From the NCBI GenBank assembly GCA_002471575.1, contig DKQG01000050.1:9813-73812 (forward strand): 64,000 nucleotides of DNA. Direction: 5' to 3'. A program made the translations under genes and the position numbers. The notes below the pieces were generated by a model, which did not search any database, had not been told where the DNA came from, and saw nothing but the letters and a program-made list of their open reading frames with translations. This stretch comes from Alphaproteobacteria bacterium UBA7314 (GTDB taxonomy: Bacteria; Pseudomonadota; Alphaproteobacteria; MPNO01; UBA830). Positions 1 to 64,000 of the stretch are shown here, one piece after another (within the stretch, counting starts at the first letter, position 1; each line of letters starts with the position of its first letter).

Positions 1-1029
1 CAGACTCAGACGCGCGGCGAGTTCGGCGGTCTCGGCATCGAAGTGACGATGGAGAACGGATACGTAAAAGTCGTTTCCCCGATCGACGATACCCCTGCCT
101 TCCGCGCCGGTCTTAAGTCCGGCGACTTAATAACCCATTTGGACACCGAGCCGGTACAGGGCCTGACCCTATCAGAGGCCGTCGAGAAGATGCGCGGCAA
201 GGTGGGTAGCGATTTGCAACTCACGATACGGCGGGAAGGGCGCAAACCATTCGACGTCACCGTCACGCGGGACATTATCAAGATCCGGTCGGTCCGGTCG
301 CGGATGGAAGGCAACGACATCGCCTATGTCCGGATCACTTCCTTCAGCGAACAGACTACGGCCGGCATGGAACGGGCAATTAATCGCCTTAAGGAGGAAG
401 CCACCGGCAAGCTGAAAGGCGTCGTTTTGGACCTGCGGAACAATCCCGGCGGTCTGCTGGACCAGTCGGTGAAGATTTCCGATGCGTTCCTGAACCAAGG
501 CGAGATCGTTTCGACCCGATCGCGTCGGGCGGACGAAGGCCAGCGCTTCAACGCCAAACCGGGCGATATTACCGAGGGCCTGCCGATCGTCATCTTGGTC
601 AATGGCGGCTCCGCGTCCGCATCGGAGATCGTCGCGGGTGCGCTGCAGGATCATCGCCGCGCGATAATTCTCGGCACCCGGACGTTCGGCAAGGGGTCGG
701 TCCAAACAATCATTCCGCTGTCCGGTCATGGTGCGATCCGACTGACCACCGCGCGGTACTACACCCCGTCGGGCCGGTCCATCCAGGCCAGGGGGATCGA
801 TCCCGATATCGTCGTCGAGCAAGCCAAGTTGGAGAAGATCGCACAGCCCGAGCGGCGGCGCGAAGAAAACTTACGCGGCCGTCTGGATAATCCGGGGGGT
901 GGCAACGACAGCAGTCCAGGCGGAGCCGTCGAAAAGAAAGAGGACAAGGGGCCGGAAGATTATCAGCTTTCCCGCGCACTCGATCTGCTGCGCGGCATCG
1001 CACTTTACGGCGCCCGCGCCACCAACTAA
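1..1029 (+). CDS. ctpA: C-terminal processing peptidase (S41 family, CtpA-like), 5'-truncated by the window edge
   Basis: The frame is open from nt 1, so the gene starts upstream of the window. The PDZ-like stretch GEFGGLGIEV..SPIDDTPAFRAGLKSGDLI and the S41 catalytic region GVVLDLRNNPGGLL / ILVNGGSASASEIVAGALQD are both present. Confidence 0.9.
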   Translation, partial: QTQTRGEFGGLGIEVTMENGYVKVVSPIDDTPAFRAGLKSGDLITHLDTEPVQGLTLSEAVEKMRGKVGSDLQLTIRREGRKPFDVTVTRDIIKIRSVRSRMEGNDIAYVRITSFSEQTTAGMERAINRLKEEATGKLKGVVLDLRNNPGGLLDQSVKISDAFLNQGEIVSTRSRRADEGQRFNAKPGDITEGLPIVILVNGGSASASEIVAGALQDHRRAIILGTRTFGKGSVQTIIPLSGHGAIRLTTARYYTPSGRSIQARGIDPDIVVEQAKLEKIAQPERRREENLRGRLDNPGGGNDSSPGGAVEKKEDKGPEDYQLSRALDLLRGIALYGARATN

Positions 1030-1090
1030 GCGGCTTTTCCTCGCCAACGGCGCGGCAACCGCACACGTCTACTAAAGACCCGGAGCAGGG

Positions 1091-2407
1091 ATGAAAAACG
1101 GCGCACGATTGCCTTTACTACTGCTGCTCAGCTTCGTTACCGCGGTCGCGGGTGTTTCAATCTGGGTCATCCTAAGCAGCCCAGACACCCCGCCGCCCGA
1201 AGTCGCCGTGCCAGCGGAAAAGAAAGCACACAAAAAACAAGCCGTCGACGCAAACACGGCTGTGAAAAAACCGCAACCGCCCGCGTCGGAAATCAAACCG
1301 CCACCCGCTGTAAACGCGCCCGATCCAGAACCGCAGACCGAACTCCACAAAAAACCTGCCGCCGAGACGGCGGATAAGGCACCGGCATCGCCCAACAAAG
1401 CGCCGGCCGAGGTCGCGAAAAAAGAGCCAACCGCCCCTTCGGCCCCCACGCCGTCGCCCAGCAAGCCTGAACCCGGAAAGAACACGCAAAAGACGGCACA
1501 GGAAACCGCGCCGAAATCGATCAACAAACGCCAAGCGAGACCCGATCTGCCGATCATGCCGAAGGCGTTTCTGCGCGTGGTTCCGGACGACCCCCTGCCG
1601 CCGGTGCCCGACAACGGGCTGGTGCAGATGACCGCGATCGGCCCGCTCCCCCGGGTGGGTGACAACGGAAGACGGCCGGTCGACGTGTACGCCAAACCGT
1701 TCAATCGGGCGGAAAAACGACCCCGCATCGGTATCGTCGTCACCGGACTTGGGCTCTCGGATGCTGCTACGGAATCGGCCATCCAAGGCCTCGCAGCAGG
1801 CGTTACGCTTGCTTTCGCCCCCTATTCATCGAAGCTGAACGAATGGATCAGGCTGGCCCGCATGGGCGGGCACGAAGTCCTGATCAATATCCCAATGGAA
1901 CCGGTAAACTATCCAGCTTATGACCCCGGTCCGCAGACCCTGCTGACATCCCTGAACGCCAACGACAATCTCGACAGGTTGTTCTGGGCGTTAAGCCGGG
2001 CGGCGGGCTATGTTGGCGTGGTAGATTTTCTGGGATCGCGTTTCACAGTATCCCGAACACACATGGAACCTGTGCTGAAGGCGCTCAAACAACGTGGCCT
2101 GATGTATCTGGACAGCGGCAGCACGACACGCAGCATTGCGCCCGCCGTCGCACAGCAAATCGGAATGTCTTTCGCCGCATCGGCATTGACGCTAGATGAA
2201 CGGGCATCGCGCAAGGATATCGACCGAAAATTCGGCGAGCTGGAAAAACGCGCCAAGCGGGAAAAACAGGCGATCGGTATCGCGTCGCCCTATCCCGTTA
2301 CGCTGGAGAGGATCGCCAACTGGACGCGCCAGCTCCGCGCGCGGGGATTTGTCCTAGCGCCAGTCTCGGCACTTACCGTGAACACCGCGACGGCAAAGAA
2401 ACCGTGA
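1091..2407 (+). CDS. Divergent polysaccharide deacetylase family protein (YibQ-like) with a signal/TM segment and a long Pro/Ala/Lys-rich linker
   Basis: A GGAG sits 6 nt before the ATG. A hydrophobic N-terminus is followed by about 130 aa of PAK-rich low-complexity sequence. The C-terminal domain RIGIVVTGLGLS..LAFAPYS..HEVLINIPMEP matches the divergent polysaccharide deacetylase fold, which commonly follows ctpA in alphaproteobacteria. Confidence 0.75.
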   Translation: MKNGARLPLLLLLSFVTAVAGVSIWVILSSPDTPPPEVAVPAEKKAHKKQAVDANTAVKKPQPPASEIKPPPAVNAPDPEPQTELHKKPAAETADKAPASPNKAPAEVAKKEPTAPSAPTPSPSKPEPGKNTQKTAQETAPKSINKRQARPDLPIMPKAFLRVVPDDPLPPVPDNGLVQMTAIGPLPRVGDNGRRPVDVYAKPFNRAEKRPRIGIVVTGLGLSDAATESAIQGLAAGVTLAFAPYSSKLNEWIRLARMGGHEVLINIPMEPVNYPAYDPGPQTLLTSLNANDNLDRLFWALSRAAGYVGVVDFLGSRFTVSRTHMEPVLKALKQRGLMYLDSGSTTRSIAPAVAQQIGMSFAASALTLDERASRKDIDRKFGELEKRAKREKQAIGIASPYPVTLERIANWTRQLRARGFVLAPVSALTVNTATAKKP

Positions 2408-2880
2408 TCGACCCTTCATCTCCGCCCGACCGCTATCGGGCCTGCGTTGGTATTCTGTTACTAAACGACGCGGATGAGATTTTCGTCGGTGAGCGGCTCG
2501 ACGCGCCGGGGGCTTGGCAGATGCCTCAAGGTGGCATCGATCCGGGCGAAAATTTAGTCGAGGCCGCGTTCCGCGAACTGCGCGAGGAAACCGGTATCGA
2601 GAAGGCGGAACTACTCGGTGTCGACAACACTTGGCGCACCTATACCCTGCCACGCCGAATCAGTCATCAGGCGTGGGGGGCAAAGTATCTCGGTCAAGCG
2701 CAAATCTGGGTGGCGTTACGGTTTATCGGAGAAGATTCGGATATCGATATCGCGACCGAAGAGCCCGAATTCTCAAGGTGGAAATGGACCAACGCAGAAA
2801 ATCTTGTTAGGGAAATCGTCGATTTCAAACGGGGCATCTATAAGGATGTGCTGGCGACCTACCGGTCTTGGTCCGTGTAA
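2404..2880 (+). CDS. rppH: RNA pyrophosphohydrolase (Nudix hydrolase RppH/NudH)
   Basis: A Nudix box is present (GGIDPGENLVEAAFRELREETGI). It is about 158 aa long and its GTG start overlaps the stop of the upstream gene by 4 nt. Confidence 0.85.
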   Translation: MIDPSSPPDRYRACVGILLLNDADEIFVGERLDAPGAWQMPQGGIDPGENLVEAAFRELREETGIEKAELLGVDNTWRTYTLPRRISHQAWGAKYLGQAQIWVALRFIGEDSDIDIATEEPEFSRWKWTNAENLVREIVDFKRGIYKDVLATYRSWSV

Positions 2881-3577
2881 CACAGCTCTCTGCGTCAGCG
2901 GCGGCGCAATCCGCAGGCTTTCCCGGAAACTGAGCACTTCGGGTTTGAGATACCGGTACATTTAGGCATGGAACATTCAGTAATGCGCTAACTCGCCCTC
3001 GGCGATGCGGCGGCAGATATCGTTGAGTACCGATTCATCGGTCGCATCAGCAAGGGCGCTGTAAAACGAGTTGGTGCCGGTTTCCGCTATGCAGCGCGCA
3101 ATAAGCTCGCCGGCCCGCGAGCCACCCACCGATATCGTCGCCTACAGAGGAATGTTGAAATTGTCGACGAAGCGTTTTAAGGCGTGCTCGAAGTCGAAAT
3201 TCGGATCGGCGAGTGCCGCCTATTTTCCCAGCGCCCTGCCATGCTGCACTGCCTCGACCGTCCCTTGCCCGATCTCTTTTCGCGTTCACGCATTGCCGAA
3301 AAAACGTTGTTAAAATATTTGCATTAATCACCCGTGTTGTTTTCGACCATACTCTCCGCTCTAACTATCGGTACGATCTCGAGACCCACCTTCGATACAT
3401 CGAAGCGGTCCCACGGGACATTACCCAATTCCTAGGCGAGCATTTCGCTACCGACCAGAGTTGCCAGAGTTCTCGACTAAAAGCCTTGGGACATAAGTTT
3501 TCCGGCGTAAAATTTAAGAAAGACGCCGGAAAACCCCTGATATCCCAGTTAGCTTATGGGCACTGGGCAGCTGCGGG

Positions 3578-4894
3578 TCAGTTCAGGTGTATCCTTTCGC
3601 CGTGAGATGTGATGTCGAGACCTTCGATTTCGTCTTCTTCATGAACGCGAAGACCGATGGTCCTCCGGATAACTGCGACGATAATCCAACTTATTACCAG
3701 CGACCACGCCACCACGACGATGAGGCCCAGAACCTGTGCGCCCAGTTGCTTGGCCATGGTCATACCTTCGCCGAGCCCCAGACCCCCCAGCACCTCGGCG
3801 CCGAAAAACGACGTCAACAGAATACCCAGCGCACCGCCGACGCCGTGGACGGCGAAAACATCGAGGGAGTCGTCAATATTTATTTTCTGCTTTATGAGGC
3901 GGACGCACCAGTAACAGACGATCCCCGCCACGACACCGAAAACCAGCGCACCTGCAGGCCCAATGAAACCAGCACCGGGGGTGATCGTGGCTAGACCGGC
4001 AACCATGCCGGTTACGATGCCGACTAGGCTAGGCTTGCCGTGCTTCACCCATTCTATGCCCATCCAGGTAAGCGATGCAGTGGCGGCTGATATATGCGTC
4101 ACCACCATCGCCATGCCGGCAGCGCCGTCCGCCGCCAGTGCGGATCCTGCATTGAATCCGAACCAGCCGACCCACAGCATCGCTGCGCCGATCATGGTCA
4201 GGCCAGGGTGGTGCGGCGGGGTGATTTCCCGGGGGAACCCACGACGGCCACCAAGCATCTTCGCGATTACCAGCGCTGAAACCCCTGCCGTCACGTGAAC
4301 GACCAGCCCTCCGGCAAAGTCTTTCACACCGCGCTCGGCCAGCCAGCCGCCGCCCCAGATCCAGTGACAGACCGGCGCATACACCAGCACGATCCAGATC
4401 GCGCTAAACCACAACACGGCGCTGAACTTAATTCGCTCAACATAGGCGCCTACGATCAGGGCTGGGGTAATGACTGCAAAGGTCATCTGGAACATGAAGA
4501 ATACAGATTCGGGAATTGTTCCGGAGAGCGATTCCGCGCCAATGCCGGACAGAAACGCCTTGTCGAGCCCGCCGATCCAGGCATTTGCTGCGCCGCCATC
4601 GCCGAACGCCAAGCTATAGACAATCACCAGCCACATGACCGACATCAGGCATGCCACAGCGAAACACTGCATCAGGACGGATAACAGGTTTCGCGCCCGT
4701 ACCAGCCCGCCGTAAAACAACGCCAGGCCCGGCAGGGTCATGAATAGCACCAGGGCGGTCGCTGTCAGTATCCAAGCGGTGTCGCCGGCTCTTTCCTTGG
4801 CGTAGTGCGCAAGCGCGGCATCTGGAGAAAACATCATCGCGAACAGGGCAAGCGCGGCCGCGAACGCAGCAGTTGTGACGGATTTGGGCATGTT
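3578..4894 (-). CDS. amtB: Ammonium transporter AmtB
   Basis: About 440 aa with 11 predicted TM segments and Amt-family motifs (DFAGG..VH, GAxAERIKF). A signal-peptide-like N-terminus begins MPKSVTTAAFAAALALFA, so I place the start at 4894 rather than at the ORF-track start 4975. Confidence 0.9.
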   Translation of the reverse strand, partial: NMPKSVTTAAFAAALALFAMMFSPDAALAHYAKERAGDTAWILTATALVLFMTLPGLALFYGGLVRARNLLSVLMQCFAVACLMSVMWLVIVYSLAFGDGGAANAWIGGLDKAFLSGIGAESLSGTIPESVFFMFQMTFAVITPALIVGAYVERIKFSAVLWFSAIWIVLVYAPVCHWIWGGGWLAERGVKDFAGGLVVHVTAGVSALVIAKMLGGRRGFPREITPPHHPGLTMIGAAMLWVGWFGFNAGSALAADGAAGMAMVVTHISAATASLTWMGIEWVKHGKPSLVGIVTGMVAGLATITPGAGFIGPAGALVFGVVAGIVCYWCVRLIKQKINIDDSLDVFAVHGVGGALGILLTSFFGAEVLGGLGLGEGMTMAKQLGAQVLGLIVVVAWSLVISWIIVAVIRRTIGLRVHEEDEIEGLDITSHGERIHLN

Positions 4895-4957
4895 GAACCT
4901 CCGAAGCATCCCGACGGGTCTGTGTGACTCCGGTCTTCTTTTACCGCGCAAAAATCG

Positions 4958-4974
4958 TGCTCTCGTGTGCACCA
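4958..4974 (-). promoter_or_regulatory. Possible sigma-54 (-24/-12)-like element upstream of amtB
   Basis: The minus-strand sequence TGGTGCACACGAGAGCA resembles TGGCAC-N5-TTGCA but with imperfect spacing. It lies about 65 nt upstream of the proposed amtB start. This rests on a weak pattern match only. Confidence 0.2.
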
Positions 4975-5126
4975 CGCAGCGAGAGCCGCTTTCGAGCCGG
5001 CAATTTAGGCGGGATTATCTACCATTAGCGTAGAAAAACTGCCGAAGACACGGCGTTTTGTCCACCCTAGAAGGGGTGAAAATGCAGAGATTTCAGAAGG
5101 CCAGCCACGAGACCAGCAATGCGTCA

Positions 5127-5534
5127 CTAGTTACCGCGCCCCGCCACCAGCATGGCTTCCGCCACGGCCAGCTCGGTTTCCGCGGCATTACGCGCAGTGT
5201 CTTTGTCGGCCTCGGAGATTGCCTCGTTCGCGGCCTTGATCCGCTCTTCGGCGGCTGACGCGTCGATATCCTCGACCGGTACGGCTTCTTCCGCCAGCAC
5301 CGTGCACCGTTCGGCGGTCACTTCGGCAAAGCCTCCAGCGACGAAAATACGTTTTTCGACCTTATCGCCGTTATATGTGTCGATGACCCCGGGCCGCAGC
5401 GACGAAATCAGTGGCGCATGACCGACCAGCACACCGAAATCTCCCTCAGCGCCGGGCACGACAACCATTGTGACATCGTCGGACAGCAGCAGTTTTTCCG
5501 GCGAGACGAGTTCGAAGGAGAAAGGTTCGGCCAT
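5127..5534 (-). CDS. atpC: F1 ATP synthase epsilon subunit
   Basis: 135 aa in the conserved position after atpD, with the AtpC beta-sandwich N-terminus (LVSPEKLLLSDDVTMVVVPGAEGDFGVLVGHAPL). Confidence 0.9.
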   Translation of the reverse strand: MAEPFSFELVSPEKLLLSDDVTMVVVPGAEGDFGVLVGHAPLISSLRPGVIDTYNGDKVEKRIFVAGGFAEVTAERCTVLAEEAVPVEDIDASAAEERIKAANEAISEADKDTARNAAETELAVAEAMLVAGRGN

Positions 5535-5570
5535 ATTTCCGTTCTCTGGTTCGGGTCAGTCAGCTGGCTA

Positions 5571-7938
<2,368 letters not shown>

Positions 7939-7973
7939 ATCCCGTTACCGGTTCCTGTTTTTGCGGCGGGCAA

Positions 7974-9508
<1,535 letters not shown>

Positions 9509-9509
<1 letters not shown>

Positions 9510-10069
9510 CACGCTGCCCCTTTCAATGATAGTTCAAGCCGTTGAAGTTTGGTTTTAAGCGACGAATCGACCATGCGGGATCCGACCTTGACGACCATGC
9601 CACCCAGAAGCGACTGATCGACAACGGCATCCAGCGTGACTTTCGAGCCCATGGCTGTCCGGAGTTCCTTTTCCAGTGACGCACGCTGATCATCGGTAAG
9701 CGGCTGGGCACTGATGACTTCCGCCGTCATTTCACCACGGCGGGACGACAGCAGGTCTCGATAGGCGACACACATGTCATCCAGCGCGAACAGGCGGCGG
9801 TTTTTTGCGACGACGCCAACAAAATTGCGGGTCAGTTCCGATATATCCGCCTTTTCCAGAACAGCGGCAATGGCCTGACCCTGTTCCTCCCGGCCGATGA
9901 CCGGGCTAGCAACGAGGCGGCGCAGATCCGCGGATTCCGAAAGCAACGCCCGAATCGACGCGGCATCCGCCGCGATATCATCGAGATTTTTCTGTTCTTC
10001 GGCGAGTTCGAAAAGCGCTGCCGCATAGCGGCCGGCTACACCGGAAACGACTGACGATGTGGAGGGCAC
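9509..10069 (-). CDS. atpH: F1 ATP synthase delta subunit (OSCP)
   Basis: 186 aa with the OSCP-like N-terminus [15 protein letters not shown]. It is the first gene of the operon, and the AT-rich promoter region lies immediately upstream at 10070-10400. Confidence 0.85.
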
Positions 10070-10428
10070 GCGATCTACCTCTGAAACGTCTTGTTTAAAA
10101 TCGTTAAGTCTCTGTTTTTATTCACAAATCAGGGATAGACATAACCCTAGGCTATGACAACCTTACGAGGCAGCGTTAGGTAACACAGGCGATAGTGGCT
10201 TGCAACCCGGTCAGAGCAGGAAATACGCTTCAAACCGTTGCTATTTTCAGCGGCGCGTTTCAGCAGGAAGGTCCTATCGGTAATTTGGAAATATTGGGAC
10301 CCGGCAGTCCGTCGAAAGCCGAGACGACTTCGTCACCGTATTAACGGCGCAGGTCGAAATTAGCGTCGCAGGTTGAAAAATTAGGGCGCATTCTCGCCGA
10401 TGGCCGAACGCCGATCGACACGCTGTTT

Positions 10429-10731
10429 TCACGACAGAGTCTTGATCAGGACGATTGGCGATCCGACCGAGAGATTGCTTAACATCGTGGAGTCAAACGA
10501 CCCCATCGCCGCCCTTACTGCGCTGTCCATAGACATGTCGAATGCGGCCATTCGGTCGACGATCAGTTTGCAGTATTTGTTTTCTCCGATCTGAAGAAAC
10601 GGCGTCTCCTGAGTCGCTTCGATGGAATTGCCGGCCGCGGTTATCAGGAACAGCCGGTGCGACCGACCCTTGATCTGGCCCGCCAGAATAAACGTCGATC
10701 CGAGGTCGCCACCGTCTTCCCACATTCGCAA
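10429..10731 (-). pseudogene. Probable C-terminal fragment of a proteasome-type protease (COG3484 family), truncated
   Basis: The 100-aa ORF ends ..FDMSMDSAVRAAMGSFDSTMLSNLSVGSPIVLIKTL, which resembles the conserved C-terminus of the Ntn-hydrolase proteasome-type proteases that normally run to about 240 aa. A stop lies immediately upstream of the first start codon, and only about 80 bp separate it from priA, so the N-terminal half is missing. Confidence 0.4.
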
Positions 10732-10812
10732 TCAGTCAGAGAAGCTCTTCTCAGTCATACCAGAAAAGTGGTAACCGGCGGCACGAAATCAAAACGGCTA
10801 AGTCGCGATCAT

Positions 10813-13044
10813 CTACATAAAACTATAGGGATCGACATCGATCGAGATCCGCACTCCGCCGGCGGGTTTCATTGCAAACACCCAGCGCCGCAGAAGATCC
10901 TGAACGTTAACGTCCTTGCGCGCCCGCATCAAAAGACGGCGCCGATGCCGACCGCGGACAACCGCGATCGGCGCAGGGGCCGGACCGAGCACGGACACCC
11001 CGTCGACTCGCGGCGCGCTGCGGCCCAGCGCCGCCGCCGTTTCGTCGACATTGCGTTCGTCCCGCCCGGACACGATGACCGCGGCGAGCCGCCCGAAAGG
11101 TGGCATGTTGTGCTGTTTACGGGCGTCCGCCTCGTTTTCGATAAACCGGTCCCGGTCGCCGCCGACCAACGCCTGCATGACAGGATGTTCCGGCTGGAAC
11201 GTCTGCAGCATCACAGTTCCCGGCCGCTCCGACCTCCCCGCTCGGCCCGCCACCTGGTGTAGCAGCTGATAGGTACGTTCGGCGGCGCGCAGATCCCCGC
11301 CGGCGAGGCCGAGATCGGCATCGATCACACCGACCAGCGTCAATAAAGGGAAATGAAATCCCTTGGCCATGATCTGGGTGCCGATCAGCAGGTCAATGTC
11401 GCGGTCCCGCATGCGCCGCACCAGCGCCTGGGCGTCTGCCGGTTTGTGAACCGTGTCGCTCGACATAATTTCGAACCGCGCATCGGGAAATTTTTCCCTC
11501 GATTCTTCCGCCAGGCGCTCCACCCCCGGACCGCAGGCGGCAAACCGGTCCTCGGCTTCGCAGGACGGACAGGTTTTAGGCGGCGGCGCGCTGTAGCCGC
11601 AATGATGGCATTGCAGCCGGTCTTGCAGCCTGTGTTCGACCAGCCAGGCCGTGCATTGCGGACAGTCCAGCCGGTGACCGCAGGCGCGGCAAAGCGTCAG
11701 CGGCGCGTAACCGCGCCGGTTGAGAAACAGCATCGCCTGTTCGCCGGCCGCCAGCGTCTCTCCGACCGCGGTCACCAAGCTGGGCGACAGCCAGTTCTGA
11801 CGATCCATCTTTTCGCTGCGCATGTCGATCGCCCGGATCGTCGGCAGCGCCGCGGCGGCGAACCGTTCTGGCAGAGACAGGCGCCGGTACTTGCCGCGCC
11901 ACACGTTGTTGACCGTCTCCAGCGACGGGGTGGCGGAGGCAAGAATGACCGGGAGCCCTTCGATATGTGCCCGCACCACCGCCATGTCGCGGGCGTTGTA
12001 GACGACGCCCTCGTCCTGCTTGAAGCTGGGGTCGTGTTCCTCGTCGATGACGATCAGCCCGAGATCGCGATAGGGTAGCATCAGCGCCGACCGCGCGCCG
12101 ACGACCAACTTCGCCTCGCCGCGCAGTACCGCCCGCCAGTTGCGCCGGCGCAGCGACATGGGCACGTCGGAATGCCATACCAGCGGCGGCGTCCCGAAGC
12201 GCTGCTTAAACCGGTCGAGCCAGTCGGCGGTAAGCGCAATCTCGGGCAGCAGGACGATCACCTGTCTGTCCGCCCGCAGCGCCGCCGCGATCGCTTCGAA
12301 ATACACCTCCGTCTTGCCGGACCCGGTAACACCGTCGAGCAGGGTGACCGAATATCCGCTGTCGACGGCGGCGACAAGTTCGCCGGCCGCGGCGGCCTGG
12401 GCGTCCGACAGAACAGCACCGGCGCGGCAGGGATCAGGCTGGGCGACTGGCCCGTCTTCCTGAACGGCAATCGGTTGCAGAACGCCTGCCTCCGTCAGCC
12501 CCCGGATGACGGTGGCCGACGTGTTCGCCGCTTTCGCGATCTCGGACGCCGGCCGCGGCCATCCGGTCGCCAGAACATTCAAAACGCGCCGGCGCGCATC
12601 GGTTACGCGCACGCCAGCAGGAAGTGATTCGCTTTTTCCATCGATTTCGGGGGCCAGCCGATAGACCGTCGTCACCTTGGGCGGCTCCAGCGCACGCGGC
12701 ACGCTCATGGTCATGCGCAGCACGCTGCCAAGTCGCGCCAGCGTGTATCGCGCCACCCAGTCGACGAACAGACGCAGGTTTTCGGGCATCGGCGGCAGGT
12801 CGATTAACATGCTGATTTCGCGCAGTTTTTGTTGGTCCACATCGCCCCGCGCCGGACCCCAGACGACCCCTGTCGCCCGCCGCGCGCCGAGCGGCACCTC
12901 GACATAGGACCCCGGCTCGACTTCCATGTTTTCCGGCACGAGATAATCGTACGGCGCGATCAGCGGCAGCGGCAAAAGAACGCTCACGGCATCGCATGTA
13001 TCGGTCGGAGGGCGTGTGGAAAGGGCAGGGTCCATCAAGTACAC
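10813..13044 (-). CDS. priA: Primosomal protein N' (replication restart helicase PriA)
   Basis: 743 aa with DEAH helicase motifs (GVTGSGKTEVY, DEEHD) and the PriA-specific double CxxC zinc-binding region (CRACGHRLDCPQC...CHHCGYS...CPSC). Confidence 0.93.
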   Translation of the reverse strand: MYLMDPALSTRPPTDTCDAVSVLLPLPLIAPYDYLVPENMEVEPGSYVEVPLGARRATGVVWGPARGDVDQQKLREISMLIDLPPMPENLRLFVDWVARYTLARLGSVLRMTMSVPRALEPPKVTTVYRLAPEIDGKSESLPAGVRVTDARRRVLNVLATGWPRPASEIAKAANTSATVIRGLTEAGVLQPIAVQEDGPVAQPDPCRAGAVLSDAQAAAAGELVAAVDSGYSVTLLDGVTGSGKTEVYFEAIAAALRADRQVIVLLPEIALTADWLDRFKQRFGTPPLVWHSDVPMSLRRRNWRAVLRGEAKLVVGARSALMLPYRDLGLIVIDEEHDPSFKQDEGVVYNARDMAVVRAHIEGLPVILASATPSLETVNNVWRGKYRRLSLPERFAAAALPTIRAIDMRSEKMDRQNWLSPSLVTAVGETLAAGEQAMLFLNRRGYAPLTLCRACGHRLDCPQCTAWLVEHRLQDRLQCHHCGYSAPPPKTCPSCEAEDRFAACGPGVERLAEESREKFPDARFEIMSSDTVHKPADAQALVRRMRDRDIDLLIGTQIMAKGFHFPLLTLVGVIDADLGLAGGDLRAAERTYQLLHQVAGRAGRSERPGTVMLQTFQPEHPVMQALVGGDRDRFIENEADARKQHNMPPFGRLAAVIVSGRDERNVDETAAALGRSAPRVDGVSVLGPAPAPIAVVRGRHRRRLLMRARKDVNVQDLLRRWVFAMKPAGGVRISIDVDPYSFM

Positions 13045-13160
13045 TCTATCCTAGCGGAACAGGACGGCCAATCGGTCGACATTCCTCCCGGACCCGAATT
13101 GCCCCCGGGACGGGTACACGAGACAGGGACATGGGGGCATGATCAAACAGAAGGAAGATC

Positions 13161-13823
13161 ATGAAATTTTTCGTGGACACCGCAGATGTTGACGACATCC
13201 GCGACCTTGCGTCTACGGGCTTGGTAGACGGCGTCACGACCAACCCCTCCCTCATCGCGAAATCTGGCAGAAATTTCCTGGAAGTAATCCCGGAGATCTG
13301 CGAGCTGGTCGACGGTCCGGTCAGTGCCGAAGTTGCCGCGACCGACCATGAAACGATGCTCGCCGAAGGCCGCAAACTGGCCGGTCTGGCGCCGAACGTC
13401 GCGGTTAAGGTGCCATTGACGATCGACGGGCTAAAAACCTGCAAAGCGCTGGCCGATGCCGGCACCAAGGTTAACGTCACGCTCTGCTTTTCGCCGGGAC
13501 AGGCGATCCTCGCCGCCAAGGCCGGGGCCGCTTATATCTCGCCCTTTGTCGGCCGGCTGGACGATATAAGCAGTGACGGCATGGGTCTGATCGATGAAAT
13601 CTGCACGATCTACGCCAACTATGCGGACTTCGAAACCGAGGTGCTCGTTGCCTCGATCCGCAGCCCGAATCACGTGATCGAAGCGGCCAAGATAGGCGCC
13701 GATGTATGTACTTTGCCGCCGGGGGTCCTACGGCAGCTGGTCGGGCACCCGCTCACCGATGCGGGACTAGCGGCGTTCCTTGCGGACTGGGCCGAGACCG
13801 GCCAGAAGATCCTGGATTCCTGA
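13161..13823 (+). CDS. tal: Transaldolase (short type-3 Tal / fructose-6-phosphate aldolase family)
   Basis: 220 aa. The start [36 protein letters not shown] is a hallmark of the approximately 217-aa TalC/Fsa family. Confidence 0.9.
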
Positions 13824-13825
13824 TC

Positions 13826-14533
13826 GTGAGCGGGCCCGCGGACGACGCCGCCGAATTCCAGCCCGACGCGCTGACATCCGAAACCGTTTCGGCGTGGCTG
13901 CGCCGGCATCCGGACTTTCTTCAGGATAACCCGGAAGTGCTGACATTCCTGACGCCGCCGGAATTCAAACGCGGCGAGCGCATCCTCGACATGCAGCGTT
14001 TCATGCTCGACAAGGTTCAGGCAGAACTGGCCGGATTGCGTCGGCGGGAAAAGCAGCTTCTGCAGGCTGCCGAAGGCAATGCCGCGGGGCAGTCGAAAAT
14101 TCATCAGGCGGTCGCCGCGATCGTCGAGGCCCCTGACATTCACGCGCTGAACAGCCTGATCCGGACCAAGTTGCCCGCCCTGCTCGACCTCGAATCCGCG
14201 GTTCTGTGCATCGAAAAGACCGGCGCGCTGGCGCTAGCCGGTGCAAACCCCATCGGCGCCGGCGGAATCGCCAATCTGCTGGGGCGTAAACAGCGTGTCC
14301 TGTTGCAGGAAAAAACGGCCGGCGAGCCGCTAATCTTCGGCGACGAGGCAGACCGCGTGAAATCCGTCGCCTATCTGCGCCTGCGGACAGGCGGCAATTC
14401 GCCGGAGATGCTGCTGGCGCTGGGATCGGGACGGGATGACGGGTTCGACCCGCGCCAGGCAACCGACCTGATCCTGTTTTTCGCAGATATCCTGGAAACC
14501 CGGATCAAGCAGTGCCTGGGACCGACAAGCTGA
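13826..14533 (+). CDS. DUF484-family protein (YigA-like), xerC partner
   Basis: The motif AWLRRHPDFLQDNPEVL is conserved. DUF484 genes classically sit immediately upstream of xerC. The ORF-track start at 13706 would overlap tal, so I place the start at the in-frame GTG at 13826, just after the tal stop. Confidence 0.65.
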   Translation: MSGPADDAAEFQPDALTSETVSAWLRRHPDFLQDNPEVLTFLTPPEFKRGERILDMQRFMLDKVQAELAGLRRREKQLLQAAEGNAAGQSKIHQAVAAIVEAPDIHALNSLIRTKLPALLDLESAVLCIEKTGALALAGANPIGAGGIANLLGRKQRVLLQEKTAGEPLIFGDEADRVKSVAYLRLRTGGNSPEMLLALGSGRDDGFDPRQATDLILFFADILETRIKQCLGPTS

Positions 14534-15465
14534 TCTGTTTTTACGCCACGGCGGATCTGCTGGCGGCGCTGGAAGACTGGCAGCGCTGGCTGACTGCCGA
14601 ACGCCGAACCTCCCGGCATACCGTCGACGCCTATTGCAGGGACGTAGCGTCATTCCTTGAATTCATCCGCGACCATCGTGGCGAGACTGCCGATTTAGCG
14701 ATACTGGCGGCGCTGACGCCTGCCGATTTCCGCGCCTGGCTCGCCGCGCGGCTGAATCTCGGACTGTCCCGCACCTCCATCACCCGCGCTATGTCGGCAT
14801 TGCGCAATCTATTCCGATTTCTCGACCGGACCGGGCGGGTCGACAACCAGGCGCTGTCTGCCGTCAAGGCACCCAAGCCGCCAAAATCGGTACCGAAACC
14901 GCTCAATGCCGACGATGCGCTGGCGCTGCTGCGCCGTGCCGTGGAAATCGCGCCGGCACCGTGGATCGGCGCCCGCGACGTCGCGATCCTGACGCTGCTC
15001 TATGGCTGCGGCTTGCGCATCGACGAAGCGCTGAGCCTGAACCAGGGCGACGCGCCATCCGGGGACACAATGATGATCATGGGCAAGGGCAACAAGGAAC
15101 GCATCGTTCCAGTGCTGCCCGTCGTGATCGACACCGTGCACAGCTATCGGGACACCTGTCCCTATTCGACCGACGCCGACAGGCCGCTGTTCTACGGTGC
15201 TCGCGGCGCACGACTGAATCCCGGGATTGTGCAGCGGACCATGCGCACCCTGCGTGCCGATCTGGGCCTGCCCGACACCGCGACGCCGCATGCGCTGCGC
15301 CATAGTTTCGCGACCCACCTGCTGGCTGGCGGCGGCGACCTGCGCACCATTCAGGAACTGCTTGGCCACGCGTCGCTGTCGACGACACAACGCTACACCG
15401 ATGTCGACACCCAGAAACTGATCGAAGTCTACGACCGTGCCCACCCCCGCGCTGCCTCCCGATGA
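14512..15465 (+). CDS. xerC: Tyrosine site-specific recombinase XerC
   Basis: 317 aa with the C-terminal catalytic box HALRHSFATHLLAGGGDLRTIQELLGHASLSTTQRYT, where the last Y is the nucleophile. A DUF484 gene lies upstream as in E. coli yigA-xerC. The exact start is uncertain. Confidence 0.85.
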   Translation: MPGTDKLICFYATADLLAALEDWQRWLTAERRTSRHTVDAYCRDVASFLEFIRDHRGETADLAILAALTPADFRAWLAARLNLGLSRTSITRAMSALRNLFRFLDRTGRVDNQALSAVKAPKPPKSVPKPLNADDALALLRRAVEIAPAPWIGARDVAILTLLYGCGLRIDEALSLNQGDAPSGDTMMIMGKGNKERIVPVLPVVIDTVHSYRDTCPYSTDADRPLFYGARGARLNPGIVQRTMRTLRADLGLPDTATPHALRHSFATHLLAGGGDLRTIQELLGHASLSTTQRYTDVDTQKLIEVYDRAHPRAASR

Positions 15466-15631
15466 ACTGCTGGCGTAGAAACGCACCGGCACTCTTGCCG
15501 GCGCCGCTAGCAGAGTAAAAAATGTTCGGCGGCATCAGCAAGGTATTGTCGCAGCGCGACATGGCTGTGGGCCCGGCCGGAGGCGATCAGACTTCGGGCC
15601 GATCTGGAAAAACAGGATTAGGTTCGGCGGG

Positions 15632-15877
15632 TTACTTTTTGCCAAAGGCGCTCGGCGCGGGCCTCGGCTTCGTCGTATTTTTCAGCGAATTTTGGATAGC
15701 GGGTTGCAGCTTTTCAAGCTGGCGCTGCGCACATGCCGATTCCCGCGAAAGCAGAATAAGTCCGGTCAGCAGAAACAGAATGCCCTGCAGAACAGGCAGG
15801 AAGATTCCCAAAACCCCGAAGACGACGATGTACCAGCCGAGTCCGAGGACAATGTAGCGCGTGAGCGAGTGAGCCAT
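15632..15877 (-). CDS. Small inner-membrane protein, DUF454/YbaN family
   Basis: 81 aa with two hydrophobic helices (VLGLGWYIVVFGVLGIFLPVLQGILFLLTGLILLSRES) typical of YbaN-like proteins. Confidence 0.55.
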   Translation of the reverse strand: MAHSLTRYIVLGLGWYIVVFGVLGIFLPVLQGILFLLTGLILLSRESACAQRQLEKLQPAIQNSLKNTTKPRPAPSAFGKK

Positions 15878-15880
15878 CCG

Positions 15881-17287
15881 CTAGATATGGATAGGCGAGC
15901 CCTCAACGCCAAGGGCTGCTTCCTTGACCGCCTCGTTCAGCGTCGGATGGGCATGGCATGTCCGCGCGACATCTTCTGATGAAGCGCCGAACTCCATGGC
16001 CAGCGCCAGTTCCGCGATCAGCGTGCCGGCGTCCGGGCCGATGATGTGAACGCCGAGCACTTCGTCGGTTGCCGCGTCGGCCAGGATCTTCACGAAGCCT
16101 TCGGTATCGCCATTGGCCCGCGCCCGGGAATTCGCCATGAACGGGAAGCTGCCCTTGCTGTAATCGACGCCGGCCTCTTTGAGCTGTTCTTCCGTCCTGC
16201 CGACGGAGGCCGCTTCCGGCCAAGTGTACACGACCGACGGAATGGCGTCGTAATTGATGTGGGTCGCCTGACCCGCCAGGTGTTCGACGCAGGCAATGCC
16301 CTCTTCCTCGGCCTTGTGGGCCAGCATGGCGCCGGGAATGACGTCGCCGATGGCATAGATGCCGTCGACACTGGTCTTGAAATGTTCGTCGACCTGGATG
16401 ACGCCACGCTGGTCCATCTCCACCCCGACGTGGTCGAGGCCGAGACCTTCGGTAAACGGGATGCGGCCGATCGACACCAGCACCACATCGCATTTGATGT
16501 CTTCGGCATCGCCGTCGGCCGCCGGTTCGACCATCAGGGTGACCTGGGTCTTGGTCGTTTTTGCCCCCGTCACCTTGGTGCCGAGCCTGAACTCCATGCC
16601 CTGTTTCGCTAGCGTCTTTTGCAGAGCGGTGCCAACCTCGGTATCCATGTTCGGGACGATCGCGTCGAGGAATTCGACGACCGTCACCTTCGATCCCAGG
16701 CGGCGCCAGACCGAGCCCATCTCAAGCCCGATATACCCGCCGCCGACAACCACGAGATGCTTCGGCACTTTCGACAGCGACAGCGCGCCGGTGGACGACA
16801 CGATTTTGTCTTCGTCGATCTCAACGCCCGGAAGCGGCGCGACTTCGGAGCCGGTGGCGATCAGGATATTCTTCGCCGTATAGGTCTCGGTACCGCTGTC
16901 GTCCATCACCTCGACCTCGCCGGGCTTGGTGATTTTCGCCGCGCCGGTGATACCTGTGACCTTGTTCTTCTTGAACAGGAACCCGATGCCCTTTGTCAGA
17001 TCGTCGACCACCTTGTCCTTGCGCGCCATCAGTGTCTTCAGGTCGAGCTCCACCTTGCCGACGTTCACCCCGTGTTCGGCCAGGTGGTCCTGGGCTTCCT
17101 CGAACTTTTCCGACGAATGCAGCAGCGCCTTGGACGGAATGCAGCCCACGTTCAGGCAGGTGCCACCCCAGTTGCCGCGCTTGTCGATACATGCGGTTTT
17201 CAGGCCGAGCTGGGCGGCACGTATCGCCGCGACGTAGCCGCCGGGCCCTGCCCCGACCACGATCAGGTCGAAATGGGAATCGCTCAT
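15881..17287 (-). CDS. lpdA: Dihydrolipoyl dehydrogenase (E3 component)
   Basis: 468 aa with FAD-binding GAGPGGY and the redox disulfide GGTCLNVGCIPSK. It sits downstream of sucAB. Confidence 0.95.
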   Translation of the reverse strand: MSDSHFDLIVVGAGPGGYVAAIRAAQLGLKTACIDKRGNWGGTCLNVGCIPSKALLHSSEKFEEAQDHLAEHGVNVGKVELDLKTLMARKDKVVDDLTKGIGFLFKKNKVTGITGAAKITKPGEVEVMDDSGTETYTAKNILIATGSEVAPLPGVEIDEDKIVSSTGALSLSKVPKHLVVVGGGYIGLEMGSVWRRLGSKVTVVEFLDAIVPNMDTEVGTALQKTLAKQGMEFRLGTKVTGAKTTKTQVTLMVEPAADGDAEDIKCDVVLVSIGRIPFTEGLGLDHVGVEMDQRGVIQVDEHFKTSVDGIYAIGDVIPGAMLAHKAEEEGIACVEHLAGQATHINYDAIPSVVYTWPEAASVGRTEEQLKEAGVDYSKGSFPFMANSRARANGDTEGFVKILADAATDEVLGVHIIGPDAGTLIAELALAMEFGASSEDVARTCHAHPTLNEAVKEAALGVEGSPIHI

Positions 17288-17301
17288 ATTTTCGCCTCTA
17301 A

Positions 17302-18549
17302 CTAAACAGCCAGGAGGATACGCTCAGGATCCTCGATGCATTCCTTGACACGAACGAGGAACGTAACCGCCTCGCGGCCGTCGATGATACGGTGATCATA
17401 GGACAAGGCCACATACATCATGGGCCGGATTTCGATGGAATCGCCGACCGCGACGGGGCGCCGGTCAATCTTATGCATGCCGAGAATGCCAGATTGCGGC
17501 GGGTTGATAATCGGCGTGGACATCAGCGAACCGTAGACGCCGCCATTGGTGATGGTGAATGTGCCGCCGGTCAGTTCATCAATGCCGAGCTTCCCATCGC
17601 GTGCCTTTAAGCCCAGATCGGTGATCCTTTTCTCGACCTCGGCGAAGGACTGCTTGTCGGCATCGCGCAGCACCGGCACGACGAGGCCCTGTTCGGTGCC
17701 GACCGCGACGCCGATATCGTAGTAGTTCTTGTAGATCAGTTCGTCTCCGTCGATTTCGGCATTGACAGCCGGCAGCTCCTTGAGCGCGACAATGCAAGCC
17801 TTGACGAAGAACGACATGAAACCGAGGCGGCAGCCATGGCGCTTTTCGAAATCGTCCTGGAATTTCCTGCGCGCCGCCATGACGTTGGTCATGTCGATCT
17901 CATTGAACGTGGTCAGCATGGCCGCCGTGTTCTGGGCCTCCTTCAGCCGTTCGGCGATACGCTGACGCAGCCGGGTCATCTTTACCCGTTCCTCGCGCGG
18001 ATCCTCGGCGCGGGCCTCTGACGGTGCCGCGGGATGCGCGGGCGCGGGTTGCGCGGCCGGGATGGCAGTGGCGCCGTCGTCCTTCATGAACAGCAGCACG
18101 TCACCCTTGGTGAGGCGCCCGTCCTTGCCGGTACCGGTAATCTCCGACGGATCGAGATTGTTTTCCTCGACCAGTTTGCGCACAGCGGGCGACAACTTGT
18201 TGCTGTCATCATCCGATGCGGGGGCCGCAAGCGCGGCCGCCGCGGCCGGTTCCATTTTTTCCGCTTTTGCGGAAATCTCGGCGGGCTGTTCTTTCTTCGC
18301 CGGGGCCGCGCCGCCTTCGCCGATCATCCCCAGCAGGGCGCCGACCTCGACGTTATCGCCTTCCTTGGCGGTGATCTCGCTCAGCGTGCCGGCGGCCGAG
18401 GCGTTCACTTCCAACGTCACCTTATCGGTTTCCAGCTCGAGAATCGGCTCGTCCACGGCGACGGCATCGCCTTTCGCCTTGAACCATTTTGCGACCGTTG
18501 CCTCGGTGACGGATTCGCCGAGCGTCGGAACTGTGATTTCAGTAGCCAT
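17302..18549 (-). CDS. sucB: Dihydrolipoamide succinyltransferase (E2 of 2-oxoglutarate dehydrogenase)
   Basis: 415 aa with an N-terminal lipoyl domain (the lipoyl lysine lies in [12 protein letters not shown]), an Ala/Pro linker and a C-terminal catalytic domain ending [13 protein letters not shown]. Confidence 0.93.
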
Positions 18550-18584
18550 GTGCGTTTTACTCCCGCAGCGGAATGTTGATCAGG

Positions 18585-21476
18585 TCAGGTGATGAGGGCT
18601 TCCTCGACCAGCGCCTGCTGTTCACTGGTGTGTTTGCCGAATGACCCCGTCGCCGGAGACGCCGCTTCGGGCCGACCAGCATAGACCGGGCGTTCGGCCT
18701 TGATATGAACATTGCCCAGAAGTTCCTCGATCCGCCGGTCGAGATAGGTCCACGCGCCCATGTTCTTCGGTTCTTCCTGGCACCAGACGACATCGGCATT
18801 GGGATATTTCTTCAGCTCTTTGGCCAGCGACACGCTGGGGAACGGATAAAGCTGTTCCATCCGTATCAGCGCAACATTGGAAATATTCATTTCGTCTCGC
18901 GCCGCTAGCAGGTCGTAATAGACCTTGCCGCTGCAAAGCACGACGCGCTTTACCTTGGTGCACGCGACCAGATCGCCGGTTTCGGGCAACACCCTGTTGA
19001 ACGACGTGCCGGGGCCGAATTCTTCAAGCTTCGATACCGCCTGCTTGTGCCGCAGCAGCGATTTCGGCGTTACGATCACCAGCGGCTTACGAAATTCACG
19101 CCGAATTTGCCGACGGAGCGCATGAAAGTAATTCGCCGGCGTCGTGATGTTGCAGACCTGCCAGTTGTCTTCCGCGCAGAGTTGGAGATAGCGTTCCAGA
19201 CGGGCTGAAGAATGCTCCGGACCCTGCCCTTCGAAGCCGTGCGGCAGCAACATCACCAGACCCGACATGCGCAACCACTTGGATTCACCGGACGAGATGA
19301 ACTGGTCGAAAATGAACTGCGCGCCATTGGCGAAATCGCCGAACTGCGCTTCCCACATCACCAGAACGTCCGGATCGGCAAGCGAGAGGCCGTATTCGAA
19401 ACCCAGCACGGCCGCTTCCGACAGCGTCGAATTACGCGCGATGAACTTTGCCTGTTCGCCGGGACGGATCTGTTCCAGCGGGATGAACGGCGCTTCAGTT
19501 TCCTGATCGGTGAGAACGACGTGGCGCTGCGAGAACGTGCCGCGGGCAACGTCCTGGCCGCTCAGCCTAACCAGGTGGCCTTCGGTCAACAGCGTGCCGA
19601 AGGCCAAGGATTCACCGGTCGCCCAGTCGATGCGTTCGCCGGCTTCCAGCGCCTTTCTGCGGTTGTCAAAGAACCGCCGGAGCTTGCTGTTCAGGTTAAA
19701 ATCTTTCGGCACGGTCGAGATCGCCTCGCCGACCTCCATCAGCAGGTCCTGCGACACGTCGGTCTGACCCTTGCGTTCCTCCGTGGACGGGGCGGTCGTC
19801 AGCCCTTGCCACTTGCCTTCCAGCCAGTCGGCCTTGTTCGGCTTGTAGGATTTCGATGCTTCGAAATCCTCGTCCAGCCGAGCGCGGACTTTTTCCTGAA
19901 TCTCGACAACCTGATCCGCGGTAACCACGCCTTCGGCGATCAGCTGATCGGCGTAGATTTCACGCACCGTCGGATGATCCGCGATGGCGCGGTACATTCT
20001 CGGCTGCGTGAACGCCGGCTCGTCGCCCTCGTTGTGGCCGAAGCGGCGGTAGCACCACATGTCGATGACCACGTCTTTGCGGAATTCATTGCGGAATTCG
20101 GTAGCGATGCGCGCGACGTGGATGACCGCCTCGACGTCGTCGCCGTTGACGTGAAAGATCGGCGCCTGCGCCATCTTTCCGATTTCCGTCGGATAGCGCG
20201 AGCTTCGGGTCGCCGCTGGATTGGTGGTGAAGCCGATCTGATTATTGACGACGACGTGGATCGTGCCGCCCGTTCGGTAGCCCTTGATGTCGGACAGGCC
20301 AAAGGTTTCAGCGACGATGCCCTGACCGCCGAACGCGGCGTCGCCATGCATCAGCAGGCCCAGCACCTTGCGCCGTTCCTTGTCGCCGCGCTGACGCTGT
20401 TTGGCGCGGACCTTGCCGACCACCACGGGATCGACCGCTTCGAGATGCGACGGGTTGGCGGCCAGCGACAGGTGAACCTGCTTGCCGTCGAACTCCCGGT
20501 CGGCGGACGTGCCGAGATGATATTTGACATCGCCCGACCCCTGGACTTCTTCCGGCGTCGCCGCCGTGCCCTGGAATTCGGAGAAGATCGCCGCGAACGG
20601 TTTGTTCATGACATTGGCGAGCACGTTCAGCCGGCCGCGATGAGGCATGCCGATGACGACTTCCTCGACGCCGAGCTGGCTGCCGCGTTTCAGGATCTGT
20701 TCCAGCCCGGGCACCAGCGCCTCCCCGCCGTCGAGCCCGAAACGCTTGGTCCCGGTGTGTTTCACGTGCAGGAACTGTTCGAACTGTTCCGCCTCAGTCA
20801 GACGTTCGAGTATGGTCACCTTCCCGATATCGGTAAAATCGGTCTGATTGCCGATCGCCTCGATCCGGTCCTGAATCCAGACCTTTTCCTCAGTCGAGGT
20901 GATATGCATGTACTCGACGCCGATATGACCGCAGTAGGTCGACCGCACGCGTTCGACGATATCGCGCAGCGGTGCCTTTTCGCCAAGACCGAGCCGGTCG
21001 TGGATATAGATCTCGCGGTCGTAATCCACCTCCGAGAATCCGTAGGATTCAGGGTCGAGCTCGGTATGGCTGAGCGGCTGTTCCAGACCCAGCGGATCGA
21101 GCTCGGCGTAAAGATGCCCGCGCACGCGGTGCGACCTGATGATCATCAGCGCCTGTATGGAATCGCGGGTGACGTCGCTGAGATTCGCGCCGTGGCTGCC
21201 CGGCGCGGTGGCGCCGTTGGTGCTGAGCACCTCGGCCCCGATCACCGCCGTTTCGCGCGGCGACCAGCTGGCCCCGATCAGATCCTTCAGGACATCCGGT
21301 GCCTCGTCCTTCAGTTCTTCGAAGAACGTCGCCCATTCGGGATCCACCGTCGCCGGCTTTTCGAGATAGCGTGCGTAAAGCTCAGCAACGAATGTACTAT
21401 TCGCACTGGTAAGAAAAGAAGTCCGTTCTAGCAGTCCGGTCATGACGTCTGGCGGCTCTGGCGCCGTCCCTTTCAA
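18585..21476 (-). CDS. sucA: 2-oxoglutarate dehydrogenase E1 component
   Basis: 963 aa with the TPP-binding region and the conserved N-terminus SFLTSANSTFVAELYARYL. The true start may be the Met at 21443. Confidence 0.95.
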   Translation of the reverse strand: MKGTAPEPPDVMTGLLERTSFLTSANSTFVAELYARYLEKPATVDPEWATFFEELKDEAPDVLKDLIGASWSPRETAVIGAEVLSTNGATAPGSHGANLSDVTRDSIQALMIIRSHRVRGHLYAELDPLGLEQPLSHTELDPESYGFSEVDYDREIYIHDRLGLGEKAPLRDIVERVRSTYCGHIGVEYMHITSTEEKVWIQDRIEAIGNQTDFTDIGKVTILERLTEAEQFEQFLHVKHTGTKRFGLDGGEALVPGLEQILKRGSQLGVEEVVIGMPHRGRLNVLANVMNKPFAAIFSEFQGTAATPEEVQGSGDVKYHLGTSADREFDGKQVHLSLAANPSHLEAVDPVVVGKVRAKQRQRGDKERRKVLGLLMHGDAAFGGQGIVAETFGLSDIKGYRTGGTIHVVVNNQIGFTTNPAATRSSRYPTEIGKMAQAPIFHVNGDDVEAVIHVARIATEFRNEFRKDVVIDMWCYRRFGHNEGDEPAFTQPRMYRAIADHPTVREIYADQLIAEGVVTADQVVEIQEKVRARLDEDFEASKSYKPNKADWLEGKWQGLTTAPSTEERKGQTDVSQDLLMEVGEAISTVPKDFNLNSKLRRFFDNRRKALEAGERIDWATGESLAFGTLLTEGHLVRLSGQDVARGTFSQRHVVLTDQETEAPFIPLEQIRPGEQAKFIARNSTLSEAAVLGFEYGLSLADPDVLVMWEAQFGDFANGAQFIFDQFISSGESKWLRMSGLVMLLPHGFEGQGPEHSSARLERYLQLCAEDNWQVCNITTPANYFHALRRQIRREFRKPLVIVTPKSLLRHKQAVSKLEEFGPGTSFNRVLPETGDLVACTKVKRVVLCSGKVYYDLLAARDEMNISNVALIRMEQLYPFPSVSLAKELKKYPNADVVWCQEEPKNMGAWTYLDRRIEELLGNVHIKAERPVYAGRPEAASPATGSFGKHTSEQQALVEEALIT

Positions 21477-21516
21477 TGCTACTTCACCGGAAAACGCCGG
21501 CGCGGCAAGCCCCGTC

Positions 21517-23588
<2,072 letters not shown>

Positions 23589-23714
23589 ATCGTATCCGTA
23601 TGCTCCTGCGGCATTGCAAAAACGTAAACAAAGTGTGTTAAGCGATCATTAACCATAATTTCGACGGCCAGACTCGCTCCGGCGCAACCTTCACCGACAC
23701 GTCACGAAAAAGGT

Positions 23715-24758
<1,044 letters not shown>

Positions 24759-24883
24759 CTAACGCCGTTAACCACCGAGGGCAAGCGAAAGCGGCAAATC
24801 GCGTTCATGTTACGAACGATAATTGAGCAACAGGATGAATTCCGCTCAAAATCAACGTCGAATCAGGGATTTGACATATTCAT

Positions 24884-26023
24884 TTAGGCGATACTTCGCG
24901 ACTGTGTGTACTCTTCCGACTGCATTTCAATCAGCCGCGAAGCGGTGCGTTCGAATGCCGCCGCCGTATCACCCTCAGTACAGAGCGCGTCCGGTTCAGC
25001 TTCAGCCGAAATGACCATGTTCACCTTGGCCTCGTACAGCGCATCGATCAGCGTGACCATGCGTTTCGCCTCGTTCCGCTTCGCCGCGGTCAGCAGCGGC
25101 ACATTTGCCAGGACGACCGTATGATAGGCCTTGGCGATGGCCAGATAGTCCGGCGCGCCCAGGGTTTTTTCGCATAGATCGGAGAATTCGAAACGGGCGA
25201 CGCCCTTTGCGGCTTTGGGTACCGCGACGACCCGGCCCATCACGGGTATCTCATCGGCTTCGCCCCCCGCATCGTCGGTCAGCGCTGCAAACGCCACATC
25301 CAAGGCGGCGGCCGCCTCCGGGCCGAGCGGCGTATAGTAAACGCCCATATCGACCAGACGGTCGCGGCGGTAATCACGCTGCGCTTCCAACTCCAGAATA
25401 TTGATCCGGCCTTTAAGCACATCGATAAACGGCAGGAACCGTTCGCGCTGCAGACCGCCCCTGTACAGATTGTCAGGGTGCGTGTTGCTGGTCGCGATCA
25501 CCACCACGCCCTCTTCGAATAGGGCTTCAAACAGCCGCCCGAGGATCATGGCGTCGGCGATATTGTCGACTTGGAATTCGTCAAAGCACAGGAGCCATGT
25601 GTCCTTGGCGATCTCGGCGGCTATTTTAGGCAGCGGGTCCTGCAACTTGCCGTCCTTCTGGCGCCAATCGTGCATTGTGCCGTGCATTTCCAGCATGAAC
25701 TCATGGAAATGCACCCGGCGTTTGTGTTCGCCCGCTACCGCCGAATAAAAAAGGTCCATCAGCATGGATTTGCCGCGACCGACGGGACCGTAGAGATACA
25801 GCCCCTTCGGCGCCGATTTGGCGGGACGCCGGATCAGCCCGAACCGTTCTCGCCAGCCGCCTCCACTTTCGGGTTCGTATTTCAGGAGCGCGTGCCAGAG
25901 CGACTGCAGCTTTTCCACCGCAAGCGCCTGGACAGGGTCGCGATGCAACTCCCCATCGGCGACCAAGGTGCGATAGGCAGTTTGTGGATCGGGAACGGTG
26001 GAGGATGGAGAAATGTCTGACAA
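24884..26023 (-). CDS. zapE: Cell division protein ZapE (AFG1-family ATPase)
   Basis: 379 aa with Walker A GPVGRGKSMLMD, a Walker B LLCFDEF, and ATSNTHPDNLY. Confidence 0.85.
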   Translation of the reverse strand: MSDISPSSTVPDPQTAYRTLVADGELHRDPVQALAVEKLQSLWHALLKYEPESGGGWRERFGLIRRPAKSAPKGLYLYGPVGRGKSMLMDLFYSAVAGEHKRRVHFHEFMLEMHGTMHDWRQKDGKLQDPLPKIAAEIAKDTWLLCFDEFQVDNIADAMILGRLFEALFEEGVVVIATSNTHPDNLYRGGLQRERFLPFIDVLKGRINILELEAQRDYRRDRLVDMGVYYTPLGPEAAAALDVAFAALTDDAGGEADEIPVMGRVVAVPKAAKGVARFEFSDLCEKTLGAPDYLAIAKAYHTVVLANVPLLTAAKRNEAKRMVTLIDALYEAKVNMVISAEAEPDALCTEGDTAAAFERTASRLIEMQSEEYTQSRSIA

Positions 26024-26430
26024 AGCGCGGCATGGATAACGGATTCATGCCACGGATCAAGAAAAATTGCGCGATTTGCCAACCCGGACCTCACCCCCGA
26101 GGGTCGGATACATCCAGATAATGCTAATGCCAATACTTTCGGAAGATAAGAACAATTCCCCGAGGGGACGGCTCGCGTCCGCCGGTATAGAAAACAGGGA
26201 GAGAAACCAGCTTTTCTCCCGCTTGTACTGGTTTGCTATGCTGTTTGTGGCAAGCCAGAGGCGCCGGTTTCGCAGCGGCTCCACTGGGCTGCTTTGGAGG
26301 GCGCCATTGCCGCTCCTCTGCCGATCGGCGGCGGCCATCACGGTCGACCTGCTGTATATTGTGGTTCCGTTGCTGATGTGCATCGCACTTTATCTCGGCC
26401 TCCAGCACGAACGGAAGCACATACTGCAAA

Positions 26431-26466
26431 ACAAAAAAAACGCCGGCCCTTTGATGCGGGCCGGCG
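26431..26466 (-). terminator. Rho-independent terminator downstream of sdhB
   Basis: On the minus strand a GC hairpin CGCCGGCCCGCATCAAAGGGCCGGCG is followed by eight T's, about 25 nt after the sdhB stop. Confidence 0.7.
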
Positions 26467-26491
26467 CAATCTCTCGTAAGCAGGACCTAAA

Positions 26492-27271
26492 TCAGCGCCG
26501 CGCAACCATCGCCTGCTTGATTTCGCCGATTGCCTTGGCGGGGTTGAGATCCTTCGGGCAGGTCTTAGTACAATTCATAATGGTGTGGCAGCGGTACAAC
26601 CGGAACGGATCTTCCAGTTCGTCCAGCCGCTCACCTGTCGCTTCGTCTCGCGAATCCTGAATCCAGCGATTGGCTTGCAGCAGGATCGCTGGGCCAAGAT
26701 AGCGGTCGCCATTCCACCAGTAACTGGGGCAGCTCGTCGAGCAGCAGAAACACAAGATACATTCCCACATCCCGTCCAGCTTTTTGCGTTCTTCAGGCGA
26801 TTGCAGGCGCTCCTTGCCCGGCGTCGGCTGGGTGTCAGATTTGAGCCACGGTTCGATCGACCGGTACTGCGCGTACACCTGAGTAAGGTCGGGCACTAGG
26901 TCCTTTACCACGGGCATGTGCGGCAGCGGGTAGACCTTAACGTCGTCTTTCACGTCATCAATATACTTCGTGCAGGCCAGCGTGTTAGTGCCGTCAATGT
27001 TCATCGCGCAGGATCCGCAAACGCCTTCGCGGCAGGACCGGCGGAACGTCAGGGTCGAATCGACCTCGTTCTTGATCTTGATCACTGCGTCGAGAACCAT
27101 CGGTCCGCAGTCGTCCATGTCGACCTCGTAGGTATCGACCTGAGGGGTCTTTCCGTCATCACCGTTCCAGCGATAGATCCGGAAGGTTTTGGTGTTTTTC
27201 GCCCCCTCCGGCGCGGGCCAGGTTTTGCCCTCGCGGATTTTGGAATTGGCGGGAAGTGTGAATTCGGCCAT
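26492..27271 (-). CDS. sdhB: Succinate dehydrogenase iron-sulfur subunit
   Basis: 259 aa with three Fe-S cysteine clusters ([13 protein letters not shown]; [12 protein letters not shown]; [12 protein letters not shown]). Confidence 0.95.
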
Positions 27272-27281
27272 TGGTGCGTCC

Positions 27282-29078
27282 TCAGTATACCCGTTCCTTG
27301 GGGGGAACGGCCTTTACGTCCTCTGTCATAGTTTCGGTGTGGACGGGCCGATAGTCGATCCGGCTAGTGCCGTCCTCGTTCAGCCACGCATAGGTATGCT
27401 TCATCCAGTTCTCGTCGTCCCGGTCGGGGTAATCTTCCCGAGCATGCCCGCCGCGGCTTTCCTTTCGATTGAGGGCACTGTCGAGACTGACCACTGATTG
27501 CGCCAGCAGGTTATCGTATTCCAGCGTCTCGGCGAGATCGGAGTTCCAGATTAGCGACGTGTCGTTGACCTGGATATCATCGTTCTTGGCCCATAATGCG
27601 GTCAGCCGGTCGCGACCCTCCTGCATCAGCTCCTCCGTCCGGAATACGGCGCAATGTGCCTGCATGGTGCGTTGCAGTTCCAGCCGCAGTTCCGCCGTTG
27701 AAGTGGTACCTTTAGCGAACCGCCGCGCATCGAATTGGGCAAGTTCCTTTTCGCCCGCGTCCTTAGGCAGCTCGGGCTGTTTCCGACCAGGCGTGACGAG
27801 TTCGGCGGCGCGGTCGCCCGCGGCTCTGCCGAACACCACAAGGTCGAGCAGCGAGTTGGAGCCGAGCCGGTTGGCGCCGTGCACCGAAACGCAGGCCGCT
27901 TCACCGATCGCCATGATACCGGGCTGGACTTCCTCCGGCCCACTTGCGCCCGGCTTAACCATCTCGCCCTGATAGGTCGTCGGGATGCCACCCATGTTGT
28001 AGTGCACCGTCGGCAGCACCGGGATCGGTTCCTTGGTCACGTCGACGCCGGCGAAAATGCGCGCCGTTTCTGAAATGCCCGGCAGGCGTTCGTTGATGAC
28101 CTTAGAGTCCAGATGCGAGATGTTCAGGTGAATATGGTCCTGGTCGGCGCCGACGCCGTTACCGTCGCGGATTTCCATTGTCATGGCTCGGGCGACGACA
28201 TCGCGCGACGCCAAATCTTTGACCGACGGCGCGTAACGTTCCATGAAGCGTTCGCCCTGCGAATTCGTCAGGAAACCGCCTTCGCCGCGCACCCCTTCTG
28301 TGATCAAGCAACCGGCCCCGTAGATACCGGTCGGGTGGAACTGGATGAATTCCATGTCTTCGAGCGGCAAGCCCGCGCGCAGGACCATGGCGGACCCGTC
28401 GCCGGTCTGCGTGTGGGCCCCAGTGCACGAGAAATAGGCCCGGCCGTATCCGCCGGTGGCGATGAGCACCTGGTTGGCGCGGAACCGGTGAATCGTCCCG
28501 TCATCCAAGTTCCAGGCCAGTAACCCGCGGCAGACGCCGTCGTCGTCCATGATCAGGTCGAGACCCATGTACTCGATAAAGAACTCTGCGTCGTGTTTCA
28601 GCGACTGCTGATACAGTGTGTGGAGGATAGCGTGGCCGGTACGGTCGGCCGCCGCAGCGGTACGCTGCGCGGGCGGACCCTCACCGTATTCCGTGGTCAT
28701 GCCACCGAAAGGTCGCTGGTATATTTCACCCTTTTCGGTACGCGAAAACGGCACGCCGTAATGTTCTAGTTCCAATACCGACGGGATAGCCTCACGGCAC
28801 ATGTATTCGATCGCGTCCTGGTCGCCGAGCCAGTCAGCGCCCTTGACCGTGTCATAAAAATGCCAGCGCCAGTCGTCGTCGCTCATGTTTCCGAGCGCCG
28901 CGGAAATGCCGCCCTGGGCGGCAACCGTGTGGCTGCGGGTCGGAAACACCTTGGTTATACAGGCGGTGCGCAGACCTTTCAAAGCCATGCCGAACGTCGC
29001 CCGCAGCCCGGCGCCGCCAGCGCCGAGAACTACGACGTCATAAGTGTGATCGATTATTTGGTATGCGTTGGTATTCAT
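27282..29078 (-). CDS. sdhA: Succinate dehydrogenase flavoprotein subunit
   Basis: 598 aa with FAD-binding GAGGAGLRA, the covalent-FAD histidine region [10 protein letters not shown], and the active-site region [11 protein letters not shown]. Confidence 0.96.
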
Positions 29079-29117
29079 GGCGTTCCTGTTCGCGATCCTA
29101 AAATCCCTGCGGCGCTG

Positions 29118-29495
29118 TCAGCCGAGGGCGATCTTGACGATGGAAAAAATGGAGGCGATGGCAAGCCCAATGGCGGCAAACTTGACTAGCGCAATGGCAG
29201 CGATCTTCAACCACTCAGTATGCACGTAATCTTCGAGGACGACCTGTAGGCCGAGCTGGGCGTGATGAAATACCGCGATTGTCATCAGCACCAGCAGTAC
29301 CGAAACCACAGGCGTCGCGATCCATTCGCGGAACGCTCCGTAGTCGGCGCCGGCCATAGCGGCGATAGAAGCGACAAACCAGATAAGGAGCGGTATCAGC
29401 GCAACCGCAGTCATCCGCTGCGCCCACCAATGGATCACACCCTCCTTAGCAGAGCCTAGCCCGCGGACCTTGCCGAGGGGAGAACGAAGACTCAT
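29118..29495 (-). CDS. sdhD: Succinate dehydrogenase hydrophobic membrane anchor subunit
   Basis: About 125 aa with three TM helices and the conserved HWW near the start (GVIHWWAQR). Its ATG overlaps the sdhC stop in an ATGA arrangement. Confidence 0.8.
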   Translation of the reverse strand: MSLRSPLGKVRGLGSAKEGVIHWWAQRMTAVALIPLLIWFVASIAAMAGADYGAFREWIATPVVSVLLVLMTIAVFHHAQLGLQVVLEDYVHTEWLKIAAIALVKFAAIGLAIASIFSIVKIALG

Positions 29496-29890
29496 CACAA
29501 GGCTCCCATTGAGGCGTAACCCCAGACCCAAGAAAGAACGGTCAGCGCAATGGAGGCGACGACCACCAGCCGGCCGTTGCGATAGGCGGCCTCGAGTCCA
29601 AAACCCTTGCCGGCATCCCAGAATAGGTGACGGATGCCGTTGCACAGGTGATAGAACAGCGCAAAGGACCAGCCGAACAGCAGCAGCTTGCCGATTAAGG
29701 AGGCGTTGAACGCCTGTATGTCACCAAATGTTCTTTCTCCGGTCGCGGCAGCGATAAGCCAGAACACCAGCAGCAACGTCCCCACCGCCAGCGCGATTCC
29801 CGTAGCGCGATGCATGATGGACATGACGGAGGTGAGTTGCGGCTTGTAAACCTGAAGATGCGGGGACAGAGGGCGATTTTGGCTCGCCAT
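29495..29890 (-). CDS. sdhC: Succinate dehydrogenase cytochrome b556 subunit
   Basis: About 131 aa with RPLSPHLQVYKPQLTSVMSIMHRATG, the haem-ligand His, and three TM segments. The start is taken at the Met beginning MASQNRP. Confidence 0.8.
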   Translation of the reverse strand: MASQNRPLSPHLQVYKPQLTSVMSIMHRATGIALAVGTLLLVFWLIAAATGERTFGDIQAFNASLIGKLLLFGWSFALFYHLCNGIRHLFWDAGKGFGLEAAYRNGRLVVVASIALTVLSWVWGYASMGAL

Positions 29891-30749
29891 GGATTGGATC
29901 CTGTTTTCTTGCTCGACAACGCTGAAACGAATGGATTTTCTCAACCGGATCTATTTACGCCGATGGGTGGGTCAAGTCAATCTGAGCCCGGTTTCCCCTG
30001 CGATTCGGGCCGCAAAAAAATGTGCGGTCGACTTTGTGGACAACCTTGTGGACAATTTGTGAACGCGAAATTCGCTTATACACAGGAAATCGTAATATTC
30101 GACGGTTTGAAAGTTGCGTCTGCAAAGTCCCAAAGAGATCATTGTTGCACGCGGGAGCGTAGGAGGAGCCATCGCCAGCCAGGGAATCTTCCCCTCGGGA
30201 AAGGTCACCGGGCGGCATCGGCAAATCGCCGGCAGGCAGTCTGCAGATCCCGGCAACGGTATGTGTAGGTGCTGGTCGGATCGGGCGAGAGTTGGCAGGG
30301 TTCCATCCCATGACCGTCGCCTGCAACCGGTTCTGTCCGTGGAAAGGGACGGATGTTTCGGTGCCGCAACGCCGGTTCAGCCCGGAATAACGGCACGAGG
30401 TTGGCGAGCTAAAGCCGGGGAAACCGGACGGAGATCGCCGCTTGTCAGGATGACGTGCACTCCCCGAAGCGCGCGTCCAATGATCGGAACTTCCGGAAGC
30501 GGAGAGGCAAAATCGGCTGCATCGGCCTCATGTCCCGGAAACGGGGCGGGCCGTGGAGGAAAGTGGTGTATCGCCAAGGGCACCGCCGGACAAAGCGGTT
30601 AGAGACCAGTTCGCTCTCGCGTCCACGAGCCTTAAACGGCTCTTGGGGTGTCGGGCGTGTCTTCGCGGGACACAGAGCGTAGGTTGAAAGACTTACGCGC
30701 CCGGCGCCTCAATTTTCTCACCCAATCGCACATCAGTAGTTCCGGCCAG

Positions 30750-31076
30750 TCATAACGGTTGCTCGAAATTGTGCCCGGATACGCGTTCAAGGACATTCTG
30801 TGTTCCGACGCCTTCTACGATTCGGGTGTGGGGTTGCCGCACCCATTCGTATCCGGGCCCGGATTCGAGAACGCCTCCGAGTTTTGATTCTGGGCCATGA
30901 ACGCCATAGATTTCGACACACCTCGGGACGGCCGCAAGGCGTGCTGAATACTCAACGGAGACTTTGCCGCGCATTTGGTCGAACAGCACAAATTCGGGAC
31001 CAACAACGATTACAGGCGATTTACCAACGGCGGGATCTGGCGCAAACGCATGGATGCCATCCTGTCTTCCATCCAC
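30750..31076 (-). CDS. Hypothetical protein (108 aa), conserved-looking but unassigned
   Basis: An ORF with protein-like composition lies between asd and the sdhC upstream spacer. I recognise no family. Confidence 0.4.
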   Translation of the reverse strand: MDGRQDGIHAFAPDPAVGKSPVIVVGPEFVLFDQMRGKVSVEYSARLAAVPRCVEIYGVHGPESKLGGVLESGPGYEWVRQPHTRIVEGVGTQNVLERVSGHNFEQPL

Positions 31077-31242
31077 ATGAATGGCGACCGGCAGGTGTGC
31101 CGGATAACGGATAGGCCCGCGCTAGAAAGACTGTCCGCTGCCAGCGCTGTCTGGCTGAACACCCCGGCGCCCGATTTGGAAAACATCCGCGAAGAAATCG
31201 GTTGCATTACCGGTCGCGCGGCGTGACCGAAACGCAGCCAGA

Positions 31243-32268
31243 TCAGGCCGCCTTAACCAGCTTCTTTCGAACCAGCATCTCGGCAATCTGTACAGTGTTA
31301 AGCGCCGCGCCCTTACGCAGGTTGTCGGAGACGACCCACATGGACAAACCGTTCTTGACGGTCGGGTCCTTACGGATCCGGCTGACGTAAACCGCGTCCT
31401 CGCCTGCGCACTCCACCGGCGTGACATAGCCTTCGTTGGCCCGGTGATCTACCACTACAACGCCCGGTGCATCGCGCAGTATCTCCCGAGCTTCGTCTTC
31501 GTCGATCGGCTTCGCACATTCGATGTTGACGGCCTCGCCATGGCCAACAAAGACGGGGACCCGCACGCATGTCGCCTGTACGGCGATATCCTTGTCGAGT
31601 ATCTTGCGCGTCTCCACCGTCATCTTCCATTCTTCCTTGGTCGCGCCGTCGTCCATGAAGACGTCGATATGCGGGATCACGTTGAAAGCGATTTGCTTGG
31701 TGAACTGCTCGTGCTCTTTCGAGTCGTTCACGAAAATGCCGCGGGTCTGGTTAAATAGTTCGTCCATTGCCGCCTTGCCGGCGCCGGAGGTCGACTGATA
31801 GGTCGATACCGATACGCGCTTGATTTTCGCTTTATCGTGCAACGGCTTTAACGCAACGACCATTTGGATCGTGGAACAGTTAGGGTTGGCAATGATGTTG
31901 CGCTTGGTGTGCCAGTCGAGATCTTCCGGATTGACCTCCGGTACGACCAACGGCACATCCGGATCCATTCTGAAACAAGACGAATTGTCGATCACGATGC
32001 AACCCGCCTTGGCGGCCCGGGGCGCATGTTTGGCTGACGCCTTGGAGCCAGGCGAAAACAAAGCGATATCGGTATCCGAAAAATTATAATACTCGAGATC
32101 CTGCACCGACAGAATGTCGTCTTCTCCGAACGAGACCTCTCGCCCGACGGAGCGCGACGACGCCAACGCGATCACGTCATCGGCGGGGAAGCTTCTCTCC
32201 GCCAGAATTTCCAGCATCTCGCGGCCGACATTTCCTGTCGCGCCGGCAACGGCAACTTTGTAACCCAT
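31243..32268 (-). CDS. asd: Aspartate-semialdehyde dehydrogenase
   Basis: 341 aa with the Rossmann motif GATGNVGREM and the active-site Cys region NPNCSTIQM. Confidence 0.93.
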   Translation of the reverse strand: MGYKVAVAGATGNVGREMLEILAERSFPADDVIALASSRSVGREVSFGEDDILSVQDLEYYNFSDTDIALFSPGSKASAKHAPRAAKAGCIVIDNSSCFRMDPDVPLVVPEVNPEDLDWHTKRNIIANPNCSTIQMVVALKPLHDKAKIKRVSVSTYQSTSGAGKAAMDELFNQTRGIFVNDSKEHEQFTKQIAFNVIPHIDVFMDDGATKEEWKMTVETRKILDKDIAVQATCVRVPVFVGHGEAVNIECAKPIDEDEAREILRDAPGVVVVDHRANEGYVTPVECAGEDAVYVSRIRKDPTVKNGLSMWVVSDNLRKGAALNTVQIAEMLVRKKLVKAA

Positions 32269-32427
32269 GTTTCTTTCTTTCGCTTAATGCGCCTGCTCGG
32301 GCGCGGGTATTTAACAGATCGCCTCGCGGATCAAAACCGACCACGAAGACAAGCAAGGCGCCCTCCGGTCCAGAGCGCGTCTTGTTCGAATTCCGTTACA
32401 CGGCGCCCCACCAGGCACCCGCGGGCA

Positions 32428-32619
32428 TCAGCTCCCCGGTTTGGTTATCTTGACCGTGGTGTTTGCAGTCGGTTTCGTCGTCGCCTTTCCCGTCCCCAAA
32501 GTGATGGTCGGTTTTTCCGTCCGGACGGTCTGCTGGTAGCCGCAGCAGGAATCGCCTTCTTCCGAAAAAGCGGCGGTGGATGCGGTGTACAGACCGGCAA
32601 CGGCCAGAGACATTATCAT
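32428..32619 (-). CDS. Possible small exported protein (63 aa) with a CC pair
   Basis: An N-terminal hydrophobic, signal-like stretch MIMSLAVAGLYTASTAAFS is followed by EEGDSCCGYQQ.. and a Thr/Lys-rich tail. The ribosome-binding site is weak. It sits in a 460-bp spacer between asd and leuB. Confidence 0.25.
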   Translation of the reverse strand: MIMSLAVAGLYTASTAAFSEEGDSCCGYQQTVRTEKPTITLGTGKATTKPTANTTVKITKPGS

Positions 32620-32747
32620 TTTATAACGGTGTTCTCTCGTCTGAAGTATCAGATATCAAAGATCTATACCGGCTGGTTAGCTTCGCAACCGGAATTGTGC
32701 GTCGCCGAACCGCCCCGGGACCACGAGCGGGCCGGCGCTGCGAGAAA

Positions 32748-33860
32748 CTACACCGCCAGCTTATCCAATTCCGCCGTCACTGCCTCACCCATCTGTTCGC
32801 AGGATACCAGCCTCATGCCCTCCTGCATGATGTCGCCAGTGCGCAGCCCAGAATCGAGCACGTTACGCACCGCCTGTTCAACCAGGTCGGCGTCTTCGCC
32901 CATGTCGAACGAATAGCGCAGCATCATGGCGTAGGACTGGATCATCGCCAGAGGATTGGCCTTGCCCTGCCCCGCGATATCCGGCGCGGAGCCATGGACC
33001 GGTTCATACAGCGCCAGGCGCCGCCCCGACTCGTCCGCCGGGCCCAGAGATGCCGATGGCAGCATGCCAAGCGATCCGGTCAGCATCGACGCGACATCCG
33101 ACAGCATGTCGCCGAACAAGTTGTCGGTGACGATTACGTCGAACTGCTTCGGGTTTCGCACCAGCTGCATGCCGCAATTGTCGGCTAGCATATGCGATAG
33201 CTCCACATCGGCGAACTCATTGTCATGCACCCATGTCGCTTCCTCACGCCAGAGGATGCCGGATTCCATGACATTCATTTTTTCGACCGAACACACCCGG
33301 TTGTTGCGTTTTTTCGCAAGATCGTACGCGACCCGGCAGACACGGCGGATTTCTTCGGTCGTGTAGACCTGGGTATTGATACCTCGGCGCTGACCGTCGG
33401 GCAGATCCTCGATGCCGCGCGGCTCCCCGAAATAGACCCCACCGGTCAGTTCGCGGACGATCAGGATATCTAGCCCGCCGACCAGTTCCGGCTTCAGGCT
33501 GGACGCTTCAGCCAGCGCGTCGAAGCAAATCGCCGGGCGCAGATTGGCGAACAGGTCCATGTCCTTGCGCAGCCGCAGCAACCCGGCCTCTGGACGCACG
33601 TCGAAACCGATATTGTCCCACTGAGGCCCGCCGACGGCGCCGAACAGCACGGCGTCGGAATTCAGCGCGACCTCCATGGTCGCGTCGCTGATGGCGGCAC
33701 CATGTTTTTCATAAGCCACCCCGCCGACTAGGTCCTCGGTGACGTCGAACGTCACCGAGCGGCGCTTGTCCATCCAGTCGATCAAACGGCGAACCTCGCC
33801 CATGACTTCCGGGCCGATCCCGTCGCCGGGCAGCATGAGTACTTTCTTGTTGGCAGCCAT
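32748..33860 (-). CDS. leuB: 3-isopropylmalate dehydrogenase
   Basis: 370 aa beginning [19 protein letters not shown], with [14 protein letters not shown]. Confidence 0.95.
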
Positions 33861-33889
33861 CTGGCGGCTCTCCCCTGATGCTTAGTGGT

Positions 33890-34510
33890 TCAGACCCGCG
33901 CGCCCTGCATCCACGGCATGGATTGCTTCTGCTTCTCCTCGAAGGAGGAAATCCGGTCGTCGGATTGCAGCGTGATGCCGATATCGTCGAGACCTTCGAG
34001 CAGGCAGTGCTTGCGGAACGGATCGACGTCGAAGGTTATTTCCTCGCCGTCGGGGCGGACGATCTTCTGATTTTCCAGGTCGATCTCGATCCGTGCGTTT
34101 TCGCCGCGGGCGGCGTCTTCCAGCAACGCATCGCGCTGTTCCGGCGTGACCTTAATCAGCAGCAGCCCGTTCTTGAACGAGTTGTTGAAGAAGATGTCAG
34201 CGAAGGACGTCGAGATAACGCACCTGATCCCGAAATCGGTGATCGCCCAAGGCGCGTGTTCGCGCGACGAACCGCAGCCAAAATTGTCGCCGGCCACCAG
34301 AATTTCCGAATTCCGGTAATGCGACTGGTTGAGGATGAAGTCCTCTCTCTCCGACCCGTCATCGTTATACCGCACGTCGTTGAACAGGTTCACGCCGAGA
34401 CCGGTGCGTTTGATGGTTTTCAGGAACCGTGCAGGAATGATCCGGTCGGTATCTATGTTGTGATCGGCCATCGGCACCGCTACGCCAGAGAAGGTTTCGA
34501 ACTTTCTCAT
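33890..34510 (-). CDS. leuD: 3-isopropylmalate dehydratase small subunit
   Basis: 206 aa with the LeuD-type beta-barrel ([16 protein letters not shown]). Confidence 0.93.
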
Positions 34511-34522
34511 TTTCTGTCTCCC

Positions 34523-35959
34523 TTATTCGGCAACGTCGGCGGCAAGTTCCCGCACGTCGGCAAGATGACCGGTCACCGCGGCAGCCGCGGCCATGGCGGG
34601 GCTGACCAGATGGGTACGCCCGCCGGGCCCCTGGCGGCCCTGGAAATTTCGGTTGGACGTGGAGGCCGACCGTTCGCCGGGCTCCAGCATGTCGCCGTTC
34701 ATGCCAAGACACATCGAACAGCCGGGTTCGCGCCAATCGAAACCGGCCTCAGTAAAGATCGCGTCGAGACCTTCTGATTCCGCCTGCTCCTTGATCAGGC
34801 CCGACCCCGGCACGACCATCGCGTAAACGCTGCCCGCGACCTTGCGCCCCTTGGCGATCGCCGCGGCGGAGCGCAGATCCTCGATCCGCGAGTTGGTGCA
34901 GGACCCGATGAAGACCTTGTCAACGTGTATGTCCGTCAGTGACTGTCCGGGATCCAAGTCCATGTATTCCAGCGCCCCTTCGACGGTTTCGCGCTTGGCG
35001 GGATCTTCAATATCGGCTGGGTTGGGCACAACCGAGCCAATCGGTGCAACCATCTCCGGGCTGGTACCCCAAGATACCTGCGGTTCGATTTCCGCCGCAT
35101 TGAGTTCGACCTCGATATCGTAGGAGGCACCGTCATCGGATTTCAGCGTCTTCCAGTATTCGATGGCCTGTTCCCAAGCAGCTCCCTTGGGCGCCATCGG
35201 CCGTCCCTCGAGATAGTCGAACACTCTCTGATCGGGAGCGACCAGTCCGGCGCGGGCACCAGCTTCGATGGTCATGTTGCAGACCGTCATCCGGCCTTCC
35301 ACCGACAGATCCTCAATCGCTTCGCCGGCGTACTCGATGACGCAGCCGGTCCCGCCAGCGGTGCCAATCTTGCCGATGATGGCGAGGATCATGTCTTTCG
35401 CGGTAACGCCCTCCGGTAGCTTGCCGTTGACCGTGATGCGCATATTCTTCGGCTGTTTTTGCAGCAGGGTCTGGGTCGCCAATACATGTTCAACCTCTGA
35501 CGTACCGATGCCGAACGCCAGCGATCCCAGTGCACCGTGGGTAGCGGTATGGGAATCGCCGCAGACCAGTGTCAGGCCGGGCTGGGTAAAGCCCTGCTCC
35601 GGGCCGATCACATGCACGATGCCTTGGCGGACGTCGAGAAAGTCGATAAAGGGAAGGCCGAATTCCTTCGCGTTCTTTTCCAGCAGTTCGATCTGGATGC
35701 GGGATTCCTCGTTCTCGATCCCGTCAGCACGGCCCGCGGTGGGTACATTGTGATCCGCGACTAGCAAATGGGCATCCTGCACGCGGACAGGGCGATTGTT
35801 TTCGCGTAGTCCGTCGAACGCCTGGGCGCTGGTGATCTCGTGAATGATCTGGCGATCGATGTAAAGGATGCACGTTCCGTCATCCTTTTCCTCGACCAGA
35901 TGCGAGTCCCAGATCTTGTCGAACAGTGTTTTCGGTCCGTCCATCATATTCCCTTTCAT
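34523..35959 (-). CDS. leuC: 3-isopropylmalate dehydratase large subunit
   Basis: About 475 aa of the aconitase family with Fe-S ligand regions ([12 protein letters not shown]; [11 protein letters not shown]). It lies only 23 bp downstream of rplS. The start may be the Met at 35944. Confidence 0.95.
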
Positions 35960-35982
35960 CCCGTCCTGCCGCGCGTTCGCGA

Positions 35983-36522
35983 TCAGGAGTCTCTCTTGTC
36001 CTCGCTGTTGTCTTCGGCGGTTGCCTCCGTCGCTTCAGCGTCGGTAGTTTCCGTTTCCTCCTCAGCATGGGCAGCCTGTTCCATAGCTTCATCCTGCATT
36101 TCGACCGCCTCGGCAGCAGTCGCGGGCGATGCATCCTTGCCTACGGTCGCAGCGGCAAACCGCCGGTCGACCTTCTCGGCGATCCGGGCAGACTTGCCAC
36201 GGCGCGACCGAAGGTAATACAGCTTGGCACGTCGGACGGCGCCGCGGCGCACGACCTCGATCTTCTCTATCCGCGGGCTGTAGAGCGGGAATACGCGTTC
36301 CACGCCCTCGCCGTAGGAAATCTTTCGCACCGTGAAAGACGAATTCAGCGCCTTCGCCGTGCGAGCGATCACCACGCCTTCATAAACCTGCACGCGCTCC
36401 CGCGCGCCTTCGACCACTTTGTAGTGGACGCGGACCGTATCTCCGGGAGCGAATTCGGGGACCGGCCGCTCCGCGACCAGGCGTTCGATCTCGCCCTTTT
36501 CGATTTGTTCAATCACGTTCAT
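35983..36522 (-). CDS. rplS: 50S ribosomal protein L19 with an approximately 55-aa acidic C-terminal extension
   Basis: The first roughly 120 aa form a canonical L19 (..[37 protein letters not shown]). The remainder is an E/A/T/D-rich tail. Confidence 0.9.
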
Positions 36523-37249
36523 GGCAATGTTCCTTCTGGTTCTTCAGGTCCCGCTGATACCGATCCCACAGATCGGGCCGCCGTTCCCGTGTTGCGATCT
36601 CCGCCTGCTCCGTTCGCCAGGCGCAGATATTCTCGTGATGGCCGGACAACAGAATGTCCGGCACCTTGCGTCCGCACCAGTCGGCCGGCCGCGTGTAATG
36701 AGGATATTCGAGCAATCCCCGGTTAAAGCTCTCTTCGTGGAGCGACGCTTCCGTGCCCATGACACCGGGCAGCAGACGCACGCAGGCATCGATCAGCGCC
36801 AGCGCCGCGGGCTCGCCACCCGACAGCACGAAATCGCCAAGGCTGATCTCGGTGACGTTGCGCGCATCCAGCACGCGCTGATCGATTCCCTCGTAGCGGC
36901 CGCAGATCAGCGTAAGGCCGGGTCCGGCTGCAAGCTCGACCGCCTTCGTCTGGCTGAATGTCTTGCCGCGCGGCGTCAGATAAACCAGCGGGGCATCCGT
37001 CAGCGCGGATGCTTCGATGGCGGCATCGACGACGTCGGCGCGCATCACCATGCCGGCGCCGCCACCAAAAGGCGTATCGTCAACCGTCCGGTGCTTGTCC
37101 GTCGCATGGTCGCGAATGTCGACGGCCTCTAGCAACCACGCACCATCGGCCAGCGCCTTGCCGGCAAGCGAATGAGCGAGCGGACCCGGAAACATGTCCG
37201 GGAACAGCGTCAGCACACTCGCCGTCCATTTATTGTGTTCGTCGGTCAC
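36509..37249 (-). CDS. trmD: tRNA (guanine37-N1)-methyltransferase
   Basis: 246 aa with the SPOUT motifs (VLTLFPDMF.., [24 protein letters not shown]). Confidence 0.93.
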
Positions 37250-37866
37250 TCTTCGGTCTCGTCTTCTCTATTCTCTTCCTTATCGTCTTCTACTTCGTCG
37301 GGCGGGTCGACGGTCAATCTTCCCGCCGCAATGTCTATGTCCGGCACCAACGCTTTCGTGAACGGTACCAGCAGTGTCTCCTGTCCCGAGCCCCGGTCGA
37401 TTTCCAGCACCTCGTTTGCGCCTGCCGGTATGATCGACCTGACGGTCCCGATCCTTTTTTCATCCTGCACGACCTCCAGCCCGAGAAGATCAGCATGATA
37501 AAATTCGTCCTCATCCGGTTCTGGCAGCGCGTCTTTCGACACGTAAAGTCTGAGACCCTTCAGTCCCTCCGCCGCGCTGCGGTCCGCGACCCCGTCAAGG
37601 GCTGCGATCACCATCCCACCGCGGACGGCCTCGATACCGATCTCGAACCGGCAGTTGCCCGCCTCGTCCGATACTGGCCCGTAGCCGGCGACGTCTTCCG
37701 GCAGTTCGGTGAAGGGCTTGATTTTAACCGATCCACGGATGCCGTGCGCGCCCGCGATGGCCCCGACACAGACACGGTCGCGATCCGCCGCGCCCTGAAC
37801 CCGTGCCGATGATGCAACCGCCGTGGAACTACCTCCGCGCCAGCCGCCGGACGAACGTCCTGCCAC
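37246..37866 (-). CDS. rimM: Ribosome maturation factor RimM with an acidic C-terminal tail
   Basis: 206 aa with a PRC-barrel, sitting between rpsP and trmD as in the conserved operon. The tail is [17 protein letters not shown]. Confidence 0.85.
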
Positions 37867-37871
37867 CAGAG

Positions 37872-38396
37872 TTAGCCCTCCTTATTCTCTTGTTCCTCGG
37901 CAGCAGCCTCTTGAGCGGGTGCTTCCTCAACAGGGGCCTCTTCAGCCGCAGTTTCTTCGGCCGATGCTTCCTCGGCTGGCACTTCTTCTGCAGCAGCTTC
38001 TTCGGCCGGGGCATCGGCTTCTGACGTCGCGGCATCCGCCTCGGCGCCAGCCCTTGCCTTGGCCGCTTCTTCAGCCTCTCTCATGCGTTCAAGCGTCTTG
38101 GGCCGCGGCGCGCTCTGCTTCGGCGTTTCGCGGATTTCTGGCATCGGGATGATCTCGGCCCGGCCAAGGAATTTAGCCACCCGGTCCGATGGCTTGGCAC
38201 CGACACCGAGCCAATGCTTGATGCGCTCGTCGTTTAGCTTGATCCGGTCGGGGTGTTCCTGCGGCAACATCGGGTTATAAGTACCGACACGTTCGATATA
38301 GCGGCCGTCGCGCGGCATGCGCGAATCCGCAACAACGATACGATAGTAGGGACGCTTTTTTGCACCGCCCCGGGATAGTCTAAGTTTAAGCGACAT
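37872..38396 (-). CDS. rpsP: 30S ribosomal protein S16 with an approximately 85-aa Ala/Glu-rich C-terminal extension
   Basis: A canonical S16 N-terminus (MSLKLRLSRGGAKKRPYYRIVVADSRMPRDGRYIERVGTYNP) is followed by AEE/PAEE-type imperfect repeats. I place the start at the Met at 38396. Confidence 0.88.
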   Translation of the reverse strand: MSLKLRLSRGGAKKRPYYRIVVADSRMPRDGRYIERVGTYNPMLPQEHPDRIKLNDERIKHWLGVGAKPSDRVAKFLGRAEIIPMPEIRETPKQSAPRPKTLERMREAEEAAKARAGAEADAATSEADAPAEEAAAEEVPAEEASAEETAAEEAPVEEAPAQEAAAEEQENKEG

Positions 38397-38488
38397 TAGG
38401 TTATTAACCCTCCATTTGATCGCGATTGTTGAAGTGTTTCGAATAAATCGTTGGTTTCGTTCCAGTTCCCTGCAGCTCAGCCGCGTCT

Positions 38489-39865
38489 TCATCTCATGCC
38501 GGGTCCCGGCGGCAAGCCGGGGGGCATTATTCCGGGCATTCCGGACCGCATCAGGCCCTTCTTTCCCATCTTCTTCATCTTTTTCATCATGCGGGTCATT
38601 TCCTGATACTGCTTCAGGAGCTTGTTGACGTCCTGCACGGTGGTGCCCGATCCGGCGGCGATCCGGCGCTTGCGGGATGCCTTGATCACGTCGGGTTTCT
38701 TGCGTTCGGTGACCGTCATCGAGCCGATGATCGCTTCCTGGTGGATGACCGTCTTGTCGTCGACATTGGCCGCCGCCATCTGCGCCTGCGCCTTTTTTAC
38801 GCCGGGCAGCATGCCCATCACGCCACTCAGCCCGCCCATCTTGCGAAGCTGGCGAAGCTGCGAGGCGAAATCATCGAGATCAAAGCTGCCCGCCTCCATC
38901 TTCTTCATCAGCCGTTCGGCTTCGTCCTGCTCAACCAGCTCGGACGCTTTTTCAACCAGGCTGACGACATCGCCCATGCCGAGAATACGCGACGCGATCC
39001 GGTCGGGGTGAAAGGCTTCTAACGCTTCCAGTTTTTCGCCAGTGCCCAGCAGGCGGATCGGCGTGCCGGTAACGGCCTTCATCGACAATGCGGCGCCACC
39101 ACGGGCATCTCCGTCGACACGGGTCAGCACGATACCCGTTAGGTCAAGCTTCTCGTTGAAAGACTCGGCGACGTTCACGGCATCTTGGCCGGTCATGGCA
39201 TCGGCAACCAGTAGGATTTCCGCCGGGCGCGCGCCGTCGCGCACATCCGCGACCTCGGCCATCAGGTCATCGTCGACATGCAGGCGGCCCGCGGTATCTA
39301 GGATGACCACGTCGTAGCCTTCCCTCTTCGCCGTATCCATGGCGCGGTCTGCGATCATGCGCGGCGTCTGGAGCGGCACGATCGGTAGGGTATCCACTTT
39401 GGCCTGTTCGCCGAGCACCGCCAACTGCTGCTGTGCCGCCGGGCGGCGCACGTCGAGCGACGCCATCAGCACCTTCTTAGCCTGCTTTTCTTGGATGCGC
39501 CTGGCGATCTTAGCCGACGACGTCGTCTTACCGGAACCCTGCAGCCCGACCATCATCACGGCTGCGGGCGATGCGGCGCGAACCTCGAAGTCTTCGGTCT
39601 CCGGCCCGAGCATCTCGACCAGGTAGTCGTTGACGATCTTGACGACTTGCTGGCCCGGCGTCACCGAGCGCAGGACTTCCTCGCCGACGGCCCGTTCCTT
39701 TACGCCGTCGACGAAATCCTTGACGACGGGCAGCGCGACATCGGCTTCGAGCAGGGCGACGCGGATTTCGCGCATCGTCGCCGACACGTCGGCCTCGGAC
39801 AGCGCACCGCGCTTCTTCAGCTTGTCGAATATCTCGCCGAAACGATCTGTCAGTCCGTCGAACAT
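38489..39865 (-). CDS. ffh: Signal recognition particle protein Ffh
   Basis: 458 aa with an N domain, a GTPase domain (GLQGSGKTTSSAKIA, DTAGR) and a Met-rich M domain (MMKKMKKMGKKGLMRSGM). Confidence 0.95.
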   Translation of the reverse strand: MFDGLTDRFGEIFDKLKKRGALSEADVSATMREIRVALLEADVALPVVKDFVDGVKERAVGEEVLRSVTPGQQVVKIVNDYLVEMLGPETEDFEVRAASPAAVMMVGLQGSGKTTSSAKIARRIQEKQAKKVLMASLDVRRPAAQQQLAVLGEQAKVDTLPIVPLQTPRMIADRAMDTAKREGYDVVILDTAGRLHVDDDLMAEVADVRDGARPAEILLVADAMTGQDAVNVAESFNEKLDLTGIVLTRVDGDARGGAALSMKAVTGTPIRLLGTGEKLEALEAFHPDRIASRILGMGDVVSLVEKASELVEQDEAERLMKKMEAGSFDLDDFASQLRQLRKMGGLSGVMGMLPGVKKAQAQMAAANVDDKTVIHQEAIIGSMTVTERKKPDVIKASRKRRIAAGSGTTVQDVNKLLKQYQEMTRMMKKMKKMGKKGLMRSGMPGIMPPGLPPGPGMR

Positions 39866-40178
39866 GTGCCCTTGGCACTCCGTTCAGTTACCTCGACCCG
39901 CAATTCCGACTGTCAAAAATTCCCCAACGCAAATCGCGCCAGTGCGCGCACCTGCGCGGACCGACGTTCACCCGAAAGCGTTGGACAATGTCTTTTGTCT
40001 TGGGCGGGGCGGAAATTAGGGGGGTTTGGGGGTGACGTCAAGGATTTAGAGGCATCTGAAGTCCCATTTGACCGTCATCACATAATTGCCTCATTTCTGC
40101 GCTTTAACCGTAACAATTAATTCCCAGTTTAGGGGGTAACTTCACATTACGCAGACGGATGGTACAAGGAATACCGGG

Positions 40179-40370
40179 ATGAAGACCTCGCAAACGACCC
40201 CTAGAGTAGCAGCGGCAATTGCCGGCATGGCGCTGTTTCTGGGCGCTGCCGCAGCTGCGGGTATCGAACGCGGCAAGGACATGGTGGGCTCAGGTGAAGT
40301 GGTGTCCGCGCAGGAAGCTATTTGGGCGCTTGATATCGTGACAACCGTCGGTTCCTCCTACGCCGAGTAG
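40179..40370 (+). CDS. Possible small secreted peptide (63 aa)
   Basis: AAGGAA lies 8 nt upstream of the ATG. A signal-like N-terminus MKTSQTTPRVAAAIAGMALFLGAAAAAG leaves a mature part of about 35 aa (IERGKDMVGSGEVVSAQEAIWALDIVTTVGSSYAE). I recognise no family. It is convergent with the neighbouring amidohydrolase gene. Confidence 0.35.
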   Translation: MKTSQTTPRVAAAIAGMALFLGAAAAAGIERGKDMVGSGEVVSAQEAIWALDIVTTVGSSYAE

Positions 40371-40424
40371 GATAACGCCCGCCTCGGGAATGGACGGAAC
40401 GCCTGCACGCGCTTGGCGCGCAAT

Positions 40425-41495
40425 TCAGTTCAGATTGTAGAAGCTGATCATGTTGTCATGAACCAGCTTGCACTTGATCTCGTTCGAGAACTCGTTGTTT
40501 TCCAGGAACTCGGGCAACTCTGTGGTGAGATCCTCCTCGGTCGGCTCGTGAGGGTAGTCCGACGCGTAGAGGATGCGGTCCGGGCCTATGGCGTCGATGG
40601 TGTATTTTAGGTTCCGCTCGCCGAGCTCCACGGCGACCCAGAAATTGTCCCCTTCGCGCAGATAGTCTGACGGGCGCTTTTTCAGCTTGGCCCGGCTGGC
40701 CGCCCCGAACACGGATTCGTATTCGTAATCCATGCGGTCCATCATGAATGGTACCCAGGTCGCGCCGCCTTCTAGGAAGGCAATCTTCAGCTTGGGGAAA
40801 GCATCCCACATGCCTGAGAACACGATGTCAGTCAGCTGCATCATCAGCGGGAACGGGTGTTCCAGCGTGTGCACCTTCACGAATTCGCGGAAATGGTTGA
40901 AACCCATGCCGCGGCTCGGCCCGCCGTGGATGGCTAGCGGCATGTTGTTCTTTTCCGCCGCCTCGAAGATCGGCCAGAAGAACTCGTCGCCGCAGGTTTT
41001 GCCCAGATAGGTCTGCGACGGCAGCATCATGGCGGGGAAGCGCACGCGCTCGTTGGCGCAGCGCTCGATCTCCTTCGCCGCCTCTTCCGGCACCTGCACC
41101 GGCACGATACCGGCGCCGTAGAGCCGTTCGTCCTTCGACGTGTAGCGGTCTTCCAGCCAGTTGTTGTAGGCCTTGATGGTCTCGACCACCCACTTGGGAT
41201 CCGAGATCAGCCCGGCCGCAAGACCCGCCGTCGGATAAAGCACCGTGCCGTCGGCACCGATTATGTCGAGCATCTCGGCCCACACATCGGCGTCGGTATG
41301 GGTATAGCGTCGGGGTTAGCAGTCGTTGGATGCCATGATGAAGCCGCGCGCCCACCCATCGAGGCTGGGCCAGACCCCAAAGGTCTTGAAGCGCTGCAGA
41401 TTGGCAAAATCGCCCTCAAAATATTCAGCGATCTCTTCATCGTTCTCGAGCACGTGCCCGTCGCCGTCAAAGACGTCGAATCCGTTGATAGCCAT
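40425..41495 (-). pseudogene. Amidohydrolase-2 family (ACMSD-like metal-dependent hydrolase/decarboxylase) gene interrupted by an in-frame TAA
   Basis: The C-terminal 286 codons (40425-41285) carry amidohydrolase-2 motifs (AIHGGP.., ..ILYASDYPHEP). An N-terminal 58-codon segment (41322-41495, MAINGFDVFDGDGHVLE..) is in the same frame. The two are separated by a single TAA at 41316-41318 on the minus strand. Confidence 0.6.
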
Positions 41496-41701
41496 CAGTC
41501 CCTCCCGGTTTTCATCGCGTTCCCTGCCCTAAATTCATGACCTCCACAGGCACCGAGTCAATGACGGTCCGGGAGGGTAAGAGGGCCGACGCCGAGACAA
41601 CGAATGTTCAGGCTTCTCCCCAAACAAGGGAGAAGGCGGATTTGGAAATCGCGTCCGGAAGGATATATGCTCTGGCAACAGTTTGACCGACCGAGGCGGC
41701 C

Positions 41702-42100
41702 ATGACCGAAAACACGCTCGATAATTTCGAAAACGGCGACGAGACCAAGATCAACTACTACCACGCCCATATCTATTACGGCGACGACGACGCTGTGCGC
41801 GAAACTGCGGCGCGACTGCGTGAAAAGGCGTGGAACAAATGGCCCGGCAAGGTGCGCATGGGCCGGTTCCGCGACAAGGCGGTCGGACCGCATCCGCTGG
41901 CCATGTACCAGATCGAGTTCGACCACGAGATCTTCGACGAGATCGTTCCCTGGCTGATGTACAACCGCGACGGCTTGACCATCCTGCTCCATCCCGACGC
42001 CGAAGACGCCTGGCGCGATCACGCCTGGTACCCGTTCTGGATGGGCGAAAAGCTGGACCTACGACTGAACTGGCTGGCGGCGGGCAACCGACAGGCTTAG
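41702..42100 (+). CDS. DOPA 4,5-dioxygenase-family protein (small aromatic ring-cleavage dioxygenase-like)
   Basis: 132 aa with the motif YHAHIYYGDDD..., which is characteristic of the approximately 110-130-aa DOPA-dioxygenase family. Confidence 0.6.
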   Translation: MTENTLDNFENGDETKINYYHAHIYYGDDDAVRETAARLREKAWNKWPGKVRMGRFRDKAVGPHPLAMYQIEFDHEIFDEIVPWLMYNRDGLTILLHPDAEDAWRDHAWYPFWMGEKLDLRLNWLAAGNRQA

Positions 42101-43338
42101 GGCGTATACCGCCTGAGCCGCTTCCAGATCAGCCACGCGGCGAGGCCGAGTACGACTTGCATGCCGATAACAGGGTACAGCGTTCCGTCATAGATCAGTC
42201 CCTGGGCAAGCGATACGGCAGCGGCCGCGCACATCTGCACGAAGCCGAGTACCGCCGCCGCCGCGCCCGCGGCTTTGGGGTGGGACATCATCACGCCTGC
42301 CGCCGTGTTAGGGGCCAGAAACCCGCCGCCGAACCAGAATACAAACTGGAGCGCGACGATAAGCGCGACTGGCAGCCACCCCGCCAGAGCCAGTCCGGTC
42401 AGCACGAGGGGCGGAAAAAACATTAGCGCGAGACTGACATGGATAACCTTCGCCGAGCCCCAGCGGGGAATCGCCGAGCGTGCGGCGAACGATCCTGTCA
42501 GAAAGCCCGACATGGCGAGGGCGGCGATTACGCCGTAGACGGAAGGCATCGTGCCCAGACTTTCGATGAAGTAGTACGGCCCGCCGGCGACGAAGCAATA
42601 GAGCCCCGCATAGCCGATCGAGTGGGTTAGCATGAAAGCGAGAAAGCCCTTGTGCCGGAACAGGCCCAGATAGACGATATGGACCTTCTGTGCTTCCGAC
42701 GCGGGGGCAACGGTACCGGTTTCGGGCAGGACGAAGAGTGTCGAGACGAGCCAGATCAGCGCGGCGGCACCGGCAAAAACGAACCCGGCGCGCCAGCTGG
42801 CAACGTCGATGAGCGCACCGCCGACCAGGGGAGCAGCCAGAAAAGAGGCGGCCATCAGAGCGAACAGCGCTGCCATGGCTTTCGGCGCGCCGTCCGCGCC
42901 GTAGATATCCCGAACGATGGCCCGCGACACGACGTACCCCGAAGCGCCGCCCAGCCCTTGGATGGCACGGCCCAGAACGATCACCCAGATACTGTCCGCC
43001 ATGGCAGCGATTGCCGACCCGGCCAAAGTGAGGACCGCCCCGATCAGCAGCGCGGTCCGGCGGCCGCGGCGGTCGGAGAACGGACCAAAGAACAACTGGC
43101 CCGACGCAAACATCACGGCAAAGGAAACAATGGTGAGCTGGATGGTCACGGGCGACCGCTGAAAAACGTCGCCCAGGGCCGGCATGGCGGGCACGATCAG
43201 CCCGGTCGCGACTTCTCCGAAAGACGTACAAAGAACCAGCGTCGCGAAAACCAGAACGCCGGCGCCCTCACGAGGGCGGGACACGAACTGGTTTTCGGAT
43301 TCTCGGGTCATGATGGGCAACCGATCCCGGAACCGCAT
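42097..43338 (-). CDS. MFS transporter (Bcr/CflA-like drug:H+ antiporter family)
   Basis: About 410 aa with 12 predicted TM segments and the MFS motif GPFSDRRGRRTALL after TM2. The start is ambiguous between 43338 and 43311. Confidence 0.85.
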   Translation of the reverse strand: MRFRDRLPIMTRESENQFVSRPREGAGVLVFATLVLCTSFGEVATGLIVPAMPALGDVFQRSPVTIQLTIVSFAVMFASGQLFFGPFSDRRGRRTALLIGAVLTLAGSAIAAMADSIWVIVLGRAIQGLGGASGYVVSRAIVRDIYGADGAPKAMAALFALMAASFLAAPLVGGALIDVASWRAGFVFAGAAALIWLVSTLFVLPETGTVAPASEAQKVHIVYLGLFRHKGFLAFMLTHSIGYAGLYCFVAGGPYYFIESLGTMPSVYGVIAALAMSGFLTGSFAARSAIPRWGSAKVIHVSLALMFFPPLVLTGLALAGWLPVALIVALQFVFWFGGGFLAPNTAAGVMMSHPKAAGAAAAVLGFVQMCAAAAVSLAQGLIYDGTLYPVIGMQVVLGLAAWLIWKRLRRYTP

Positions 43339-43349
43339 TCTCCCAACAT

Positions 43350-44288
43350 CTAGTCCTCAAGCCCCACCAGCGAGCGCGCAAAGGCATCAGCTTCGAACGG
43401 ACGCAGGTCGTCTTCGCCCTCGCCGACGCCGACGGCGTGCACCGGCAGACCGAACTTTTCCGCCAGCGCGACCAGTACGCCGCCGCGCGCCGAGCCGTCC
43501 AGTTTGGTCACCACCAGTCCGGTGACGCTGCACATGCTCTGGAAGGTTTCGACCTGGGAATGGGCGTTCTGACCGGTGGTGGCATCCAACACCAGCAGCG
43601 TGTCGTGCGGCGCGGTTTTGTCCTGCTTCGAGATAACCCGCACGACCTTTTGCAATTGCTGCATCAGGTCGTCACGGTTCTGCAGGCGGCCGGCGGTATC
43701 GATCAGCAACACGTCGATGTCGTCCGCCCGGGCGCGGTCGATGGCTTCGAACGCAAGGCTGGCGGCATCGGCGCCCTGCTCGCTTGCCACCACGGGGCAC
43801 CCCGTCCGTTCGCCCCAGATCTTGAGCTGTTCAATGGCTGCTGCGCGGAACGTGTCACCCGCCGCCAGCATCACGGACTTCCCGTCCTCCCTCAGGCGTT
43901 TGGCGAGCTTGCCGATGGTCGTCGTCTTGCCAGACCCGTTGACCCCGGTGACGAGGATGACATGTGGGCGATGAACGGCATTGGCGGCCAGCGGCCTGGC
44001 GACCGGTTCTAGGATGGCGGACACTTCGTCCGCGAGCGCAGTGCGAATTTCGTCTGCCGAGACTTCCTTGTCGAACCGGGTACCGGCCAGCGATGCCGAT
44101 AGTTTGGCTGCCGTCTCCACGCCCAGATCGGACGTGATCAAAAGGTCTTCGAGCTCTTCCAGCGCGGCATCGTCCAGCTTTCGGCCGGAAAAGATGCCAA
44201 CGATGCCGTCGGACAGGCGGGACGAAGATCGGCTGAGTCCGGCGCGAAGGCGTGCAAGCCAACCCTTTTTCTCGCTCTCTTCGCTCAT
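43350..44288 (-). CDS. ftsY: Signal recognition particle receptor FtsY (short form, NG domain)
   Basis: 312 aa with GTPase motifs GVNGSGKTTTIGKLA and DTAGRLQN. Confidence 0.93.
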   Translation of the reverse strand: MSEESEKKGWLARLRAGLSRSSSRLSDGIVGIFSGRKLDDAALEELEDLLITSDLGVETAAKLSASLAGTRFDKEVSADEIRTALADEVSAILEPVARPLAANAVHRPHVILVTGVNGSGKTTTIGKLAKRLREDGKSVMLAAGDTFRAAAIEQLKIWGERTGCPVVASEQGADAASLAFEAIDRARADDIDVLLIDTAGRLQNRDDLMQQLQKVVRVISKQDKTAPHDTLLVLDATTGQNAHSQVETFQSMCSVTGLVVTKLDGSARGGVLVALAEKFGLPVHAVGVGEGEDDLRPFEADAFARSLVGLED

Positions 44289-45535
44289 GCGGCTTTTCGC
44301 GCGATCAGCGTGTCGTTGTCACGGGCGACGATGCGGGCGGGCACGATAACGCCATCCGCCGCTGCGCCGTCGATGCGGACATTGGCGAACTGAGGCGTCC
44401 GACCGGCCGCGTCCTTTTCGACCAGCACGTCGGCGACGGAGCCGATCTGCGCATCGAGGAACCGCTGTACCTGCGCCGCTCCCGCCGCGCGCAGTTCGGC
44501 GGCGCGGGCCTTACGTATGTCACCGGGCAGTTGCGGCATCTTCGCCGCGGGCGTGCCGGAGCGCTCGGAATAGGGAAATACGTGCAGCCACGTCAGCCCG
44601 CACCGCTCGACCAGCGAAACGGAATTTGCGAACGCGTCGTCGGTTTCGGTCGGGAAGCCGGCGATGATATCGGCGCCGAACGCGGCGTCGGGGCGCAGAG
44701 CCCGGACACGGTCGACGAAACGTTCGATATCGGCACGACAGTGGCGGCGTTTCATGCGTTTCAGGATCAGGTCGTCGCCCGACTGCACACTGATATGGAA
44801 ATGCGGCATCAGACGCGGTTCGTCCGCGATCAGGCCGAACAGCGTGTCGTCAATTTCCGCCGGATCGACCGAGCTGAGCCGCAGCCGCGGCAGATCGGAC
44901 ACCAACGCCAGCAGGCGTTTGATCATGTCGCCGAGCCGCGGCCTACCGGGCAGGTCCAGTCCGTAGTCAGTGATGTCGACGCCGGTCAGCACAATTTCGC
45001 GGTAGCCCTGATCGACCAGGGTACGGACCTGGTCGACGATCACGCCGATGGGGACCGAACGGTTATTTCCGCGGCCGAACGGGATGATGCAGAACGTGCA
45101 ACGGTGATCGCAGCCCTGCTGGATCTCGACGAAGACCCGGGCGCGGCCCTCGAAACCGGAAATCAGGTGCGGTGCGGTTTCGCGAACGGTCATGATGTCG
45201 TTGACCGACACGCGGGGGGTATCGCCGAGCCCGGACCATGTGTCGGCACGCAGCTTTTCCTCGTTACCGATCACGCGATCGACTTCTTCCATGGCGGCGT
45301 ACTTGTCCGGGTCGATCTGCGCAGCACAGCCGGTGACGATGATCCGGGCGTCGGGGTTTTCGCGCCGGGCGCGGCGGATGGACTGGCGCACCTGGCGTTC
45401 GGCCTCTGCCGTGACGGCGCAGGAATTTACGATAACCGCGTCTTCCAGTCCGGTGGCGGCGGCATGGCCGCGCATGACCTCGGATTCAAAGGCATTGAGC
45501 CGGCAGCCGAATGTCAGGATGTCTGTCGCGCTCAT
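44285..45535 (-). CDS. mtaB: Radical-SAM methylthiotransferase, MiaB-like (MtaB)
   Basis: 416 aa with an N-terminal MTTase domain ([11 protein letters not shown]), the radical-SAM CxxxCxxC box ([11 protein letters not shown]) and a C-terminal TRAM-like domain. It sits between dapF and ftsY, the usual alphaproteobacterial context. Confidence 0.85.
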
Positions 45536-46392
45536 CCGAGCAGGCTTTCGTCGATCGTTCCGGAGAAGCTGGTGGCCCCCGGACCGGTCATGAACACACG
45601 GCCCGGTTCGCCGGGTCGGTCCTCGCGCCAGTCGATCAGCAGTTCGCCTCCGTCGACAACGACCACCATGCGCCGGCCGGCCAGGTTGCGGCGGTTGGCA
45701 TTGACCACGGCAGCGCAGGCGCCGGTCCCGCAGGCCGAGGTCAGCCCGACGCCGCGCTCCCAGACGCGAAGTCGCATGCGATCCGGTGCCAGGATCTGGG
45801 CGACGCCGATATTGGCCCGTTCCGGAAAGACCGGATGGACTTCCAGTTCCGGGCCGACCAGAGCGATAGGTATGGAATCGACATCGTCGACGAAAAAAGT
45901 TGCATGCGGGTTGCCCATGCTGACCGCCGCCGGGTCGTCCAACGGTCCGCAGGCAAGATCGAGATGAAGCGTGTCGGCTTCCGCCACCAGCGGAATCTGG
46001 TCCCAGTCGCCGCGCGGAATACCCATGTCGACCGACACCAGCCCGTAACCCGCGCGTTTCACCGTCAGCAGGTCGGCGCCGGTGCGGACCCTTACCGCGT
46101 CGCCGTCGACTTCGTCCAGAAGTACGGCGCCGATGCAGCGCGTGGCATTGCCGCAGGCATCGACCTCGCCCCCGTCGGCGTTGCGGATGCGCATGAAGGC
46201 GTGGGAGTCGCCGTCGGGCGCGTCCTCGATGATGATGAACTGGTCGCAGCCGACGCCGGTACGGCGGTCGGCGATCGCCGCCGCCTGGGCAGCCGAAATC
46301 GCCGCGCCGGCGGCGGGTTTCCCGCCACGCGCGTCAATCACCACGAAATCGTTGCCGAGCCCGTGCATTTTCGTAAACGGCAGTTCGGTCAT
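45532..46392 (-). CDS. dapF: Diaminopimelate epimerase
   Basis: 286 aa beginning [23 protein letters not shown], with the two catalytic Cys regions ([16 protein letters not shown]; ACGTGACAA). Confidence 0.93.
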
Positions 46393-46550
46393 AGCGCGCG
46401 TAATATGGCGGGAACGGGGGCGAAGTCCAGCGGAATAGAATACGCCGGTTTAGTTGGGGGCGTTTCGATCGCCTACCCCTCGACTCGGGCCCGCGATTCC
46501 GGGAATATCGATCCGGGAACAGGGACGACGATCGAACGAAGGTAACCGCA

Positions 46551-48869
46551 ATGCAATTTGGTGTTGGACAGCCCGTGCCGCGCACGGAGGATCCGAAATT
46601 TCTGATGGGCCAGGGACAGTATGTGGACGATATCCGTCTACCCTTTACGGCAATCGGCTATGTACTGCGGTCGCCCTATCCGCATGCGAAGGTCAACGGC
46701 GTCAACGCAGACGCGGCGAAGGAAGCGCCGGGCGTCGTATTGATCCTGACCGGCGCCGATGCGGAGGCGCAGGGTCTCGGCACGCTGCACTGCCACGTCC
46801 CTCCAATGGCGTTCGGCGGACCGCCTTCACCGACCCCGGCGCATCCGATCCTGGCGCGCGACCGGGTCCGTTGCGTCGGCGATCCCGTGGCATTTGTGGT
46901 GGCCGAAACGCTGGCCGAGGCCAAGGACGCCGCCGAGATGATCGAGGTCAATTACGAGGCCCTGCCAGCCGTCGGATCGACCCGTGCCGCGGTGAAAGAC
47001 GGTGCGCCACAGGTATGGGACGACAATCCCGGCAATCTGTGGTTCGAAATGGACCGCGGTGACGCCGATGCCACCGACGCCGCCTTCGCTAGAGCGGCAC
47101 ATGTGGTGAAAGCGGACCTGCACCACAACCGGATTTCCGCCAATGCCATGGAGCCGCGCGCGGCGCTGGCCGAATACAGCGCGGGCCGGCGCGAATGGAC
47201 GTGCTACATGTCGAGCCAAGGCACCCATCAGCACCGCCCGACTTTCGCCGAGATATTTCATCAACCAGCGACCGCGTTCCGGGTGATCGCGCCCGATGTG
47301 GGCGGAGGGTTCGGTATGAAAAACGGCGTCTTCCCGGAAGATGCACTGGTCGCCTGGGCCGCACGGGAGCTAGGACGGCCCGTCAAATGGACGGGGGACC
47401 GGTCTGAATCGCTGATCAGCGACACTCACGCCCGCGACGCCGAAACCGACAGCGAAATGGCGCTGGACGAGAACGGCAAGATTCTCGCCATCCGCGTGAA
47501 GGCGGATTACGGCGTCGGCGCCTATCTGTCCGCGTCAGCACCAGTACCGGCCTGCATCGGGTCGATGGTGTACCAGAACGTCTACGTATACGGCGCCATG
47601 CACATTCATATCCGCGTGGTTTTCAGCAATACCACCTGGACCGGCCCCTATCGCGGCGCCGGACGTCCGGAAGCGGTCTACGTGGTCGAACGGCTGCTCG
47701 ATATCGCCGCCGACGAGATGGGCATAGATCCGGTGGAAATCCGTCAGCGGAATTATATCACCGAGGAGAAGATGCCCTTCACCACGCTAATCCCGACGGT
47801 ATACGATTCCGGCGATTTTCCGGGGATCACGGATCATGCGGCGGACATCGCCGACATTCCCGGGTTCGAGGCGCGTAAGGCGGAAAGCGCTGCTCGCGGC
47901 AAGCTGCGAGGGCTGGGCACGTGTTCGTTCATTGATTTCGCATCGCCGTTCAACGACCGCATGGAAATCCGCTTCGACGATACCGGCTCGGTGACCGTGG
48001 TCGCGGGAACGCACAGCCACGGCCAGGGCCACCAGACGGTATATGCCCAGATGATCCACAGCTGGCTCGGCGTACCGTTCGAGAAGATTCGCCTTTTACA
48101 GGGTGATTCTGACAAGGTCACTTACGGTCGCGGCACCTACGGGTCGCGCTCAATGACCATAGGCGGTTCAGCGCTCCGGCTCGCCGCCGACAAGATCATC
48201 GACAAGGCGAGGAAGATCGCCGCCCACGTTCTCGAGGCAGCGGAGGAAGATATCGAGTTCGCCGACGGCAACCTGACCGTCGCCGGGACAGACAAGTCGA
48301 TGCATATCTGCGACATAGCGCCGATGTCCTATATGCCGATGGGTTGGCCGACGGAGCTGGGAATTGGGCTGGAAGCAGAAGCCACCTGGAACCCTGAAAC
48401 CGGCCCCAACTGGCCGAACGGCACCCACTTCACCGAGGTCGAGGTGGATCCCGATACCGGGTTCGTGGATCTGGTCCGCCACATCGCGGTCAACGATTCC
48501 GGCGAGGTGATCAACCCGCTGCTGCTGGCTGGCCAGGTCCATGGCGGCGTCGCCCAGGGGGTCGGACAGGCACTGATGGAAGACGTCACCTACGACTCCG
48601 ACGGCCAGATCCTGGCCGGGTCATTCCTAGACTATTGTATGCCCCGCGCCGACGACCTGCCGATGATCGAAACGTCGGACTTCGTGGCCGCCTGCCAGAC
48701 CAATCCGCTGGGCGTGAAAGGCGGCGGCGAATCCGGGACGGTGGGATCTATCGCGTCGACGGTAAACGCCATCGTCGATGCGCTTTCCGATTACGGCGTG
48801 ACCGATATCGACATGCCGGCGACGCCGCTGAAGGTGTGGCAGGCCATACAGCAAGGGACGACTGCCTGA
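46551..48869 (+). CDS. Molybdopterin-binding large subunit of a xanthine dehydrogenase / CO dehydrogenase-family enzyme (form-II CoxL-like), orphan
   Basis: 772 aa. The active-site loop GPYRGAGRPE is the AYRGAGR type that marks form-II CoxL homologues, not true CO dehydrogenases. Mo-hydroxylase a/b hammerhead and MPT-binding domains are present throughout. No CoxS or CoxM partner gene is adjacent. Confidence 0.85.
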   Translation: MQFGVGQPVPRTEDPKFLMGQGQYVDDIRLPFTAIGYVLRSPYPHAKVNGVNADAAKEAPGVVLILTGADAEAQGLGTLHCHVPPMAFGGPPSPTPAHPILARDRVRCVGDPVAFVVAETLAEAKDAAEMIEVNYEALPAVGSTRAAVKDGAPQVWDDNPGNLWFEMDRGDADATDAAFARAAHVVKADLHHNRISANAMEPRAALAEYSAGRREWTCYMSSQGTHQHRPTFAEIFHQPATAFRVIAPDVGGGFGMKNGVFPEDALVAWAARELGRPVKWTGDRSESLISDTHARDAETDSEMALDENGKILAIRVKADYGVGAYLSASAPVPACIGSMVYQNVYVYGAMHIHIRVVFSNTTWTGPYRGAGRPEAVYVVERLLDIAADEMGIDPVEIRQRNYITEEKMPFTTLIPTVYDSGDFPGITDHAADIADIPGFEARKAESAARGKLRGLGTCSFIDFASPFNDRMEIRFDDTGSVTVVAGTHSHGQGHQTVYAQMIHSWLGVPFEKIRLLQGDSDKVTYGRGTYGSRSMTIGGSALRLAADKIIDKARKIAAHVLEAAEEDIEFADGNLTVAGTDKSMHICDIAPMSYMPMGWPTELGIGLEAEATWNPETGPNWPNGTHFTEVEVDPDTGFVDLVRHIAVNDSGEVINPLLLAGQVHGGVAQGVGQALMEDVTYDSDGQILAGSFLDYCMPRADDLPMIETSDFVAACQTNPLGVKGGGESGTVGSIASTVNAIVDALSDYGVTDIDMPATPLKVWQAIQQGTTA

Positions 48870-49417
48870 TGGACGACCGGAAAAAACAACTGCGCGACAT
48901 CATCGCGGCAAAATCATTCTCGAAAGGCGGCGACTTCAAGTTGGCATCGGGCCAGTCCAGCGGCTTCTACTTCGACATGAAACCGACCGTGATGGACCCG
49001 GAAGGCGCACGGCTGGCGGCTGAACTGATCCTGGAGGCCGTCGCCGGCGAAGACTTGGACTGCGTCGGCGGTATGGCGGTTGGCGCCGTACCCATCGTTG
49101 CCGCCGTCGCCATGGCATCGTCCGGCACCGACCGCCCCCTGCCCGGCTTTCTGGTCAGAAAAGAAATCAAGGAACGCGGCACCGAGAAACAGGTCGAAGG
49201 CAACATGCTAGAAGGCGGCAAAGTGCTGATCGTCGAAGACGTCACCACGACCGGCGGCTCGTCGATGCAGGCGATCGACGCCGTTCAGCGCGAAGGCAAC
49301 GGCACCGTGCCCATCGTGGTCACCATCGTCGACCGGCTTCAGGGCGCGGAGGACAATTTCCGGGAAAAGGGAATTCGGATGATTTCCCTGCTGACTAAGG
49401 ACGATTTCACGGACTAG
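48869..49417 (+). CDS. pyrE: Orotate phosphoribosyltransferase
   Basis: About 183 aa with the PRPP-binding motif VLIVEDVTTTGGS. Its ATG overlaps the TGA of the upstream gene (ATGA). Confidence 0.9.
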   Translation: MDDRKKQLRDIIAAKSFSKGGDFKLASGQSSGFYFDMKPTVMDPEGARLAAELILEAVAGEDLDCVGGMAVGAVPIVAAVAMASSGTDRPLPGFLVRKEIKERGTEKQVEGNMLEGGKVLIVEDVTTTGGSSMQAIDAVQREGNGTVPIVVTIVDRLQGAEDNFREKGIRMISLLTKDDFTD

Positions 49418-49430
49418 CGAAGCCTTCTCC

Positions 49431-49700
49431 ATGATCTACACCGTCAGCATTCGCCAGCACGACAGCCCCGTACCGGTGGAGATTGGCCAAACGATCCTGG
49501 AAGCCACCCTGACTCTGGGGGTGCCTTACCCGCATGGATGCCGGTCGGGCAATTGCGGGTCCTGCAAGTCGCGGCTGTTTGCGGGCGACGTCGAGATGTC
49601 ACCTTATTCGGAATACGCCCTGAGCGACGACGAAAAAGCCGACGGACGGATTTCACCCTCAAATGGTGGGACGGGGAAGATCGCATCGCCGCCGACCTGA
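49431..49700 (+). pseudogene. Remnant of a reductase-type plant-like [2Fe-2S] ferredoxin domain (truncated)
   Basis: The 89-aa ORF has C-x4-C-x2-C (HGCRSGNCGSCKS) and ..YALSDDEKADG, as in the N-terminal ferredoxin domains of oxygenase reductases. The fourth Cys and the entire FAD/NAD domain are absent, and the downstream frames to 50121 translate to nonsense. Confidence 0.45.
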
Positions 49701-50121
49701 TGTCTGTTGCAGAAGATGCCGTTGGCCGCGAAACGGTCGGGACTCGTATCGCGAACATCGAGTTTGCAGGCTCCGATCATCTGCACGGCGTCGCGTCTAC
49801 AGCGCTCGCTCGAGGCGGTCTAGCCGATGCGGGGCTCGTCAAAAGCGCTGCTGGATCCGCATCGATCGCGGTTCACCACGCCGCGCTGGGATTGGCCGCC
49901 GGGCAATCAGGTGCCCATCCGTTCGCCGCCAAGTTCCGGCTGTTCCAGGCAGGCCGCTGGCCGCTGGGCATATACGGAAACGTTTTCTACGTCTTTTAAG
50001 CCAGGGTGCTCCGCCAGCAGAATTCGACACGGATCCTATACCGCGTTTCGTCTTGTCTAATCCGTGCTGGCCGAATAGGCTCCGGCCTTTCTTGCGCCGA
50101 GAATAGGGGAAGGCAGGCGTC

Positions 50122-50538
50122 TTGCCGTTTACCAATCGATATCAGACCCGCGCCGAATGGGCGGATTGCGACCCGCTGGGGCAAACGTTCTATCCGAACT
50201 ATTTCAGGTGGTTCGATATCGGCACGCACACGCTGCTGGATGCAGCGGGACACCCCTATGACGGGTTGATCGAGGAATACGGCCTGGCTGGCCTGCCGCT
50301 GGTTGATGCGCAGGCGTCGTTTCGCGACCGTTGCCGGTGGACGGACAACCTGGAAATCGAAAGTTTCATTTCCCGTTTCGGCAGCAAAAGCTTTACCGTG
50401 ACGCACAACATCTGGAACGGCGGCGACGTAGCTGTCGAGGGCAAGGAAGTTCGTATCTGGGGCCTGTTCGATCCGGAAGACGACACCAAACTTATGGCCG
50501 GCGAGATCCCGGAAGATTTCAAACAGATATTCGCGTAG
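50122..50538 (+). CDS. Hotdog-fold acyl-CoA thioesterase (4-hydroxybenzoyl-CoA thioesterase / YbgC-like)
   Basis: 138 aa with the pattern W.DCD..G..YPNYFRWFD.. typical of 4HBT-class thioesterases. The likely start is TTG. Confidence 0.7.
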   Translation: MPFTNRYQTRAEWADCDPLGQTFYPNYFRWFDIGTHTLLDAAGHPYDGLIEEYGLAGLPLVDAQASFRDRCRWTDNLEIESFISRFGSKSFTVTHNIWNGGDVAVEGKEVRIWGLFDPEDDTKLMAGEIPEDFKQIFA

Positions 50539-50549
50539 GCGGGACCTGC

Positions 50550-51020
50550 ATGGCGTCAAAAAAATCAAGCGCGCGTTCCAGCGACCGGCGGGGTGACATA
50601 GTTATGGGCATGCTGCCCGACCTGATCGGTTTCAACCTGCGATGCGCCCAGTTGGTGCTGTTCCAGCATTTCGGCGCTACAGTCGGACAGGACGGCATAT
50701 CCGTGCCCCAGTTCGGGACGCTGCTGTTGATCGAAGCCAACCCCGACATCAGCCAAAGCGCGATTGCCGAAGCGCTGCGTTTAGACCGGTCGACACTGGT
50801 ACAGATCATCGACCGGTTGGAAAATCGTGGGCTGGTGGTTCGGCACGTATCGCCGACTGACCGCCGGTCCCACGCGTTGCAGCTGACAGACGCGGGGTCG
50901 GAAACGCTGGCGGAACTGAAACAACGCACCGTCGAACACGAAGACGACGTCGCCTCGGCACTAAACGACGACGAACGCGCGCAGTTCATTTCACTGCTTA
51001 AGAGGCTGTACGGCGGCTAG
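50550..51020 (+). CDS. MarR-family transcriptional regulator
   Basis: 156 aa with a winged-helix region ISQSAIAEALRLDRSTLVQIIDRLENRGLVVRHVSPTDRRSHALQLT. The ORF-track start at 50331 overlaps the upstream gene out of frame, so I place the start at the ATG at 50550. Confidence 0.8.
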   Translation: MASKKSSARSSDRRGDIVMGMLPDLIGFNLRCAQLVLFQHFGATVGQDGISVPQFGTLLLIEANPDISQSAIAEALRLDRSTLVQIIDRLENRGLVVRHVSPTDRRSHALQLTDAGSETLAELKQRTVEHEDDVASALNDDERAQFISLLKRLYGG

Positions 51021-51100
51021 AGGCACGACTGACTTCATCCTGAAGAGGTCCGCAGAGCCGTCTCGAAGGAAGAGACGGCCCTGGCCGATTTGACAGCCTA

Positions 51101-52153
51101 TTAACCCGTTTCGCCCTCGCGGAACAGACCGAGCTTCTGCTGCACTGGCTGATCGGTAAAGCTGAATAGGAACGAGTCTTCGTCAGCCTGGTGTTCGTGC
51201 TTGAACCAGGCGGGCACGACGAAGGTGTCCCTTGCCTTCCAGGTCATCTTCTGCCCGTTGATGATCGTGCTGCCGGATCCTTCGACACAGTGATACACCC
51301 AGGCTGCGGTCGTCTGGTACACATCGCCTGAGAAGCCATTGGGCAGCTTTTGCATATAGGTACCGACGGTCGGCATGACCGGCCCACCCGTCGTCGGGTT
51401 GATGTATTCGAGCTTGTAGCCGTGACGGGCATCGATATCGCCCGATTTTGACAAGGTATCCAGCGTGTCGCGCGTCTGGACGTAAGGATAATGGAACACT
51501 GGTGAATTTGCCGGTCCCGACGTTTCGCCGAACGGCCGCATATTGCCACCGTATCGCGCCATATTATCGCCCGACGGCCGTCCCTGCGGGAATTCGGATT
51601 CGGGATAGGGTTCGGCAAAGACCGGGCCGAGATGGCGGACAAGCGGGATGTCCAGCCCGTCGAGCCAGACAACCGGCACATCGCCATCATGGCCATGGTC
51701 GTGCCACACCCAGGATGGCGTCAGGATCAGATCGCCGACCTCCATATAGGCTTTTTCGCCGTTCAACGCGGTATAGGCGCCGGTTCCTTCGACGATAAAC
51801 CTCAGCGCACAAGGCGAATGTCGGTGCGCGGGTGCGACTTCGCCGGGCATGATCAGCTGCAGGCCGGCGTACAAGGCCTCGGTGATGCAAGATTTCTCTT
51901 CCAGTCCAGGGTTTTCGAGAACCATGACGCGACGCTCGGCTTCTTCCGCCGAGATGATATCGGCTGACTCCATGATATAGGGACGGCACAAATCATAATC
52001 CCATTTGTGCGGAACCGCGTCCGTCACCGGCGCTTCAGCCAGCAGCGTGTGCAATACTTCCCACAGCGGCGTCATCTTTTGTTCCGCCATGCGACCGTAA
52101 AAATCGGCGCGGGCGTTGGTCAATTCCGGTTTTTCGTGCAGGGCCCTGCTCAT
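51101..52153 (-). CDS. Gentisate 1,2-dioxygenase-like bicupin ring-cleavage dioxygenase
   Basis: 350 aa with two cupin domains. The first carries the gentisate-dioxygenase-type metal motif HRHSPCALRF, and the second has HDHGHDGD. The N-terminus MSRALHEKPELTNARADFYGRM is typical of the family. It is transcribed divergently from wecB and convergently with marR. Confidence 0.8.
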   Translation of the reverse strand: MSRALHEKPELTNARADFYGRMAEQKMTPLWEVLHTLLAEAPVTDAVPHKWDYDLCRPYIMESADIISAEEAERRVMVLENPGLEEKSCITEALYAGLQLIMPGEVAPAHRHSPCALRFIVEGTGAYTALNGEKAYMEVGDLILTPSWVWHDHGHDGDVPVVWLDGLDIPLVRHLGPVFAEPYPESEFPQGRPSGDNMARYGGNMRPFGETSGPANSPVFHYPYVQTRDTLDTLSKSGDIDARHGYKLEYINPTTGGPVMPTVGTYMQKLPNGFSGDVYQTTAAWVYHCVEGSGSTIINGQKMTWKARDTFVVPAWFKHEHQADEDSFLFSFTDQPVQQKLGLFREGETG

Positions 52154-52699
52154 CTTTCGATCCTCTTCGATACGTTTTAAGCCGATGATAACACTATTGC
52201 GGGCCGCGTCCCGTTAGAAAAGTTTTATCCGTGCAGGGATCAAACAAATGATAGGAGACCCTGAACGCCTGGAAACTGGCGAGACGCGCGCGGACGCGTA
52301 TAAACGGGGAAATCGTTCGGTAATCCGGCGGGCTTATCCTGCACGTTTTCGAATATTCCATCCCGCTTCAGAGCGAACCCGCGTTCCGCAGCCTATAGTT
52401 TTTGAGGGAGCGGCGCCGTCTCAGATGGGGAACCCATCCTCTTACTACCCCTCGCCACAACGAGCCCTATACGCCGGAAAAACCGTCGACGGCTAAACAC
52501 TTCACCGCACGCCCGCGTTCGCGCAGCTTCGTCAGCATGTAATGTGAGAATAACAAAGAAAACCTATACCTTACCGACCCGCTTGACCGTTTGTTCGAGG
52601 AATCCGGCCCGGGTGTTGCGGGCCAAGATAAGTCACGGGTATTGCGCGGTCGCGGAAACTGACCTATCCCACCATCGACCCAGAAAACACGGGATTGAC

Positions 52700-53794
52700 A
52701 TGTCACGCGTATTCCACCTGATCGCCGCGGCCCGGCCGAACTTCATGAAGATCGCGCCGATTTATCATGCGATGAAGGCGGCCGACGGGTACACGCCGGT
52801 GATCGTGCACACTGGACAGCATTACGACGCCAACATGTCGGACAGTTTTTTCGTCGACCTTGGGCTGCCGGCGCCGGACTTCAACTTGGAAGTTGGTAGC
52901 GGCACTCACGCGCAGCAGACCGGCGCCGTCATGATCGCCTACGAGCAGATCATCACGGATACCCCGCCGGCCGCGACCATCGTAGTCGGCGACGTAAATT
53001 CCACCATCGCCTGCACGCTAGCGGCCAAGAAGCTCTGCCTACCGGTGGCGCACTTGGAGGCCGGGCTGCGCAGCCGTGACTGGGGAATGCCGGAGGAGAT
53101 CAACCGGATCGTGACCGATTCGATCTCGGACATCTTGTGGACCCCGTCACCGGACGGAGACGACAATCTCCGTAACGAGGGCGTCGCGCCGGAACGCATT
53201 ACTCGGGTTGGCAACGTGATGATGGATTCATACGAGCTGATGCGGCCGCGAATCGAAGCGGAAACCCCGCGCGAGGAATTTGGCCTTGCAGAAAAAGGTT
53301 ACGGCATCGTAACCCTTCACCGGCCCAGCAACGTGGACGCCAAGGAGACGTTAGGCCCGCTGGTCGACGCGCTAAAAGCCTCTGCTGCAAGAATCCCGTT
53401 GCTGTTCCCGCTGCACCCGCGAACGCGCAAGAACCTGGATACCCATGGTCTGCTGGACGATTTCCTGTCCGCGACGGGCATCCATGTGAGCGAGCCGATC
53501 AACTATATCCGTTTCATGGGCCTTGTTCGCGAAGCCGCCCTTGTCATCACTGATTCCGGTGGCATCCAAGAGGAAACCACATATCTGGATATTCCCTGCA
53601 TCACGCTGCGCGAAAACACCGAACGCCCCGTCACGGTGACCGAAGGGACGAACCGGCTCGCAACGATCGCCGACCTGCAGGGTTACGTTGACGATATTCT
53701 CGCCGGGAACTGGCAAAGCGGCGTGCGCCCCGACCTCTGGGACGGCAAATCCGCCGCCCGGGTCGTGGACGACCTCAAGAAACGTCTCGGCTGA
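52700..53794 (+). CDS. wecB: UDP-N-acetylglucosamine 2-epimerase (non-hydrolysing)
   Basis: 364 aa with MSRVFHLIAAARPNFMKIAPIYHAM, HTGQHYD and DSGGIQEE. I chose the ATG at 52700 after a 546-bp AT-richer spacer. Confidence 0.9.
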   Translation: MSRVFHLIAAARPNFMKIAPIYHAMKAADGYTPVIVHTGQHYDANMSDSFFVDLGLPAPDFNLEVGSGTHAQQTGAVMIAYEQIITDTPPAATIVVGDVNSTIACTLAAKKLCLPVAHLEAGLRSRDWGMPEEINRIVTDSISDILWTPSPDGDDNLRNEGVAPERITRVGNVMMDSYELMRPRIEAETPREEFGLAEKGYGIVTLHRPSNVDAKETLGPLVDALKASAARIPLLFPLHPRTRKNLDTHGLLDDFLSATGIHVSEPINYIRFMGLVREAALVITDSGGIQEETTYLDIPCITLRENTERPVTVTEGTNRLATIADLQGYVDDILAGNWQSGVRPDLWDGKSAARVVDDLKKRLG

Positions 53795-53799
53795 TCCGG

Positions 53800-54399
53800 C
53801 TATTTCCACAGGATCGTGCGGGCAAAATCCTTCGCCAATGTGTTCATGCTTTGCCGTTCCGCCAAACAGACGTTGAACCGGGATAAGATATCGACCGCGA
53901 CTTTCTTGTTTTCCTTGTTTCGCCACCAGACATCTTCCATCGCATAGTTCAGGCTGCCGAAGACGCTTTTATCCAGCGGTGCCACGAAATCGGGACAATC
54001 ATCAGGCCGCCTAGTGACTATCGCCCTGTAGGAGATGGACGAAAATCTCGAGGTCTCTTAGGTCGAGGCAAGAATCGGCGTAGGATCTTCGAGCACCGAT
54101 AACGCCCCCTGCTTTATTCGCGGCGCAGGTTGGGGATCCGCCCAGAAATCGAAGATGCCTACATAGACGCAGAACGCGACATCCAGCACAAGCCGATCCG
54201 CGAGCATGCCCCACGATTCGGGATACTTCGACGTAATGAAATTGGTCACTTGGCTAGCCAGTTCGAACAGCTTGTGCAGACGCGCCGCAAGAGCCCGGCG
54301 TGGTTCGGTACGCCGAGAACCAGGTACCCGCCCGGCTCTGTGCCGGGAGCGATATCGGGCTTTTACGATGAGGGCCGGGCCGATTACAGTCTGCGCTGG
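53800..54399 (-). pseudogene. Gene remnant of unknown family with one in-frame TAA
   Basis: About 200 codons of continuous minus-strand frame run from the epimerase stop down to 53800. They are interrupted only by a TAA at 54058-54060. The flanking segments (..FITSKYPESWGMLADRLVLDVAFCVYVGIFDFW.. and ..FGSLNYAMEDVWWRNKENKKVAVDILSRFNVCLAER..) look protein-like, but no ATG start is present. Confidence 0.3.
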
Positions 54400-55380
54400 C
54401 TAGTCGTAGCCATTATAGGCCTTGAACCATTCGACGAATTTCGGCACCCCGACGTCAATCGGCGTGGTCGGCTCGAAACCGAGATCGTTCCGGATCGCAT
54501 CGATATCGGCGAAGCTTTCCTTCACGTCGCCAAGCTGCATCGGCTTCATATGGACTTCGGCCTTGCGCCCAAGCGCGTTCTCCAGGATCTCGATTAGCCG
54601 CATCAGCGGTTCTGACCGGTGATTGCCGATATTGTAGACGCGATGGGGCGCGCCGTCGGAGGTGGTCGGCGGATTGTCGTGTGCAGCGACAACCCCGGTT
54701 ACGATATCGTCAACGAAAGTGAAATCGCGCTTCATGTCGCCGTGATTGAACACCTCGATCGAACGGCCGTTCATGATGGCATCGGCAAAAATATACAGCG
54801 CCATGTCTGGACGCCCCCACGGACCGTAGACGGTAAAAAACCGCAGCCCGGTCTGCGGCATGCCGTAAAGATGGGCGTAGGAATAGCTCATGTGCTCGTT
54901 CGCAAGCTTGGTTGCGGCGTAGAGGGAAACCGGCGAATCCGTGCGGTGGTCGACTGAAAACGGGAGCTTCTTGTTTCCGCCGTAGACCGAGCTGGAACTG
55001 GCATAGACTAGGTGTTCGAAGCCCGGTTGATGCCGACACAATTCCAGGGTTGTCATATGAGCGACAAGATTGGCGCCCACGTAGTCGAACGGGTGTTCGA
55101 TGGAGTGACGCACCCCCGCCTGGGCGGCAAGATGGATCGCCCTGGAAATACCCGCGATGGCGTCCCGGGTCTCGTCATAGGCCTGACGGTCCGACAGATC
55201 GAGTTTGTAAAACCGGAAACCTTCGCGCGCCTTCAGCTTTTCGAGCCGCGCGTTCTTCAGTTCCACGCTGTAATAGTCGTTCACGCAGTCGATACCCACC
55301 ACTTCTCCGCCTCGATCTAGCAGCCGGTTTGCTGTATGAAAGCCGATAAAGCCGGCGACGCCGGTGACGAGCGTTTTCAT
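54400..55380 (-). CDS. NAD-dependent epimerase/dehydratase, UDP-glucuronate 4-epimerase-like
   Basis: About 326 aa beginning MKTLVTGVAGFIGFHTANRLL, with the catalytic YxxxK in ..SSSSVYG.. / ..YAATKLANE.. and a C-terminus ending ..KFVEWFKAYNGYD. Confidence 0.85.
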   Translation of the reverse strand: MKTLVTGVAGFIGFHTANRLLDRGGEVVGIDCVNDYYSVELKNARLEKLKAREGFRFYKLDLSDRQAYDETRDAIAGISRAIHLAAQAGVRHSIEHPFDYVGANLVAHMTTLELCRHQPGFEHLVYASSSSVYGGNKKLPFSVDHRTDSPVSLYAATKLANEHMSYSYAHLYGMPQTGLRFFTVYGPWGRPDMALYIFADAIMNGRSIEVFNHGDMKRDFTFVDDIVTGVVAAHDNPPTTSDGAPHRVYNIGNHRSEPLMRLIEILENALGRKAEVHMKPMQLGDVKESFADIDAIRNDLGFEPTTPIDVGVPKFVEWFKAYNGYD

Positions 55381-55944
55381 GGATGCAGGACCTGAAAGAA
55401 CCGAATAACCAGAAAGTGTGAGCGTTGGGTGTCTAGCATACACAGCCGCAAAGGATAAAGTTCATGTATCCTGTGTCTGATCAATATGAAATTTTCTGCG
55501 CGACCCTTTTTTCGATCAGTGATCTGTAAATCCCGGAAACGATGGCGATAGTCGGGTTCATTGACCTGATCGGCGCATCTGCGGCATCCGCCCAGAAGAT
55601 GCCGGGTGACCGGCGGTCGGGTTCCGCGGGCGAATTTCGAGTTTTGGCAAGAAGTCTGGATCGGCCTGAAATATTTCTGCTCTTTCTTGGAACTAGTCCG
55701 GGCGGACGGCACCGAACAGCCCCTCAAGGGAGTCGAGATGTGGGCCCGCAAATGCTAGCGAACCACTTTGCGCTTCAGCTTTTAGAATATTTCATTCATG
55801 CGGATTTGTTGTTAGCCCTCACAAAAAAGCTTCTGATGGCAGGCATCAGGACATTTGAAATGCTTCGTGTGCTATTCCGTCGAATTACCGACGGGGAAAG
55901 AATAGTCGCGCACGCCAGAACCAACGGCCGATCCCGGAGTCCCG

Positions 55945-57000
55945 CTATCCGGCGAAGACGGACATCACCTTTTCTCCGAACAGTCTGGTAGAGCGTTCGG
56001 CGTCTTCGTAGCTCATATCGCTGAAATTGACCTGCAGCGACGCATCGTCGAAACCGCCGATGTCAGACTCGTACGCCCGAATCCTCTCTATCAGGACCTC
56101 GGGCGTCCCGACCCATGCCGCACCCTTTTCCACCTGGGACTCAAATGTTTCTGCATCGAGAGCGGCAATCATCTTGCCATAGTTCTTGTAGGCATCGGAC
56201 TCCGCACCGTCGACCCAGCCACTGGCGGCATCGACTAGGGATTTGAGATACCGGTTGAGAGGATCGCGGGCGATCCGGGCCGCTTCTTCCGCATCTTCGT
56301 GACAGAACATGTGAAACGCCAGCATGATCCGGCCGTCACCGTCATGACCAGCGGATTTCCATGCTTCGCGATAGATACTGATCAGTTCGGCCATTGCCGA
56401 GCCGCCGATCGGGATCGCCATGATGTAATTGCCGATCCGTCCCGCTTTTTCGAAAGACTCGGGCGTCGTGAAGGCCGCAGTCCAGAAATTCGGTCGCGGC
56501 TTCTGAGATGGCCGGGGAAGCGAGGTTACGTTGCTGAACCTGTGGAACTGGCCGTCATGCGACACATTTTCGCCGGTCAACAGAAGTTCGATCTGTTCCA
56601 TGCCCTCGTCGAAACGCGCGACGCTTTCGTCAAGGGAGATCCCGAAGCGATCGTACTCGTGGGGCAGGAACGCCCGGGCGAAGCCGATTTCCGCACGACC
56701 GCCGGAAATCGCGTCCAGCATGCCGATCTCGCCGGCCAGTTTAAGCGGGTTGTTGAATACCGGCAGGACGGCCCCGGTCACGATCCGGGCGTTCTTGGCC
56801 CGCTGCGATGCTGCAGACAGGAAAACGATGGGGTTGGGGCTGTATCCGCCATAGGGATGGAAATAGTGCTCAACGGTTCTGATATGCGAGTAACCATACA
56901 CATCCGCCAGCTCGGTCAGACGCAGACATTCGTCGAAAAACTGTTGCCCCGATTTCTGATCCGGCCCCACAGCAGGGAAAAACTGCATTCCGAATTCCAC
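55945..57000 (-). CDS. Luciferase-like (LLM-class) flavin-dependent oxidoreductase
   Basis: 351 aa with a TIM-barrel LLM signature (MEFGMQFFPAVGP...YGYSHIRTVEHYF..). Confidence 0.85.
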   Translation of the reverse strand: MEFGMQFFPAVGPDQKSGQQFFDECLRLTELADVYGYSHIRTVEHYFHPYGGYSPNPIVFLSAASQRAKNARIVTGAVLPVFNNPLKLAGEIGMLDAISGGRAEIGFARAFLPHEYDRFGISLDESVARFDEGMEQIELLLTGENVSHDGQFHRFSNVTSLPRPSQKPRPNFWTAAFTTPESFEKAGRIGNYIMAIPIGGSAMAELISIYREAWKSAGHDGDGRIMLAFHMFCHEDAEEAARIARDPLNRYLKSLVDAASGWVDGAESDAYKNYGKMIAALDAETFESQVEKGAAWVGTPEVLIERIRAYESDIGGFDDASLQVNFSDMSYEDAERSTRLFGEKVMSVFAG

Positions 57001-57286
57001 GTCGACCTCCCGAAATATATTTATATCGCCCGATTTTTACACCGTACCCGCCGAACTCTAGGGGAACCAATATTCCGTGTACAGATTAATGATCCTCTCA
57101 CAAGATTGGGACCAAATTCCAACCGACGGAACGTGATTTGGAAAAATTGCTCGAAGACCAGCTGTAAGATTTTTCGCTGCAGAATGTGCCCGGGCGAGGA
57201 TCATGGCGGCCCTGCCCCGGAGGATTATGACCGGGTAATGAGAATACCAACCAAGCTGTCAGGGAGCGGCGGCTGATTAGACACGC

Positions 57287-58000
57287 TTGACCACCACCCT
57301 AAAACCCCACCATCAACCCATGGATAACGTGCTGTCATTGAATGTGGACATGTCCACCCTCGCGGTCGTCCGGTCCGCTGACATGGGCTGGCAGGCAAGC
57401 CTGTCTCCCACCGTGTGGCACAAGAGGCTTTACTTTGACGGGCCGGCAGAAGCGGCGATCGTCACATCCGTTGTTCGCTACGAAGCGGGCGGCGAATTTC
57501 CCACCCACCACCATCCGGGTGGCGAGGAAATCTTCGTTCTCGAAGGCGTTTTGTCAGATGAACACGGCGATTATCCGTCAGGTACGTACCTGTTAAACCC
57601 GGACGGCACCAGCCATGCGCCGTTTTCGAAGGACGGCTGCACGCTGTTCGTCAAGCTGCGCCAGTACGGTGGCGAGGGCCGCACCCAGGTAGAGATGAAT
57701 TCGGGCGCGCTGGACTGGCAGCCGTGGAACGACAGTGGCGTGTGGCAGAAACCGTTGTACCGGCAGGGCGGCTTCAGGGAATGGACGCAGCTGCTGAAGC
57801 TGGACCCGGGGGCGCAATCGCCACCTCATCAGCATCCGAACGGCGAAGAGGTGTTCGTGATCGACGGTGCAATCGAGGACGAATTCGGTGCTTACCCCGC
57901 CGGCACCTGGATCCGGTACCCGCCCGGATCGTCGCACACGGTAAAATCGCCAAAAGGTGCTATTCTGTATGTCCGGCTCGGAGGCATTGCGGAAAAATGA
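57287..58000 (+). CDS. Bicupin protein resembling the ChrR anti-sigma-factor cupin domain (tandem HHHPGGEE / HQHPNGEE cupin cores)
   Basis: About 230 aa with two repeated cupin units, each carrying the pattern H.HP.GEE..V..G. The start is probably the Met at 57320. Confidence 0.55.
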   Translation: MTTTLKPHHQPMDNVLSLNVDMSTLAVVRSADMGWQASLSPTVWHKRLYFDGPAEAAIVTSVVRYEAGGEFPTHHHPGGEEIFVLEGVLSDEHGDYPSGTYLLNPDGTSHAPFSKDGCTLFVKLRQYGGEGRTQVEMNSGALDWQPWNDSGVWQKPLYRQGGFREWTQLLKLDPGAQSPPHQHPNGEEVFVIDGAIEDEFGAYPAGTWIRYPPGSSHTVKSPKGAILYVRLGGIAEK

Positions 58001-58362
58001 CCGACACAATTATTCGTCACGACGACGTAGCGCAGGAGGAGTTTCCCGGCGGCGCAACCTACAGAACGCTGGTCGGTGACGATGACGGAACGACGCCCGT
58101 TAGATGCGGTATTCAGACATCGTCTCCTGGTTACGCGACGCCGAACCATGCGCACCCCTACGTGGAAATCGTCACCGTGCTGGAAGGTGCCGGAGAGGAC
58201 TGGGTCGACGGCCAGGACGGCACCACCGACATCGGACCAGGCATCACCATGGTATTTCCGCCGAACACCGCCCACGGCTTCCGCGTGACCGGCGACGCAC
58301 CGCTGGTGACCTACGGCGTGCATTCCTCCTCGGACCGGATCGTCGATATCAGAGAAAAATAG
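57997..58362 (+). CDS. Cupin-domain protein (121 aa)
   Basis: Cupin metal motifs are present (NHAHPYVEIVTVLEG ... PPNTAHGF). The ATG overlaps the upstream stop (ATGA). Confidence 0.6.
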   Translation: MTDTIIRHDDVAQEEFPGGATYRTLVGDDDGTTPVRCGIQTSSPGYATPNHAHPYVEIVTVLEGAGEDWVDGQDGTTDIGPGITMVFPPNTAHGFRVTGDAPLVTYGVHSSSDRIVDIREK

Positions 58363-58434
58363 TCCCCGCCCCGGCTGTCGCTAACCGTCAACGCCGCTTG
58401 TAGACAGCTCGCGTTAAATTTCCTCAAAAGTCCC

Positions 58435-59013
58435 CTAATCGGCGCCCACGTCCCCGGCACCCTTGCCTTCGCCAACACGGTGCAGCGGGCGACCAGAATC
58501 CGTCAGCGCGATTATTACGACAATTTCATCAGCTCGCGGCGCGTCAGCGAGCGAGACTTCCATCGCGTCGAAATGCGAAAACGTCCATACGTCTTCCTTG
58601 TGGTGCAGTGGGCAGTCGATCGCGGTGCCAGGACCTCCGACTTTTTTAGTCGAGGGAATAATCGATGGCGCCGGACCGACGATATCGCGCAAGGGCTTGC
58701 CCATGGTGGGATGCATGCAGGCGGCGCCGTGTTCCTTCTCGCCGTTCTCGCCTATGATGGCGGCCTTGCCAAAACTATGTACTTCTGCCGCGCTTATGCC
58801 GAGGGCGTTCATTGCGCAGCGGCCTAGAAGATCGCCCAGCTCGGCGCCGGCGGCCTCCAGTTCCGGCAGGTCATGCGAAAACCGGCCGGCATAGGGATTT
58901 TTGATCACGGCAACGGCGGCGCATTGCCGGCTGGGCGGATCGACCACTTCGCCGATTTCTATACGCGTTTCCTCGACGAGGGTGACGATTTTCCTAATCT
59001 CTGTGCCCGGCAT
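58435..59013 (-). CDS. DUF1185 / 'amino-acid synthesis' family protein
   Basis: 192 aa. The N-terminus MPGTEIRKIVTLVEETRIEIG and the overall length match this family of unknown function. Confidence 0.5.
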   Translation of the reverse strand: MPGTEIRKIVTLVEETRIEIGEVVDPPSRQCAAVAVIKNPYAGRFSHDLPELEAAGAELGDLLGRCAMNALGISAAEVHSFGKAAIIGENGEKEHGAACMHPTMGKPLRDIVGPAPSIIPSTKKVGGPGTAIDCPLHHKEDVWTFSHFDAMEVSLADAPRADEIVVIIALTDSGRPLHRVGEGKGAGDVGAD

Positions 59014-59090
59014 GTCTTGATCCCCTGCATGGCGCGGTTTCTCCTATTATGTCATAAACGGCTGAAGAATAATCGAGGAGTACAGGGCGC

Positions 59091-60497
59091 ATGGATCAGT
59101 CGATCCGGGGATATCTCGCCAATCTGGAACAGCAGGGCGAACTGGTGCGTTTTCGAAAGGAAGTGGACCCGCATGAAAACCTGACCGCTATCGGTTGGAA
59201 GACATTCGACCGGCTGGGAAAGGCGTCGCTGTTCGACAATCTGACCGGCTTTCCCGACTGGCAGGTCTGCAACCAGATCCTGATCGACCGCCGCAAATGG
59301 GGCATCGGCCTGGGCGTCGCAGAAGAAGACGTGATCGAGACGTTCAATACCCGCGTCAAATCGCCGATCGATCCGGAAATGGTCGACGCCGCCGGGGCGC
59401 CGGTAAAGGAAGTGATCCTGAAAGGCGATGAGGTCGACCTGACCAAAGTGCCAGCGGCGTGGACGTCGGAACTGGATCCCGGTCCTTTCATCGCGTCGGG
59501 CATGGCGATCATCAAGGACCCGGACACCGGTATCCGAAACATGTCAATCCATCGCCAGCAGATCATGGGCAAGAACCGTACCGGATATCTTATCTGCCCG
59601 CGCCAAGCATTGCGCATCTATCAGAAATACCAAGAACGGAACGAGCCCATGCCGGTGGCCATGGTCGTCGGCGCGCATCCGGCGATATATTTCTCGTCGT
59701 CCTACACCGCGCCTTACGGCACCGACGAACTGACCGTCGCCGGCGCGCTGATGGGCGAACCCGTCCGCATGGTAAAATGCGAGACCATCGATATCGAGGT
59801 CCCGGCCGAAGCTGAGATGATTCTCGAAGGCGAAATTCCACCCGATGCCCATACGCCGGAGGGTCCATTCGGCGAGGGGTCCGGCGGATACGCAATGGAG
59901 GGGTTCACCCAGTACTTGGATGTTAAATGCATCACCCGGCGCGAGAAACCGATCTTTTATGCGATGCAATGCGGTGCGCCGATGACGGACACCCAGGCAC
60001 TAGTCGCCACCGCGATCGACATGCTGCTGTGGGAACACCTGAAAAACGTCGAAGGCGGGCTCGACCTGCTCGATCTCCGCTGTCTCGGACTTGCCGGCAT
60101 GATGGCGGTCGTGGTCAAACTGCGTCCCCGGGTCGAGGGGCAGGCCAAGACTGCGCTGATGGCGGCGCTATCTGGCCCGCAGATGCACCCGAAACTCGCC
60201 ATCGCAGTTGACGAGGATATCGATGCGTCCGACATGCGCCAGGTATTCTGGTCGCTGACGACGCGGGTACATGCCGAGCGCGACGTCATCAAAATTCCTA
60301 ACGCCCGCACATGGTCGCTCGACAACGTGTCCGACATCGTGCCGGGACAAAGCGCCATGCACCGCATCGGCACAAAGACGATCATCGACGCCACCAAGCC
60401 GGCAGTGACCGATCCAGAGGGCCGCGAGCGCTTTACCATGGCGATGCCGAAAAACTACGACAGCGTCGATCTCGCCGATTTCTTACCTGATTCATGA
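59091..60497 (+). CDS. UbiD-family (prFMN-dependent) reversible aromatic-acid decarboxylase
   Basis: 468 aa with UbiD-family landmarks (..MSIHRQQIMGKNRTGY.., GEGSGGYAMEG.., the C-terminal ..SLTTRVHAERDV..). No ubiX or flavin prenyltransferase gene lies in the window. Confidence 0.85.
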   Translation: MDQSIRGYLANLEQQGELVRFRKEVDPHENLTAIGWKTFDRLGKASLFDNLTGFPDWQVCNQILIDRRKWGIGLGVAEEDVIETFNTRVKSPIDPEMVDAAGAPVKEVILKGDEVDLTKVPAAWTSELDPGPFIASGMAIIKDPDTGIRNMSIHRQQIMGKNRTGYLICPRQALRIYQKYQERNEPMPVAMVVGAHPAIYFSSSYTAPYGTDELTVAGALMGEPVRMVKCETIDIEVPAEAEMILEGEIPPDAHTPEGPFGEGSGGYAMEGFTQYLDVKCITRREKPIFYAMQCGAPMTDTQALVATAIDMLLWEHLKNVEGGLDLLDLRCLGLAGMMAVVVKLRPRVEGQAKTALMAALSGPQMHPKLAIAVDEDIDASDMRQVFWSLTTRVHAERDVIKIPNARTWSLDNVSDIVPGQSAMHRIGTKTIIDATKPAVTDPEGRERFTMAMPKNYDSVDLADFLPDS

Positions 60498-60616
60498 GCT
60501 GCTTAAGCAGATTTCACACCTGCCCTCTCCGCCTTCCGGCCGAACACGGGACGATCTTTATGGTTGTCTGGGAGCGGGAGCGGGGACCCGGCTACTCAAG
60601 ATAAAGGAGCCCGACC

Positions 60617-61090
60617 ATGTCCAAAAACGGCCCCGCGTTCGATCCGCTCGACGTCGAAGCCATCGAGCGCAATCCCTATCCACCACCCAACGATACCGTG
60701 TTAGCCGGTAAGGCACGCCGAGCGCTGGGCGATCCGAACGGGCTGACGAAGTTCGGTGTGAATCTGACCGAAATGGCACCGGGCTCGGTCTCGGCTCTGC
60801 GTCACTGGCATTCGGAAGAGGATGAATTCATCTTTATCACCGAAGGCACGCCGACGCTCGTCACCGGTACCGGCGAACAACTGCTGCGGGCCGGCATGTG
60901 TGCGTGTTTTCCGGCAGGGTCCGGCGATGCCCACCGGCTGGAAAACCGTAGCAACGCGGTCGTCCGCTACCTTGAGGTCGGCAACCGTTCGGTACGCGAA
61001 GACGTGCATTATCCCGACGATGACATGGTCATGAAGCGGGTCGCCGGCGAGGCGCCAACCTTCACCCGCGCGGACGGCTCGCCATATTGA
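60617..61090 (+). CDS. Cupin-domain protein (157 aa)
   Basis: A single cupin is present (LRHWHSEEDEFIFITEGTPTLV...GDAHRLEN). Confidence 0.6.
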   Translation: MSKNGPAFDPLDVEAIERNPYPPPNDTVLAGKARRALGDPNGLTKFGVNLTEMAPGSVSALRHWHSEEDEFIFITEGTPTLVTGTGEQLLRAGMCACFPAGSGDAHRLENRSNAVVRYLEVGNRSVREDVHYPDDDMVMKRVAGEAPTFTRADGSPY

Positions 61091-62019
61091 TACGGGTCGC
61101 CTTTGAGCGCATCGCGAATGTCGCGACCTGGCTGATGGCGGGGGCGCTGGTGGCCGGCTATGCCGCTCAGCCGGTCGCCGAATTTTTCGGGCCGTATATT
61201 TTGCATTCGATGGTGATCCTTCTGGCGATTGCCATGGTGCGTTTGGATGTGGATAAACTGCGCGGCTATATCCGCCGTCCGCGGGTACTGGCTGCGATCG
61301 TCATCGTCAACCTGATCGCCGCACCGCTGATGATGTGGTTCCTAATCCAGCCGCTGAACATTCCGCCGGGCCTCGAACAAGGGTTGTTCCTGATGGCAGC
61401 CGCGCCGATGATTAGCTCCGCCATCGCTATCGCGACTATTCTGGAACTAGACGCCGCCCTCGCCGTTGCCGCCATGGTAACGACCTACGCCGTGGTCCCC
61501 TTTACCCTGCCGACGCTGTCAGTCTGGTTGATCGGTTTCGACCTGGGGGTCAGCATCTGGGAGATGTTCATCCGACTGTTCGCCACGATCGCGGCGCCAG
61601 CGGCGCTAGCTTTTATCCTGCGGCGATGGGTTTTCGAGCGGGAAACGCTAGCCCGCAATGCCCGGGCAATCGACGGACTGGGCGTGGTATTTGTGATGAT
61701 TTTCTGTCTCGGCATCATGGACGGTATCGCCGCCTTTACGGAAGGACGGATCGACTACGTCATCTTGACGTTGATCGCTGCCTTTGCCGCCAACATCGCG
61801 ATGCAGGTGTTCGGTACGGTGCTGTTTCTGAAACTCGGCCGGCGCGAGGCGCTGACCATAGGTCTAGTGACCGGCAACACCAATCTCGGCCTCGTCATGG
61901 TGGTGTTGGCCGATAAGGCGTCACCGGAACTGATCGCCTATTTCGTTCTTGGCCAGGTGCCGATGTATTTTCTTCCTGTGGTGGCGCTGCCGATATATCG
62001 GCGGCTAATGAGGGCATGA
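61087..62019 (+). CDS. Polytopic membrane transporter, BASS / AEC-like fold (paralogue 1)
   Basis: 310 aa with about 10 TM segments, an internal repeat, and a ..GLVTGNTNLGLVMVVL.. motif. Its start overlaps the upstream stop (ATGA). Confidence 0.55.
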   Translation: MIRVAFERIANVATWLMAGALVAGYAAQPVAEFFGPYILHSMVILLAIAMVRLDVDKLRGYIRRPRVLAAIVIVNLIAAPLMMWFLIQPLNIPPGLEQGLFLMAAAPMISSAIAIATILELDAALAVAAMVTTYAVVPFTLPTLSVWLIGFDLGVSIWEMFIRLFATIAAPAALAFILRRWVFERETLARNARAIDGLGVVFVMIFCLGIMDGIAAFTEGRIDYVILTLIAAFAANIAMQVFGTVLFLKLGRREALTIGLVTGNTNLGLVMVVLADKASPELIAYFVLGQVPMYFLPVVALPIYRRLMRA

Positions 62020-62948
62020 TCTTATTTCGCGGTCTGGACTGGGTCGCCAAACGAGCGACCTGGTTCCTTGCGGCCGGAGTTTTCGGCGGCATCGCCTGGC
62101 AGCCGCTCGCCGACGCGCTGGCACCCTGGCTGGAAGCCCTGATCGTTATGAATCTGTCGCTTTCGATGATGCGCATCGAGCCAGCGGCGCTGAAGGATTA
62201 CTTCCGCCACCATTGGCTGATCACAGTTATTTTCATCTTTACCATGGGGATCACGCCGTTAATCCTGTGGGGTCTGACCGGGGCCGCCGGCATCGACGGG
62301 CCGTTGGGCGCGGGCATCGTGTTCCATGCGCTGGCCACGCCTATCATGTCGGCGCCTGCGCTGTGCGTCCTGTTCGGCCTCGACGCGGCGCTCGCCCTGA
62401 TCATCACGGTGCTGTCCTATGCGCTGGTGCCGTTCACGCTGCCGCCGCTCGCGCTTTGGCTGCTGGGGATCGAGCTGGACGTCACGGTGCTGGAACTTAT
62501 GTGGCGGCTGGGCCGGATTGTCGGCGGCAGCTTCCTAATAGCGGTGATCGCCCGATACGTTCTGAAGCCCGCATTCCTGCAGGCCCAGGCGTCGCGCATG
62601 GACGGCATCATGGTGCTCGGGATGGTCGGCGTGGCAGTGTCACTGATGTCGGGTCTGCCGGATTTCGCCGTCGCAAAGCCATCTTTCACCGCCTTCGTCA
62701 CCATAACCACTTTCATCGTGAATATCGGGCTACAGATTTTCGCGGCCTGCGTGTTCTGGCGCGTCGGCAGACGAGCGGCAGTAACCATCGGTCTCTTGAC
62801 CGGCAACACTAACGTGGCATTGGTGCTCGCGGCAGTCAGCGAAAGCGCGTCCTACGACCTGCTCGTCTACTTCGTAGTGGGGCAGTTTCCAATCTACATC
62901 CTCCCGCTGGTCGCGGTACCTATATACCGGCGGGTAGTGGCCACATAA
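62016..62948 (+). CDS. Polytopic membrane transporter, BASS / AEC-like fold (paralogue 2)
   Basis: 310 aa and clearly homologous to the preceding gene (shared blocks ..PLADALAPW.., ..TGNTNVALVLAAV.., the C-terminal ..PLVAVPIYRR..). Its start overlaps the paralogue-1 stop. Confidence 0.55.
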   Translation: MILFRGLDWVAKRATWFLAAGVFGGIAWQPLADALAPWLEALIVMNLSLSMMRIEPAALKDYFRHHWLITVIFIFTMGITPLILWGLTGAAGIDGPLGAGIVFHALATPIMSAPALCVLFGLDAALALIITVLSYALVPFTLPPLALWLLGIELDVTVLELMWRLGRIVGGSFLIAVIARYVLKPAFLQAQASRMDGIMVLGMVGVAVSLMSGLPDFAVAKPSFTAFVTITTFIVNIGLQIFAACVFWRVGRRAAVTIGLLTGNTNVALVLAAVSESASYDLLVYFVVGQFPIYILPLVAVPIYRRVVAT

Positions 62949-62983
62949 ATAAAAAAAGGCGGACCCGAAGGCCCGCCTTTTTT
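62948..62983. terminator. Bidirectional rho-independent terminator
   Basis: AAAAAAA-GGCGGACCCGAAGGCCCGCC-TTTTTT. A GC hairpin is flanked by an A-run and a T-run, sitting between the convergent transporter gene and the Rieske oxygenase gene. Confidence 0.7.
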
Positions 62984-63002
62984 AAATATTGGTGCGCGGA
63001 CG

Positions 63003-64000
63003 CTATTCCGCAGCAACCGCCATTTCGCCCCGCTCTTCCGCGATCTTGCGGTCGATCATGTTGCGGGCGGCAATGGAGCCGGCATCTTGGATCGTGTCGA
63101 TCGTCGGACGATCGTCCCAGTTCTCCTGCTGCTTGTTGAACACCTCCCAGTCCTGGTGAAAAGCCGTGAAGATCTGCTTGTAAGACATTTCGGTCATTTC
63201 CTCGGTGACCGGCTGACCTTCGACCTGATAAGCGTTGGACCAGAAGTAATGGGTCGTAGTTTCGGTTTCGGGCGTTACAAAGTTGAGGTTATGGAACCCG
63301 AACCCACCTTTCGGTACCGGCAGATCGATATCGGTAAAACCGAATTCCTTGCCCTCTGCGGCCCCTTCCGCGGCGCCGGTGAACAAGCGCACGGCGCCTG
63401 GCATCTGGAATTCTATAATCTGCCAGCGGTCGACGATGTCGTCTTCCGTCCAGCCACCCATCCTCTGATAGGTCGGTGCCGGATTCTGGCCGACAGTCCA
63501 GCGTGCAACCGTGACGCTGTCGTCGTCTTTCAGCGTGCGGATCTTGGCAGCCTCGGCGACGGCGGCATTGCCGATGGTCGATTTATGCACAAAGCCAAGA
63601 TGCGACAGGTCCAGCAGGTTGTCGATGATCAGCTTGTAATCGCATTTGACGTAGAAATACGTCCCCTTGTCGCCCCAATCGTCGTCGGTCTTCCAGGGAT
63701 AAGGAACGATCAGGTTTTCGTCGGCCAGCGCCGGATCGCCCATCCAGATCCAGATCCAGTTGTATTTCTCGACGATTGGATAAGTGCGGACCTGGGCCCC
63801 CGGCGGGATCGTAGTCTGGCCCGGCACATGCGTGCACTTGCCCGCCGCATCGAACTGAAGGCCGTGATAGTAGCATTCCAGCTTGTCGCCGACAATTTTG
63901 CCCTTCGACAGCGGCATTCGGCGGTGGCAGCAACGGTCTTCAAAGGCCTGCGGCGTACCGTCCTCCTTGCGCCAGAAGACAATGTTTTCATTGCAGATGG
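63003..64000 (-). CDS. Rieske non-haem-iron oxygenase alpha subunit (VanA / phthalate-dioxygenase-like family), 5' end beyond window
   Basis: Rieske motifs CCHRR...CYYHGLQFD are present; the first lies in the frame that continues upstream of the ORF-track start. The mononuclear-iron region ..LSHLGFVHK.. is present. The C-terminal 332 codons are in the window. Confidence 0.8.
   Translation of the reverse strand, partial: ICNENIVFWRKEDGTPQAFEDRCCHRRMPLSKGKIVGDKLECYYHGLQFDAAGKCTHVPGQTTIPPGAQVRTYPIVEKYNWIWIWMGDPALADENLIVPYPWKTDDDWGDKGTYFYVKCDYKLIIDNLLDLSHLGFVHKSTIGNAAVAEAAKIRTLKDDDSVTVARWTVGQNPAPTYQRMGGWTEDDIVDRWQIIEFQMPGAVRLFTGAAEGAAEGKEFGFTDIDLPVPKGGFGFHNLNFVTPETETTTHYFWSNAYQVEGQPVTEEMTEMSYKQIFTAFHQDWEVFNKQQENWDDRPTIDTIQDAGSIAARNMIDRKIAEERGEMAVAAE

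Follow-up and report, generated by a model that had tools for sequence, protein, structure and literature searches.

A candidate gene for a large structured non-coding RNA lies head to head with the succinate dehydrogenase operon in marine Alphaproteobacteria

The locus is situated in a stretch of 64,000 nucleotides from an uncultured marine alphaproteobacterium, which as a whole is called the window. The gene sdhC of the sdhCDAB operon extends from 29890 (ATG) to 29498 on the minus strand, and asd, which was identified by its Pfam semialdehyde dehydrogenase domains, is found at 31243-32268 on the same strand. Because a crude ORF map showed no convincing gene between them, the true gap is 1352 bp (29891-31242), and on this map it is the longest gap without a convincing gene in the window. 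On the same map 43 of the 59 intergenic gaps do not exceed 150 bp, in agreement with an earlier note on this DNA, according to which most gaps are shorter than that. The note had also ascribed a coding-like GC content to the spacer. This is correct for 30100-30700 (0.61-0.635, compared with 0.60 for the whole window), but not for the promoter and DnaA-box part at 29900-30200, where the GC content is only 0.47-0.51.

The spacer had furthermore been described as free of ORFs between 29945 and 30749. Mechanical ORFs are in fact present, the longest with 162 aa (30114-30602, plus strand), but none of them resembles a gene, and the absence of a protein-like ORF was thus confirmed. The GC content by codon position was flat in the spacer ORFs (0.61/0.67/0.58 versus about 0.65/0.43/0.74 in real genes), and a comparison of all of them with Pfam and NCBIfam gave no match. 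The ORFs of 29945-30749 were not kept as ORFs in relatives, and none was common to the homologues. A protein homology search with the 162-aa ORF against 5.8 billion proteins did not return a known gene of which the spacer could be a decayed copy, but only four nameless ORFs, all of which lie on the same locus. Gene callers were also seen to place spurious "hypothetical proteins" there. ARAGORN detected no tRNA or tmRNA. A search of the whole window with Rfam at the gathering threshold yielded 0 matches, and a cmscan of 29400-31600 with E values up to 10 yielded only a chance match to mir-3151 (19 bits, compared with a gathering score of 83). The Rfam 15 families without a match include ROOL, GOLLD, OLE, raiA, HEARO, IMES, RNase P, tmRNA, 6S, SRP and the riboswitches.

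A scan for SdhC in species-representative genomes resulted in 80 loci, mostly from marine alphaproteobacterial MAGs. The closest locus, L001, has 77% identity to 29899-30718 (the SdhC proteins are 85% identical). Nothing in L001 corresponds to the adjacent 30719-31242; there, only about 140 bp separate the conserved block from asd. Profile searches with nhmmer revealed the whole element in L001, L002, L003, L005, L009 and L029, and a version that lacks about 250 central nucleotides in L054. A pattern scan of metagenomes added seven further contigs, one of which (L085) is identical to the window, and three further variants were found on contigs reached via the spurious ORF calls. Altogether, the MAGs and metagenomes of marine alphaproteobacteria yielded 13 distinct sequences, all at the same position; their GC contents range from 47% to 70%, and the least similar pair is 44% identical. 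They are few and phylogenetically clustered in a narrow clade, and most of the structure counts given below are based on 10 of them. The element is always adjoined by a divergent sdhC in every contig that reaches that flank. Searches of phages, plasmids and viral contigs revealed no copy, and a covariance model of the 3' core (R1) that was run against 83 sources revealed no new member except for a weak, correctly placed match in L011. Several close relatives (L004, L006-L008) do not contain the element, and thus it is dispensable in some lineages. In L004 a fragment of the 3' hairpin is all that is left, beside the sdhC promoter, which suggests a loss. At L075 only the hairpin P12, the terminator and the DnaA boxes (see below) are in common, and the rest of that spacer is a different GC-rich sequence.

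Which gene lies beyond the element, away from sdhC, differs between loci. In most of them it is asd, in convergent orientation. In L003 it is an operon on the strand of the element, comprising a gene of the MbnB/TglH/ChrH family (PF05114, 2.7e-24) and a gene for a 254-aa partner, and in L087 a pdxK-like kinase gene lies downstream on the same strand. A remnant of the gene for this partner is also present in the window, as a pseudogene at 30756-31187 (plus strand): a tblastn alignment with the L003 protein over 176 residues in one frame had 36% identity and was interrupted by three in-frame stops. Its first stretch, which overlaps the terminator of the element, is probably spurious, and the real homology starts near 30756. 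The "hypothetical gene" that had been proposed at 30750-31076 (minus strand) is an antisense shadow ORF with a GC3 of 0.51 that overlies this pseudogene of the plus strand.

The presence of ORFs of up to 162 aa and of a real pseudogene directly adjoining could indicate that 29945-30749 is a gene that has been eroded past recognition, as had been considered in the earlier note. However, the only homologues of the ORFs are ORFs on the same locus, and no Pfam or NCBIfam family was matched. The indels between the window and L001 are 2, 2 and 5 nt long and thus not multiples of three. The homologues with a low GC content (47-50%) have stops in every frame, and their longest stop-free runs comprise 59-95 codons. 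In addition, purifying selection is apparent down to 44% identity, and it is accompanied by base-pair covariation, not by codon periodicity. The conservation, the frame-breaking indels and the lack of a shared ORF therefore exclude a protein gene as well as a decaying pseudogene for the block, and we regard the probability of an eroded gene as negligible. The alignment of the spacers of related genomes revealed covariation instead of rapid decay.

The conservation and the covariation, together with the absence of a conserved ORF and of a match in Rfam, point to a gene of about 570 nt for a structured non-coding RNA at 30149-30719 on the plus strand. Its fold is closed by P1, a long-range helix of 11 bp, in which ACGCGGGAGCG (30149-30159; ACGCGRGAGCG in the alignment) pairs with CGCUCUCGCGU (30612-30622). 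P1 is 95.5% paired in the 10 sequences, two of its pairs are changed on both sides (to G-C in L003 and to U-A in L029), and it also appeared when the window and L029 were each folded independently by MFE. It closes about ten hairpins, three of which (P3, P7 and P10) have G[GNRA]C tetraloops.

The 5' half starts with P2 (30163-30227), a long hairpin with the apex CCCCUCGGG. It formed a hairpin in nine of the ten homologues that were folded, although the sequences differ; L054 has retained only its start, and L002 has a 38-nt insertion at the tip. The next long hairpin, P3 (30229-30279), is capped by G[GCAA]C and has compensatory changes in 10 of 14 pairs. P4 (30282-30323) has the conserved apex GGUUCCAU, compensatory changes in 5 of 10 pairs and conserved G-U pairs. 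P5 (30333-30352; CUGUCCGU-GGAAAG-GGACGG) is 94% paired, and a U-G pair has been kept in seven of nine sequences. Compensatory changes were also found in P6 (30361-30396; 9 of 12 pairs) and in P7 (30402-30440; 5 of 8 pairs), which is capped by G[GAAA]C. The inverted repeats that had been noticed around 30170-30260 and 30380-30470 are thus real, the former being P2 and P3 and the latter P6, P7 and P9.

P9 (30441-30487) has the near-invariant apex GCACUCCCCGAAGCGYGC and compensatory changes in 6 of 15 pairs. P10 (30532-30547; GUCCCG[GAAA]CGGGGC) is 100% paired with changes on both sides in 4 of 6 pairs; for example, one pair is C-G in five sequences and U-A in five. It is followed by P11 (30548-30611), an extended hairpin together with the stretch to the 3' strand of P1, in which 7 of 15 pairs are compensatory. 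Its apex GUGUAUCGCCAAGGGCAC (30566-30586) is nearly invariant, and its outer stem is fully different between lineages, i.e., CCUGCGCAG/CUGCGCAGG in L005 and GGAUAUGG/CCAUGUCC in L009. Outside of P1, block-wise folds and re-alignment revealed the small hairpin P12 (30627-30642; GAGCC-UUAAAC-GGCUC). The last structure is a long GC hairpin (30645-30710) followed by AAUUUUCUC (30645-30719 together), with block-wise compensatory changes in 10 of 27 pairs. This hairpin is branched in the GC-rich members, it comprises 16-27 consensus pairs, 6-10 of which are changed on both sides, and U-G is fixed on the plus strand. A kissing interaction between the loops of P9 (CUCCCC) and P11 (AAGGG) was considered and rejected; the single supporting change, in L054, is explained equally well by a U-A pair formed locally within the apex of P11.

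The fold was quantified for the whole element with RNAalifold, and it should be noted that the covariation was counted on alignments that had also yielded the predicted structure. With seven sequences, 149 pairs were predicted on the plus strand, 60 of them compensatory. With 10 sequences, 83 pairs were obtained, 90.8% of the cells were canonical, and 35 pairs were changed on both sides. None of 500 shuffles reached the values observed for these 83 pairs, and when the partners were slid by one to three columns, 36-46% were paired. Because MAFFT misaligns the variable hairpins, each helix block was re-aligned separately. The folds block by block showed the same series of hairpins in each homologue, with L054 lacking the central blocks. 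Compensatory base pairs, the hallmark of a structured RNA, were thus found.

The next question was on which strand the RNA is encoded. The alifold energy was -217 kcal/mol for the plus strand versus -168 kcal/mol for the minus strand. The z-scores of the MFE in comparison to dinucleotide shuffles were -4.09 (plus) and -2.11 (minus) for the window, and -5.77 (plus) and -2.30 (minus) for L029. In the consensus pairs 110 G-U cells faced 24 A-C cells, a count that is somewhat biased toward the plus strand because the structure had been predicted on that strand. Hence, both the G-U pairs and the lower free energy gave a strand-specific signal. In addition, at the end next to asd an A-run precedes the hairpin when the minus strand is read, as is the case for a terminator of the plus strand. 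The strand signals and the orientation of the end hairpin show that the RNA reads away from sdhC toward the end of asd and is not a leader of sdh.

A candidate promoter for the RNA, TTGCGT (30114-30119)-N17-GATCAT (30137-30142), is located at 30114-30142 on the plus strand. In alignments of 10-13 sequences TTGC is invariant, GATCAT is nearly invariant, and the spacing is 17-18 nt. The form TTGCNN-N17-GATCAT with fixed spacing is present in 12 of 13 sequences, and the consensus is matched at only 3/6 and 4/6 positions. GATCAT ends 6 nt before P1. The motif is interpreted as a putative promoter of the sigma-70 type with a predicted start near 30149. A sigma-54 reading of GGTTTGAAAGTTGC (GG-N10-GC) was rejected; the GG at -24 is not conserved in L001, L002, L005 and L029. 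At the other end, the long GC hairpin is followed by a short U-tract (UUUU in the window, U-rich tails in the homologues), and the two together are probably an intrinsic terminator that faces the end of asd. A scanner for consensus promoters and terminators called neither the RNA promoter, nor the sdhC promoter-like motif described below, nor the terminator; hence, these assignments are founded on conservation. The terminator was missed because its U run is short and its loop exceeds the limit of the scanner, which accepts loops of 3-8 nt.

Alternatively, the element could be a cis-acting leader or attenuator of a downstream operon of the MbnB/TglH/ChrH type on the plus strand, with the 3' hairpin as a regulated terminator, and a relic wherever the operon has been lost. 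It would fit that the MbnB-family gene and its partner follow on the same strand in L003, that the window has kept a pseudogene of this partner, and that L087 has a kinase gene downstream of the element in the same orientation. However, the downstream genes of L003 and L087 are different, and in at least 8 of the 13 sequences (window, L001, L002, L005, L029, L009, L086 and L054; the short contigs L088-L090 end before the far flank) asd is convergent and nothing lies downstream, and yet the RNA is highly conserved. Moreover, about 570 nt far exceeds the length of known leaders. A role as a leader of a downstream operon is therefore improbable.

On the other side of the element, a promoter-like motif of sdhC was found at 29952-29980 on the minus strand as an invariant block in an alignment of eight loci. 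It consists of TTGACT at -35 (29980-29975), a 17-nt spacer and the -10-like TAAATA (29957-29952). The more general pattern TTGAC[TAC]-N16-18-[TC]AAA[CT]N was found in at least 34 of 79 loci, some of which lack the RNA; it precedes the ATG of sdhC by 82-146 nt, in most cases by about 90 nt. Because this motif is conserved with or without the RNA, sdhC is apparently transcribed from a proximal promoter, with a start near 29945 and a 5' UTR of about 55 nt. The RNA can be regarded as independent of its neighbours, because the gene on its far side varies, its link to sdhC is constant, and sdhC has a promoter-like motif of its own.

These results also bear on the proposal of the earlier note that the spacer is a long structured 5' leader of the sdh operon. 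Such a leader or riboswitch of sdhCDAB would be transcribed on the minus strand, and its promoter would be far from sdhC, immediately after the end of asd. The element always adjoins sdhC, and the minus strand folded somewhat better than shuffles (z-scores of -2.1 and -2.3). However, in a leader the structure has to be on the coding strand between promoter and start codon, and here it was found on the strand opposite to sdhC, to which the G-U cells (110 versus 24 A-C cells) as well as the alifold energy pointed. The A-run on the asd side likewise argues for a terminator of the plus strand. Furthermore, TTGACT-N17-TAAAC is found about 90 nt upstream of the ATG irrespective of the presence of the RNA, and relatives with a similar SdhC do without the element. 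A leader of sdhCDAB is thus very improbable, and the third suggestion of the note, an unrecognised structured RNA, is favoured by conservation, covariation and strand asymmetry, its unrecognised status being in line with the lack of a match in Rfam.

Between the promoter-like motifs of the RNA and of sdhC, at 30035-30084, three or four DnaA-box-like 9-mers match TTATNCACA. TTGTCCACA occurs twice on the minus strand (30035-30043 and 30047-30055), a weak third 9-mer is at 30058-30066, and the inverted TTATACACA is at 30076-30084 on the plus strand, so that one box is inverted and the starts of the three direct ones are spaced by 11-12 bp. Boxes with at most one mismatch occur 11 times in the 64 kb, three of them within these 50 bp. 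The 9-mers are conserved position by position in eight loci. In the 300 nt upstream of sdhC of 79 loci boxes are about 8-fold enriched (4.18 versus 0.53 per kb), and the arrangement of inverted and direct boxes recurs also in loci without the RNA. These 9-mers are thus both clustered and conserved, as expected for a cluster of DnaA boxes.

Because a switch of the GC skew is absent here and the neighbourhood contains no genes of the origin type, the boxes are read as a regulatory site to which DnaA would bind, and not as oriC. An assignment to oriC was rejected, as the GC skew is negative before as well as after 30 kb. A change of the skew was seen near 40-44 kb, where neither DnaA boxes nor origin genes are present. 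The adjoining conserved array could nevertheless mean that the whole element acts at the DNA level, for example as an origin of replication or as a site related to DnaA whose repeats form cruciforms, and is not an RNA at all. We consider this extremely improbable. The characteristics of a chromosomal replication origin, a switch in GC skew and origin-linked genes, were not found at 30 kb, the asymmetry of G-U and A-C cells is not expected of a feature of the DNA duplex, and the DnaA boxes upstream of sdhC are also present in loci without the 570-nt element.

Taken together, 30149-30719 on the plus strand is very probably a free-standing gene for a highly structured non-coding RNA of about 570 nt that belongs to no Rfam family. 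The sequence features point to transcription of this region from a promoter of its own up to a terminator of its own. The RNA would be transcribed from the sigma-70-like promoter TTGCGT-N17-GATCAT with a start near 30149, and the transcript would end at the long GC hairpin and its U-tract, which point toward the 3' end of asd. It would act via its compact fold as a scaffold or a partner for a protein or a ligand, by analogy to OLE, ROOL, GOLLD and raiA, rather than as a leader or a long antisense RNA. The RNA has several GNRA tetraloops, which are typical elements of tertiary contacts; together with the long-range helix P1 that closes the fold and the invariant apical loops, they argue for an action based on the fold and against extended antisense pairing. 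As a crude test of such pairing, the RNA was compared with the sdhC leader in 10 species using RNAduplex; the duplexes were no better than those of shuffles, and no common site was found. The RNA and sdhCDAB would have in common a divergent control region of about 250 bp that contains the DnaA-box array. The constant head-to-head pairing with sdhCDAB and this shared DnaA-box region suggest that the RNA is co-regulated with respiratory complex II. A prior description of the RNA was not found in the literature that was covered, which included surveys of GC-rich intergenic regions and was incomplete.

The closest analogues are the large "ornate" non-coding RNAs of bacteria, ROOL (about 580 nt), GOLLD, OLE and raiA (reviewed in PMC12286853 and PMC12968392). 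The RNA linked to sdhC is in the same size class (about 570 nt), is likewise a stand-alone gene with many helices inside a long-range helix, carries three GNRA tetraloops as well as invariant apical loops, and is also GC-rich and located in a long intergenic region that is free of genuine ORFs. In contrast to them, it has no match to an Rfam covariance model even at E values up to 10, it is found in marine Alphaproteobacteria and not in Firmicutes, lactobacilli or phages, no copy on a phage or plasmid was found, and the synteny with sdhC is fixed. Because none of the models of ROOL, GOLLD, OLE and raiA matches, the relation is one of analogy and not of membership.

Conserved RNA structures beside genes of the TCA cycle are also known from the sucA, sucA-II and sucC motifs of Rfam, which are short cis-regulatory leaders on the coding strand. 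The RNA described here differs from them in its length of about 570 nt, its location on the opposite strand, its apparent own promoter and terminator, and the absence of an Rfam score. The enterobacterial sRNAs RyhB, Spot 42, RybB and SdhX, which regulate sdhCDAB, are Hfq-dependent antisense RNAs of 50-250 nt that are encoded elsewhere. In both cases there is a genetic link of an RNA to succinate dehydrogenase, but here RNAduplex yielded no pairing with the sdhC leader above that of the shuffled controls and no conserved site. Clusters of DnaA boxes outside of oriC are known from DnaA-regulated promoters and from loci of the datA/DARS type. The array upstream of sdhC resembles these clusters in its three or four TTATNCACA-like 9-mers, the direct ones with starts 11-12 bp apart and a further one inverted. 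A description of a DnaA-box cluster between sdhC and a gene for a non-coding RNA was not found in the searchable literature.

We tentatively propose that the RNA represents a previously undescribed class of large RNAs with a complex fold, similar to ROOL and OLE in size and ornateness, which is specific to a clade of marine Alphaproteobacteria and lies back to back with the sdh operon via a shared DnaA-box region; this is a serious possibility, although one of less than even probability. To our knowledge, there are few bacterial non-coding RNAs that combine a length above about 500 nt with a conserved intricate fold, and all examples that we know of (RNase P, OLE, GOLLD, ROOL, raiA) have proved unusual in their biochemistry, being catalytic, membrane-associated or cage-forming. 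These uncultured marine alphaproteobacteria thus provide a candidate for structure probing, cryo-EM and the mapping of metatranscriptomes, which is directly usable because its predicted boundaries are clear, covariation supports about a dozen helices, and L054 provides a natural "mini" variant. Judged from its sequence, this variant defines a dispensable central domain. Starting points for the function are the fixed head-to-head arrangement with sdhCDAB and the DnaA-box array, which is conserved well beyond the distribution of the RNA. The array suggests a link between the replication initiator and the expression of complex II in this group, of which no description was found in the searchable literature, the coverage of which was incomplete. 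If the proposal is true, the RNA would have a biochemical role, as a scaffold, a sensor or a catalyst, that is tied to the control of respiration and the TCA cycle, and possibly to the replication initiator.

Reduced and partial forms of the RNA were found in several relatives. A natural 'mini' variant is present in the related sdhC locus L054 (2621-3001, minus strand). About 250 central nucleotides are absent from it, i.e., most of helix P2 and then P3 to P7, and it retains the long-range closing helix P1, helices P9-P12 and the probable terminator, the GC-rich hairpin at the 3' end. This form could be a misassembly artefact, because the contig is short. In L004 the sole remnant of the RNA is a 3' hairpin fragment (2827-3028), which adjoins a promoter-like motif of sdhC, and L011 matches the 3' core weakly (1674-1871, minus strand; E about 1e-3). 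What L075 (2760-3700, minus strand) has in common with the RNA locus is limited to P12, the probable terminator and the DnaA-box-like 9-mers. The remainder of its spacer is about 900 nt of different GC-rich sequence, in which GUCCUUCGGGAC hairpins recur or which may instead be a Pro/Gly-rich ORF.

Beside the RNA a pseudogene with three in-frame stops lies on the plus strand (30756-31187). Its intact homologue is a 254-aa protein in L003, encoded after a gene of the MbnB/TglH/ChrH family (PF05114). The overlapping minus-strand ORF 30750-31076 (GC3 0.51), which the earlier note had listed as a hypothetical gene, turned out to be the antisense shadow of this pseudogene.

In the 479 bp gap between asd and leuB there is a short ORF (63-65 aa; 32428-32619, minus strand; 1647-1844, plus strand, in L001, the closest locus) that is conserved and has an N-terminus resembling a signal peptide; it is absent from the earlier note. 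Two further gaps, 39866-40424 (559 bp) and 53795-54399 (605 bp), have neither a long ORF nor an Rfam match.

The fall of the cumulative GC skew ends near 40-44 kb, and gene orientation reverses near 44.2 kb. Neither a DnaA-box cluster nor origin-type genes were found at about 38000-46000, where ffh, ftsY and genes for an MFS transporter, an amidohydrolase and a molybdenum hydroxylase are located. Gene orientation probably accounts for the skew change.

DnaA-box-like 9-mers form an array at 30035-30084. Such arrays, with one inverted and one to three direct boxes, recur within the 300 nt 5' of sdhC in many of the alphaproteobacterial loci (L001-L080), also in loci that lack the RNA, and the density of these 9-mers is 4.18 per kb in the 300 nt upstream of sdhC versus 0.53 per kb overall. 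This recurrence and density in the sequences suggest that control of sdhCDAB may be DnaA-dependent.

Follow-up and report, generated by a model that had tools for sequence, protein, structure and literature searches.

Genes between ffh and ftsY

The sequence analysed here is a stretch of 64,000 nucleotides from Alphaproteobacteria bacterium UBA7314 (GCA_002471575.1), which we call the window. In it, the SRP genes ffh and ftsY enclose an interval with four open reading frames (Table 1): a small protein gene (mini-ORF), a stop-interrupted PF04909 gene, a PF08883 gene and an MFS transporter gene. ORF calls together with Pfam and NCBIfam searches returned exactly the coordinates that the first-pass annotation had given for these four frames and upheld their family identities; from coordinates and strands, the mini-ORF and the PF04909 gene do converge, as it had stated. 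On the right flank, ftsY is the last gene of dapF-mtaB-ftsY, whose coordinates overlap (mtaB 44285-45535, dapF 45532-46392).

Table 1. Features of the ffh-ftsY interval and its flanks, in window coordinates
Feature	Position	Strand	Remarks
ffh (SRP54 homologue)	38489..39865	-	Left flank; TIGR00959 587.6 bits, cut-off 473; Pfam SRP54_N, SRP54, SRP_SPB
Non-coding block upstream of ffh	39913..40047	-	CTTGAC box 40036-40041, 17-nt spacer, TAATTT 40013-40018
Small protein gene (mini-ORF)	40179..40370	+	63 aa
PF04909 pseudogene, ARO-like	40425..41495	-	357 codons, one frame, one internal TAA
TAA nonsense codon in PF04909 gene	41316..41318	-	Glu60 to stop
Deletion scar and divergent promoter region	41564..41699		136 bp, against ~3.17 kb in relatives
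PF08883 gene (DOPA 4,5-dioxygenase family)	41702..42100	+	Intact, 132 aa
MFS transporter, Bcr/CflA type	42097..43338	-	413 aa
ftsY (SRP receptor)	43350..44288	-	Right flank; TIGR00064 327.5 bits, cut-off 260.7

The conserved block upstream of ffh

Relatives share a non-coding block upstream of ffh with 73-92% identity over 64-130 nt, six of them with 79-92%, whereas the intergenic DNA around it is not conserved, and by this comparison the block marks the true left edge of the variable interval. It contains the hexamer pair CTTGAC/TAATTT, which a simple promoter scan did not flag because the -10 hexamer matches at just 3 of 6 positions. The block also contains a bulged hairpin (39929-39981, minus strand) that resembles the Rfam ‘ffh’ motif, an RNA known from the region 5' of ffh (Meyer et al., 2009; PMC2704228). 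The hairpin lies on the same strand as ffh, 64-116 nt upstream of its start (39865), and like the motif it is GC-rich with CC in the bulge. The covariance model RF01793 is spanned in full (1-52) with an E-value of 0.09 in a 181-nt search, yet the score of 20.1 bits is below the gathering score of 35. Unlike the described motif, the hairpin sits inside a longer conserved block of ~130 nt, and within the clade there is almost no covariation by which its structure could be tested.

The small protein gene

The mini-ORF has an AAGGA sequence about 9 nt 5' of its ATG, and inspection of the product bears out the N-terminus that had been called signal-peptide-like, with K2 and R9, hydrophobic residues 10-21 and then GAAAAAG. 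No Pfam or NCBIfam family matches it. A search of 5.8e9 proteins found homologues in 36 clusters of 31-106 aa, mostly 50-71, and a search of 1.84e9 proteins found 18 representatives only, all of 53-106 aa; neither collection gave long homologues, and the distribution is limited to this clade. Orthologues of 57-65 aa hold the same position in seven lineages (L021, L098, L007, L018, L019, L030 and L097). About 40 N-terminal residues are conserved, comprising a segment that resembles a signal peptide or membrane helix followed by G-[IV]-[DE]-R-G-x-[DE]-[LM], while the C-terminal tail differs between orthologues in both length and sequence. Codons 1-40 have an omega of 0.05-0.25, and the tail has 0.23-0.36. 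The AlphaFold prediction has a helix at residues 6-38 with a mean pLDDT of 60. The proposed test of conservation in relatives has a mixed outcome, as the gene is kept in these seven lineages and is missing from three others (L010, L020 and L022) despite their PF04909 gene.

Judged by sequence comparison, the mini-ORF is a real gene, and its product may be a small membrane-anchored or secreted protein. This clade-specific 63-aa protein probably still functions, and its constrained part is the N-terminal hydrophobic helix with the short juxtamembrane motif. The first-pass annotation had suggested an exported peptide substrate, that is, a ribosomally made precursor or signalling peptide whose mature C-terminal part is functional and possibly acted on by the neighbouring enzymes. 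The small size, the Sec-type n-h-c layout with the AxA-like GAAAAAG and some constraint on the tail would fit such a peptide. Yet the best-conserved part is the would-be signal peptide and not the would-be mature peptide, no peptide-modifying or maturation enzyme and no dedicated exporter co-occurs with the gene, and the mini-ORF persists beside a dead ARO-like gene (see below) and is absent from the three lineages named above, where that gene is intact. We regard this explanation as quite unlikely.

Synteny in relatives and the probable loss of two genes

In about ten related lineages of marine Alphaproteobacteria, the space from ffh to ftsY is filled by homologous genes, each module being variably present. 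The fullest arrangement reads ffh, mini-ORF, PF04909, a MetE-like gene, a PaaK-like CoA ligase gene followed by PF08883 in the same direction, in some an MFS gene, and ftsY. Mapping of breakpoints against L098 shows two collinear stretches of the window, 39866-41563 and 41700-42104, and L098 9369-12540 has no counterpart in the window. The 136 bp found there instead (41564-41699) have no similarity to any fetched locus. It seems that the MetE-like and CoA ligase genes were deleted in the window species, with ~3.2 kb replaced by 136 bp; parsimony favours loss over gain, given relationships that were read solely off the identities of ffh, ftsY and mtaB. The source records of the clade are labelled variously as UBA830, ‘MarineAlpha11’ and Rhodospirillaceae.

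In more distant Alphaproteobacteria the trio (MetE-like gene divergent from the ligase-PF08883 pair), or the pair by itself, is also found away from ffh and ftsY, with ligase identities of 69-85% and gene gaps of -4 to 23 nt, and therefore the ligase is the usual partner of PF08883. Outside the clade the ARO-like PF04909 gene and the trio are not tightly linked, and the two may be functionally unrelated.

The PF08883 gene and its neighbours

The assignment of the 132-aa protein to the DOPA-dioxygenase family stands: it matches PF08883 with 108.8 bits (cut-off 25; E 2e-31) and covers the profile from position 1 to 104 of 106. Comparison with the PDB, which stands in for the fold here, gives 2PEB (E 4e-29, over residues 13-125) and 2NYH/2P8I (E 3e-24), and the identity to 2PEB and 2NYH is moderate. 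The protein has a full-length domain and a size (~120-130 aa) similar to Amanita muscaria DodA, Gluconacetobacter diazotrophicus GdDODA, Anabaena cylindrica AcDODA, 2NYH/2P8I and 2PEB, and it shares the motif Y-H-A-H-[VI]-Y with the GdDODA peptide QIGTIGSYHAHVYF (PMC6426604). It keeps all 41 invariant columns of a 12-sequence alignment, including H21, H23, H64, H97 and H107. Conserved histidines were proposed to form a His-His-His metal site in the family (PMC9097196); here the five are conserved at the level of sequence and are candidate ligands. No lineage of the clade is without the gene, and its omega is 0.03-0.15.

The bacterial members GdDODA and AcDODA were shown to cleave L-DOPA in vitro (PMC6426604, PMC9097196), GdDODA slowly with a kcat of 0.5 per min (PMC6426604), and GdDODA and AmDODA are the precedents for extradiol cleavage of L-DOPA (PMC6426604, PMC9097196). 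The window protein probably still functions, and by analogy with these characterised members and L-DOPA it may be a small dioxygenase of the extradiol type that depends on a metal and takes a catecholic substrate. It differs from the known members in that its subfamily is normally translationally coupled to the PaaK-like CoA ligase, which is lost here.

The next gene clearly belongs to MFS_1 (PF07690, 122.5 bits, cut-off 33.4, E 2.4e-35). Residues 40-397 align with positions 16-373 of 385 of the Bcr/CflA efflux model TIGR00710 (E 8e-58), and the score of 196.7 bits is a near miss, the curated cut-off being 200.9. The gene runs tail-to-tail with PF08883, the two stops overlapping by 4 nt, and it starts 11 nt after the ftsY stop; unlike a transporter in an operon with PF08883, it is placed last after ftsY. 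Orthologues with 74% identity exist only in L010, L020 and L017, and other relatives carry different genes at this position. Because the gene is variable among relatives and lies 11 nt downstream of ftsY, it is more likely a part of the ftsY transcript. The transporter probably still functions and would be read through from the dapF-mtaB-ftsY operon.

One question that is raised by this gene content is whether the four genes form a working small-molecule module, with ring cleavage and hydrolysis leading to a pigment-like or siderophore-like product that is exported by the MFS protein, as had been suggested with betalamic acid and muscaflavin as examples. At the family level this is a legitimate lead, as the conversion of L-DOPA to betalamic acid or muscaflavin has in vitro precedents in PF08883 (PMC6426604, PMC9097196); furthermore, the MFS and PF08883 genes are tail-to-tail neighbours in three lineages and a different MFS gene adjoins PF08883 in L100. 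A pigment or siderophore pathway at this locus is another matter and finds no support. The amidohydrolase-family member of the set is a pseudogene on 49 contigs, the conserved partners of PF08883 elsewhere are the PaaK-like ligase and the MetE-like protein, both deleted here, and the MFS gene, encoded on the other strand from PF08883, is not found in most of the relatives that retain PF08883. Neither the interval nor its counterparts in relatives show a gene for an NRPS, PKS, tyrosinase or tyrosine hydroxylase. We find such a concerted function of the four genes very improbable.

The PF04909 gene

The PF04909 gene (Pfam 92.4 bits, E 5.6e-26) had been described as an ACMSD-like amidohydrolase, a label that gives way to a closer one, since its nearest solved relatives, by sequence as well as by profile, are the amidohydrolase-related dinuclear oxygenases (AROs). 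A profile search of the PDB gives AROs in all of the top five places (8SM9, 1e-45; 8SM8, 3e-36; PtmU3, 3e-34; 8SM7, 4e-34; SfbO, 5e-34), ahead of LigW (4ICM) in sixth place with 3e-31 and ACMSD with 6e-19. The mononuclear decarboxylases ACMSD, LigW and gamma-resorcylate decarboxylase share the family and the TIM-barrel fold with the window protein, yet they are without the D-x-H and D-x-P-H motifs (PMC13154177) that its family possesses. With the AROs SfbO, PtmU3, AibH2 and DitZ (PMC10811679, PMC13154177) it has in common, as sequence patterns, an N-terminal D-x-H (D12-G13-H14, within the family-invariant F-D-G-D-G-H-V) and a C-terminal loop A-S-D-Y-P-H. Its counterpart of the C-terminal ARO motif occupies residues 313-318 of 356, which leaves ahead of it the 200 or more residues of PF04909 fold that AROs have. 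The published C-terminal ARO motif D-x-P-H-x-[D/E] (PMC13154177) is absent in that exact form: the family-invariant D313-Y-P-H-E317-P318 is one register off, with the carboxylate at H+1 and proline at H+2, and it takes a one-residue gap for HMMER to bring E317 under the metal-binding Glu of PtmU3. A hint of redox chemistry comes from homologues with 54% identity that are fused to a CDGSH Fe-S domain. A Rieske ferredoxin is the electron-transfer partner of many AROs; no gene for one is found in the interval or beside the orthologues examined, and Rieske genes are also largely missing beside the high-potential (‘H’) class of AROs (PMC13154177). These comparisons point to a gene that resembles AROs more than ACMSD, and its intact forms may have ARO-like chemistry, an O2-dependent oxidation with a dinuclear Fe or Mn cofactor. 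The ARO-like subfamily has more than 680 clusters at E <=1e-20 and is often found just upstream of ffh; one orthologue with 75% identity is directly upstream of ffh in a distant 4.5-Mb genome.

In the window this gene is a pseudogene. The stop codon that had been noted is confirmed as a single in-frame TAA, which splits the gene into a 59-aa piece and a 282/286-aa piece. At this site orthologues read GGC GAA or GGC GAG; in the window GAA has become TAA and the codon before it has also mutated, from GGC to TGC, a second G-to-T change 3 nt upstream. All six contigs from independent metagenome or MAG assemblies (L001-L006) carry the TAA, so the stop is not a read error, and 49 contigs have a record of precisely the 59-aa truncated product. 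Two constructed full-length ‘reverted’ alleles (the window sequence with C-E or G-E at residues 59-60) were absent in an exact-match look-up, by which an intact allele that differs anywhere else would escape. Orthologues in eight other lineages have exactly 356 codons and an omega of 0.04-0.08, indicating strong purifying selection. At positions identical in these eight the window lineage carries D20E, G59C, E60*, A103V, Y168C, D200N, M289V and D338N; D200 is invariant also in an alignment of 24 sequences with 53-84% identity to the first one. Beyond the stop and a few radical substitutions, little decay is visible.

Could the stop nevertheless be harmless, as an assembly artefact, a read-through codon or the boundary between two polypeptides of one enzyme? 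The rest of the frame is 89-93% identical to the intact 356-aa orthologues, and omega against L098 is still low (0.036). Against this stand the recurrence of the TAA in the six assemblies and on the 49 contigs, the neighbouring G-to-T change, the substitution of the family-invariant D200 and a 20-bp frameshifting duplication in one population contig. By inspection, the possible restart codons further on, GTG and ATG, have no Shine-Dalgarno sequence before them, and the N-terminal fragment bears the D-x-H metal ligands, which the stop would part from the rest of the barrel. A harmless stop is in our view highly improbable, and the ARO-like gene was probably killed recently by a GAA-to-TAA nonsense mutation that is now widespread in the population.

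Inheritance and meaning of the interval

The last question regards the origin of the interval, which had been seen as an insertion or small accessory island. Homologous genes hold the same interval in the roughly ten related species-level lineages, so that the site is occupied in all of them and no empty site was seen; the window version is a reduced derivative. Around the interval no tRNA genes and no significant flanking repeats were found, and a reading of gene calls and Pfam labels here and in the relatives brought up no integrase, IS or transposase genes. The GC content of 0.54-0.66 is near the local background of about 0.60-0.67. A recently acquired horizontal island between the two SRP genes would be in keeping with the non-housekeeping content between housekeeping operons and with the slight GC dip (0.54-0.58) around 40000-40750, yet it is scarcely credible when the same interval is filled across lineages whose ffh is 86% to 97% identical to that of the window, gene divergence tracks ffh (dS about 0.4-0.7 for ffh, the ARO-like gene and PF08883), the checks named above brought up no marks of mobility and the dip coincides with intergenic DNA and the mini-ORF.

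The explanation that fits these data well, and which we hold to be probable, is one of vertical inheritance: within a clade of uncultured marine Alphaproteobacteria the ffh-ftsY interval is a fast-changing neighbourhood, of which the window species holds a reduced version in which the PF08883 protein, the MFS transporter and the 63-aa protein are probably functional. Its anatomy, its synteny, the pseudogene and the selective constraint were observed directly. The locus is overall ordinary, with a few modest novelties. As a tentative thought, to be held with considerable doubt, the D-Y-P-H-E-P subfamily of PF04909 may be a functional lineage of dinuclear oxygenases that the published ARO motif filter misses, and the trio of MetE-like, PaaK-like and PF08883 proteins may amount to an undescribed pathway of marine Alphaproteobacteria that deals with a CoA-activated catecholic compound. 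If either is true, the window catches one species in the course of losing the genes of such a system, in which the clade-specific 63-aa protein would serve as a membrane accessory.

Gene content of the interval

The DNA between ffh and ftsY lies between two gene runs on the minus strand, whose families were assigned by Pfam and NCBIfam, and holds exactly the four open reading frames that the first-pass annotation listed. The families proposed there were confirmed by Pfam and NCBIfam, with the TIGR00710 score of the transporter falling just below the cut-off. NCBIfam gave no match for the PF04909 or the PF08883 protein, and a scan of the whole window against Rfam at the gathering threshold gave zero matches. 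Further to the left (35983-38492), the products of rplS, rimM and rpsP (L19, RimM and S16) carry long acidic C-terminal tails rich in Ala, Glu and Asp; the S16 reading frame has 206 codons from the first ATG and is called as 174 aa on contigs.

Features in and around the ffh-ftsY interval (window positions)
Feature	Position	Strand	Properties
rplS-trmD-rimM-rpsP-ffh	35983-39865	-	
Conserved ~130-nt block upstream of ffh	39913-40047	-	73-92% identical over 64-130 nt in relatives (79-92% in six)
GC-rich bulged hairpin, downstream of the hexamers	39929-39981	-	full-length sub-threshold RF01793 match
Small protein gene (mini-ORF)	40179-40370	+	63 codons; no Pfam or NCBIfam match
PF04909 gene	40425-41495	-	single 357-codon frame with one internal TAA (41316-41318); E 5.6e-26
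D-Y-P-H-E-P loop of the PF04909 gene	40542-40559	-	invariant; residues 313-318 of family alignment A4
PF08883 gene	41702-42100	+	132 aa; E 2e-31 across the full domain
MFS gene	42097-43338	-	413 aa; MFS_1 E 2.4e-35; TIGR00710 (Bcr/CflA) 196.7 bits, cut-off 200.9
dapF-mtaB-ftsY	46392-43350	-	

A variable, probably inherited neighborhood

The four genes had been described as an accessory island inserted between ffh and ftsY. By using the PF08883 protein, the mini-ORF product and the PF04909 protein as synteny probes, the interval was recovered from about ten related species-level lineages, and in these relatives the site is occupied. No tRNA genes and no significant flanking repeats were found, none of the called genes stood out as an integrase or IS gene, and the GC content is close to the local background. 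A recent insertion between ffh and ftsY thus finds no support.

Gene order from ffh in related lineages (percentages are ffh identity to the window)
Lineage	ffh identity	Gene order
L021	97%	ffh, mini-ORF, PF04909, PF08883, ~2.5 kb other genes, ftsY
L098	95%	ffh, mini-ORF, PF04909, Meth_synt_2 (MetE-like), PaaK-like AMP-ligase, PF08883, phosphonate ABC transporter
L017	92%	ffh, PF08883, MFS, ftsY
L007/L018/L019/L030	91%	ffh, (MCP in L007-L009), 301-aa protein, mini-ORF, PF04909, PF08883, (YCII-like + TetR in L007-L009), ftsY
L010/L020 (UBA830)	91%	ffh, PF04909, MetE-like, ligase, PF08883, MFS, ftsY
L022	86%	ffh, PF04909, 3 kb, MetE-like, ligase, PF08883, ftsY

The PF08883 gene is the sole constant gene of the interval across lineages and all others are variable. 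The window is collinear with the L098 locus over 39866-41563 and 41700-42104; between these segments L098 has 3.17 kb with the MetE-like and ligase genes, whereas the window has 136 bp of unrelated sequence. No remnants of the two genes were detected in the 206-bp spacer between the PF04909 and PF08883 genes or elsewhere in the window. Since the MetE-like/ligase/PF08883 trio is present in the most distant (L022), an intermediate (L010) and a close (L098) lineage, repeated loss is more parsimonious than repeated gain over the order given by ffh, ftsY and mtaB identities, and we infer that the window probably lost its MetE-like and ligase genes, rather than that the relatives gained theirs.

The adjacency of the PF04909 gene to ffh reaches further. 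In a distant 4.5-Mb alphaproteobacterial genome (L102:8001-10889), a 75%-identical orthologue immediately precedes ffh-rpsP-rimM-trmD-rplS in the same orientation, with no PF08883 or ftsY gene near it; this adjacency therefore predates the clade and does not depend on the PF08883 module.

At the right boundary, the MFS gene starts 11 nt past the ftsY stop codon on the same strand and overlaps the PF08883 gene tail-to-tail by 4 nt. Among the related lineages its orthologues were found only in L010, L020 and L017. It probably belongs to the dapF-mtaB-ftsY transcription unit as its variable final gene, a simpler reading than that of a dedicated exporter of the PF08883 product.

At the left boundary, the block upstream of ffh is conserved whereas the intergenic DNA that flanks it is not, and it belongs to ffh and not to the variable interval. 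Within it, 17 nt separate a conserved CTTGAC box from TAATTT or TAGTTT; a simple promoter scan left these hexamers unflagged, with just 3/6 matches in the second. In a focused scan the hairpin scored 20.1 bits against the Rfam 'ffh' motif RF01793, whose gathering score is 35. Earlier work placed this motif upstream of ffh in marine Alphaproteobacteria (PMC2704228) and reported it as absent from Rhodospirillales (Meyer et al., 2009; PMC2704228), while some records label relatives of this organism as Rhodospirillaceae. The hairpin is almost invariant within the clade, and covariation there is therefore uninformative.

Pseudogene status of the PF04909 gene

Identical copies of the 132-aa PF08883 protein are encoded on at least 25 contigs; most of these come from marine metagenomes, Tara Oceans included, and two metagenome-assembled genomes (MAGs) are represented. 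At six of these loci the interval matches the window at 99.4-100% identity, and all six have the internal TAA of the PF04909 gene. The 59-aa product that ends at this stop was found on 49 contigs from five data sources, and an exact-sequence look-up in the collection found neither of two constructed full-length alleles with the stop reverted (C-E or G-E at residues 59-60). At the stop and the codon before it, the window has TGC TAA and orthologues have GGC GAA or GGC GAG, which corresponds to two G-to-T changes 3 nt apart. One population contig also carries a 20-bp tandem duplication (AGGTCGCGCCGCCTTCTAGG) inside the gene (window 40756; L001:7045-7064). The stop in all six loci, the truncated product on many contigs and the duplication therefore establish the PF04909 gene as a genuine pseudogene, found widely in the population. 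A MAG scaffold has a gap of Ns at exactly the site of the duplication (L005:6728-7056), and the two together suggest a structural polymorphism in the pseudogene; reading the 'missing' middle of the gene in this MAG as a deletion was rejected, as it is a scaffold gap.

The window copy has eight lineage-specific substitutions at positions where eight other clade orthologues agree, among them D200N, which hits a column that is invariant in a broader alignment of 24 family sequences. Two others of the eight, G59C and Y168C, are radical. In the comparison with the L098 copy omega is nevertheless still 0.036, and the inactivation is therefore recent.

The PF04909 gene is also split in L097 (contig_121). 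An independent pseudogenization was considered and rejected in favor of an indel error, because ffh and ftsY are broken likewise on that long-read contig. Several essential genes are there split into frame-shifted pieces, as is typical of long-read indel errors, and the pattern calls for caution when pseudogenes are counted in such assemblies.

The PF04909 family resembles dinuclear oxygenases

The PF04909 gene had been called ACMSD-like. In a single-sequence search of the PDB, 8SM9 was the best match (E 5e-33), followed by PtmU3, 8SM8 and AibH, with LigW (4ICM) fifth, ahead of SfbO. The family profile gave 8SM9 (1e-45), 8SM8 (3e-36), PtmU3 (3e-34), 8SM7 (4e-34) and SfbO (5e-34), with LigW (3e-31) and ACMSD (just 6e-19) both below these proteins. 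The best solved-structure matches are thus amidohydrolase-related dinuclear oxygenases (AROs), and the ACMSD-like assignment is not supported. Two motifs define AROs, D-x-H in the N-terminal part and D-x-P-H-x-[D/E] in the C-terminal part (PMC13154177; see also PMC10811679). The first motif is present in the family as D12-G-H14, whereas in place of the second the subfamily has an invariant D313-Y-P-H-E-P with its carboxylate one position early, and it takes a one-residue gap for HMMER to align E317 with the Glu that binds metal in PtmU3. Two 54%-identical homologues (P0254, 479 aa; P0276, 495 aa) contain a fused CDGSH iron-sulfur domain (PF09360), which would fit a redox enzyme and hints at a built-in electron-transfer partner. 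On the basis of the PDB ranking, the shifted motif and these fusions, we term the gene ARO-like and its family a putative oxygenase, and do not file it as a confirmed ARO. In eight other lineages the gene has exactly 356 codons and an omega of 0.04-0.08, and the family is under strong constraint. The appropriate annotation for the window copy is a pseudogene of a putative, ARO-like oxygenase, and not an ACMSD-type enzyme.

The PF08883 gene and its ligase partner

The window PF08883 gene is intact and under purifying selection. All 41 residues that are invariant in an alignment of 12 sequences are retained, five histidines among them, and omega is 0.03-0.15 even where lineages have lost its neighbors. 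Its PDB matches are 2PEB (E 4e-29) and 2NYH (E 3e-24). L-DOPA extradiol dioxygenases have been characterized in this family, namely the bacterial GdDODA and AcDODA and an Amanita member (PMC6426604, PMC9097196), which makes the ring-cleavage chemistry proposed earlier a reasonable lead as far as the family goes. Yet the conserved partner of this subfamily is a PaaK-like CoA ligase, which is missing in the window, and nothing was found in support of the suggested pigment or siderophore pathway.

The ligase gene directly precedes the PF08883 gene, either overlapping it by 4 nt or ending no more than 23 nt before it, and its identity across Alphaproteobacteria is 69-85%. The pair occurs in diverse members of the class (Defluviicoccus and others; L100:8554-10384, L101:8568-10369, L023-L031), often with a divergent MetE-like gene beside it and, in L101, also with genes for a BioB-like radical SAM protein and an aminotransferase. 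This tight pairing hints at a possible native substrate other than L-DOPA for the bacterial 'DOPA dioxygenases'. GdDODA is slow on L-DOPA (kcat 0.5 per min; PMC6426604), which would leave room for another physiological substrate.

A clade-restricted small protein

The mini-ORF is a real gene. Seven lineages (L021, L098, L007, L018, L019, L030 and L097) have an orthologue of 57-65 aa in this place, likewise convergent with the PF04909 gene. Over codons 1-40 omega is 0.05-0.25, with synonymous sites near saturation; the tail has an omega of 0.23-0.36 and a variable length. A profile search of 5.8 billion proteins gave 36 clusters of 31-106 aa, mostly 50-71 aa, and an exhaustive HMMER search of 1.84 billion representatives gave only 18 proteins, all of 53-106 aa. 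As no match is longer than 106 aa, the mini-ORF is not a fragment of a larger family. Its expected conservation beside the same amidohydrolase was seen in the seven lineages, but it is missing in L010, L020 and L022, which keep the PF04909 gene, and also in L017, where that gene is missing too; the link is therefore positional and not obligatory.

The conserved start, M-K-x-S-x-T-T-x-[RK], is followed by a hydrophobic segment that ends in L-F-x-G-A-A-A-A-A-G and then by [IV]-[DE]-R-G-x-[DE]-[LM]. Such an N-terminus would fit a Sec signal peptide with an AxA-like site and a signal-anchor equally well, and a low-confidence AlphaFold model (mean pLDDT 60) has a single long helix at the N-terminus. 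The product had been proposed to be an exported peptide. The signal-like N-terminus, and not the mature part, is the most constrained portion, and for this reason we lean towards a small membrane-anchored protein.

A role as a secretion monitor that regulates ffh (cf. SecM, MifM) was rejected: the mini-ORF is divergent from ffh and not upstream on the same transcript, and in the L007 group two genes separate them. An inverted repeat of 25 nt with one arm in the ffh leader and the other in the mini-ORF (39951-39975/40290-40314, 76% complementary) was attributed to chance, because the mini-ORF arm is unconserved in orthologues of the L007 group. A 53-aa homologue on a 1.16-Mb contig (P0143) is identical to the mini-ORF product through residue 39 and continues in another frame, KWCPRRKLFGRLIS, which corresponds to the alternative-frame window ORF 40219-40341; this protein reflects either a true frameshift allele or an error in long-read data.

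Implications

The first-pass observation was confirmed while its interpretation is only partly supported, and the result for the window is mostly corrective: the apparent island is probably ordinary lineage-specific gene loss in a variable neighborhood. The interval is probably an inherited, rapidly changing neighborhood seen here in a reduced state, in which the ARO-like gene is dead and the former MetE-like and CoA-ligase genes were probably deleted. What remains is the intact PF08883 gene, the clade-specific small protein and a Bcr/CflA-like transporter that is probably linked to the ftsY operon.

Only three elements go beyond routine annotation: the ligase-PF08883 pairing, the unassigned small-protein family and the ARO-like motif variant. 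The mini-ORF product clearly exemplifies small proteins that are conserved within a single clade and have no family assignment. The ARO-like subfamily with the shifted carboxylate (D-x-P-H-E-P) would escape the motif that is used to count AROs, and may therefore enlarge the ARO superfamily.

What the first reader, a model, noticed from the sequence alone, without database searches (positions are those of the whole stretch)
46551..49417. Orphan form-II CoxL-like Mo-hydroxylase large subunit, translationally coupled to pyrE
The 772-aa molybdopterin subunit carries the AYRGAGR-type active-site loop (GPYRGAGRPE) of form-II CoxL homologues, whose substrates are largely unknown. These enzymes normally need a 2Fe-2S small subunit and an FAD medium subunit encoded next door, and neither is present. 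Instead the stop overlaps the start of pyrE (orotate phosphoribosyltransferase) in an ATGA junction. That pairing ties an uncharacterised hydroxylase to pyrimidine metabolism and suggests a role in N-heterocycle, for example pyrimidine or purine, oxidation. Just downstream is a decayed reductase-type ferredoxin domain (49431-49700).
Basis: partly seen in the sequence, partly recalled or inferred. Interest (0 to 1): 0.5.

Follow-up and report, generated by a model that had tools for sequence, protein, structure and literature searches.

The report
Lone molybdenum hydroxylase subunit beside pyrE
This is an intact gene for the catalytic subunit of an uncharacterised molybdenum hydroxylase; in one group of marine alphaproteobacteria it sits without its usual partner genes and shares an operon with an ordinary pyrimidine-synthesis gene, which looks like inherited gene order and not a metabolic link.

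Summary
46551-48869 (+) encodes a 772-aa xanthine-oxidase-family Mo-binding subunit with the loop GPYRGAGRPE. A bona fide 182-aa pyrE (48869-49417) follows, then an 89-aa 2Fe-2S remnant. Two corrections: the junction is TGATG (1-nt overlap), not ATGA, and the loop is the "atypical" PYRGAGR, not AYRGAGR.

- **Orphan status:** there is no coxS or coxM within about 71 kb. The same holds within ±6-10 kb of every relative at 59% identity or more. These form a 100%-bootstrap alphaproteobacterial clade, sister to canonical form II coxSLM clusters (43-50% identity).
- **Function:** the gene is under strong purifying selection (dN/dS 0.04-0.07) and keeps the catalytic Gln and Glu. It lacks the CO-dehydrogenase cysteine.
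- **pyrE linkage:** it is conserved across the marine lineage (16 loci, 10 with the 1-nt overlap) and in one second lineage. Five other close CoxL relatives lack it. So do all 50 assessable metagenomic loci whose PyrE is at most 57% identical.
- **Ferredoxin remnant:** it is the stump left by a 2.7-kb deletion of a PaaA/C-type oxygenase cluster.

Verdict: an ordinary but uncharacterised hydroxylase large subunit, with partners most likely encoded elsewhere. The pyrimidine link is unsupported. Low-to-moderate interest.

The parts
45532..46392 (-). dapF (diaminopimelate epimerase), transcribed divergently from the hydroxylase gene. It is the conserved left neighbour, part of ftsY-mtaB-dapF.
   Evidence: Pfam DAP_epimerase 5e-48. 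The dapF<->coxL adjacency is present in all syntenic relatives and also in L076 and L091.
46480..46508 (+). Conserved promoter-like block TCGACT-N17-GAATAT in the 158-bp dapF-coxL intergenic region, 42 nt upstream of the start codon. It is inferred to be the promoter of the coxL-like/pyrE unit.
   Evidence: CTCGAC is invariant, and ATTCCG..AATATC is nearly so, in an 11-locus alignment with 51% mean column identity. The strict sigma-70 scan did not call it. No Rfam RNA family is found here.
46551..48869 (+). A 772-aa molybdopterin-binding (large) subunit of a xanthine-oxidase-family hydroxylase. It belongs to the CoxL branch, in the orphan alphaproteobacterial 'clade O'.
   Evidence: Pfam architecture. 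No NCBIfam equivalog reaches its cut-off. The best PDB match is 8uem_A CoxL, 6.5e-160. Tree. dN/dS 0.04-0.07.
47643..47672 (+). Active-site loop GPYRGAGRPE, an atypical form II motif. The position that holds the form I Cys (AYRCSFR) is Gly here.
   Evidence: Literature.
48720..48737 (+). GGGESG, which contains the conserved catalytic Glu of Mo hydroxylases. It aligns with the GVGES/GIGES of the form I CoxL sequences.
48869..49417 (+). pyrE, a 182-aa orotate phosphoribosyltransferase. Its ATG shares one base with the TGA stop of the upstream gene (TGATG).
   Evidence: TIGR00336 scores 137.4 against a cut-off of 106.8. The best PDB matches are 2p1z and M. tuberculosis OPRT 5hkf, about 1e-26, with the RKExKxxG loop and the VEDVTTTGGS PRPP motif aligned. 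Junction.
49431..49700 (+). Remnant of a reductase gene. The first 71 codons or so encode a plant-type 2Fe-2S domain with 3 of its 4 Cys. They are then fused out of frame to downstream sequence. The deletion junction lies at about 49639-49643.
   Evidence: Pfam Fer2 1e-11. blastn against L006 maps window 49431-49643 to L006 13013-13225 and window 49639-50200 to L006 15910-16428.
49700..49999 (+). A 99-aa ORF: the C-terminal part of a 133-aa protein of unknown function that is intact in relatives. It marks the right edge of the 2.68-kb deletion.
   Evidence: tblastn and translations. No Pfam hit.
50122..52153 (.). Context genes conserved to the right: a 4HBT-type thioesterase (50122-50538 +), MarR (50550-51020 +) and gentisate 1,2-dioxygenase (51101-52153 -).
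   Evidence: Pfam and NCBIfam. Synteny in L006-L018, L084 and L086.

Best explanation
**The hydroxylase gene.** The gene at 46551-48869 encodes the molybdenum-cofactor-binding catalytic subunit of a xanthine-oxidase-family hydroxylase from the CoxL branch. It belongs to an alphaproteobacterial clade ('clade O', at least 59% identity to the window protein). In this clade the large-subunit gene always stands alone.

**How it probably works.** The enzyme is functional and is not a CO dehydrogenase. It most likely hydroxylates an organic substrate with water at the Mo centre. An aromatic N-heterocycle or an aldehyde is the most probable class, but the identity is unknown. Electrons would pass to a 2x[2Fe-2S] small subunit and an FAD medium subunit. 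These partners are inferred to be encoded at another locus, possibly shared with other large-subunit paralogues.

**The pyrE link.** pyrE is an ordinary orotate phosphoribosyltransferase gene. In this lineage it became the second gene of the same transcription unit, with a conserved promoter-like block upstream and a 1-nt stop/start overlap. The pairing reflects inherited gene order and co-expression, not a shared pathway.

**The ferredoxin ORF.** It is unrelated debris from a 2.7-kb deletion of a neighbouring PaaA/C-type oxygenase cluster.

**Shown:** identity, intactness, selection, local orphan state, the phylogenetic distribution of the linkage, and the deletion. **Inferred:** partners in trans, substrate class, co-transcription.
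For: **Identity and intactness**
- Three Mo-hydroxylase domains are present.
- PDB matches: CoxL 8uem 6.5e-160, quinoline oxidoreductase 1t3q 1e-121, and 6-hydroxypseudooxynicotine dehydrogenase 7dqx 7e-119.
- The catalytic Gln (SSQG), GGGFG, YRGAGR, GSRS and catalytic Glu (GGGES) are all retained.
- dN/dS is 0.04-0.07, the same as for pyrE.
- The form I Cys is absent.

**Orphan state**
- CoxS and CoxM HMMs find nothing in the window, in its right-hand extension, or in any clade-O locus.
- Relatives at 40-50% identity carry coxS-coxL-coxM. Examples are Azospirillum B510, S. meliloti pSymB, Latescibacterota, Gemmatimonadota and Chloroflexota.

**Precedent for unlinked partners**
- Next to clade O on the tree, Agrobacterium pAt1D1609a has M-S-CoxG 4 kb from L on the other strand.
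- L044 has an orphan L 2.3 kb from an L-M-S cluster.
- L075, L076 and L091 each have two orphan L genes within 20 kb.

**The pyrE linkage as inherited synteny**
- Clade O has 100% bootstrap support. Within it the syntenic subclade has both dapF and pyrE, L079 has pyrE only, L076 and L091 have dapF only, and L074, L075 and L092 have neither.
- The L079-type PyrE is sister to the syntenic PyrE clade, with 68% bootstrap.
- Of 80 metagenomic pyrE loci, only the two closest (69% and 76% identity) have coxL upstream. None of the 50 with at least 1 kb of upstream sequence and PyrE at most 57% identical has it.
- PyrE passes TIGR00336 and keeps the OPRT motifs.
Against: - The partner subunits were never seen. 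Only about 71 kb of this genome and ±6-10 kb around each relative could be examined, so 'S/M elsewhere' is an inference.
- Orphan status across 20 or more independent contexts is unusually consistent for a family whose subunits are normally co-encoded.
- The clade carries a deletion of about 12 residues near residue 465 relative to the partner-linked large subunits aligned. It also has 40 conserved-but-different positions among 259 columns conserved in SLM-linked proteins, against 10 in a control group. This could mean an altered subunit interface.
- The coxL-pyrE pair survived in L079 even though both of its flanks were rearranged. Its 1-nt overlap is kept in 10 of 16 loci. This is compatible with selection for co-expression.
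- The trees are neighbour-joining only.
Confidence: 0.6

Rival explanations
1. The hydroxylase and PyrE form a functional module in N-heterocycle metabolism. For example, the enzyme could oxidise a pyrimidine or purine, or make or consume an orotate-like substrate that PyrE then ribosylates.
For: - The stop/start overlap is conserved in 12 of 16 loci: 1 nt in ten, 4 nt in L079 and 8 nt in L077.
- The pair persists in L079-L081 in a completely different neighbourhood (UbiD, MarR, Meth_synt_2, Rieske).
- Both genes are under equally strong purifying selection.
- Characterised relatives in the CoxL branch do hydroxylate N-heterocycles: quinoline oxidoreductase and 6-hydroxypseudooxynicotine dehydrogenase.
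Against: - Five clade-O members lack an adjacent pyrE.
- 50 of 50 assessable loci with PyrE at most 57% identical lack coxL.
- L082 has pyrE without coxL.
- L014-L017 and L086 have 52-103-nt spacers with GC hairpins.
- PyrE carries standard OPRT motifs and passes the equivalog-domain model, so nothing suggests an altered substrate.
- No other pyrimidine or purine gene is in the neighbourhood.
- No literature links coxL and pyrE.
Confidence: 0.12
2. Clade-O large subunits have dispensed with dedicated CoxS and CoxM. They work alone or with a non-canonical electron acceptor, which would make them a new architecture for the xanthine oxidase family.
For: - No S or M gene lies near any of 20 or more clade-O loci in at least six different genomic contexts.
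- There is a clade-specific deletion of about 12 residues, plus many fixed substitutions at positions conserved in SLM-linked proteins.
- Orphan paralogues occur in tandem (L091).
Against: - To my knowledge, every characterised family member needs at least the 2x[2Fe-2S] module to take electrons from the buried Mo-pterin.
- 66% of SLM-conserved columns are retained, against 71% in a partner-linked control group, so there is no global relaxation.
- Next to clade O on the tree, L088 and L044 have S and M a few kb away.
- The only nearby 2Fe-2S/FAD protein is the Fer2-FAD6-NAD1 reductase. It is absent from L007, L009 and L014-L017 and is deleted in the window, so it cannot be an obligatory partner.
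Confidence: 0.15
3. It is a form II CO dehydrogenase large subunit that oxidises CO.
For: Sources annotate relatives as 'carbon-monoxide dehydrogenase large subunit'. The best PDB hit is a CoxL. The sister group is made up of form II coxSLM clusters.
Against: - The Cys-containing loop AYXCSFR, diagnostic of the validated CO-oxidising form I enzymes, is replaced by PYRGAGR.
- TIGR02416 scores 549 against a cut-off of 991.
- No coxS, coxM or coxD/E/F/G accessory genes are present.
- CO oxidation by form II enzymes is itself unresolved (PMC13203968, PMC13240472).
Confidence: 0.05
4. The gene is a decaying relic that lost its partners and no longer functions.
For: It is locally orphan and sits next to a clear deletion scar.
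Against: - The 772-codon frame is intact in every relative.
- dN/dS is 0.04-0.07.
- All catalytic and cofactor motifs are conserved.
- Upstream there is a GAAGG ribosome-binding-like sequence and a conserved promoter-like block.
Confidence: 0.02

Closest known systems
Form II ('putative') CoxL of coxS-coxL-coxM clusters, e.g. Azospirillum sp. B510 pAB510c and Sinorhizobium meliloti pSymB
   Same: - Same three-domain architecture.
- Same YRGAGR-type active-site loop, with the catalytic Gln and Glu retained.
- 50% and 43% identity respectively.
- Sister position on the tree, 86% bootstrap for the joint group.
   Different: - Those genes are flanked by coxS and coxM. In Azospirillum they are also flanked by MoxR, VWA and XdhC maturation genes. 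The window gene has none of these.
- The loop has Pro in place of Ala (PYRGAGR).
- There is a deletion of about 12 residues near residue 465.
- The function of form II enzymes is itself unresolved.
Form I aerobic CO dehydrogenase CoxL (Afipia/Oligotropha carboxidovorans OM5 pHCG3; PDB 8uem, 1n5w, 1ffu)
   Same: Same fold and domain order. It is the best solved-structure match (8uem, 6.5e-160).
   Different: - 34.5% identity to OM5 CoxL.
- It lacks the AYRCSFR Cys.
- There is no coxMSL operon.
- TIGR02416 scores far below its cut-off.
N-heterocycle hydroxylases of the CoxL branch: quinoline 2-oxidoreductase QorL (1t3q) and 6-hydroxypseudooxynicotine dehydrogenase (7dqx)
   Same: Strong full-length matches, 1e-121 and 7e-119. 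They show that this branch includes enzymes that hydroxylate aromatic N-heterocycles.
   Different: They are clearly more distant than the CoxL forms. Both are heterotrimers with dedicated S and M subunits. No substrate-specifying residues were compared.
Split arrangement on Agrobacterium tumefaciens pAt1D1609a (L088)
   Same: It branches next to clade O on the tree (80% bootstrap). Its large-subunit gene is not adjacent to its presumed partners: FAD subunit, 2Fe-2S subunit and CoxG lie 4 kb away on the opposite strand.
   Different: - The partners are still in the same neighbourhood.
- 46% identity.
- The loop is VYRGPGR.
- There is no pyrE.
Short-type orotate phosphoribosyltransferase, e.g. 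Mycobacterium tuberculosis PyrE (PDB 5hkf) and Corynebacterium 2p1z
   Same: About 180 aa, with the same RKExKxxG catalytic loop and EDxTTTG PRPP motif. E about 1e-26. TIGR00336 is passed.
   Different: The loop His/Tyr position is Arg (KERG). Whether it is the only pyrE in the genome is unknown.

Membership tests
Xanthine oxidase / Mo-hydroxylase family, large (Mo-pterin-binding) subunit | a/b-hammerhead domain plus two molybdopterin-cofactor-binding domains | tested here: met
   PF01315 6e-25, PF02738 5e-73 and PF20256 7e-80, covering residues 20-704.
Xanthine oxidase / Mo-hydroxylase family, large (Mo-pterin-binding) subunit | Catalytic Glu near the C-terminus, a Gln that bonds the Mo=O group, and the GGGFG motif | tested here: met
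   GGGES (aa 724-728), SSQG (aa 221-224) and GGGFGMK (aa 251-257) align with the equivalent residues of OM5 CoxL and 8uem.
Xanthine oxidase / Mo-hydroxylase family, large (Mo-pterin-binding) subunit | Works with a 2x[2Fe-2S] subunit or domain, and usually also an FAD subunit | tested here: inconclusive
   No CoxS-like or CoxM-like ORF is found in 64 kb plus about 7 kb, or within ±6-10 kb in any clade-O locus.
Form II CoxL (King & Weber definition, as cited in PMC13203968 and PMC13240472) | Active-site motif AYRGAGR | tested here: not met
   The motif is PYRGAGR. The literature treats this as an 'atypical' form II motif.
Form II CoxL (King & Weber definition, as cited in PMC13203968 and PMC13240472) | Gene order coxS-coxL-coxM | tested here: not met
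   The neighbours are dapF (divergent) and pyrE. No coxS or coxM is present.
Form II CoxL (King & Weber definition, as cited in PMC13203968 and PMC13240472) | Groups phylogenetically with the reference form II sequences (Bradyrhizobium/Mesorhizobium/Sinorhizobium type) | tested here: inconclusive
   On the NJ tree the alphaproteobacterial orphan radiation, which includes the window protein, is sister to the clade holding the S. meliloti and Azospirillum coxSLM genes (joint group 86% bootstrap). The Firmicutes and Chloroflexota AYRGAGR/SLM genes branch outside. Distance method only.
Form I CoxL (aerobic CO dehydrogenase) | AYXCSFR loop, whose Cys is diagnostic of the CO-oxidising form I enzymes | tested here: not met
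   The aligned loop is PYRGAGR, with Gly at the Cys position. TIGR02416 scores 549 against a cut-off of 991.
Orotate phosphoribosyltransferase (PyrE) | Score above the curated cut-off of the pyrE model, plus the PRPP motif and the catalytic loop | tested here: met
   TIGR00336 scores 137.4 against 106.8. VEDVTTTGGS and VRKEIKERG align with M. tuberculosis OPRT. They are invariant or nearly so across 21 homologues.
Orotate phosphoribosyltransferase (PyrE) | Is the genome's housekeeping OPRT (only copy) | not testable with these tools
   The whole genome is not available. Orthologues are present in every relative, and dN/dS is about 0.05-0.065.
Fer2-FAD_binding_6-NAD_binding_1 reductase (PaaE / phthalate-dioxygenase-reductase type), for the ORF at 49431-49700 | Four-Cys plant-type 2Fe-2S domain followed by FAD and NAD domains | tested here: not met
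   Only about 71 codons remain, with 3 of the 4 Cys. The FAD and NAD domains are deleted. The intact 342-aa version is in L006, L018, L077 and L084.

The most novel reading that the evidence does not exclude
Clade O would be a lineage of molybdenum-hydroxylase catalytic subunits that no longer have dedicated small and medium subunits. Either many paralogous L subunits plug into one S/M module encoded elsewhere (a modular, subunit-sharing hydroxylase system), or they use a non-canonical electron acceptor. In the marine lineage one of them would have been recruited to a constitutively expressed housekeeping operon with pyrE. That would imply a core physiological role, possibly in pyrimidine or N-heterocycle homeostasis, and not an inducible catabolic one.
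Probability: 0.15. Interest if true: 0.6.

Novelty: new member of a known kind. Interest (0 to 1): 0.3.

Why it matters
Form II and other CoxL-like genes are abundant in marine and soil metagenomes. They are routinely miscounted as CO-oxidation genes, and their substrates are unknown.

This work shows that a well-supported alphaproteobacterial clade consistently encodes the catalytic subunit alone. The gene is under strong purifying selection. In one abundant marine lineage it sits in a housekeeping operon. This gives a defined, testable set of targets for three purposes:
- assigning a substrate;
- asking whether Mo-hydroxylase subunits are shared between paralogues;
- cleaning up 'coxL' counts in ocean surveys.

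It does not reveal a new kind of system by itself, and the suggested pyrimidine link is not supported.

Tried and rejected
1. **The neighbouring reductase as a stand-in for CoxS/CoxM.** I considered the Fer2-FAD6-NAD1 reductase. It is rejected because it is absent from L007, L009 and L014-L017 and deleted in the window. It also belongs with the adjacent PaaA/C-type oxygenase, SDR and thioesterase.
2. **Riboswitch or other RNA upstream (e.g. Moco).** Rfam gave no hit at gathering threshold over the whole window, and none at E<=1 over 46300-46650.
3. **Strict sigma-70 and terminator scan of 46300-50200.** Nothing exceeded shuffle expectation. The conserved promoter-like block came only from the comparative alignment.
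4. **Loss of the partner interface, tested on columns conserved in SLM-linked proteins.** Retention is 66% against 71% in a control group, which is inconclusive. No structure coordinates were available to define true interface residues.
5. **An ancestral SDR-coxL-pyrE operon.**
   - L092 has SDR-coxL and L082 has SDR-pyrE, with the two SDRs 55% identical.
   - The window genome has the orthologous SDR (75% identical to L092's) about 18 kb away.
   - The arrangement is suggestive of regional shuffling, but it was seen in only one other metagenomic locus, from the same organism as L082.
6. **Reaching the rest of the genome.** The single genome-contig scan went on the CoxL query. Walking with the look-up of encoding contigs added only about 7 kb. 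Matching contig lengths between hit lists was considered but judged too unlikely to be worth the last protein search.
7. **Literature.** Nothing turned up on coxL-pyrE linkage, on orphan form II coxL relevant here, or on partners 'encoded elsewhere'.
8. **Accession NC_005873.1 for pHCG3** was not in the collection. NC_015689.1 was used instead.
9. **Structure prediction** was not run. Sequence matches at E about 1e-160 already fix the fold.


Full report
**1. What is in the sequence**

The ORF at 46551-48869 (+) runs from ATG to TGA and encodes 772 aa. A GAAGG lies nine bases upstream of the ATG. Pfam finds the complete large-subunit architecture of the xanthine oxidase family: Ald_Xan_dh_C 6e-25, MoCoBD_1 5e-73 and MoCoBD_2 7e-80. 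The loop GPYRGAGRPE is at aa 365-374, window 47643-47672.

No NCBIfam equivalog reaches its curated cut-off. The best scores are:

| Model | Score | Cut-off |
|---|---|---|
| glyceraldehyde dehydrogenase alpha | 574 | 790 |
| aerobic CO dehydrogenase large subunit | 549 | 991 |
| XdhA | 367 | 780 |

The next ORF in the pyrE frame starts at ATG 48869 and ends at 49417. Its 182-aa product passes the pyrE model TIGR00336 (137.4 against 106.8).

The junction reads GCC-TGA-TGG. The stop is at 48867-48869 and the ATG at 48869-48871.

The 89-aa ORF at 49431-49700 hits Pfam Fer2 (1e-11).

The window is a chromosomal core region of an uncultured marine alphaproteobacterium.
- It carries ATP synthase, priA, the sucABCD and sdh genes, ffh, rpsP, trmD and ftsY-mtaB-dapF.
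- An identical CoxL protein is encoded on Tara Oceans and other marine assemblies.
- The closest genome records are labelled Alphaproteobacteria bacterium UBA830 or uncultured Rhodospirillaceae.

**2. Is the large subunit really orphan?**

Relatives at 40-47% identity come from Latescibacterota, Gemmatimonadota, Chloroflexota and Bacillota. In these, coxS lies immediately upstream and coxM immediately downstream, and Pfam verified examples of both.

I built HMMs from these CoxS and CoxM sequences. They find nothing in any frame of the 64-kb window, nor in about 7 kb beyond its right end. They also find nothing within ±6-10 kb of any relative at 59% identity or more. These relatives are:
- 15 syntenic loci;
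- L074 and L075 (about 75% identity);
- L076, L079, L091 and L092 (60-64% identity).

Several of these loci carry a second orphan large-subunit gene. L075 and L076 have one within 20 kb, and L091 has one in tandem.

So the orphan state is a property of a clade, not of this genome. Whether partner genes exist elsewhere in the genome could not be tested.

**3. Phylogenetic placement**

I built a neighbour-joining tree from 55 sequences and 771 columns with 100 bootstraps, rooted on Afipia carboxidovorans OM5 form I CoxL.
- 'Clade O' has 100% support. It contains the syntenic group (99%), L074 and L075, and the pair L079+L076 (100%).
- Outside it come Agrobacterium pAt1D1609a (80%) and other alphaproteobacterial orphans.
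- This whole radiation is sister to the clade that holds the canonical form II coxSLM genes of S. meliloti pSymB and Azospirillum B510. The form II clade has 85% support and the joint group 86%.

Identities to the window protein are:

| Reference | Identity |
|---|---|
| Azospirillum B510 | 50% |
| S. meliloti | 43% |
| OM5 form I | 34.5% |

The literature defines form II by the AYRGAGR motif together with coxSLM gene order. It regards the function of form II as unresolved (PMC13203968, PMC13240472). PYRGAGR has been noted as an atypical form II motif (PMC4053681, PMC6053391). The protein is therefore form II-related, but it fails two of the formal form II criteria.

**4. Is it functional, and what kind of enzyme is it?**

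The catalytic Gln, GGGFG, the YRGAGR arginines, GSRS and the catalytic Glu are all conserved across clade O. dN/dS against three relatives is 0.04-0.07, equal to that of pyrE. The Cys-containing form I loop that marks the CO-oxidising enzymes is replaced by PYRGAGR, with Gly at the Cys position. CO oxidation is therefore unlikely.

The nearest solved structures after the CoxL proteins hydroxylate N-heterocycles: quinoline 2-oxidoreductase and 6-hydroxypseudooxynicotine dehydrogenase. Genes around clade-O members are rich in aromatic and heteroaromatic catabolism. They include NicX-like proteins, FAD monooxygenases, Rieske/VanA oxygenases, Amidohydro_2 and UbiD decarboxylases and gentisate dioxygenase. 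These genomes seem generally rich in such genes, however, and the immediate neighbours are housekeeping genes. The substrate therefore remains unknown.

Relative to partner-linked large subunits, clade O has a deletion of about 12 residues near residue 465. It retains 66% of the columns that are at least 90% conserved in a partner-linked reference set. A partner-linked control group retains 71%. This gives no clear sign that a subunit interface has been lost.

**5. The pyrE linkage**

All 16 loci of the marine lineage plus L079 that extend far enough have pyrE directly downstream. The junction types are as follows:

| Junction | Loci |
|---|---|
| 1-nt overlap (TGATG or TAATG) | 10 |
| 8-nt overlap | L077 |
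| 4-nt overlap (GTGA) | L079 |
| 52-103-nt spacer with GC-rich hairpins | L014-L017, L086 |

L079-L081 carry the pair in a different neighbourhood, without dapF. There CoxL is 61% and PyrE 58% identical to the window proteins. The L079-type PyrE is sister to the syntenic PyrE clade with 68% bootstrap. This fits one ancestral pair and not independent assembly.

Against a functional coupling:
- L074 and L075 have neither dapF nor pyrE adjacent.
- L076 and L091 keep dapF but not pyrE.
- L092 has neither.
- L082 has pyrE (57% identical) with no coxL.
- A metagenome scan with a PyrE alignment returned 80 loci. Only the two closest (69% and 76% PyrE identity) had coxL upstream. None of the 50 with at least 1 kb of upstream sequence and PyrE at most 57% identical had it.
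- PyrE has the standard OPRT loop and PRPP motif, and its best structural relatives are genuine OPRTs.
- No paper links coxL and pyrE.

The simplest reading is an ancestral operon fusion. It was kept in one lineage and in one sister lineage and lost elsewhere.

**6. Upstream region**

The 158-bp dapF-coxL spacer contains blocks conserved across 11 loci. One is TCGACT-N17-GAATAT at 46480-46508, 42 nt before the ATG. This is a plausible promoter for the coxL-pyrE unit. No Rfam family matches.

**7. The ferredoxin remnant**

In L006, L010, L013, L018, L077 and L084, pyrE is followed by four genes before the thioesterase-MarR-gentisate dioxygenase block:
- a 342-aa Fer2-FAD_binding_6-NAD_binding_1 reductase;
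- a 316-aa SDR;
- a 239-aa PaaA/PaaC-family protein;
- a 133-aa protein of unknown function.

Window 49431-49643 matches the first 71 codons or so of the reductase. Window 49639-50200 matches L006 15910-16428. About 2.68 kb is therefore missing, and the fourth Cys of the cluster is lost with it. The same scar is present in all five independent assemblies of this population. Other relatives (L007, L009, L014-L017) lack the cluster entirely. The remnant has nothing to do with the hydroxylase.

**8. Verdict**

The gene is a functional but uncharacterised CoxL-branch Mo-hydroxylase large subunit. It belongs to a clade in which the gene is consistently encoded alone. Its partners are most likely encoded elsewhere, which is inferred and has precedents in L088 and L044. 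The pyrE pairing is inherited synteny and co-expression, with no evidence of a shared pathway. It is a new member of a known kind, of low-to-moderate interest. The one open and more interesting question is whether this clade shares S/M modules or lacks them altogether.

Noticed in passing
window 49431-49999 (junction at about 49639-49643); compare L006 13013-16270: A 2.68-kb deletion is fixed in this population. It removed most of a Fer2-FAD6-NAD1 reductase, an SDR, a PaaA/PaaC-family (di-iron oxygenase-like) gene and the start of a 133-aa ORF. With the flanking 4HBT thioesterase, MarR and gentisate 1,2-dioxygenase, the intact cluster looks like an aryl-CoA oxygenase route to gentisate.
   Followed up: yes
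L075 10001-12313 and 17404-19719; L076 1-1195 and 10001-12322; L091 7001-9325 and 9347-11674: Relatives carry two orphan CoxL-like genes within 20 kb, in tandem in L091. No coxS or coxM is nearby. This suggests a paralogue expansion of stand-alone large subunits.
   Followed up: partly
L014 12320-12420; L015 5517-5574; L016 12320-12371; L017 12320-12387; L086 10323-10425: Where coxL and pyrE do not overlap, the spacer holds one or more copies of a GC-rich hairpin (GCGGCAAAGCCGC in L014). In L086 there is a long CCCGCCCGC...GCGGGCGG hairpin followed by TATATT. These could be REP-like elements or a terminator plus promoter that uncouple the two genes.
   Followed up: no
L092 7295-12325; L082 5206-6546; L173 15521-18585 (about 5.5-8.5 kb beyond the right end of the window): An orthologous 251-aa SDR sits in three different arrangements. 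In L092 it is directly upstream of coxL. In L082 it is directly upstream of pyrE. In the window genome it lies about 18 kb from coxL-pyrE, next to the same divergent GMC oxidoreductase as in L092. The window-genome SDR is 75% identical to L092's and about 54% to L082's. The same few genes seem to have been shuffled within one chromosomal region.
   Followed up: partly
window 40425-42100 and 55945-63917: Aromatic-catabolism genes are interleaved with housekeeping genes. They include Amidohydro_2, a DOPA-4,5-dioxygenase-family protein, a luciferase-like monooxygenase, ChrR-type cupins, a UbiD decarboxylase, a cupin and a VanA-type Rieske oxygenase. In the window the Rieske domain of the last appears N-terminally short (304 aa against 355 aa called on L173).
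   Followed up: no
window 46393-46440: A second conserved block, GTAATATGGCGG...GAAGTCCAG, sits next to the dapF start. It is invariant or nearly so in 11 loci. It may be the divergent dapF promoter or an operator.
   Followed up: no
window aa ~463-468 of the CoxL-like protein (about 47937-47954): Deletion of about 12 residues relative to the partner-linked large subunits aligned. It is shared by clade O and by the other alphaproteobacterial orphans. Its structural location, and whether it touches a subunit interface, is unknown.
   Followed up: partly
window 13706-15465: A DUF484 protein is followed by a tyrosine recombinase (Phage_integrase plus SAM-like N-terminal domain). It lies next to priA in a housekeeping region, so it looks like the chromosomal XerC-type arrangement and not a mobile element.
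   Followed up: no

Follow-up and report, generated by a model that had tools for sequence, protein, structure and literature searches.

Nine genes stand around a UbiD-family decarboxylase at the end of this stretch of DNA (the window, 64 kb as a whole). Do they work as the single functional module that a preliminary description had proposed, and if not, which of them belong together? Profile searches against Pfam, and paralogy for the second transporter, confirmed the family calls of all nine genes at the coordinates in Table 1, in agreement with the families and positions first named for them, and added the minus strand of the LLM gene, which had been left unstated. When we compared gene neighborhoods with those of about 45 related loci, which all derive from MAGs or metagenomes of uncultured marine alphaproteobacteria, we found that relatives lose or swap separate units, which speaks against one nine-gene module. 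Only one unit is solid, an operon of four genes in which a UbiD-type decarboxylase is followed by a small metal-binding cupin and a pair of transporters; it probably serves the import and decarboxylation of an aromatic acid. Our main reading, to which we give a probability of about one in two as a whole, is that this part of the chromosome of an uncultured marine alphaproteobacterium is flexible and built as a mosaic of small transcription units, and that within this mosaic a regulated UbiD-cupin-BASS/SBF operon imports and decarboxylates an aromatic or heteroaromatic carboxylate.

Table 1. Features of the UbiD region and of the upstream gentisate dioxygenase genes (positions in the window)
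Feature	Position	Strand	Identification and context
MarR regulator	50331-51020	+	Pfam
Gentisate 1,2-dioxygenase	51101-52153	-	Pfam; PDB 2d40, 1e-118; adjacent to MarR
LLM, luciferase-like (FMN-type) monooxygenase	55945-57000	-	Pfam Bac_luciferase, 6e-57
ChrR-like bicupin	57287-58000	+	Two Cupin_7 domains, 2.5e-55 (Pfam); no anti-sigma domain
Cupin_2 protein, 121 aa	57997-58362	+	Pfam; ATGA overlap with bicupin
DUF1185/AA_synth protein	58435-59013	-	Pfam, 1e-68; divergent from operator region
Conserved palindrome ATTATGTCATAAA, consensus ATTATGNCATGAT	59046-59058	.	Divergent DUF1185/UbiD promoter region
UbiD-family (prFMN-dependent) decarboxylase	59091-60497	+	Pfam UbiD_N, UbiD and UbiD_C; first gene of core operon
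Monocupin (cupin3), 157 aa	60617-61090	+	Pfam Cupin_2; second operon gene
SBF/BASS-fold permease 1	61087-62019	+	Pfam SBF, 53.8 bits; TTGA overlap with cupin3
SBF/BASS-fold permease 2	62016-62948	+	Paralogue of permease 1; ATGA overlap; last operon gene
Strong bidirectional intrinsic terminator	62952-62983	.	Between operon and convergent VanA-type gene
VanA-type Rieske monooxygenase	63003-64000	-	Pfam Rieske and VanA_C; N-terminus cut by window end

The core operon spans 59091-62948 and comprises UbiD, cupin3 and permeases 1 and 2, closed by the terminator, whose 14-bp stem includes 7 G-C pairs and lies between runs of A and T (AAAAAAGGCGGGCCTTCGGGTCCGCCTTTTTT). There are three 4-nt overlaps in the nine-gene stretch (ATGA at 57997, TTGA at 61087 and ATGA at 62016); the second of these translationally couples permease 1 to cupin3, and a good ribosome-binding site lies upstream of cupin3. 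The palindrome starts 45 nt upstream of the UbiD ATG and is the sole match with at most one mismatch in the window. Most close relatives also have one match per 12-21 kb locus, with a weaker second match in L011. The palindrome starts 45-83 nt ahead of UbiD in L001, L002, L006-L009, L011, L030, L125 and L126; it lies upstream of cupin3 in L041, which lacks UbiD, and beside the DUF1185 start in L003, L033 and L127, where another gene is inserted. This placement points to a probable operator common to the core operon and the divergent DUF1185 gene. The overlaps, the cupin3 ribosome-binding site, the terminator and the position of the palindrome in more than 10 relatives together support the operon structure. 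Cupin3 carries an invariant 3-His/1-Glu metal site. The permeases are 36% identical to each other over 302 residues (5e-63) and show 9-10 hydropathy peaks each (ten in permease 1), in line with the paralogous tandem 10-TM transporters first described. Permease 1 has weak PanS/BASS NCBIfam matches, permease 2 has no Pfam match of its own, and the pair is kept together in most relatives, while L004 retains permease 2 only.

By sequence relationship, UbiD belongs to an uncharacterized subfamily of the HmfF/VdcC/UbiD branch. With 189 bits, it stays far under the cutoff of 788 on the NCBIfam model of canonical UbiD and meets only the generic TIGR00148 subfamily model, with no equivalog model reached; the top PDB match is PtHmfF (6h6v, 238 bits). 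The proposal of a non-canonical, catabolic-type UbiD thus held. Residues N150, R155, H196, E213, E257 and E262 are invariant in 15 members of the UbiD clade (67-98% identity), and UbiD retains every catalytic and metal residue as well as all three domains, from which we predict a competent enzyme. Using tblastn with an E. coli UbiX query, we found no ubiX-like sequence in the window and none in 33 of 34 related loci; a match of 57% identity in locus L032 showed that the probe works. This agrees with the observation that no ubiX stands beside UbiD. In E. coli, too, ubiD and ubiX of the ubiquinone pathway stand apart, and we therefore judge this arrangement, taken before as unusual, to be ordinary.

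In the route that we propose, the permeases would import an aromatic or heteroaromatic carboxylate, possibly an acid with hydroxyl or methoxyl groups, or a dicarboxylate. UbiD would strip a carboxyl group non-oxidatively, with prFMN presumably supplied by a ubiX encoded elsewhere in the genome, and cupin3 may carry out a metal-dependent step on the product or substrate, for example, oxygenation, ring cleavage or isomerization. The operon would be controlled via the palindromic operator shared with the divergent DUF1185 gene, and the aryl-O-demethylase-like VanA-type protein and the gentisate 1,2-dioxygenase could plausibly give peripheral and ring-cleavage steps. An aromatic theme is supported by the relatives of the VanA-type protein, the gentisate dioxygenase, a GDO-like bicupin and HpaB in related loci, and the MarR regulators and carboxylate transporters. 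The main reading also draws support from the adjacency of UbiD and cupin3 in three independent contexts, and from islands in which UbiD, the VanA-type gene and the SBF pair stay together despite rearrangement. The uptake and decarboxylation route first suggested therefore survives in part: UbiD, cupin3 and the transporter pair are operon-linked and UbiD is of a catabolic type, but the nine genes are not a fixed set.

Beyond the strong terminator, the VanA-type gene forms its own convergent unit. Its first Rieske CxH motif is still within the window, and the protein has CCH / CYYH Rieske ligands and a DNLLDLSHLGFVH iron motif. Its best PDB matches are the aryl O-demethylases DdmC (3gb4) and GdmA (7qwt), at about 1e-37; at E <= 1e-5, its PDB matches include neither Stc2 nor CntA, which are betaine and carnitine enzymes. 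Orthologues of 85-93% identity adjoin the SBF pair in most relatives, one of them with a three-gene insertion between, and a VanA-type oxygenase thus recurs nearby, as the preliminary description would have it; the gene is missing from L001, L007 and L009. Among the genes that Pfam annotated in the related loci examined, we found none for a VanB-type reductase. The gentisate 1,2-dioxygenase, 4 kb upstream of the cluster and 7 kb upstream of the operon, is a fourth cupin-fold gene where three cupins had been counted, and two sugar-epimerase genes lie between it and the cluster, on the LLM side. MarR and the gentisate dioxygenase are syntenic in L002, L004-L006, L030 and L034. In more distant genomes, a GDO-like bicupin is found close downstream of the UbiD orthologue, sometimes after MarR, and is followed by a DHDPS-family gene. 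MarR and the dioxygenase are a possible ring-cleavage arm. L125 and L126 carry an inserted gene for an HpaB-type phenol hydroxylase, and MarR regulators and carboxylate transporters of the TAXI-TRAP, DctPQM and SBF types recur in related loci.

Relatives encode ChrR-like bicupins of 221-227 aa, so that the true start of the bicupin here is probably the ATG at 57320. The protein contains the motifs HHHPGGEE and HQHPNGEE, matches PDB 3o14 (2e-35) and scores 52 bits against TIGR02451 (cutoff 124.5), over the C-terminal part of the model only. The 121-aa cupin has an HAHPYVE motif and weak PDB matches to RemF cyclase and 5-nitrosalicylate 1,2-dioxygenase. In relatives, these two genes are the tail of a TAXI-TRAP operon (bicupin third) that is missing here, which speaks against their place in the proposed UbiD module. 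The LLM, which comes closest to the MupA/Atu3671 LLM model of NCBIfam but stays below its cutoff, adjoins a left-flank NAD-epimerase gene, on the far side of a variable insert, in 10 of the 10 loci that show both. It goes with the conserved left flank, and its pathway membership is therefore doubtful. The DUF1185 protein matches PDB 2qtp (SPO0826; 1e-61); its gene is present in most close relatives and missing from L001 and L009, and in L044, a 68%-identical homologue adjoins a cupin3-like operon of different content.

The VanA-type gene, the gentisate dioxygenase, the ChrR-like bicupin pair and the LLM are thus separate, individually dispensable units, and each unit is missing from at least one relative. 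A relative with a 98%-identical UbiD lacks DUF1185, the VanA-type gene and RidA and has MarR and TAXI-TRAP instead. UbiD is itself dispensable, because L041 lacks it in an otherwise identical layout. Given these losses, no link between the units is obligatory. RidA and a GMC oxidoreductase are conserved downstream in relatives, and insertions at this locus include Wzy_C, PEMT, Methyltransf_21, an epimerase-VKOR fusion, HpaB and TAXI-TRAP. GC content is homogeneous (0.57-0.61), and the stretch is therefore not a recent foreign insert. The synteny comes mostly from one related MAG group, and shared ancestry alone accounts for a good part of it.

The UbiD-less L041 also raises an alternative that we consider unlikely but give some weight: UbiD may be a passenger inserted at the operon head in some lineages, outside a pathway whose conserved functional unit consists of cupin3, the SBF pair, the convergent VanA-type oxygenase, RidA and the GMC oxidoreductase, and which handles a small polar, possibly N-methylated, marine metabolite. 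The conserved RidA and GMC oxidoreductase genes fit this alternative, as does L042, where a PhyH-PhyH-cupin3-SBF-SBF array occurs with a VanA-type gene and two TauD genes and UbiD is about 7 kb away; UbiD orthologues of 77% identity also adjoin an OpuAC-type ABC transporter and an amidase. However, UbiD is the first operon gene under the same conserved operator, and its adjacency to cupin3, seen here with the SBF pair, persists with another transporter (DctPQM, in L039) and with none (in L017, alone among housekeeping genes). The VanA-type protein, moreover, matches aryl O-demethylases in the PDB and, at E <= 1e-5, not Stc2 or CntA.

It is more doubtful still that there is no shared function at all and that unrelated accessory genes have gathered in a flexible region, their conservation being inherited synteny. 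The many unrelated insertions, the sugar epimerases between the gentisate dioxygenase and the LLM, and the loss of every unit in at least one relative are consistent with this, but translational coupling and the shared operator argue against it. So does the re-clustering of the same families, in rearranged order, in more distant genomes whose UbiD shares only 67-68% identity: in L021/L042 and L026, one island contains UbiD, the VanA-type gene and the SBF pair, with cupin3 among them in L042, and the GDO-like bicupin is also clustered in these islands.

We regard it as improbable that the small cupins, DUF1185 or both are UbiD accessory factors (cofactor maturation, chaperone or regulatory subunit) instead of pathway enzymes. 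In favor of this, UbiD and cupin3 are adjacent in three contexts, dedicated prFMN helpers exist (for example, LpdD and PhdC/YclD), and a canonical E. coli-type ubiD has a cupin3-like gene two genes downstream of it; this last case, however, is a single soil lineage with an opposite-strand gene between. Against it, cupin3 retains a full 3-His/1-Glu catalytic-type metal site, and of the known prFMN helpers, PhdC/YclD are HpaC-like flavin reductases and not cupins. Cupin3 is also widespread with no UbiD nearby: UbiD is lacking in 4 of the 7 contexts that we sampled through cupin3 and in about 76 of 80 loci from distant metagenomes. Because cupin3 homologues mostly occur without UbiD, the earlier idea of cupins as UbiD chaperones is weakened. 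For DUF1185, the sole functional report that we found is that TgnF stimulates an aldehyde dehydrogenase, and no effect was detected for HcdD.

That UbiD is a true 2,5-furandicarboxylate decarboxylase (HmfF) is very improbable: PtHmfF is its best solved relative and JGI automatic annotation labels clade members '2,5-furandicarboxylate decarboxylase 1', but the His that sets furan specificity in HmfF (H296/H297) is not conserved and aligns to Thr, with no His nearby, no hmfG/ubiX is adjacent, tblastn identity to plasmid-borne, probably HmfF-type UbiD homologues (Azospirillum best) is only about 33%, and no related locus has hmfABCDE-like genes.

Among known systems, HmfF/HmfG (PtHmfF; C. basilensis HmfF) resembles our preferred reading of a catabolic decarboxylation operon in its UbiD branch (the 238-bit match is full length), in its conserved prFMN/Mn-binding and E-R-E catalytic residues, and in its catabolic role on a carboxylate substrate. 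In the hmf pathway, hmfG/ubiX is adjacent, in an hmfABCDE or hmfH context; here, none of these is present and the partners are a cupin and BASS-type permeases. The hydroxyarylic acid decarboxylases of the VdcBCD/LpdBCD type (for example, vanillate and protocatechuate decarboxylases; PDB 7ae4, the second-best solved match at 179 bits) are also UbiD-family enzymes and decarboxylate phenolic acids. On the NCBIfam VdcC model, UbiD has a high score of 280 bits, far under the cutoff of 650; the locus differs in its genomic partners and has no adjacent UbiX-type B gene, nor was any short ORF called beside UbiD that might encode a D subunit. The hcd (7-hydroxycoumarin) operon of Pseudomonas mandelii 7HK4, with the DUF1185 protein HcdD and the small cupin HcdF, and the trigonelline (tgn) cluster of Acinetobacter baylyi ADP1, with the DUF1185 protein TgnF, are likewise catabolic clusters for aromatic and N-heteroaromatic compounds. 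Neither has a UbiD enzyme or BASS permeases; TgnF reportedly stimulates an aldehyde dehydrogenase, and the DUF1185 gene of our locus has no gene for such an enzyme beside it. Lignin-biphenyl degraders convert 5-carboxyvanillate to vanillate via the LigW decarboxylase and then to protocatechuate via an O-demethylase. LigW has an amidohydrolase fold, not a UbiD fold, and the ring-cleavage enzyme near our locus is gentisate-type and not protocatechuate-type; the logic predicted here would be the same, with decarboxylation of an aromatic (di)carboxylate, VanA-type O-demethylation and ring cleavage.

We found that all nine open reading frames of the cluster set out in the preliminary description are present, and that every family call is upheld by Pfam, with permease 2 alone lacking a Pfam match. 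The gene overlaps are also genuine (ATGA at 57997, TTGA at 61087 and ATGA at 62016). GC content is even through the region (0.57–0.61), housekeeping genes (LeuB/C, Ffh, FtsY, DapF and S16) are found at 32–46 kb, and scans of 49–64 kb for tRNAs, mobile-element repeats and Rfam families returned nothing meaningful; a weak Rfam match to SorY is the hairpin of the terminator at the end of the core operon. There is a 27-nt direct repeat, 85% identical, with one copy inside the gentisate 1,2-dioxygenase (GDO) gene and the other between the LLM and bicupin genes, and it is probably due to chance. Further upstream, a gene of the Amidohydro_2 family, to which non-oxidative aromatic decarboxylases also belong, is found with an MFS transporter. 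A gene for the large subunit of a molybdenum hydroxylase stands by itself, and we did not find genes for the small and FAD subunits beside it.

Genes and sequence features of the region, with the basis of each call or its location
Feature	Position	Strand	Basis or location
Amidohydro_2-family gene and MFS transporter	40425-43338		
Molybdenum-hydroxylase large-subunit gene	46551-48869		
MarR regulator and predicted GDO	50331-52153 (GDO 51101-52153)		4 kb upstream of the cluster; two sugar-epimerase genes between
27-nt direct repeat	51435-51461 and 57023-57049		
Bac_luciferase (LLM)	55945-57000	-	Pfam
Bicupin, two Cupin_7 domains	57287-58000	+	Pfam
Cupin_2 small cupin	57997-58362	+	Pfam
AA_synth/DUF1185	58435-59013	-	Pfam
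Palindrome, candidate operator	59046-59058		Upstream of UbiD
UbiD_N/UbiD/UbiD_C	59091-60497	+	Pfam
Cupin_2 (cupin3)	60617-61090	+	Pfam
SBF permease 1	61087-62019	+	Pfam
Permease 2	62016-62948	+	36% identity to permease 1, 5e-63
Bidirectional terminator	62952-62983		End of core operon
Rieske + VanA_C	63003 to window end	-	Pfam; N-terminus cut by window end

The core operon consists of UbiD, cupin3 and the two permeases and ends at a bidirectional terminator with a 14-bp stem. At its other end we found a palindrome, ATTATGNCATGAT, which starts 45 nt upstream of the UbiD ATG and is unique in the window at up to one mismatch. More than ten relatives have the palindrome at the corresponding place in the promoter, almost always as the sole match; in L041, a related locus that has no UbiD, it lies upstream of cupin3. 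Because the palindrome precedes UbiD, or cupin3 where UbiD is missing, UbiD behaves as the optional head of a single regulated operon, and the palindrome is a candidate operator. A sigma-70 promoter scan gave fewer matches than shuffled controls.

To compare gene content we scanned a single genome from each species. This gave 34 loci, almost all belonging to alphaproteobacterial MAGs from the sea or from sponges, and homologues of UbiD and cupin3 supplied more contexts; all the related genome loci that we found come from MAGs. In relatives with a UbiD at least 85% identical, only UbiD, cupin3 and SBF are constant, as a rule with both SBF genes, and the rest varies, so the proposal that all nine genes form one module is not supported. 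Co-occurrence in related neighborhoods was seen for UbiD, the cupin and the permeases and broke down for DUF1185, which is missing, together with the VanA-type gene and RidA, from a relative whose UbiD is 98% identical; in this relative the bicupin pair is preceded by MarR and a TAXI-TRAP transporter. TAXI-DctM, the bicupin and the small cupin form one operon, in that order, in relatives, and the window seems to have kept just its tail. The bicupin pair is itself missing from L002 and L004, an HpaB-type hydroxylase is added in L125 and L126, and L127 has gained methyltransferase, Wzy_C and PEMT genes. Wherever both are seen, in 10 loci, LLM adjoins a NAD-epimerase gene belonging to the left flank.

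Gene order in the UbiD-less L041 (TAXI-TRAP, bicupin, small cupin, DUF1185 on the minus strand, cupin3, SBF, SBF, VanA-type on the minus strand, RidA and GMC) can be read as UbiD being a passenger in a cupin3-SBF-VanA unit, a reading that we consider unlikely. Two further contexts, making three in all, have UbiD next to cupin3: in L039 (UbiD 79%) DctPQM replaces SBF, and at L017:9995-11908 UbiD (73%) and cupin3 (58%) form an isolated two-gene unit amid housekeeping genes (Lon-like protease, Usp, Asd and LeuB), which is the cleanest hint that UbiD and cupin3 work together. In genomes with a UbiD of 67–68% identity (L021/L042 and L026), UbiD, a GDO-like bicupin, a VanA-type orthologue (85%) and the SBF pair are found in one island in different orders, with cupin3 alongside the rearranged genes in L042. 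To pure juxtaposition within a flexible island we give a low chance; the palindrome, the adjacency, the clustering and the neighbors of orthologues are arguments for functional coupling among some of the genes.

Those neighbors, around other UbiD orthologues, are nitrile hydratase, amidase, ring-hydroxylating Rieske oxygenases, glyoxalase-fold dioxygenases and Amdase-like proteins, and most of them fit carboxylate-generating or aromatic-catabolic chemistry. Among orthologues of 63–77% identity overall, nitrile hydratase alpha/beta genes are beside UbiD in three loci (L020, L026 and L040), and an amidase with an OpuAC-type ABC transporter in five (L010 and L012–L015). A route from nitrile to amide to acid followed by decarboxylation would be chemically coherent. 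Past the VanA-type position, a region that the window stops short of, close relatives (in L035, 13922-20055) have a GMC oxidoreductase, an SDR, a rhomboid protease, two Mem_trans/AEC permeases and another MarR, and some also have RidA there.

All three cupins keep their HxH...E metal motifs, and the solved structures closest to them come from structural genomics (3i7d/SPO2919 for cupin3 and 3o14 for the bicupin). The bicupin scores 52 bits against the ChrR model TIGR02451 (cutoff 124.5), matching model positions 118–187 only, which are the cupin part; its two Cupin_7 domains come without the N-terminal zinc-binding domain of a ChrR anti-sigma-E factor, and no sigma-factor gene adjoins it in the window or a close relative. 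Among 80 metagenome loci with distant relatives of cupin3, we found 4 with a canonical-type ubiD, all of one lineage, and none with SBF, VanA-type or DUF1185 homologues. In these four soil contigs (L073, L078, L084 and L085), which count as one lineage because they are 78–83% identical to each other, a canonical E. coli-type ubiD is followed two genes on by the cupin3-like gene (47–53%), and the ORF between them, 99 aa long, is on the opposite strand.

A bolder proposal, which we regard as speculative and probably wrong, is that ~158-aa cupins of the 3-His/1-Glu SPO2919 (3i7d) type are dedicated UbiD partners in a two-enzyme system whose substrate is an abundant marine metabolite. The cupin would capture or oxygenate the decarboxylated product and so pull the reversible reaction forward, or alternatively it would act on the prFMN cofactor. 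The substrate would be a metabolite common in the ocean; one example is a heteroaromatic acid set free from nitriles or amides, an idea suggested by the nitrile-hydratase and amidase genes that neighbor UbiD orthologues. If this were true, the UbiD-cupin-BASS operon together with DUF1185 would be a previously undescribed two-enzyme decarboxylation system of abundant uncultured marine Alphaproteobacteria. That the cupins or DUF1185 serve as accessory factors of UbiD is improbable.

The DUF1185 protein matches AA_synth (PF06684) over its full length (231 bits, profile positions 1–175 of 175) and the solved SPO0826 structure 2qtp at 1e-61. In PMC7913881, the only functional report found for the family, TgnF is reported to stimulate an aldehyde dehydrogenase and HcdD adjoins a cupin in a coumarin operon. 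At L044:835-9150, a related locus, a DUF1185 gene (68%) is transcribed away from an operon that comprises hydantoinase B, B and A, a cupin3-like gene, EamA and an Amdase-like gene. The combination of DUF1185, a cupin3-like gene and a transporter is thus seen again with enzymes of another family.

UbiD itself has the three-domain architecture of its family, each domain above its Pfam cutoff (UbiD_N 43, UbiD 214 and UbiD_C 74 bits), and the middle domain is presumably the Rift-related prFMN-binding domain. Only one NCBIfam model is satisfied, the generic TIGR00148 (287 bits, cutoff 245). As previously supposed, the enzyme is not of the canonical type, scoring 189 bits against the 788-bit cutoff of the ubiquinone model for 4-hydroxy-3-polyprenylbenzoate decarboxylase (NF008175/PRK10922); it also falls below the menaquinone-type TIGR03701 (207 vs 496 bits), the VdcC model NF041204 for hydroxyarylic acid decarboxylase subunit C (280 vs 650 bits) and the phenylphosphate carboxylase model. 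Whereas a VdcC system is expected to have adjacent B (UbiX-type) and D genes, the window UbiD is flanked by DUF1185 and a cupin. The residues N150 and R155 (RNMSIHRQQ), H196 (GAHPA), E213 (TDELT) and E257/E262 (EGPFGE) have their counterparts in HmfF, VdcC and E. coli UbiD when aligned, and we take them, via Fdc1/UbiD structures, to be the metal and phosphate ligands and the E-R-E network. Because all six are invariant among 15 clade members of 67–98% identity, the window UbiD looks catalytically competent.

The best solved relative is 6h6v (238 bits; then VdcC 179 and E. coli UbiD 176), which is PtHmfF (PMC8988006), and JGI automatically names members of the clade '2,5-furandicarboxylate decarboxylase 1'. 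The H296/H297 position that sets furan specificity in PtHmfF (PMC7976604) is Thr in the window loop GAPMTDTQAL, with no His within ~10 residues, so this name is unlikely to be correct. HmfF is also expected with hmfG (ubiX-type) and the furoate genes hmfABCDE (PMC8091172), none of which we found in the window or related loci, and a true HmfF is very unlikely. In a plasmid collection the best match was only 34% identical, so there is no annotated close relative in it. In three homologues of ~800 aa (P0113, P0116 and P0117), a complete UbiD with 59–61% identity to the window enzyme is joined to another UbiD-like half, degenerate at its N-terminus, which may be a built-in pseudo-subunit; we considered them as Rosetta-stone links and found them uninformative on partners because UbiD is fused to another UbiD half.

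The absence of ubiX from the 64-kb window is confirmed and extends to ~10 kb around 33 of the 34 related loci, so the clade is consistently unlinked from ubiX. The one exception, a 41%-identical Ramlibacter gene in L032, served to validate the probe. Ubiquinone-producing proteobacteria carry ubiX elsewhere in the genome, so the missing neighbor, which had been thought unusual, is ordinary.

Permease 1 belongs to the BASS/SBF family (SBF 53.8 bits, cutoff 24.3), and each permease shows 9–10 hydropathy peaks, the expectation being a ten-helix core. The convergent oxygenase is VanA-type (Rieske 69 and VanA_C 136 bits) and has Rieske ligands CCH and CYYH and the iron motif DNLLDLSHLGFVH, with its N-terminal ~24 residues outside the window. 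Its best solved matches are dicamba O-demethylase and GdmA (7qwt), presumably a guaiacol O-demethylase, and the betaine enzymes Stc2 and CntA are absent from its PDB matches. No ferredoxin-reductase or 2Fe-2S reductase family is present among the Pfam-annotated genes of L035, L041 and L125–L127, and a cognate VanB-type reductase may be encoded elsewhere. The upstream dioxygenase, matching 2d40 at 1e-118 and 3bu7 at 3e-61 with a metal motif HRH at residues 110–112, is by these sequence features a bona fide GDO.

Taken together, the best-supported reading of the core operon is import and prFMN-dependent decarboxylation of an aromatic or heteroaromatic carboxylate. The operon lies within flexible surroundings that also contain an aryl-O-demethylase-like oxygenase and, at a greater distance upstream, a gentisate dioxygenase. 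The gene families, operon signals, conserved catalytic residues, operator motif and pattern of gain and loss are observed; the substrate class, the import direction, the source of prFMN and the role of cupin3, a metal cupin that looks like an obligate neighbor of UbiD, are inferred. Two described pathways were considered and rejected. The lumazine/pterin pathway with its xanthine-8-carboxylate decarboxylase was considered for the upstream molybdenum-hydroxylase gene and the amidase by UbiD orthologues; in PMC12391406 its isomerase is described as of the amidohydrolase-2 family, so that amidase is not this isomerase, and the pathway was also ruled out on its adjacent ubiX-type gene and a decarboxylase distant from known UbiDs. 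For homarine catabolism (homABCDER), the paper names no UbiD, cupin, Rieske or DUF1185 protein (PMC13236597).

Few UbiD-family enzymes are characterized, and their interest lies in reversible (de)carboxylation chemistry. The clade is common in ocean metagenomes, with several 90%-identity clusters of more than 100 member sequences, and is present in Tara Oceans and 'MarineAlpha11' MAGs. Knowing the substrate would place one more step in the marine cycle of dissolved organic carbon and would also test a small cupin as a functional UbiD partner; the outcome so far is a well-defined operon with a candidate operator. In the literature searched we found no description of the UbiD-cupin pairing or of the BASS permease pair. 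Nothing here requires a new mechanism or reveals a new kind of system: the window UbiD represents an uncharacterized subfamily within a known family, in a familiar kind of catabolic context.
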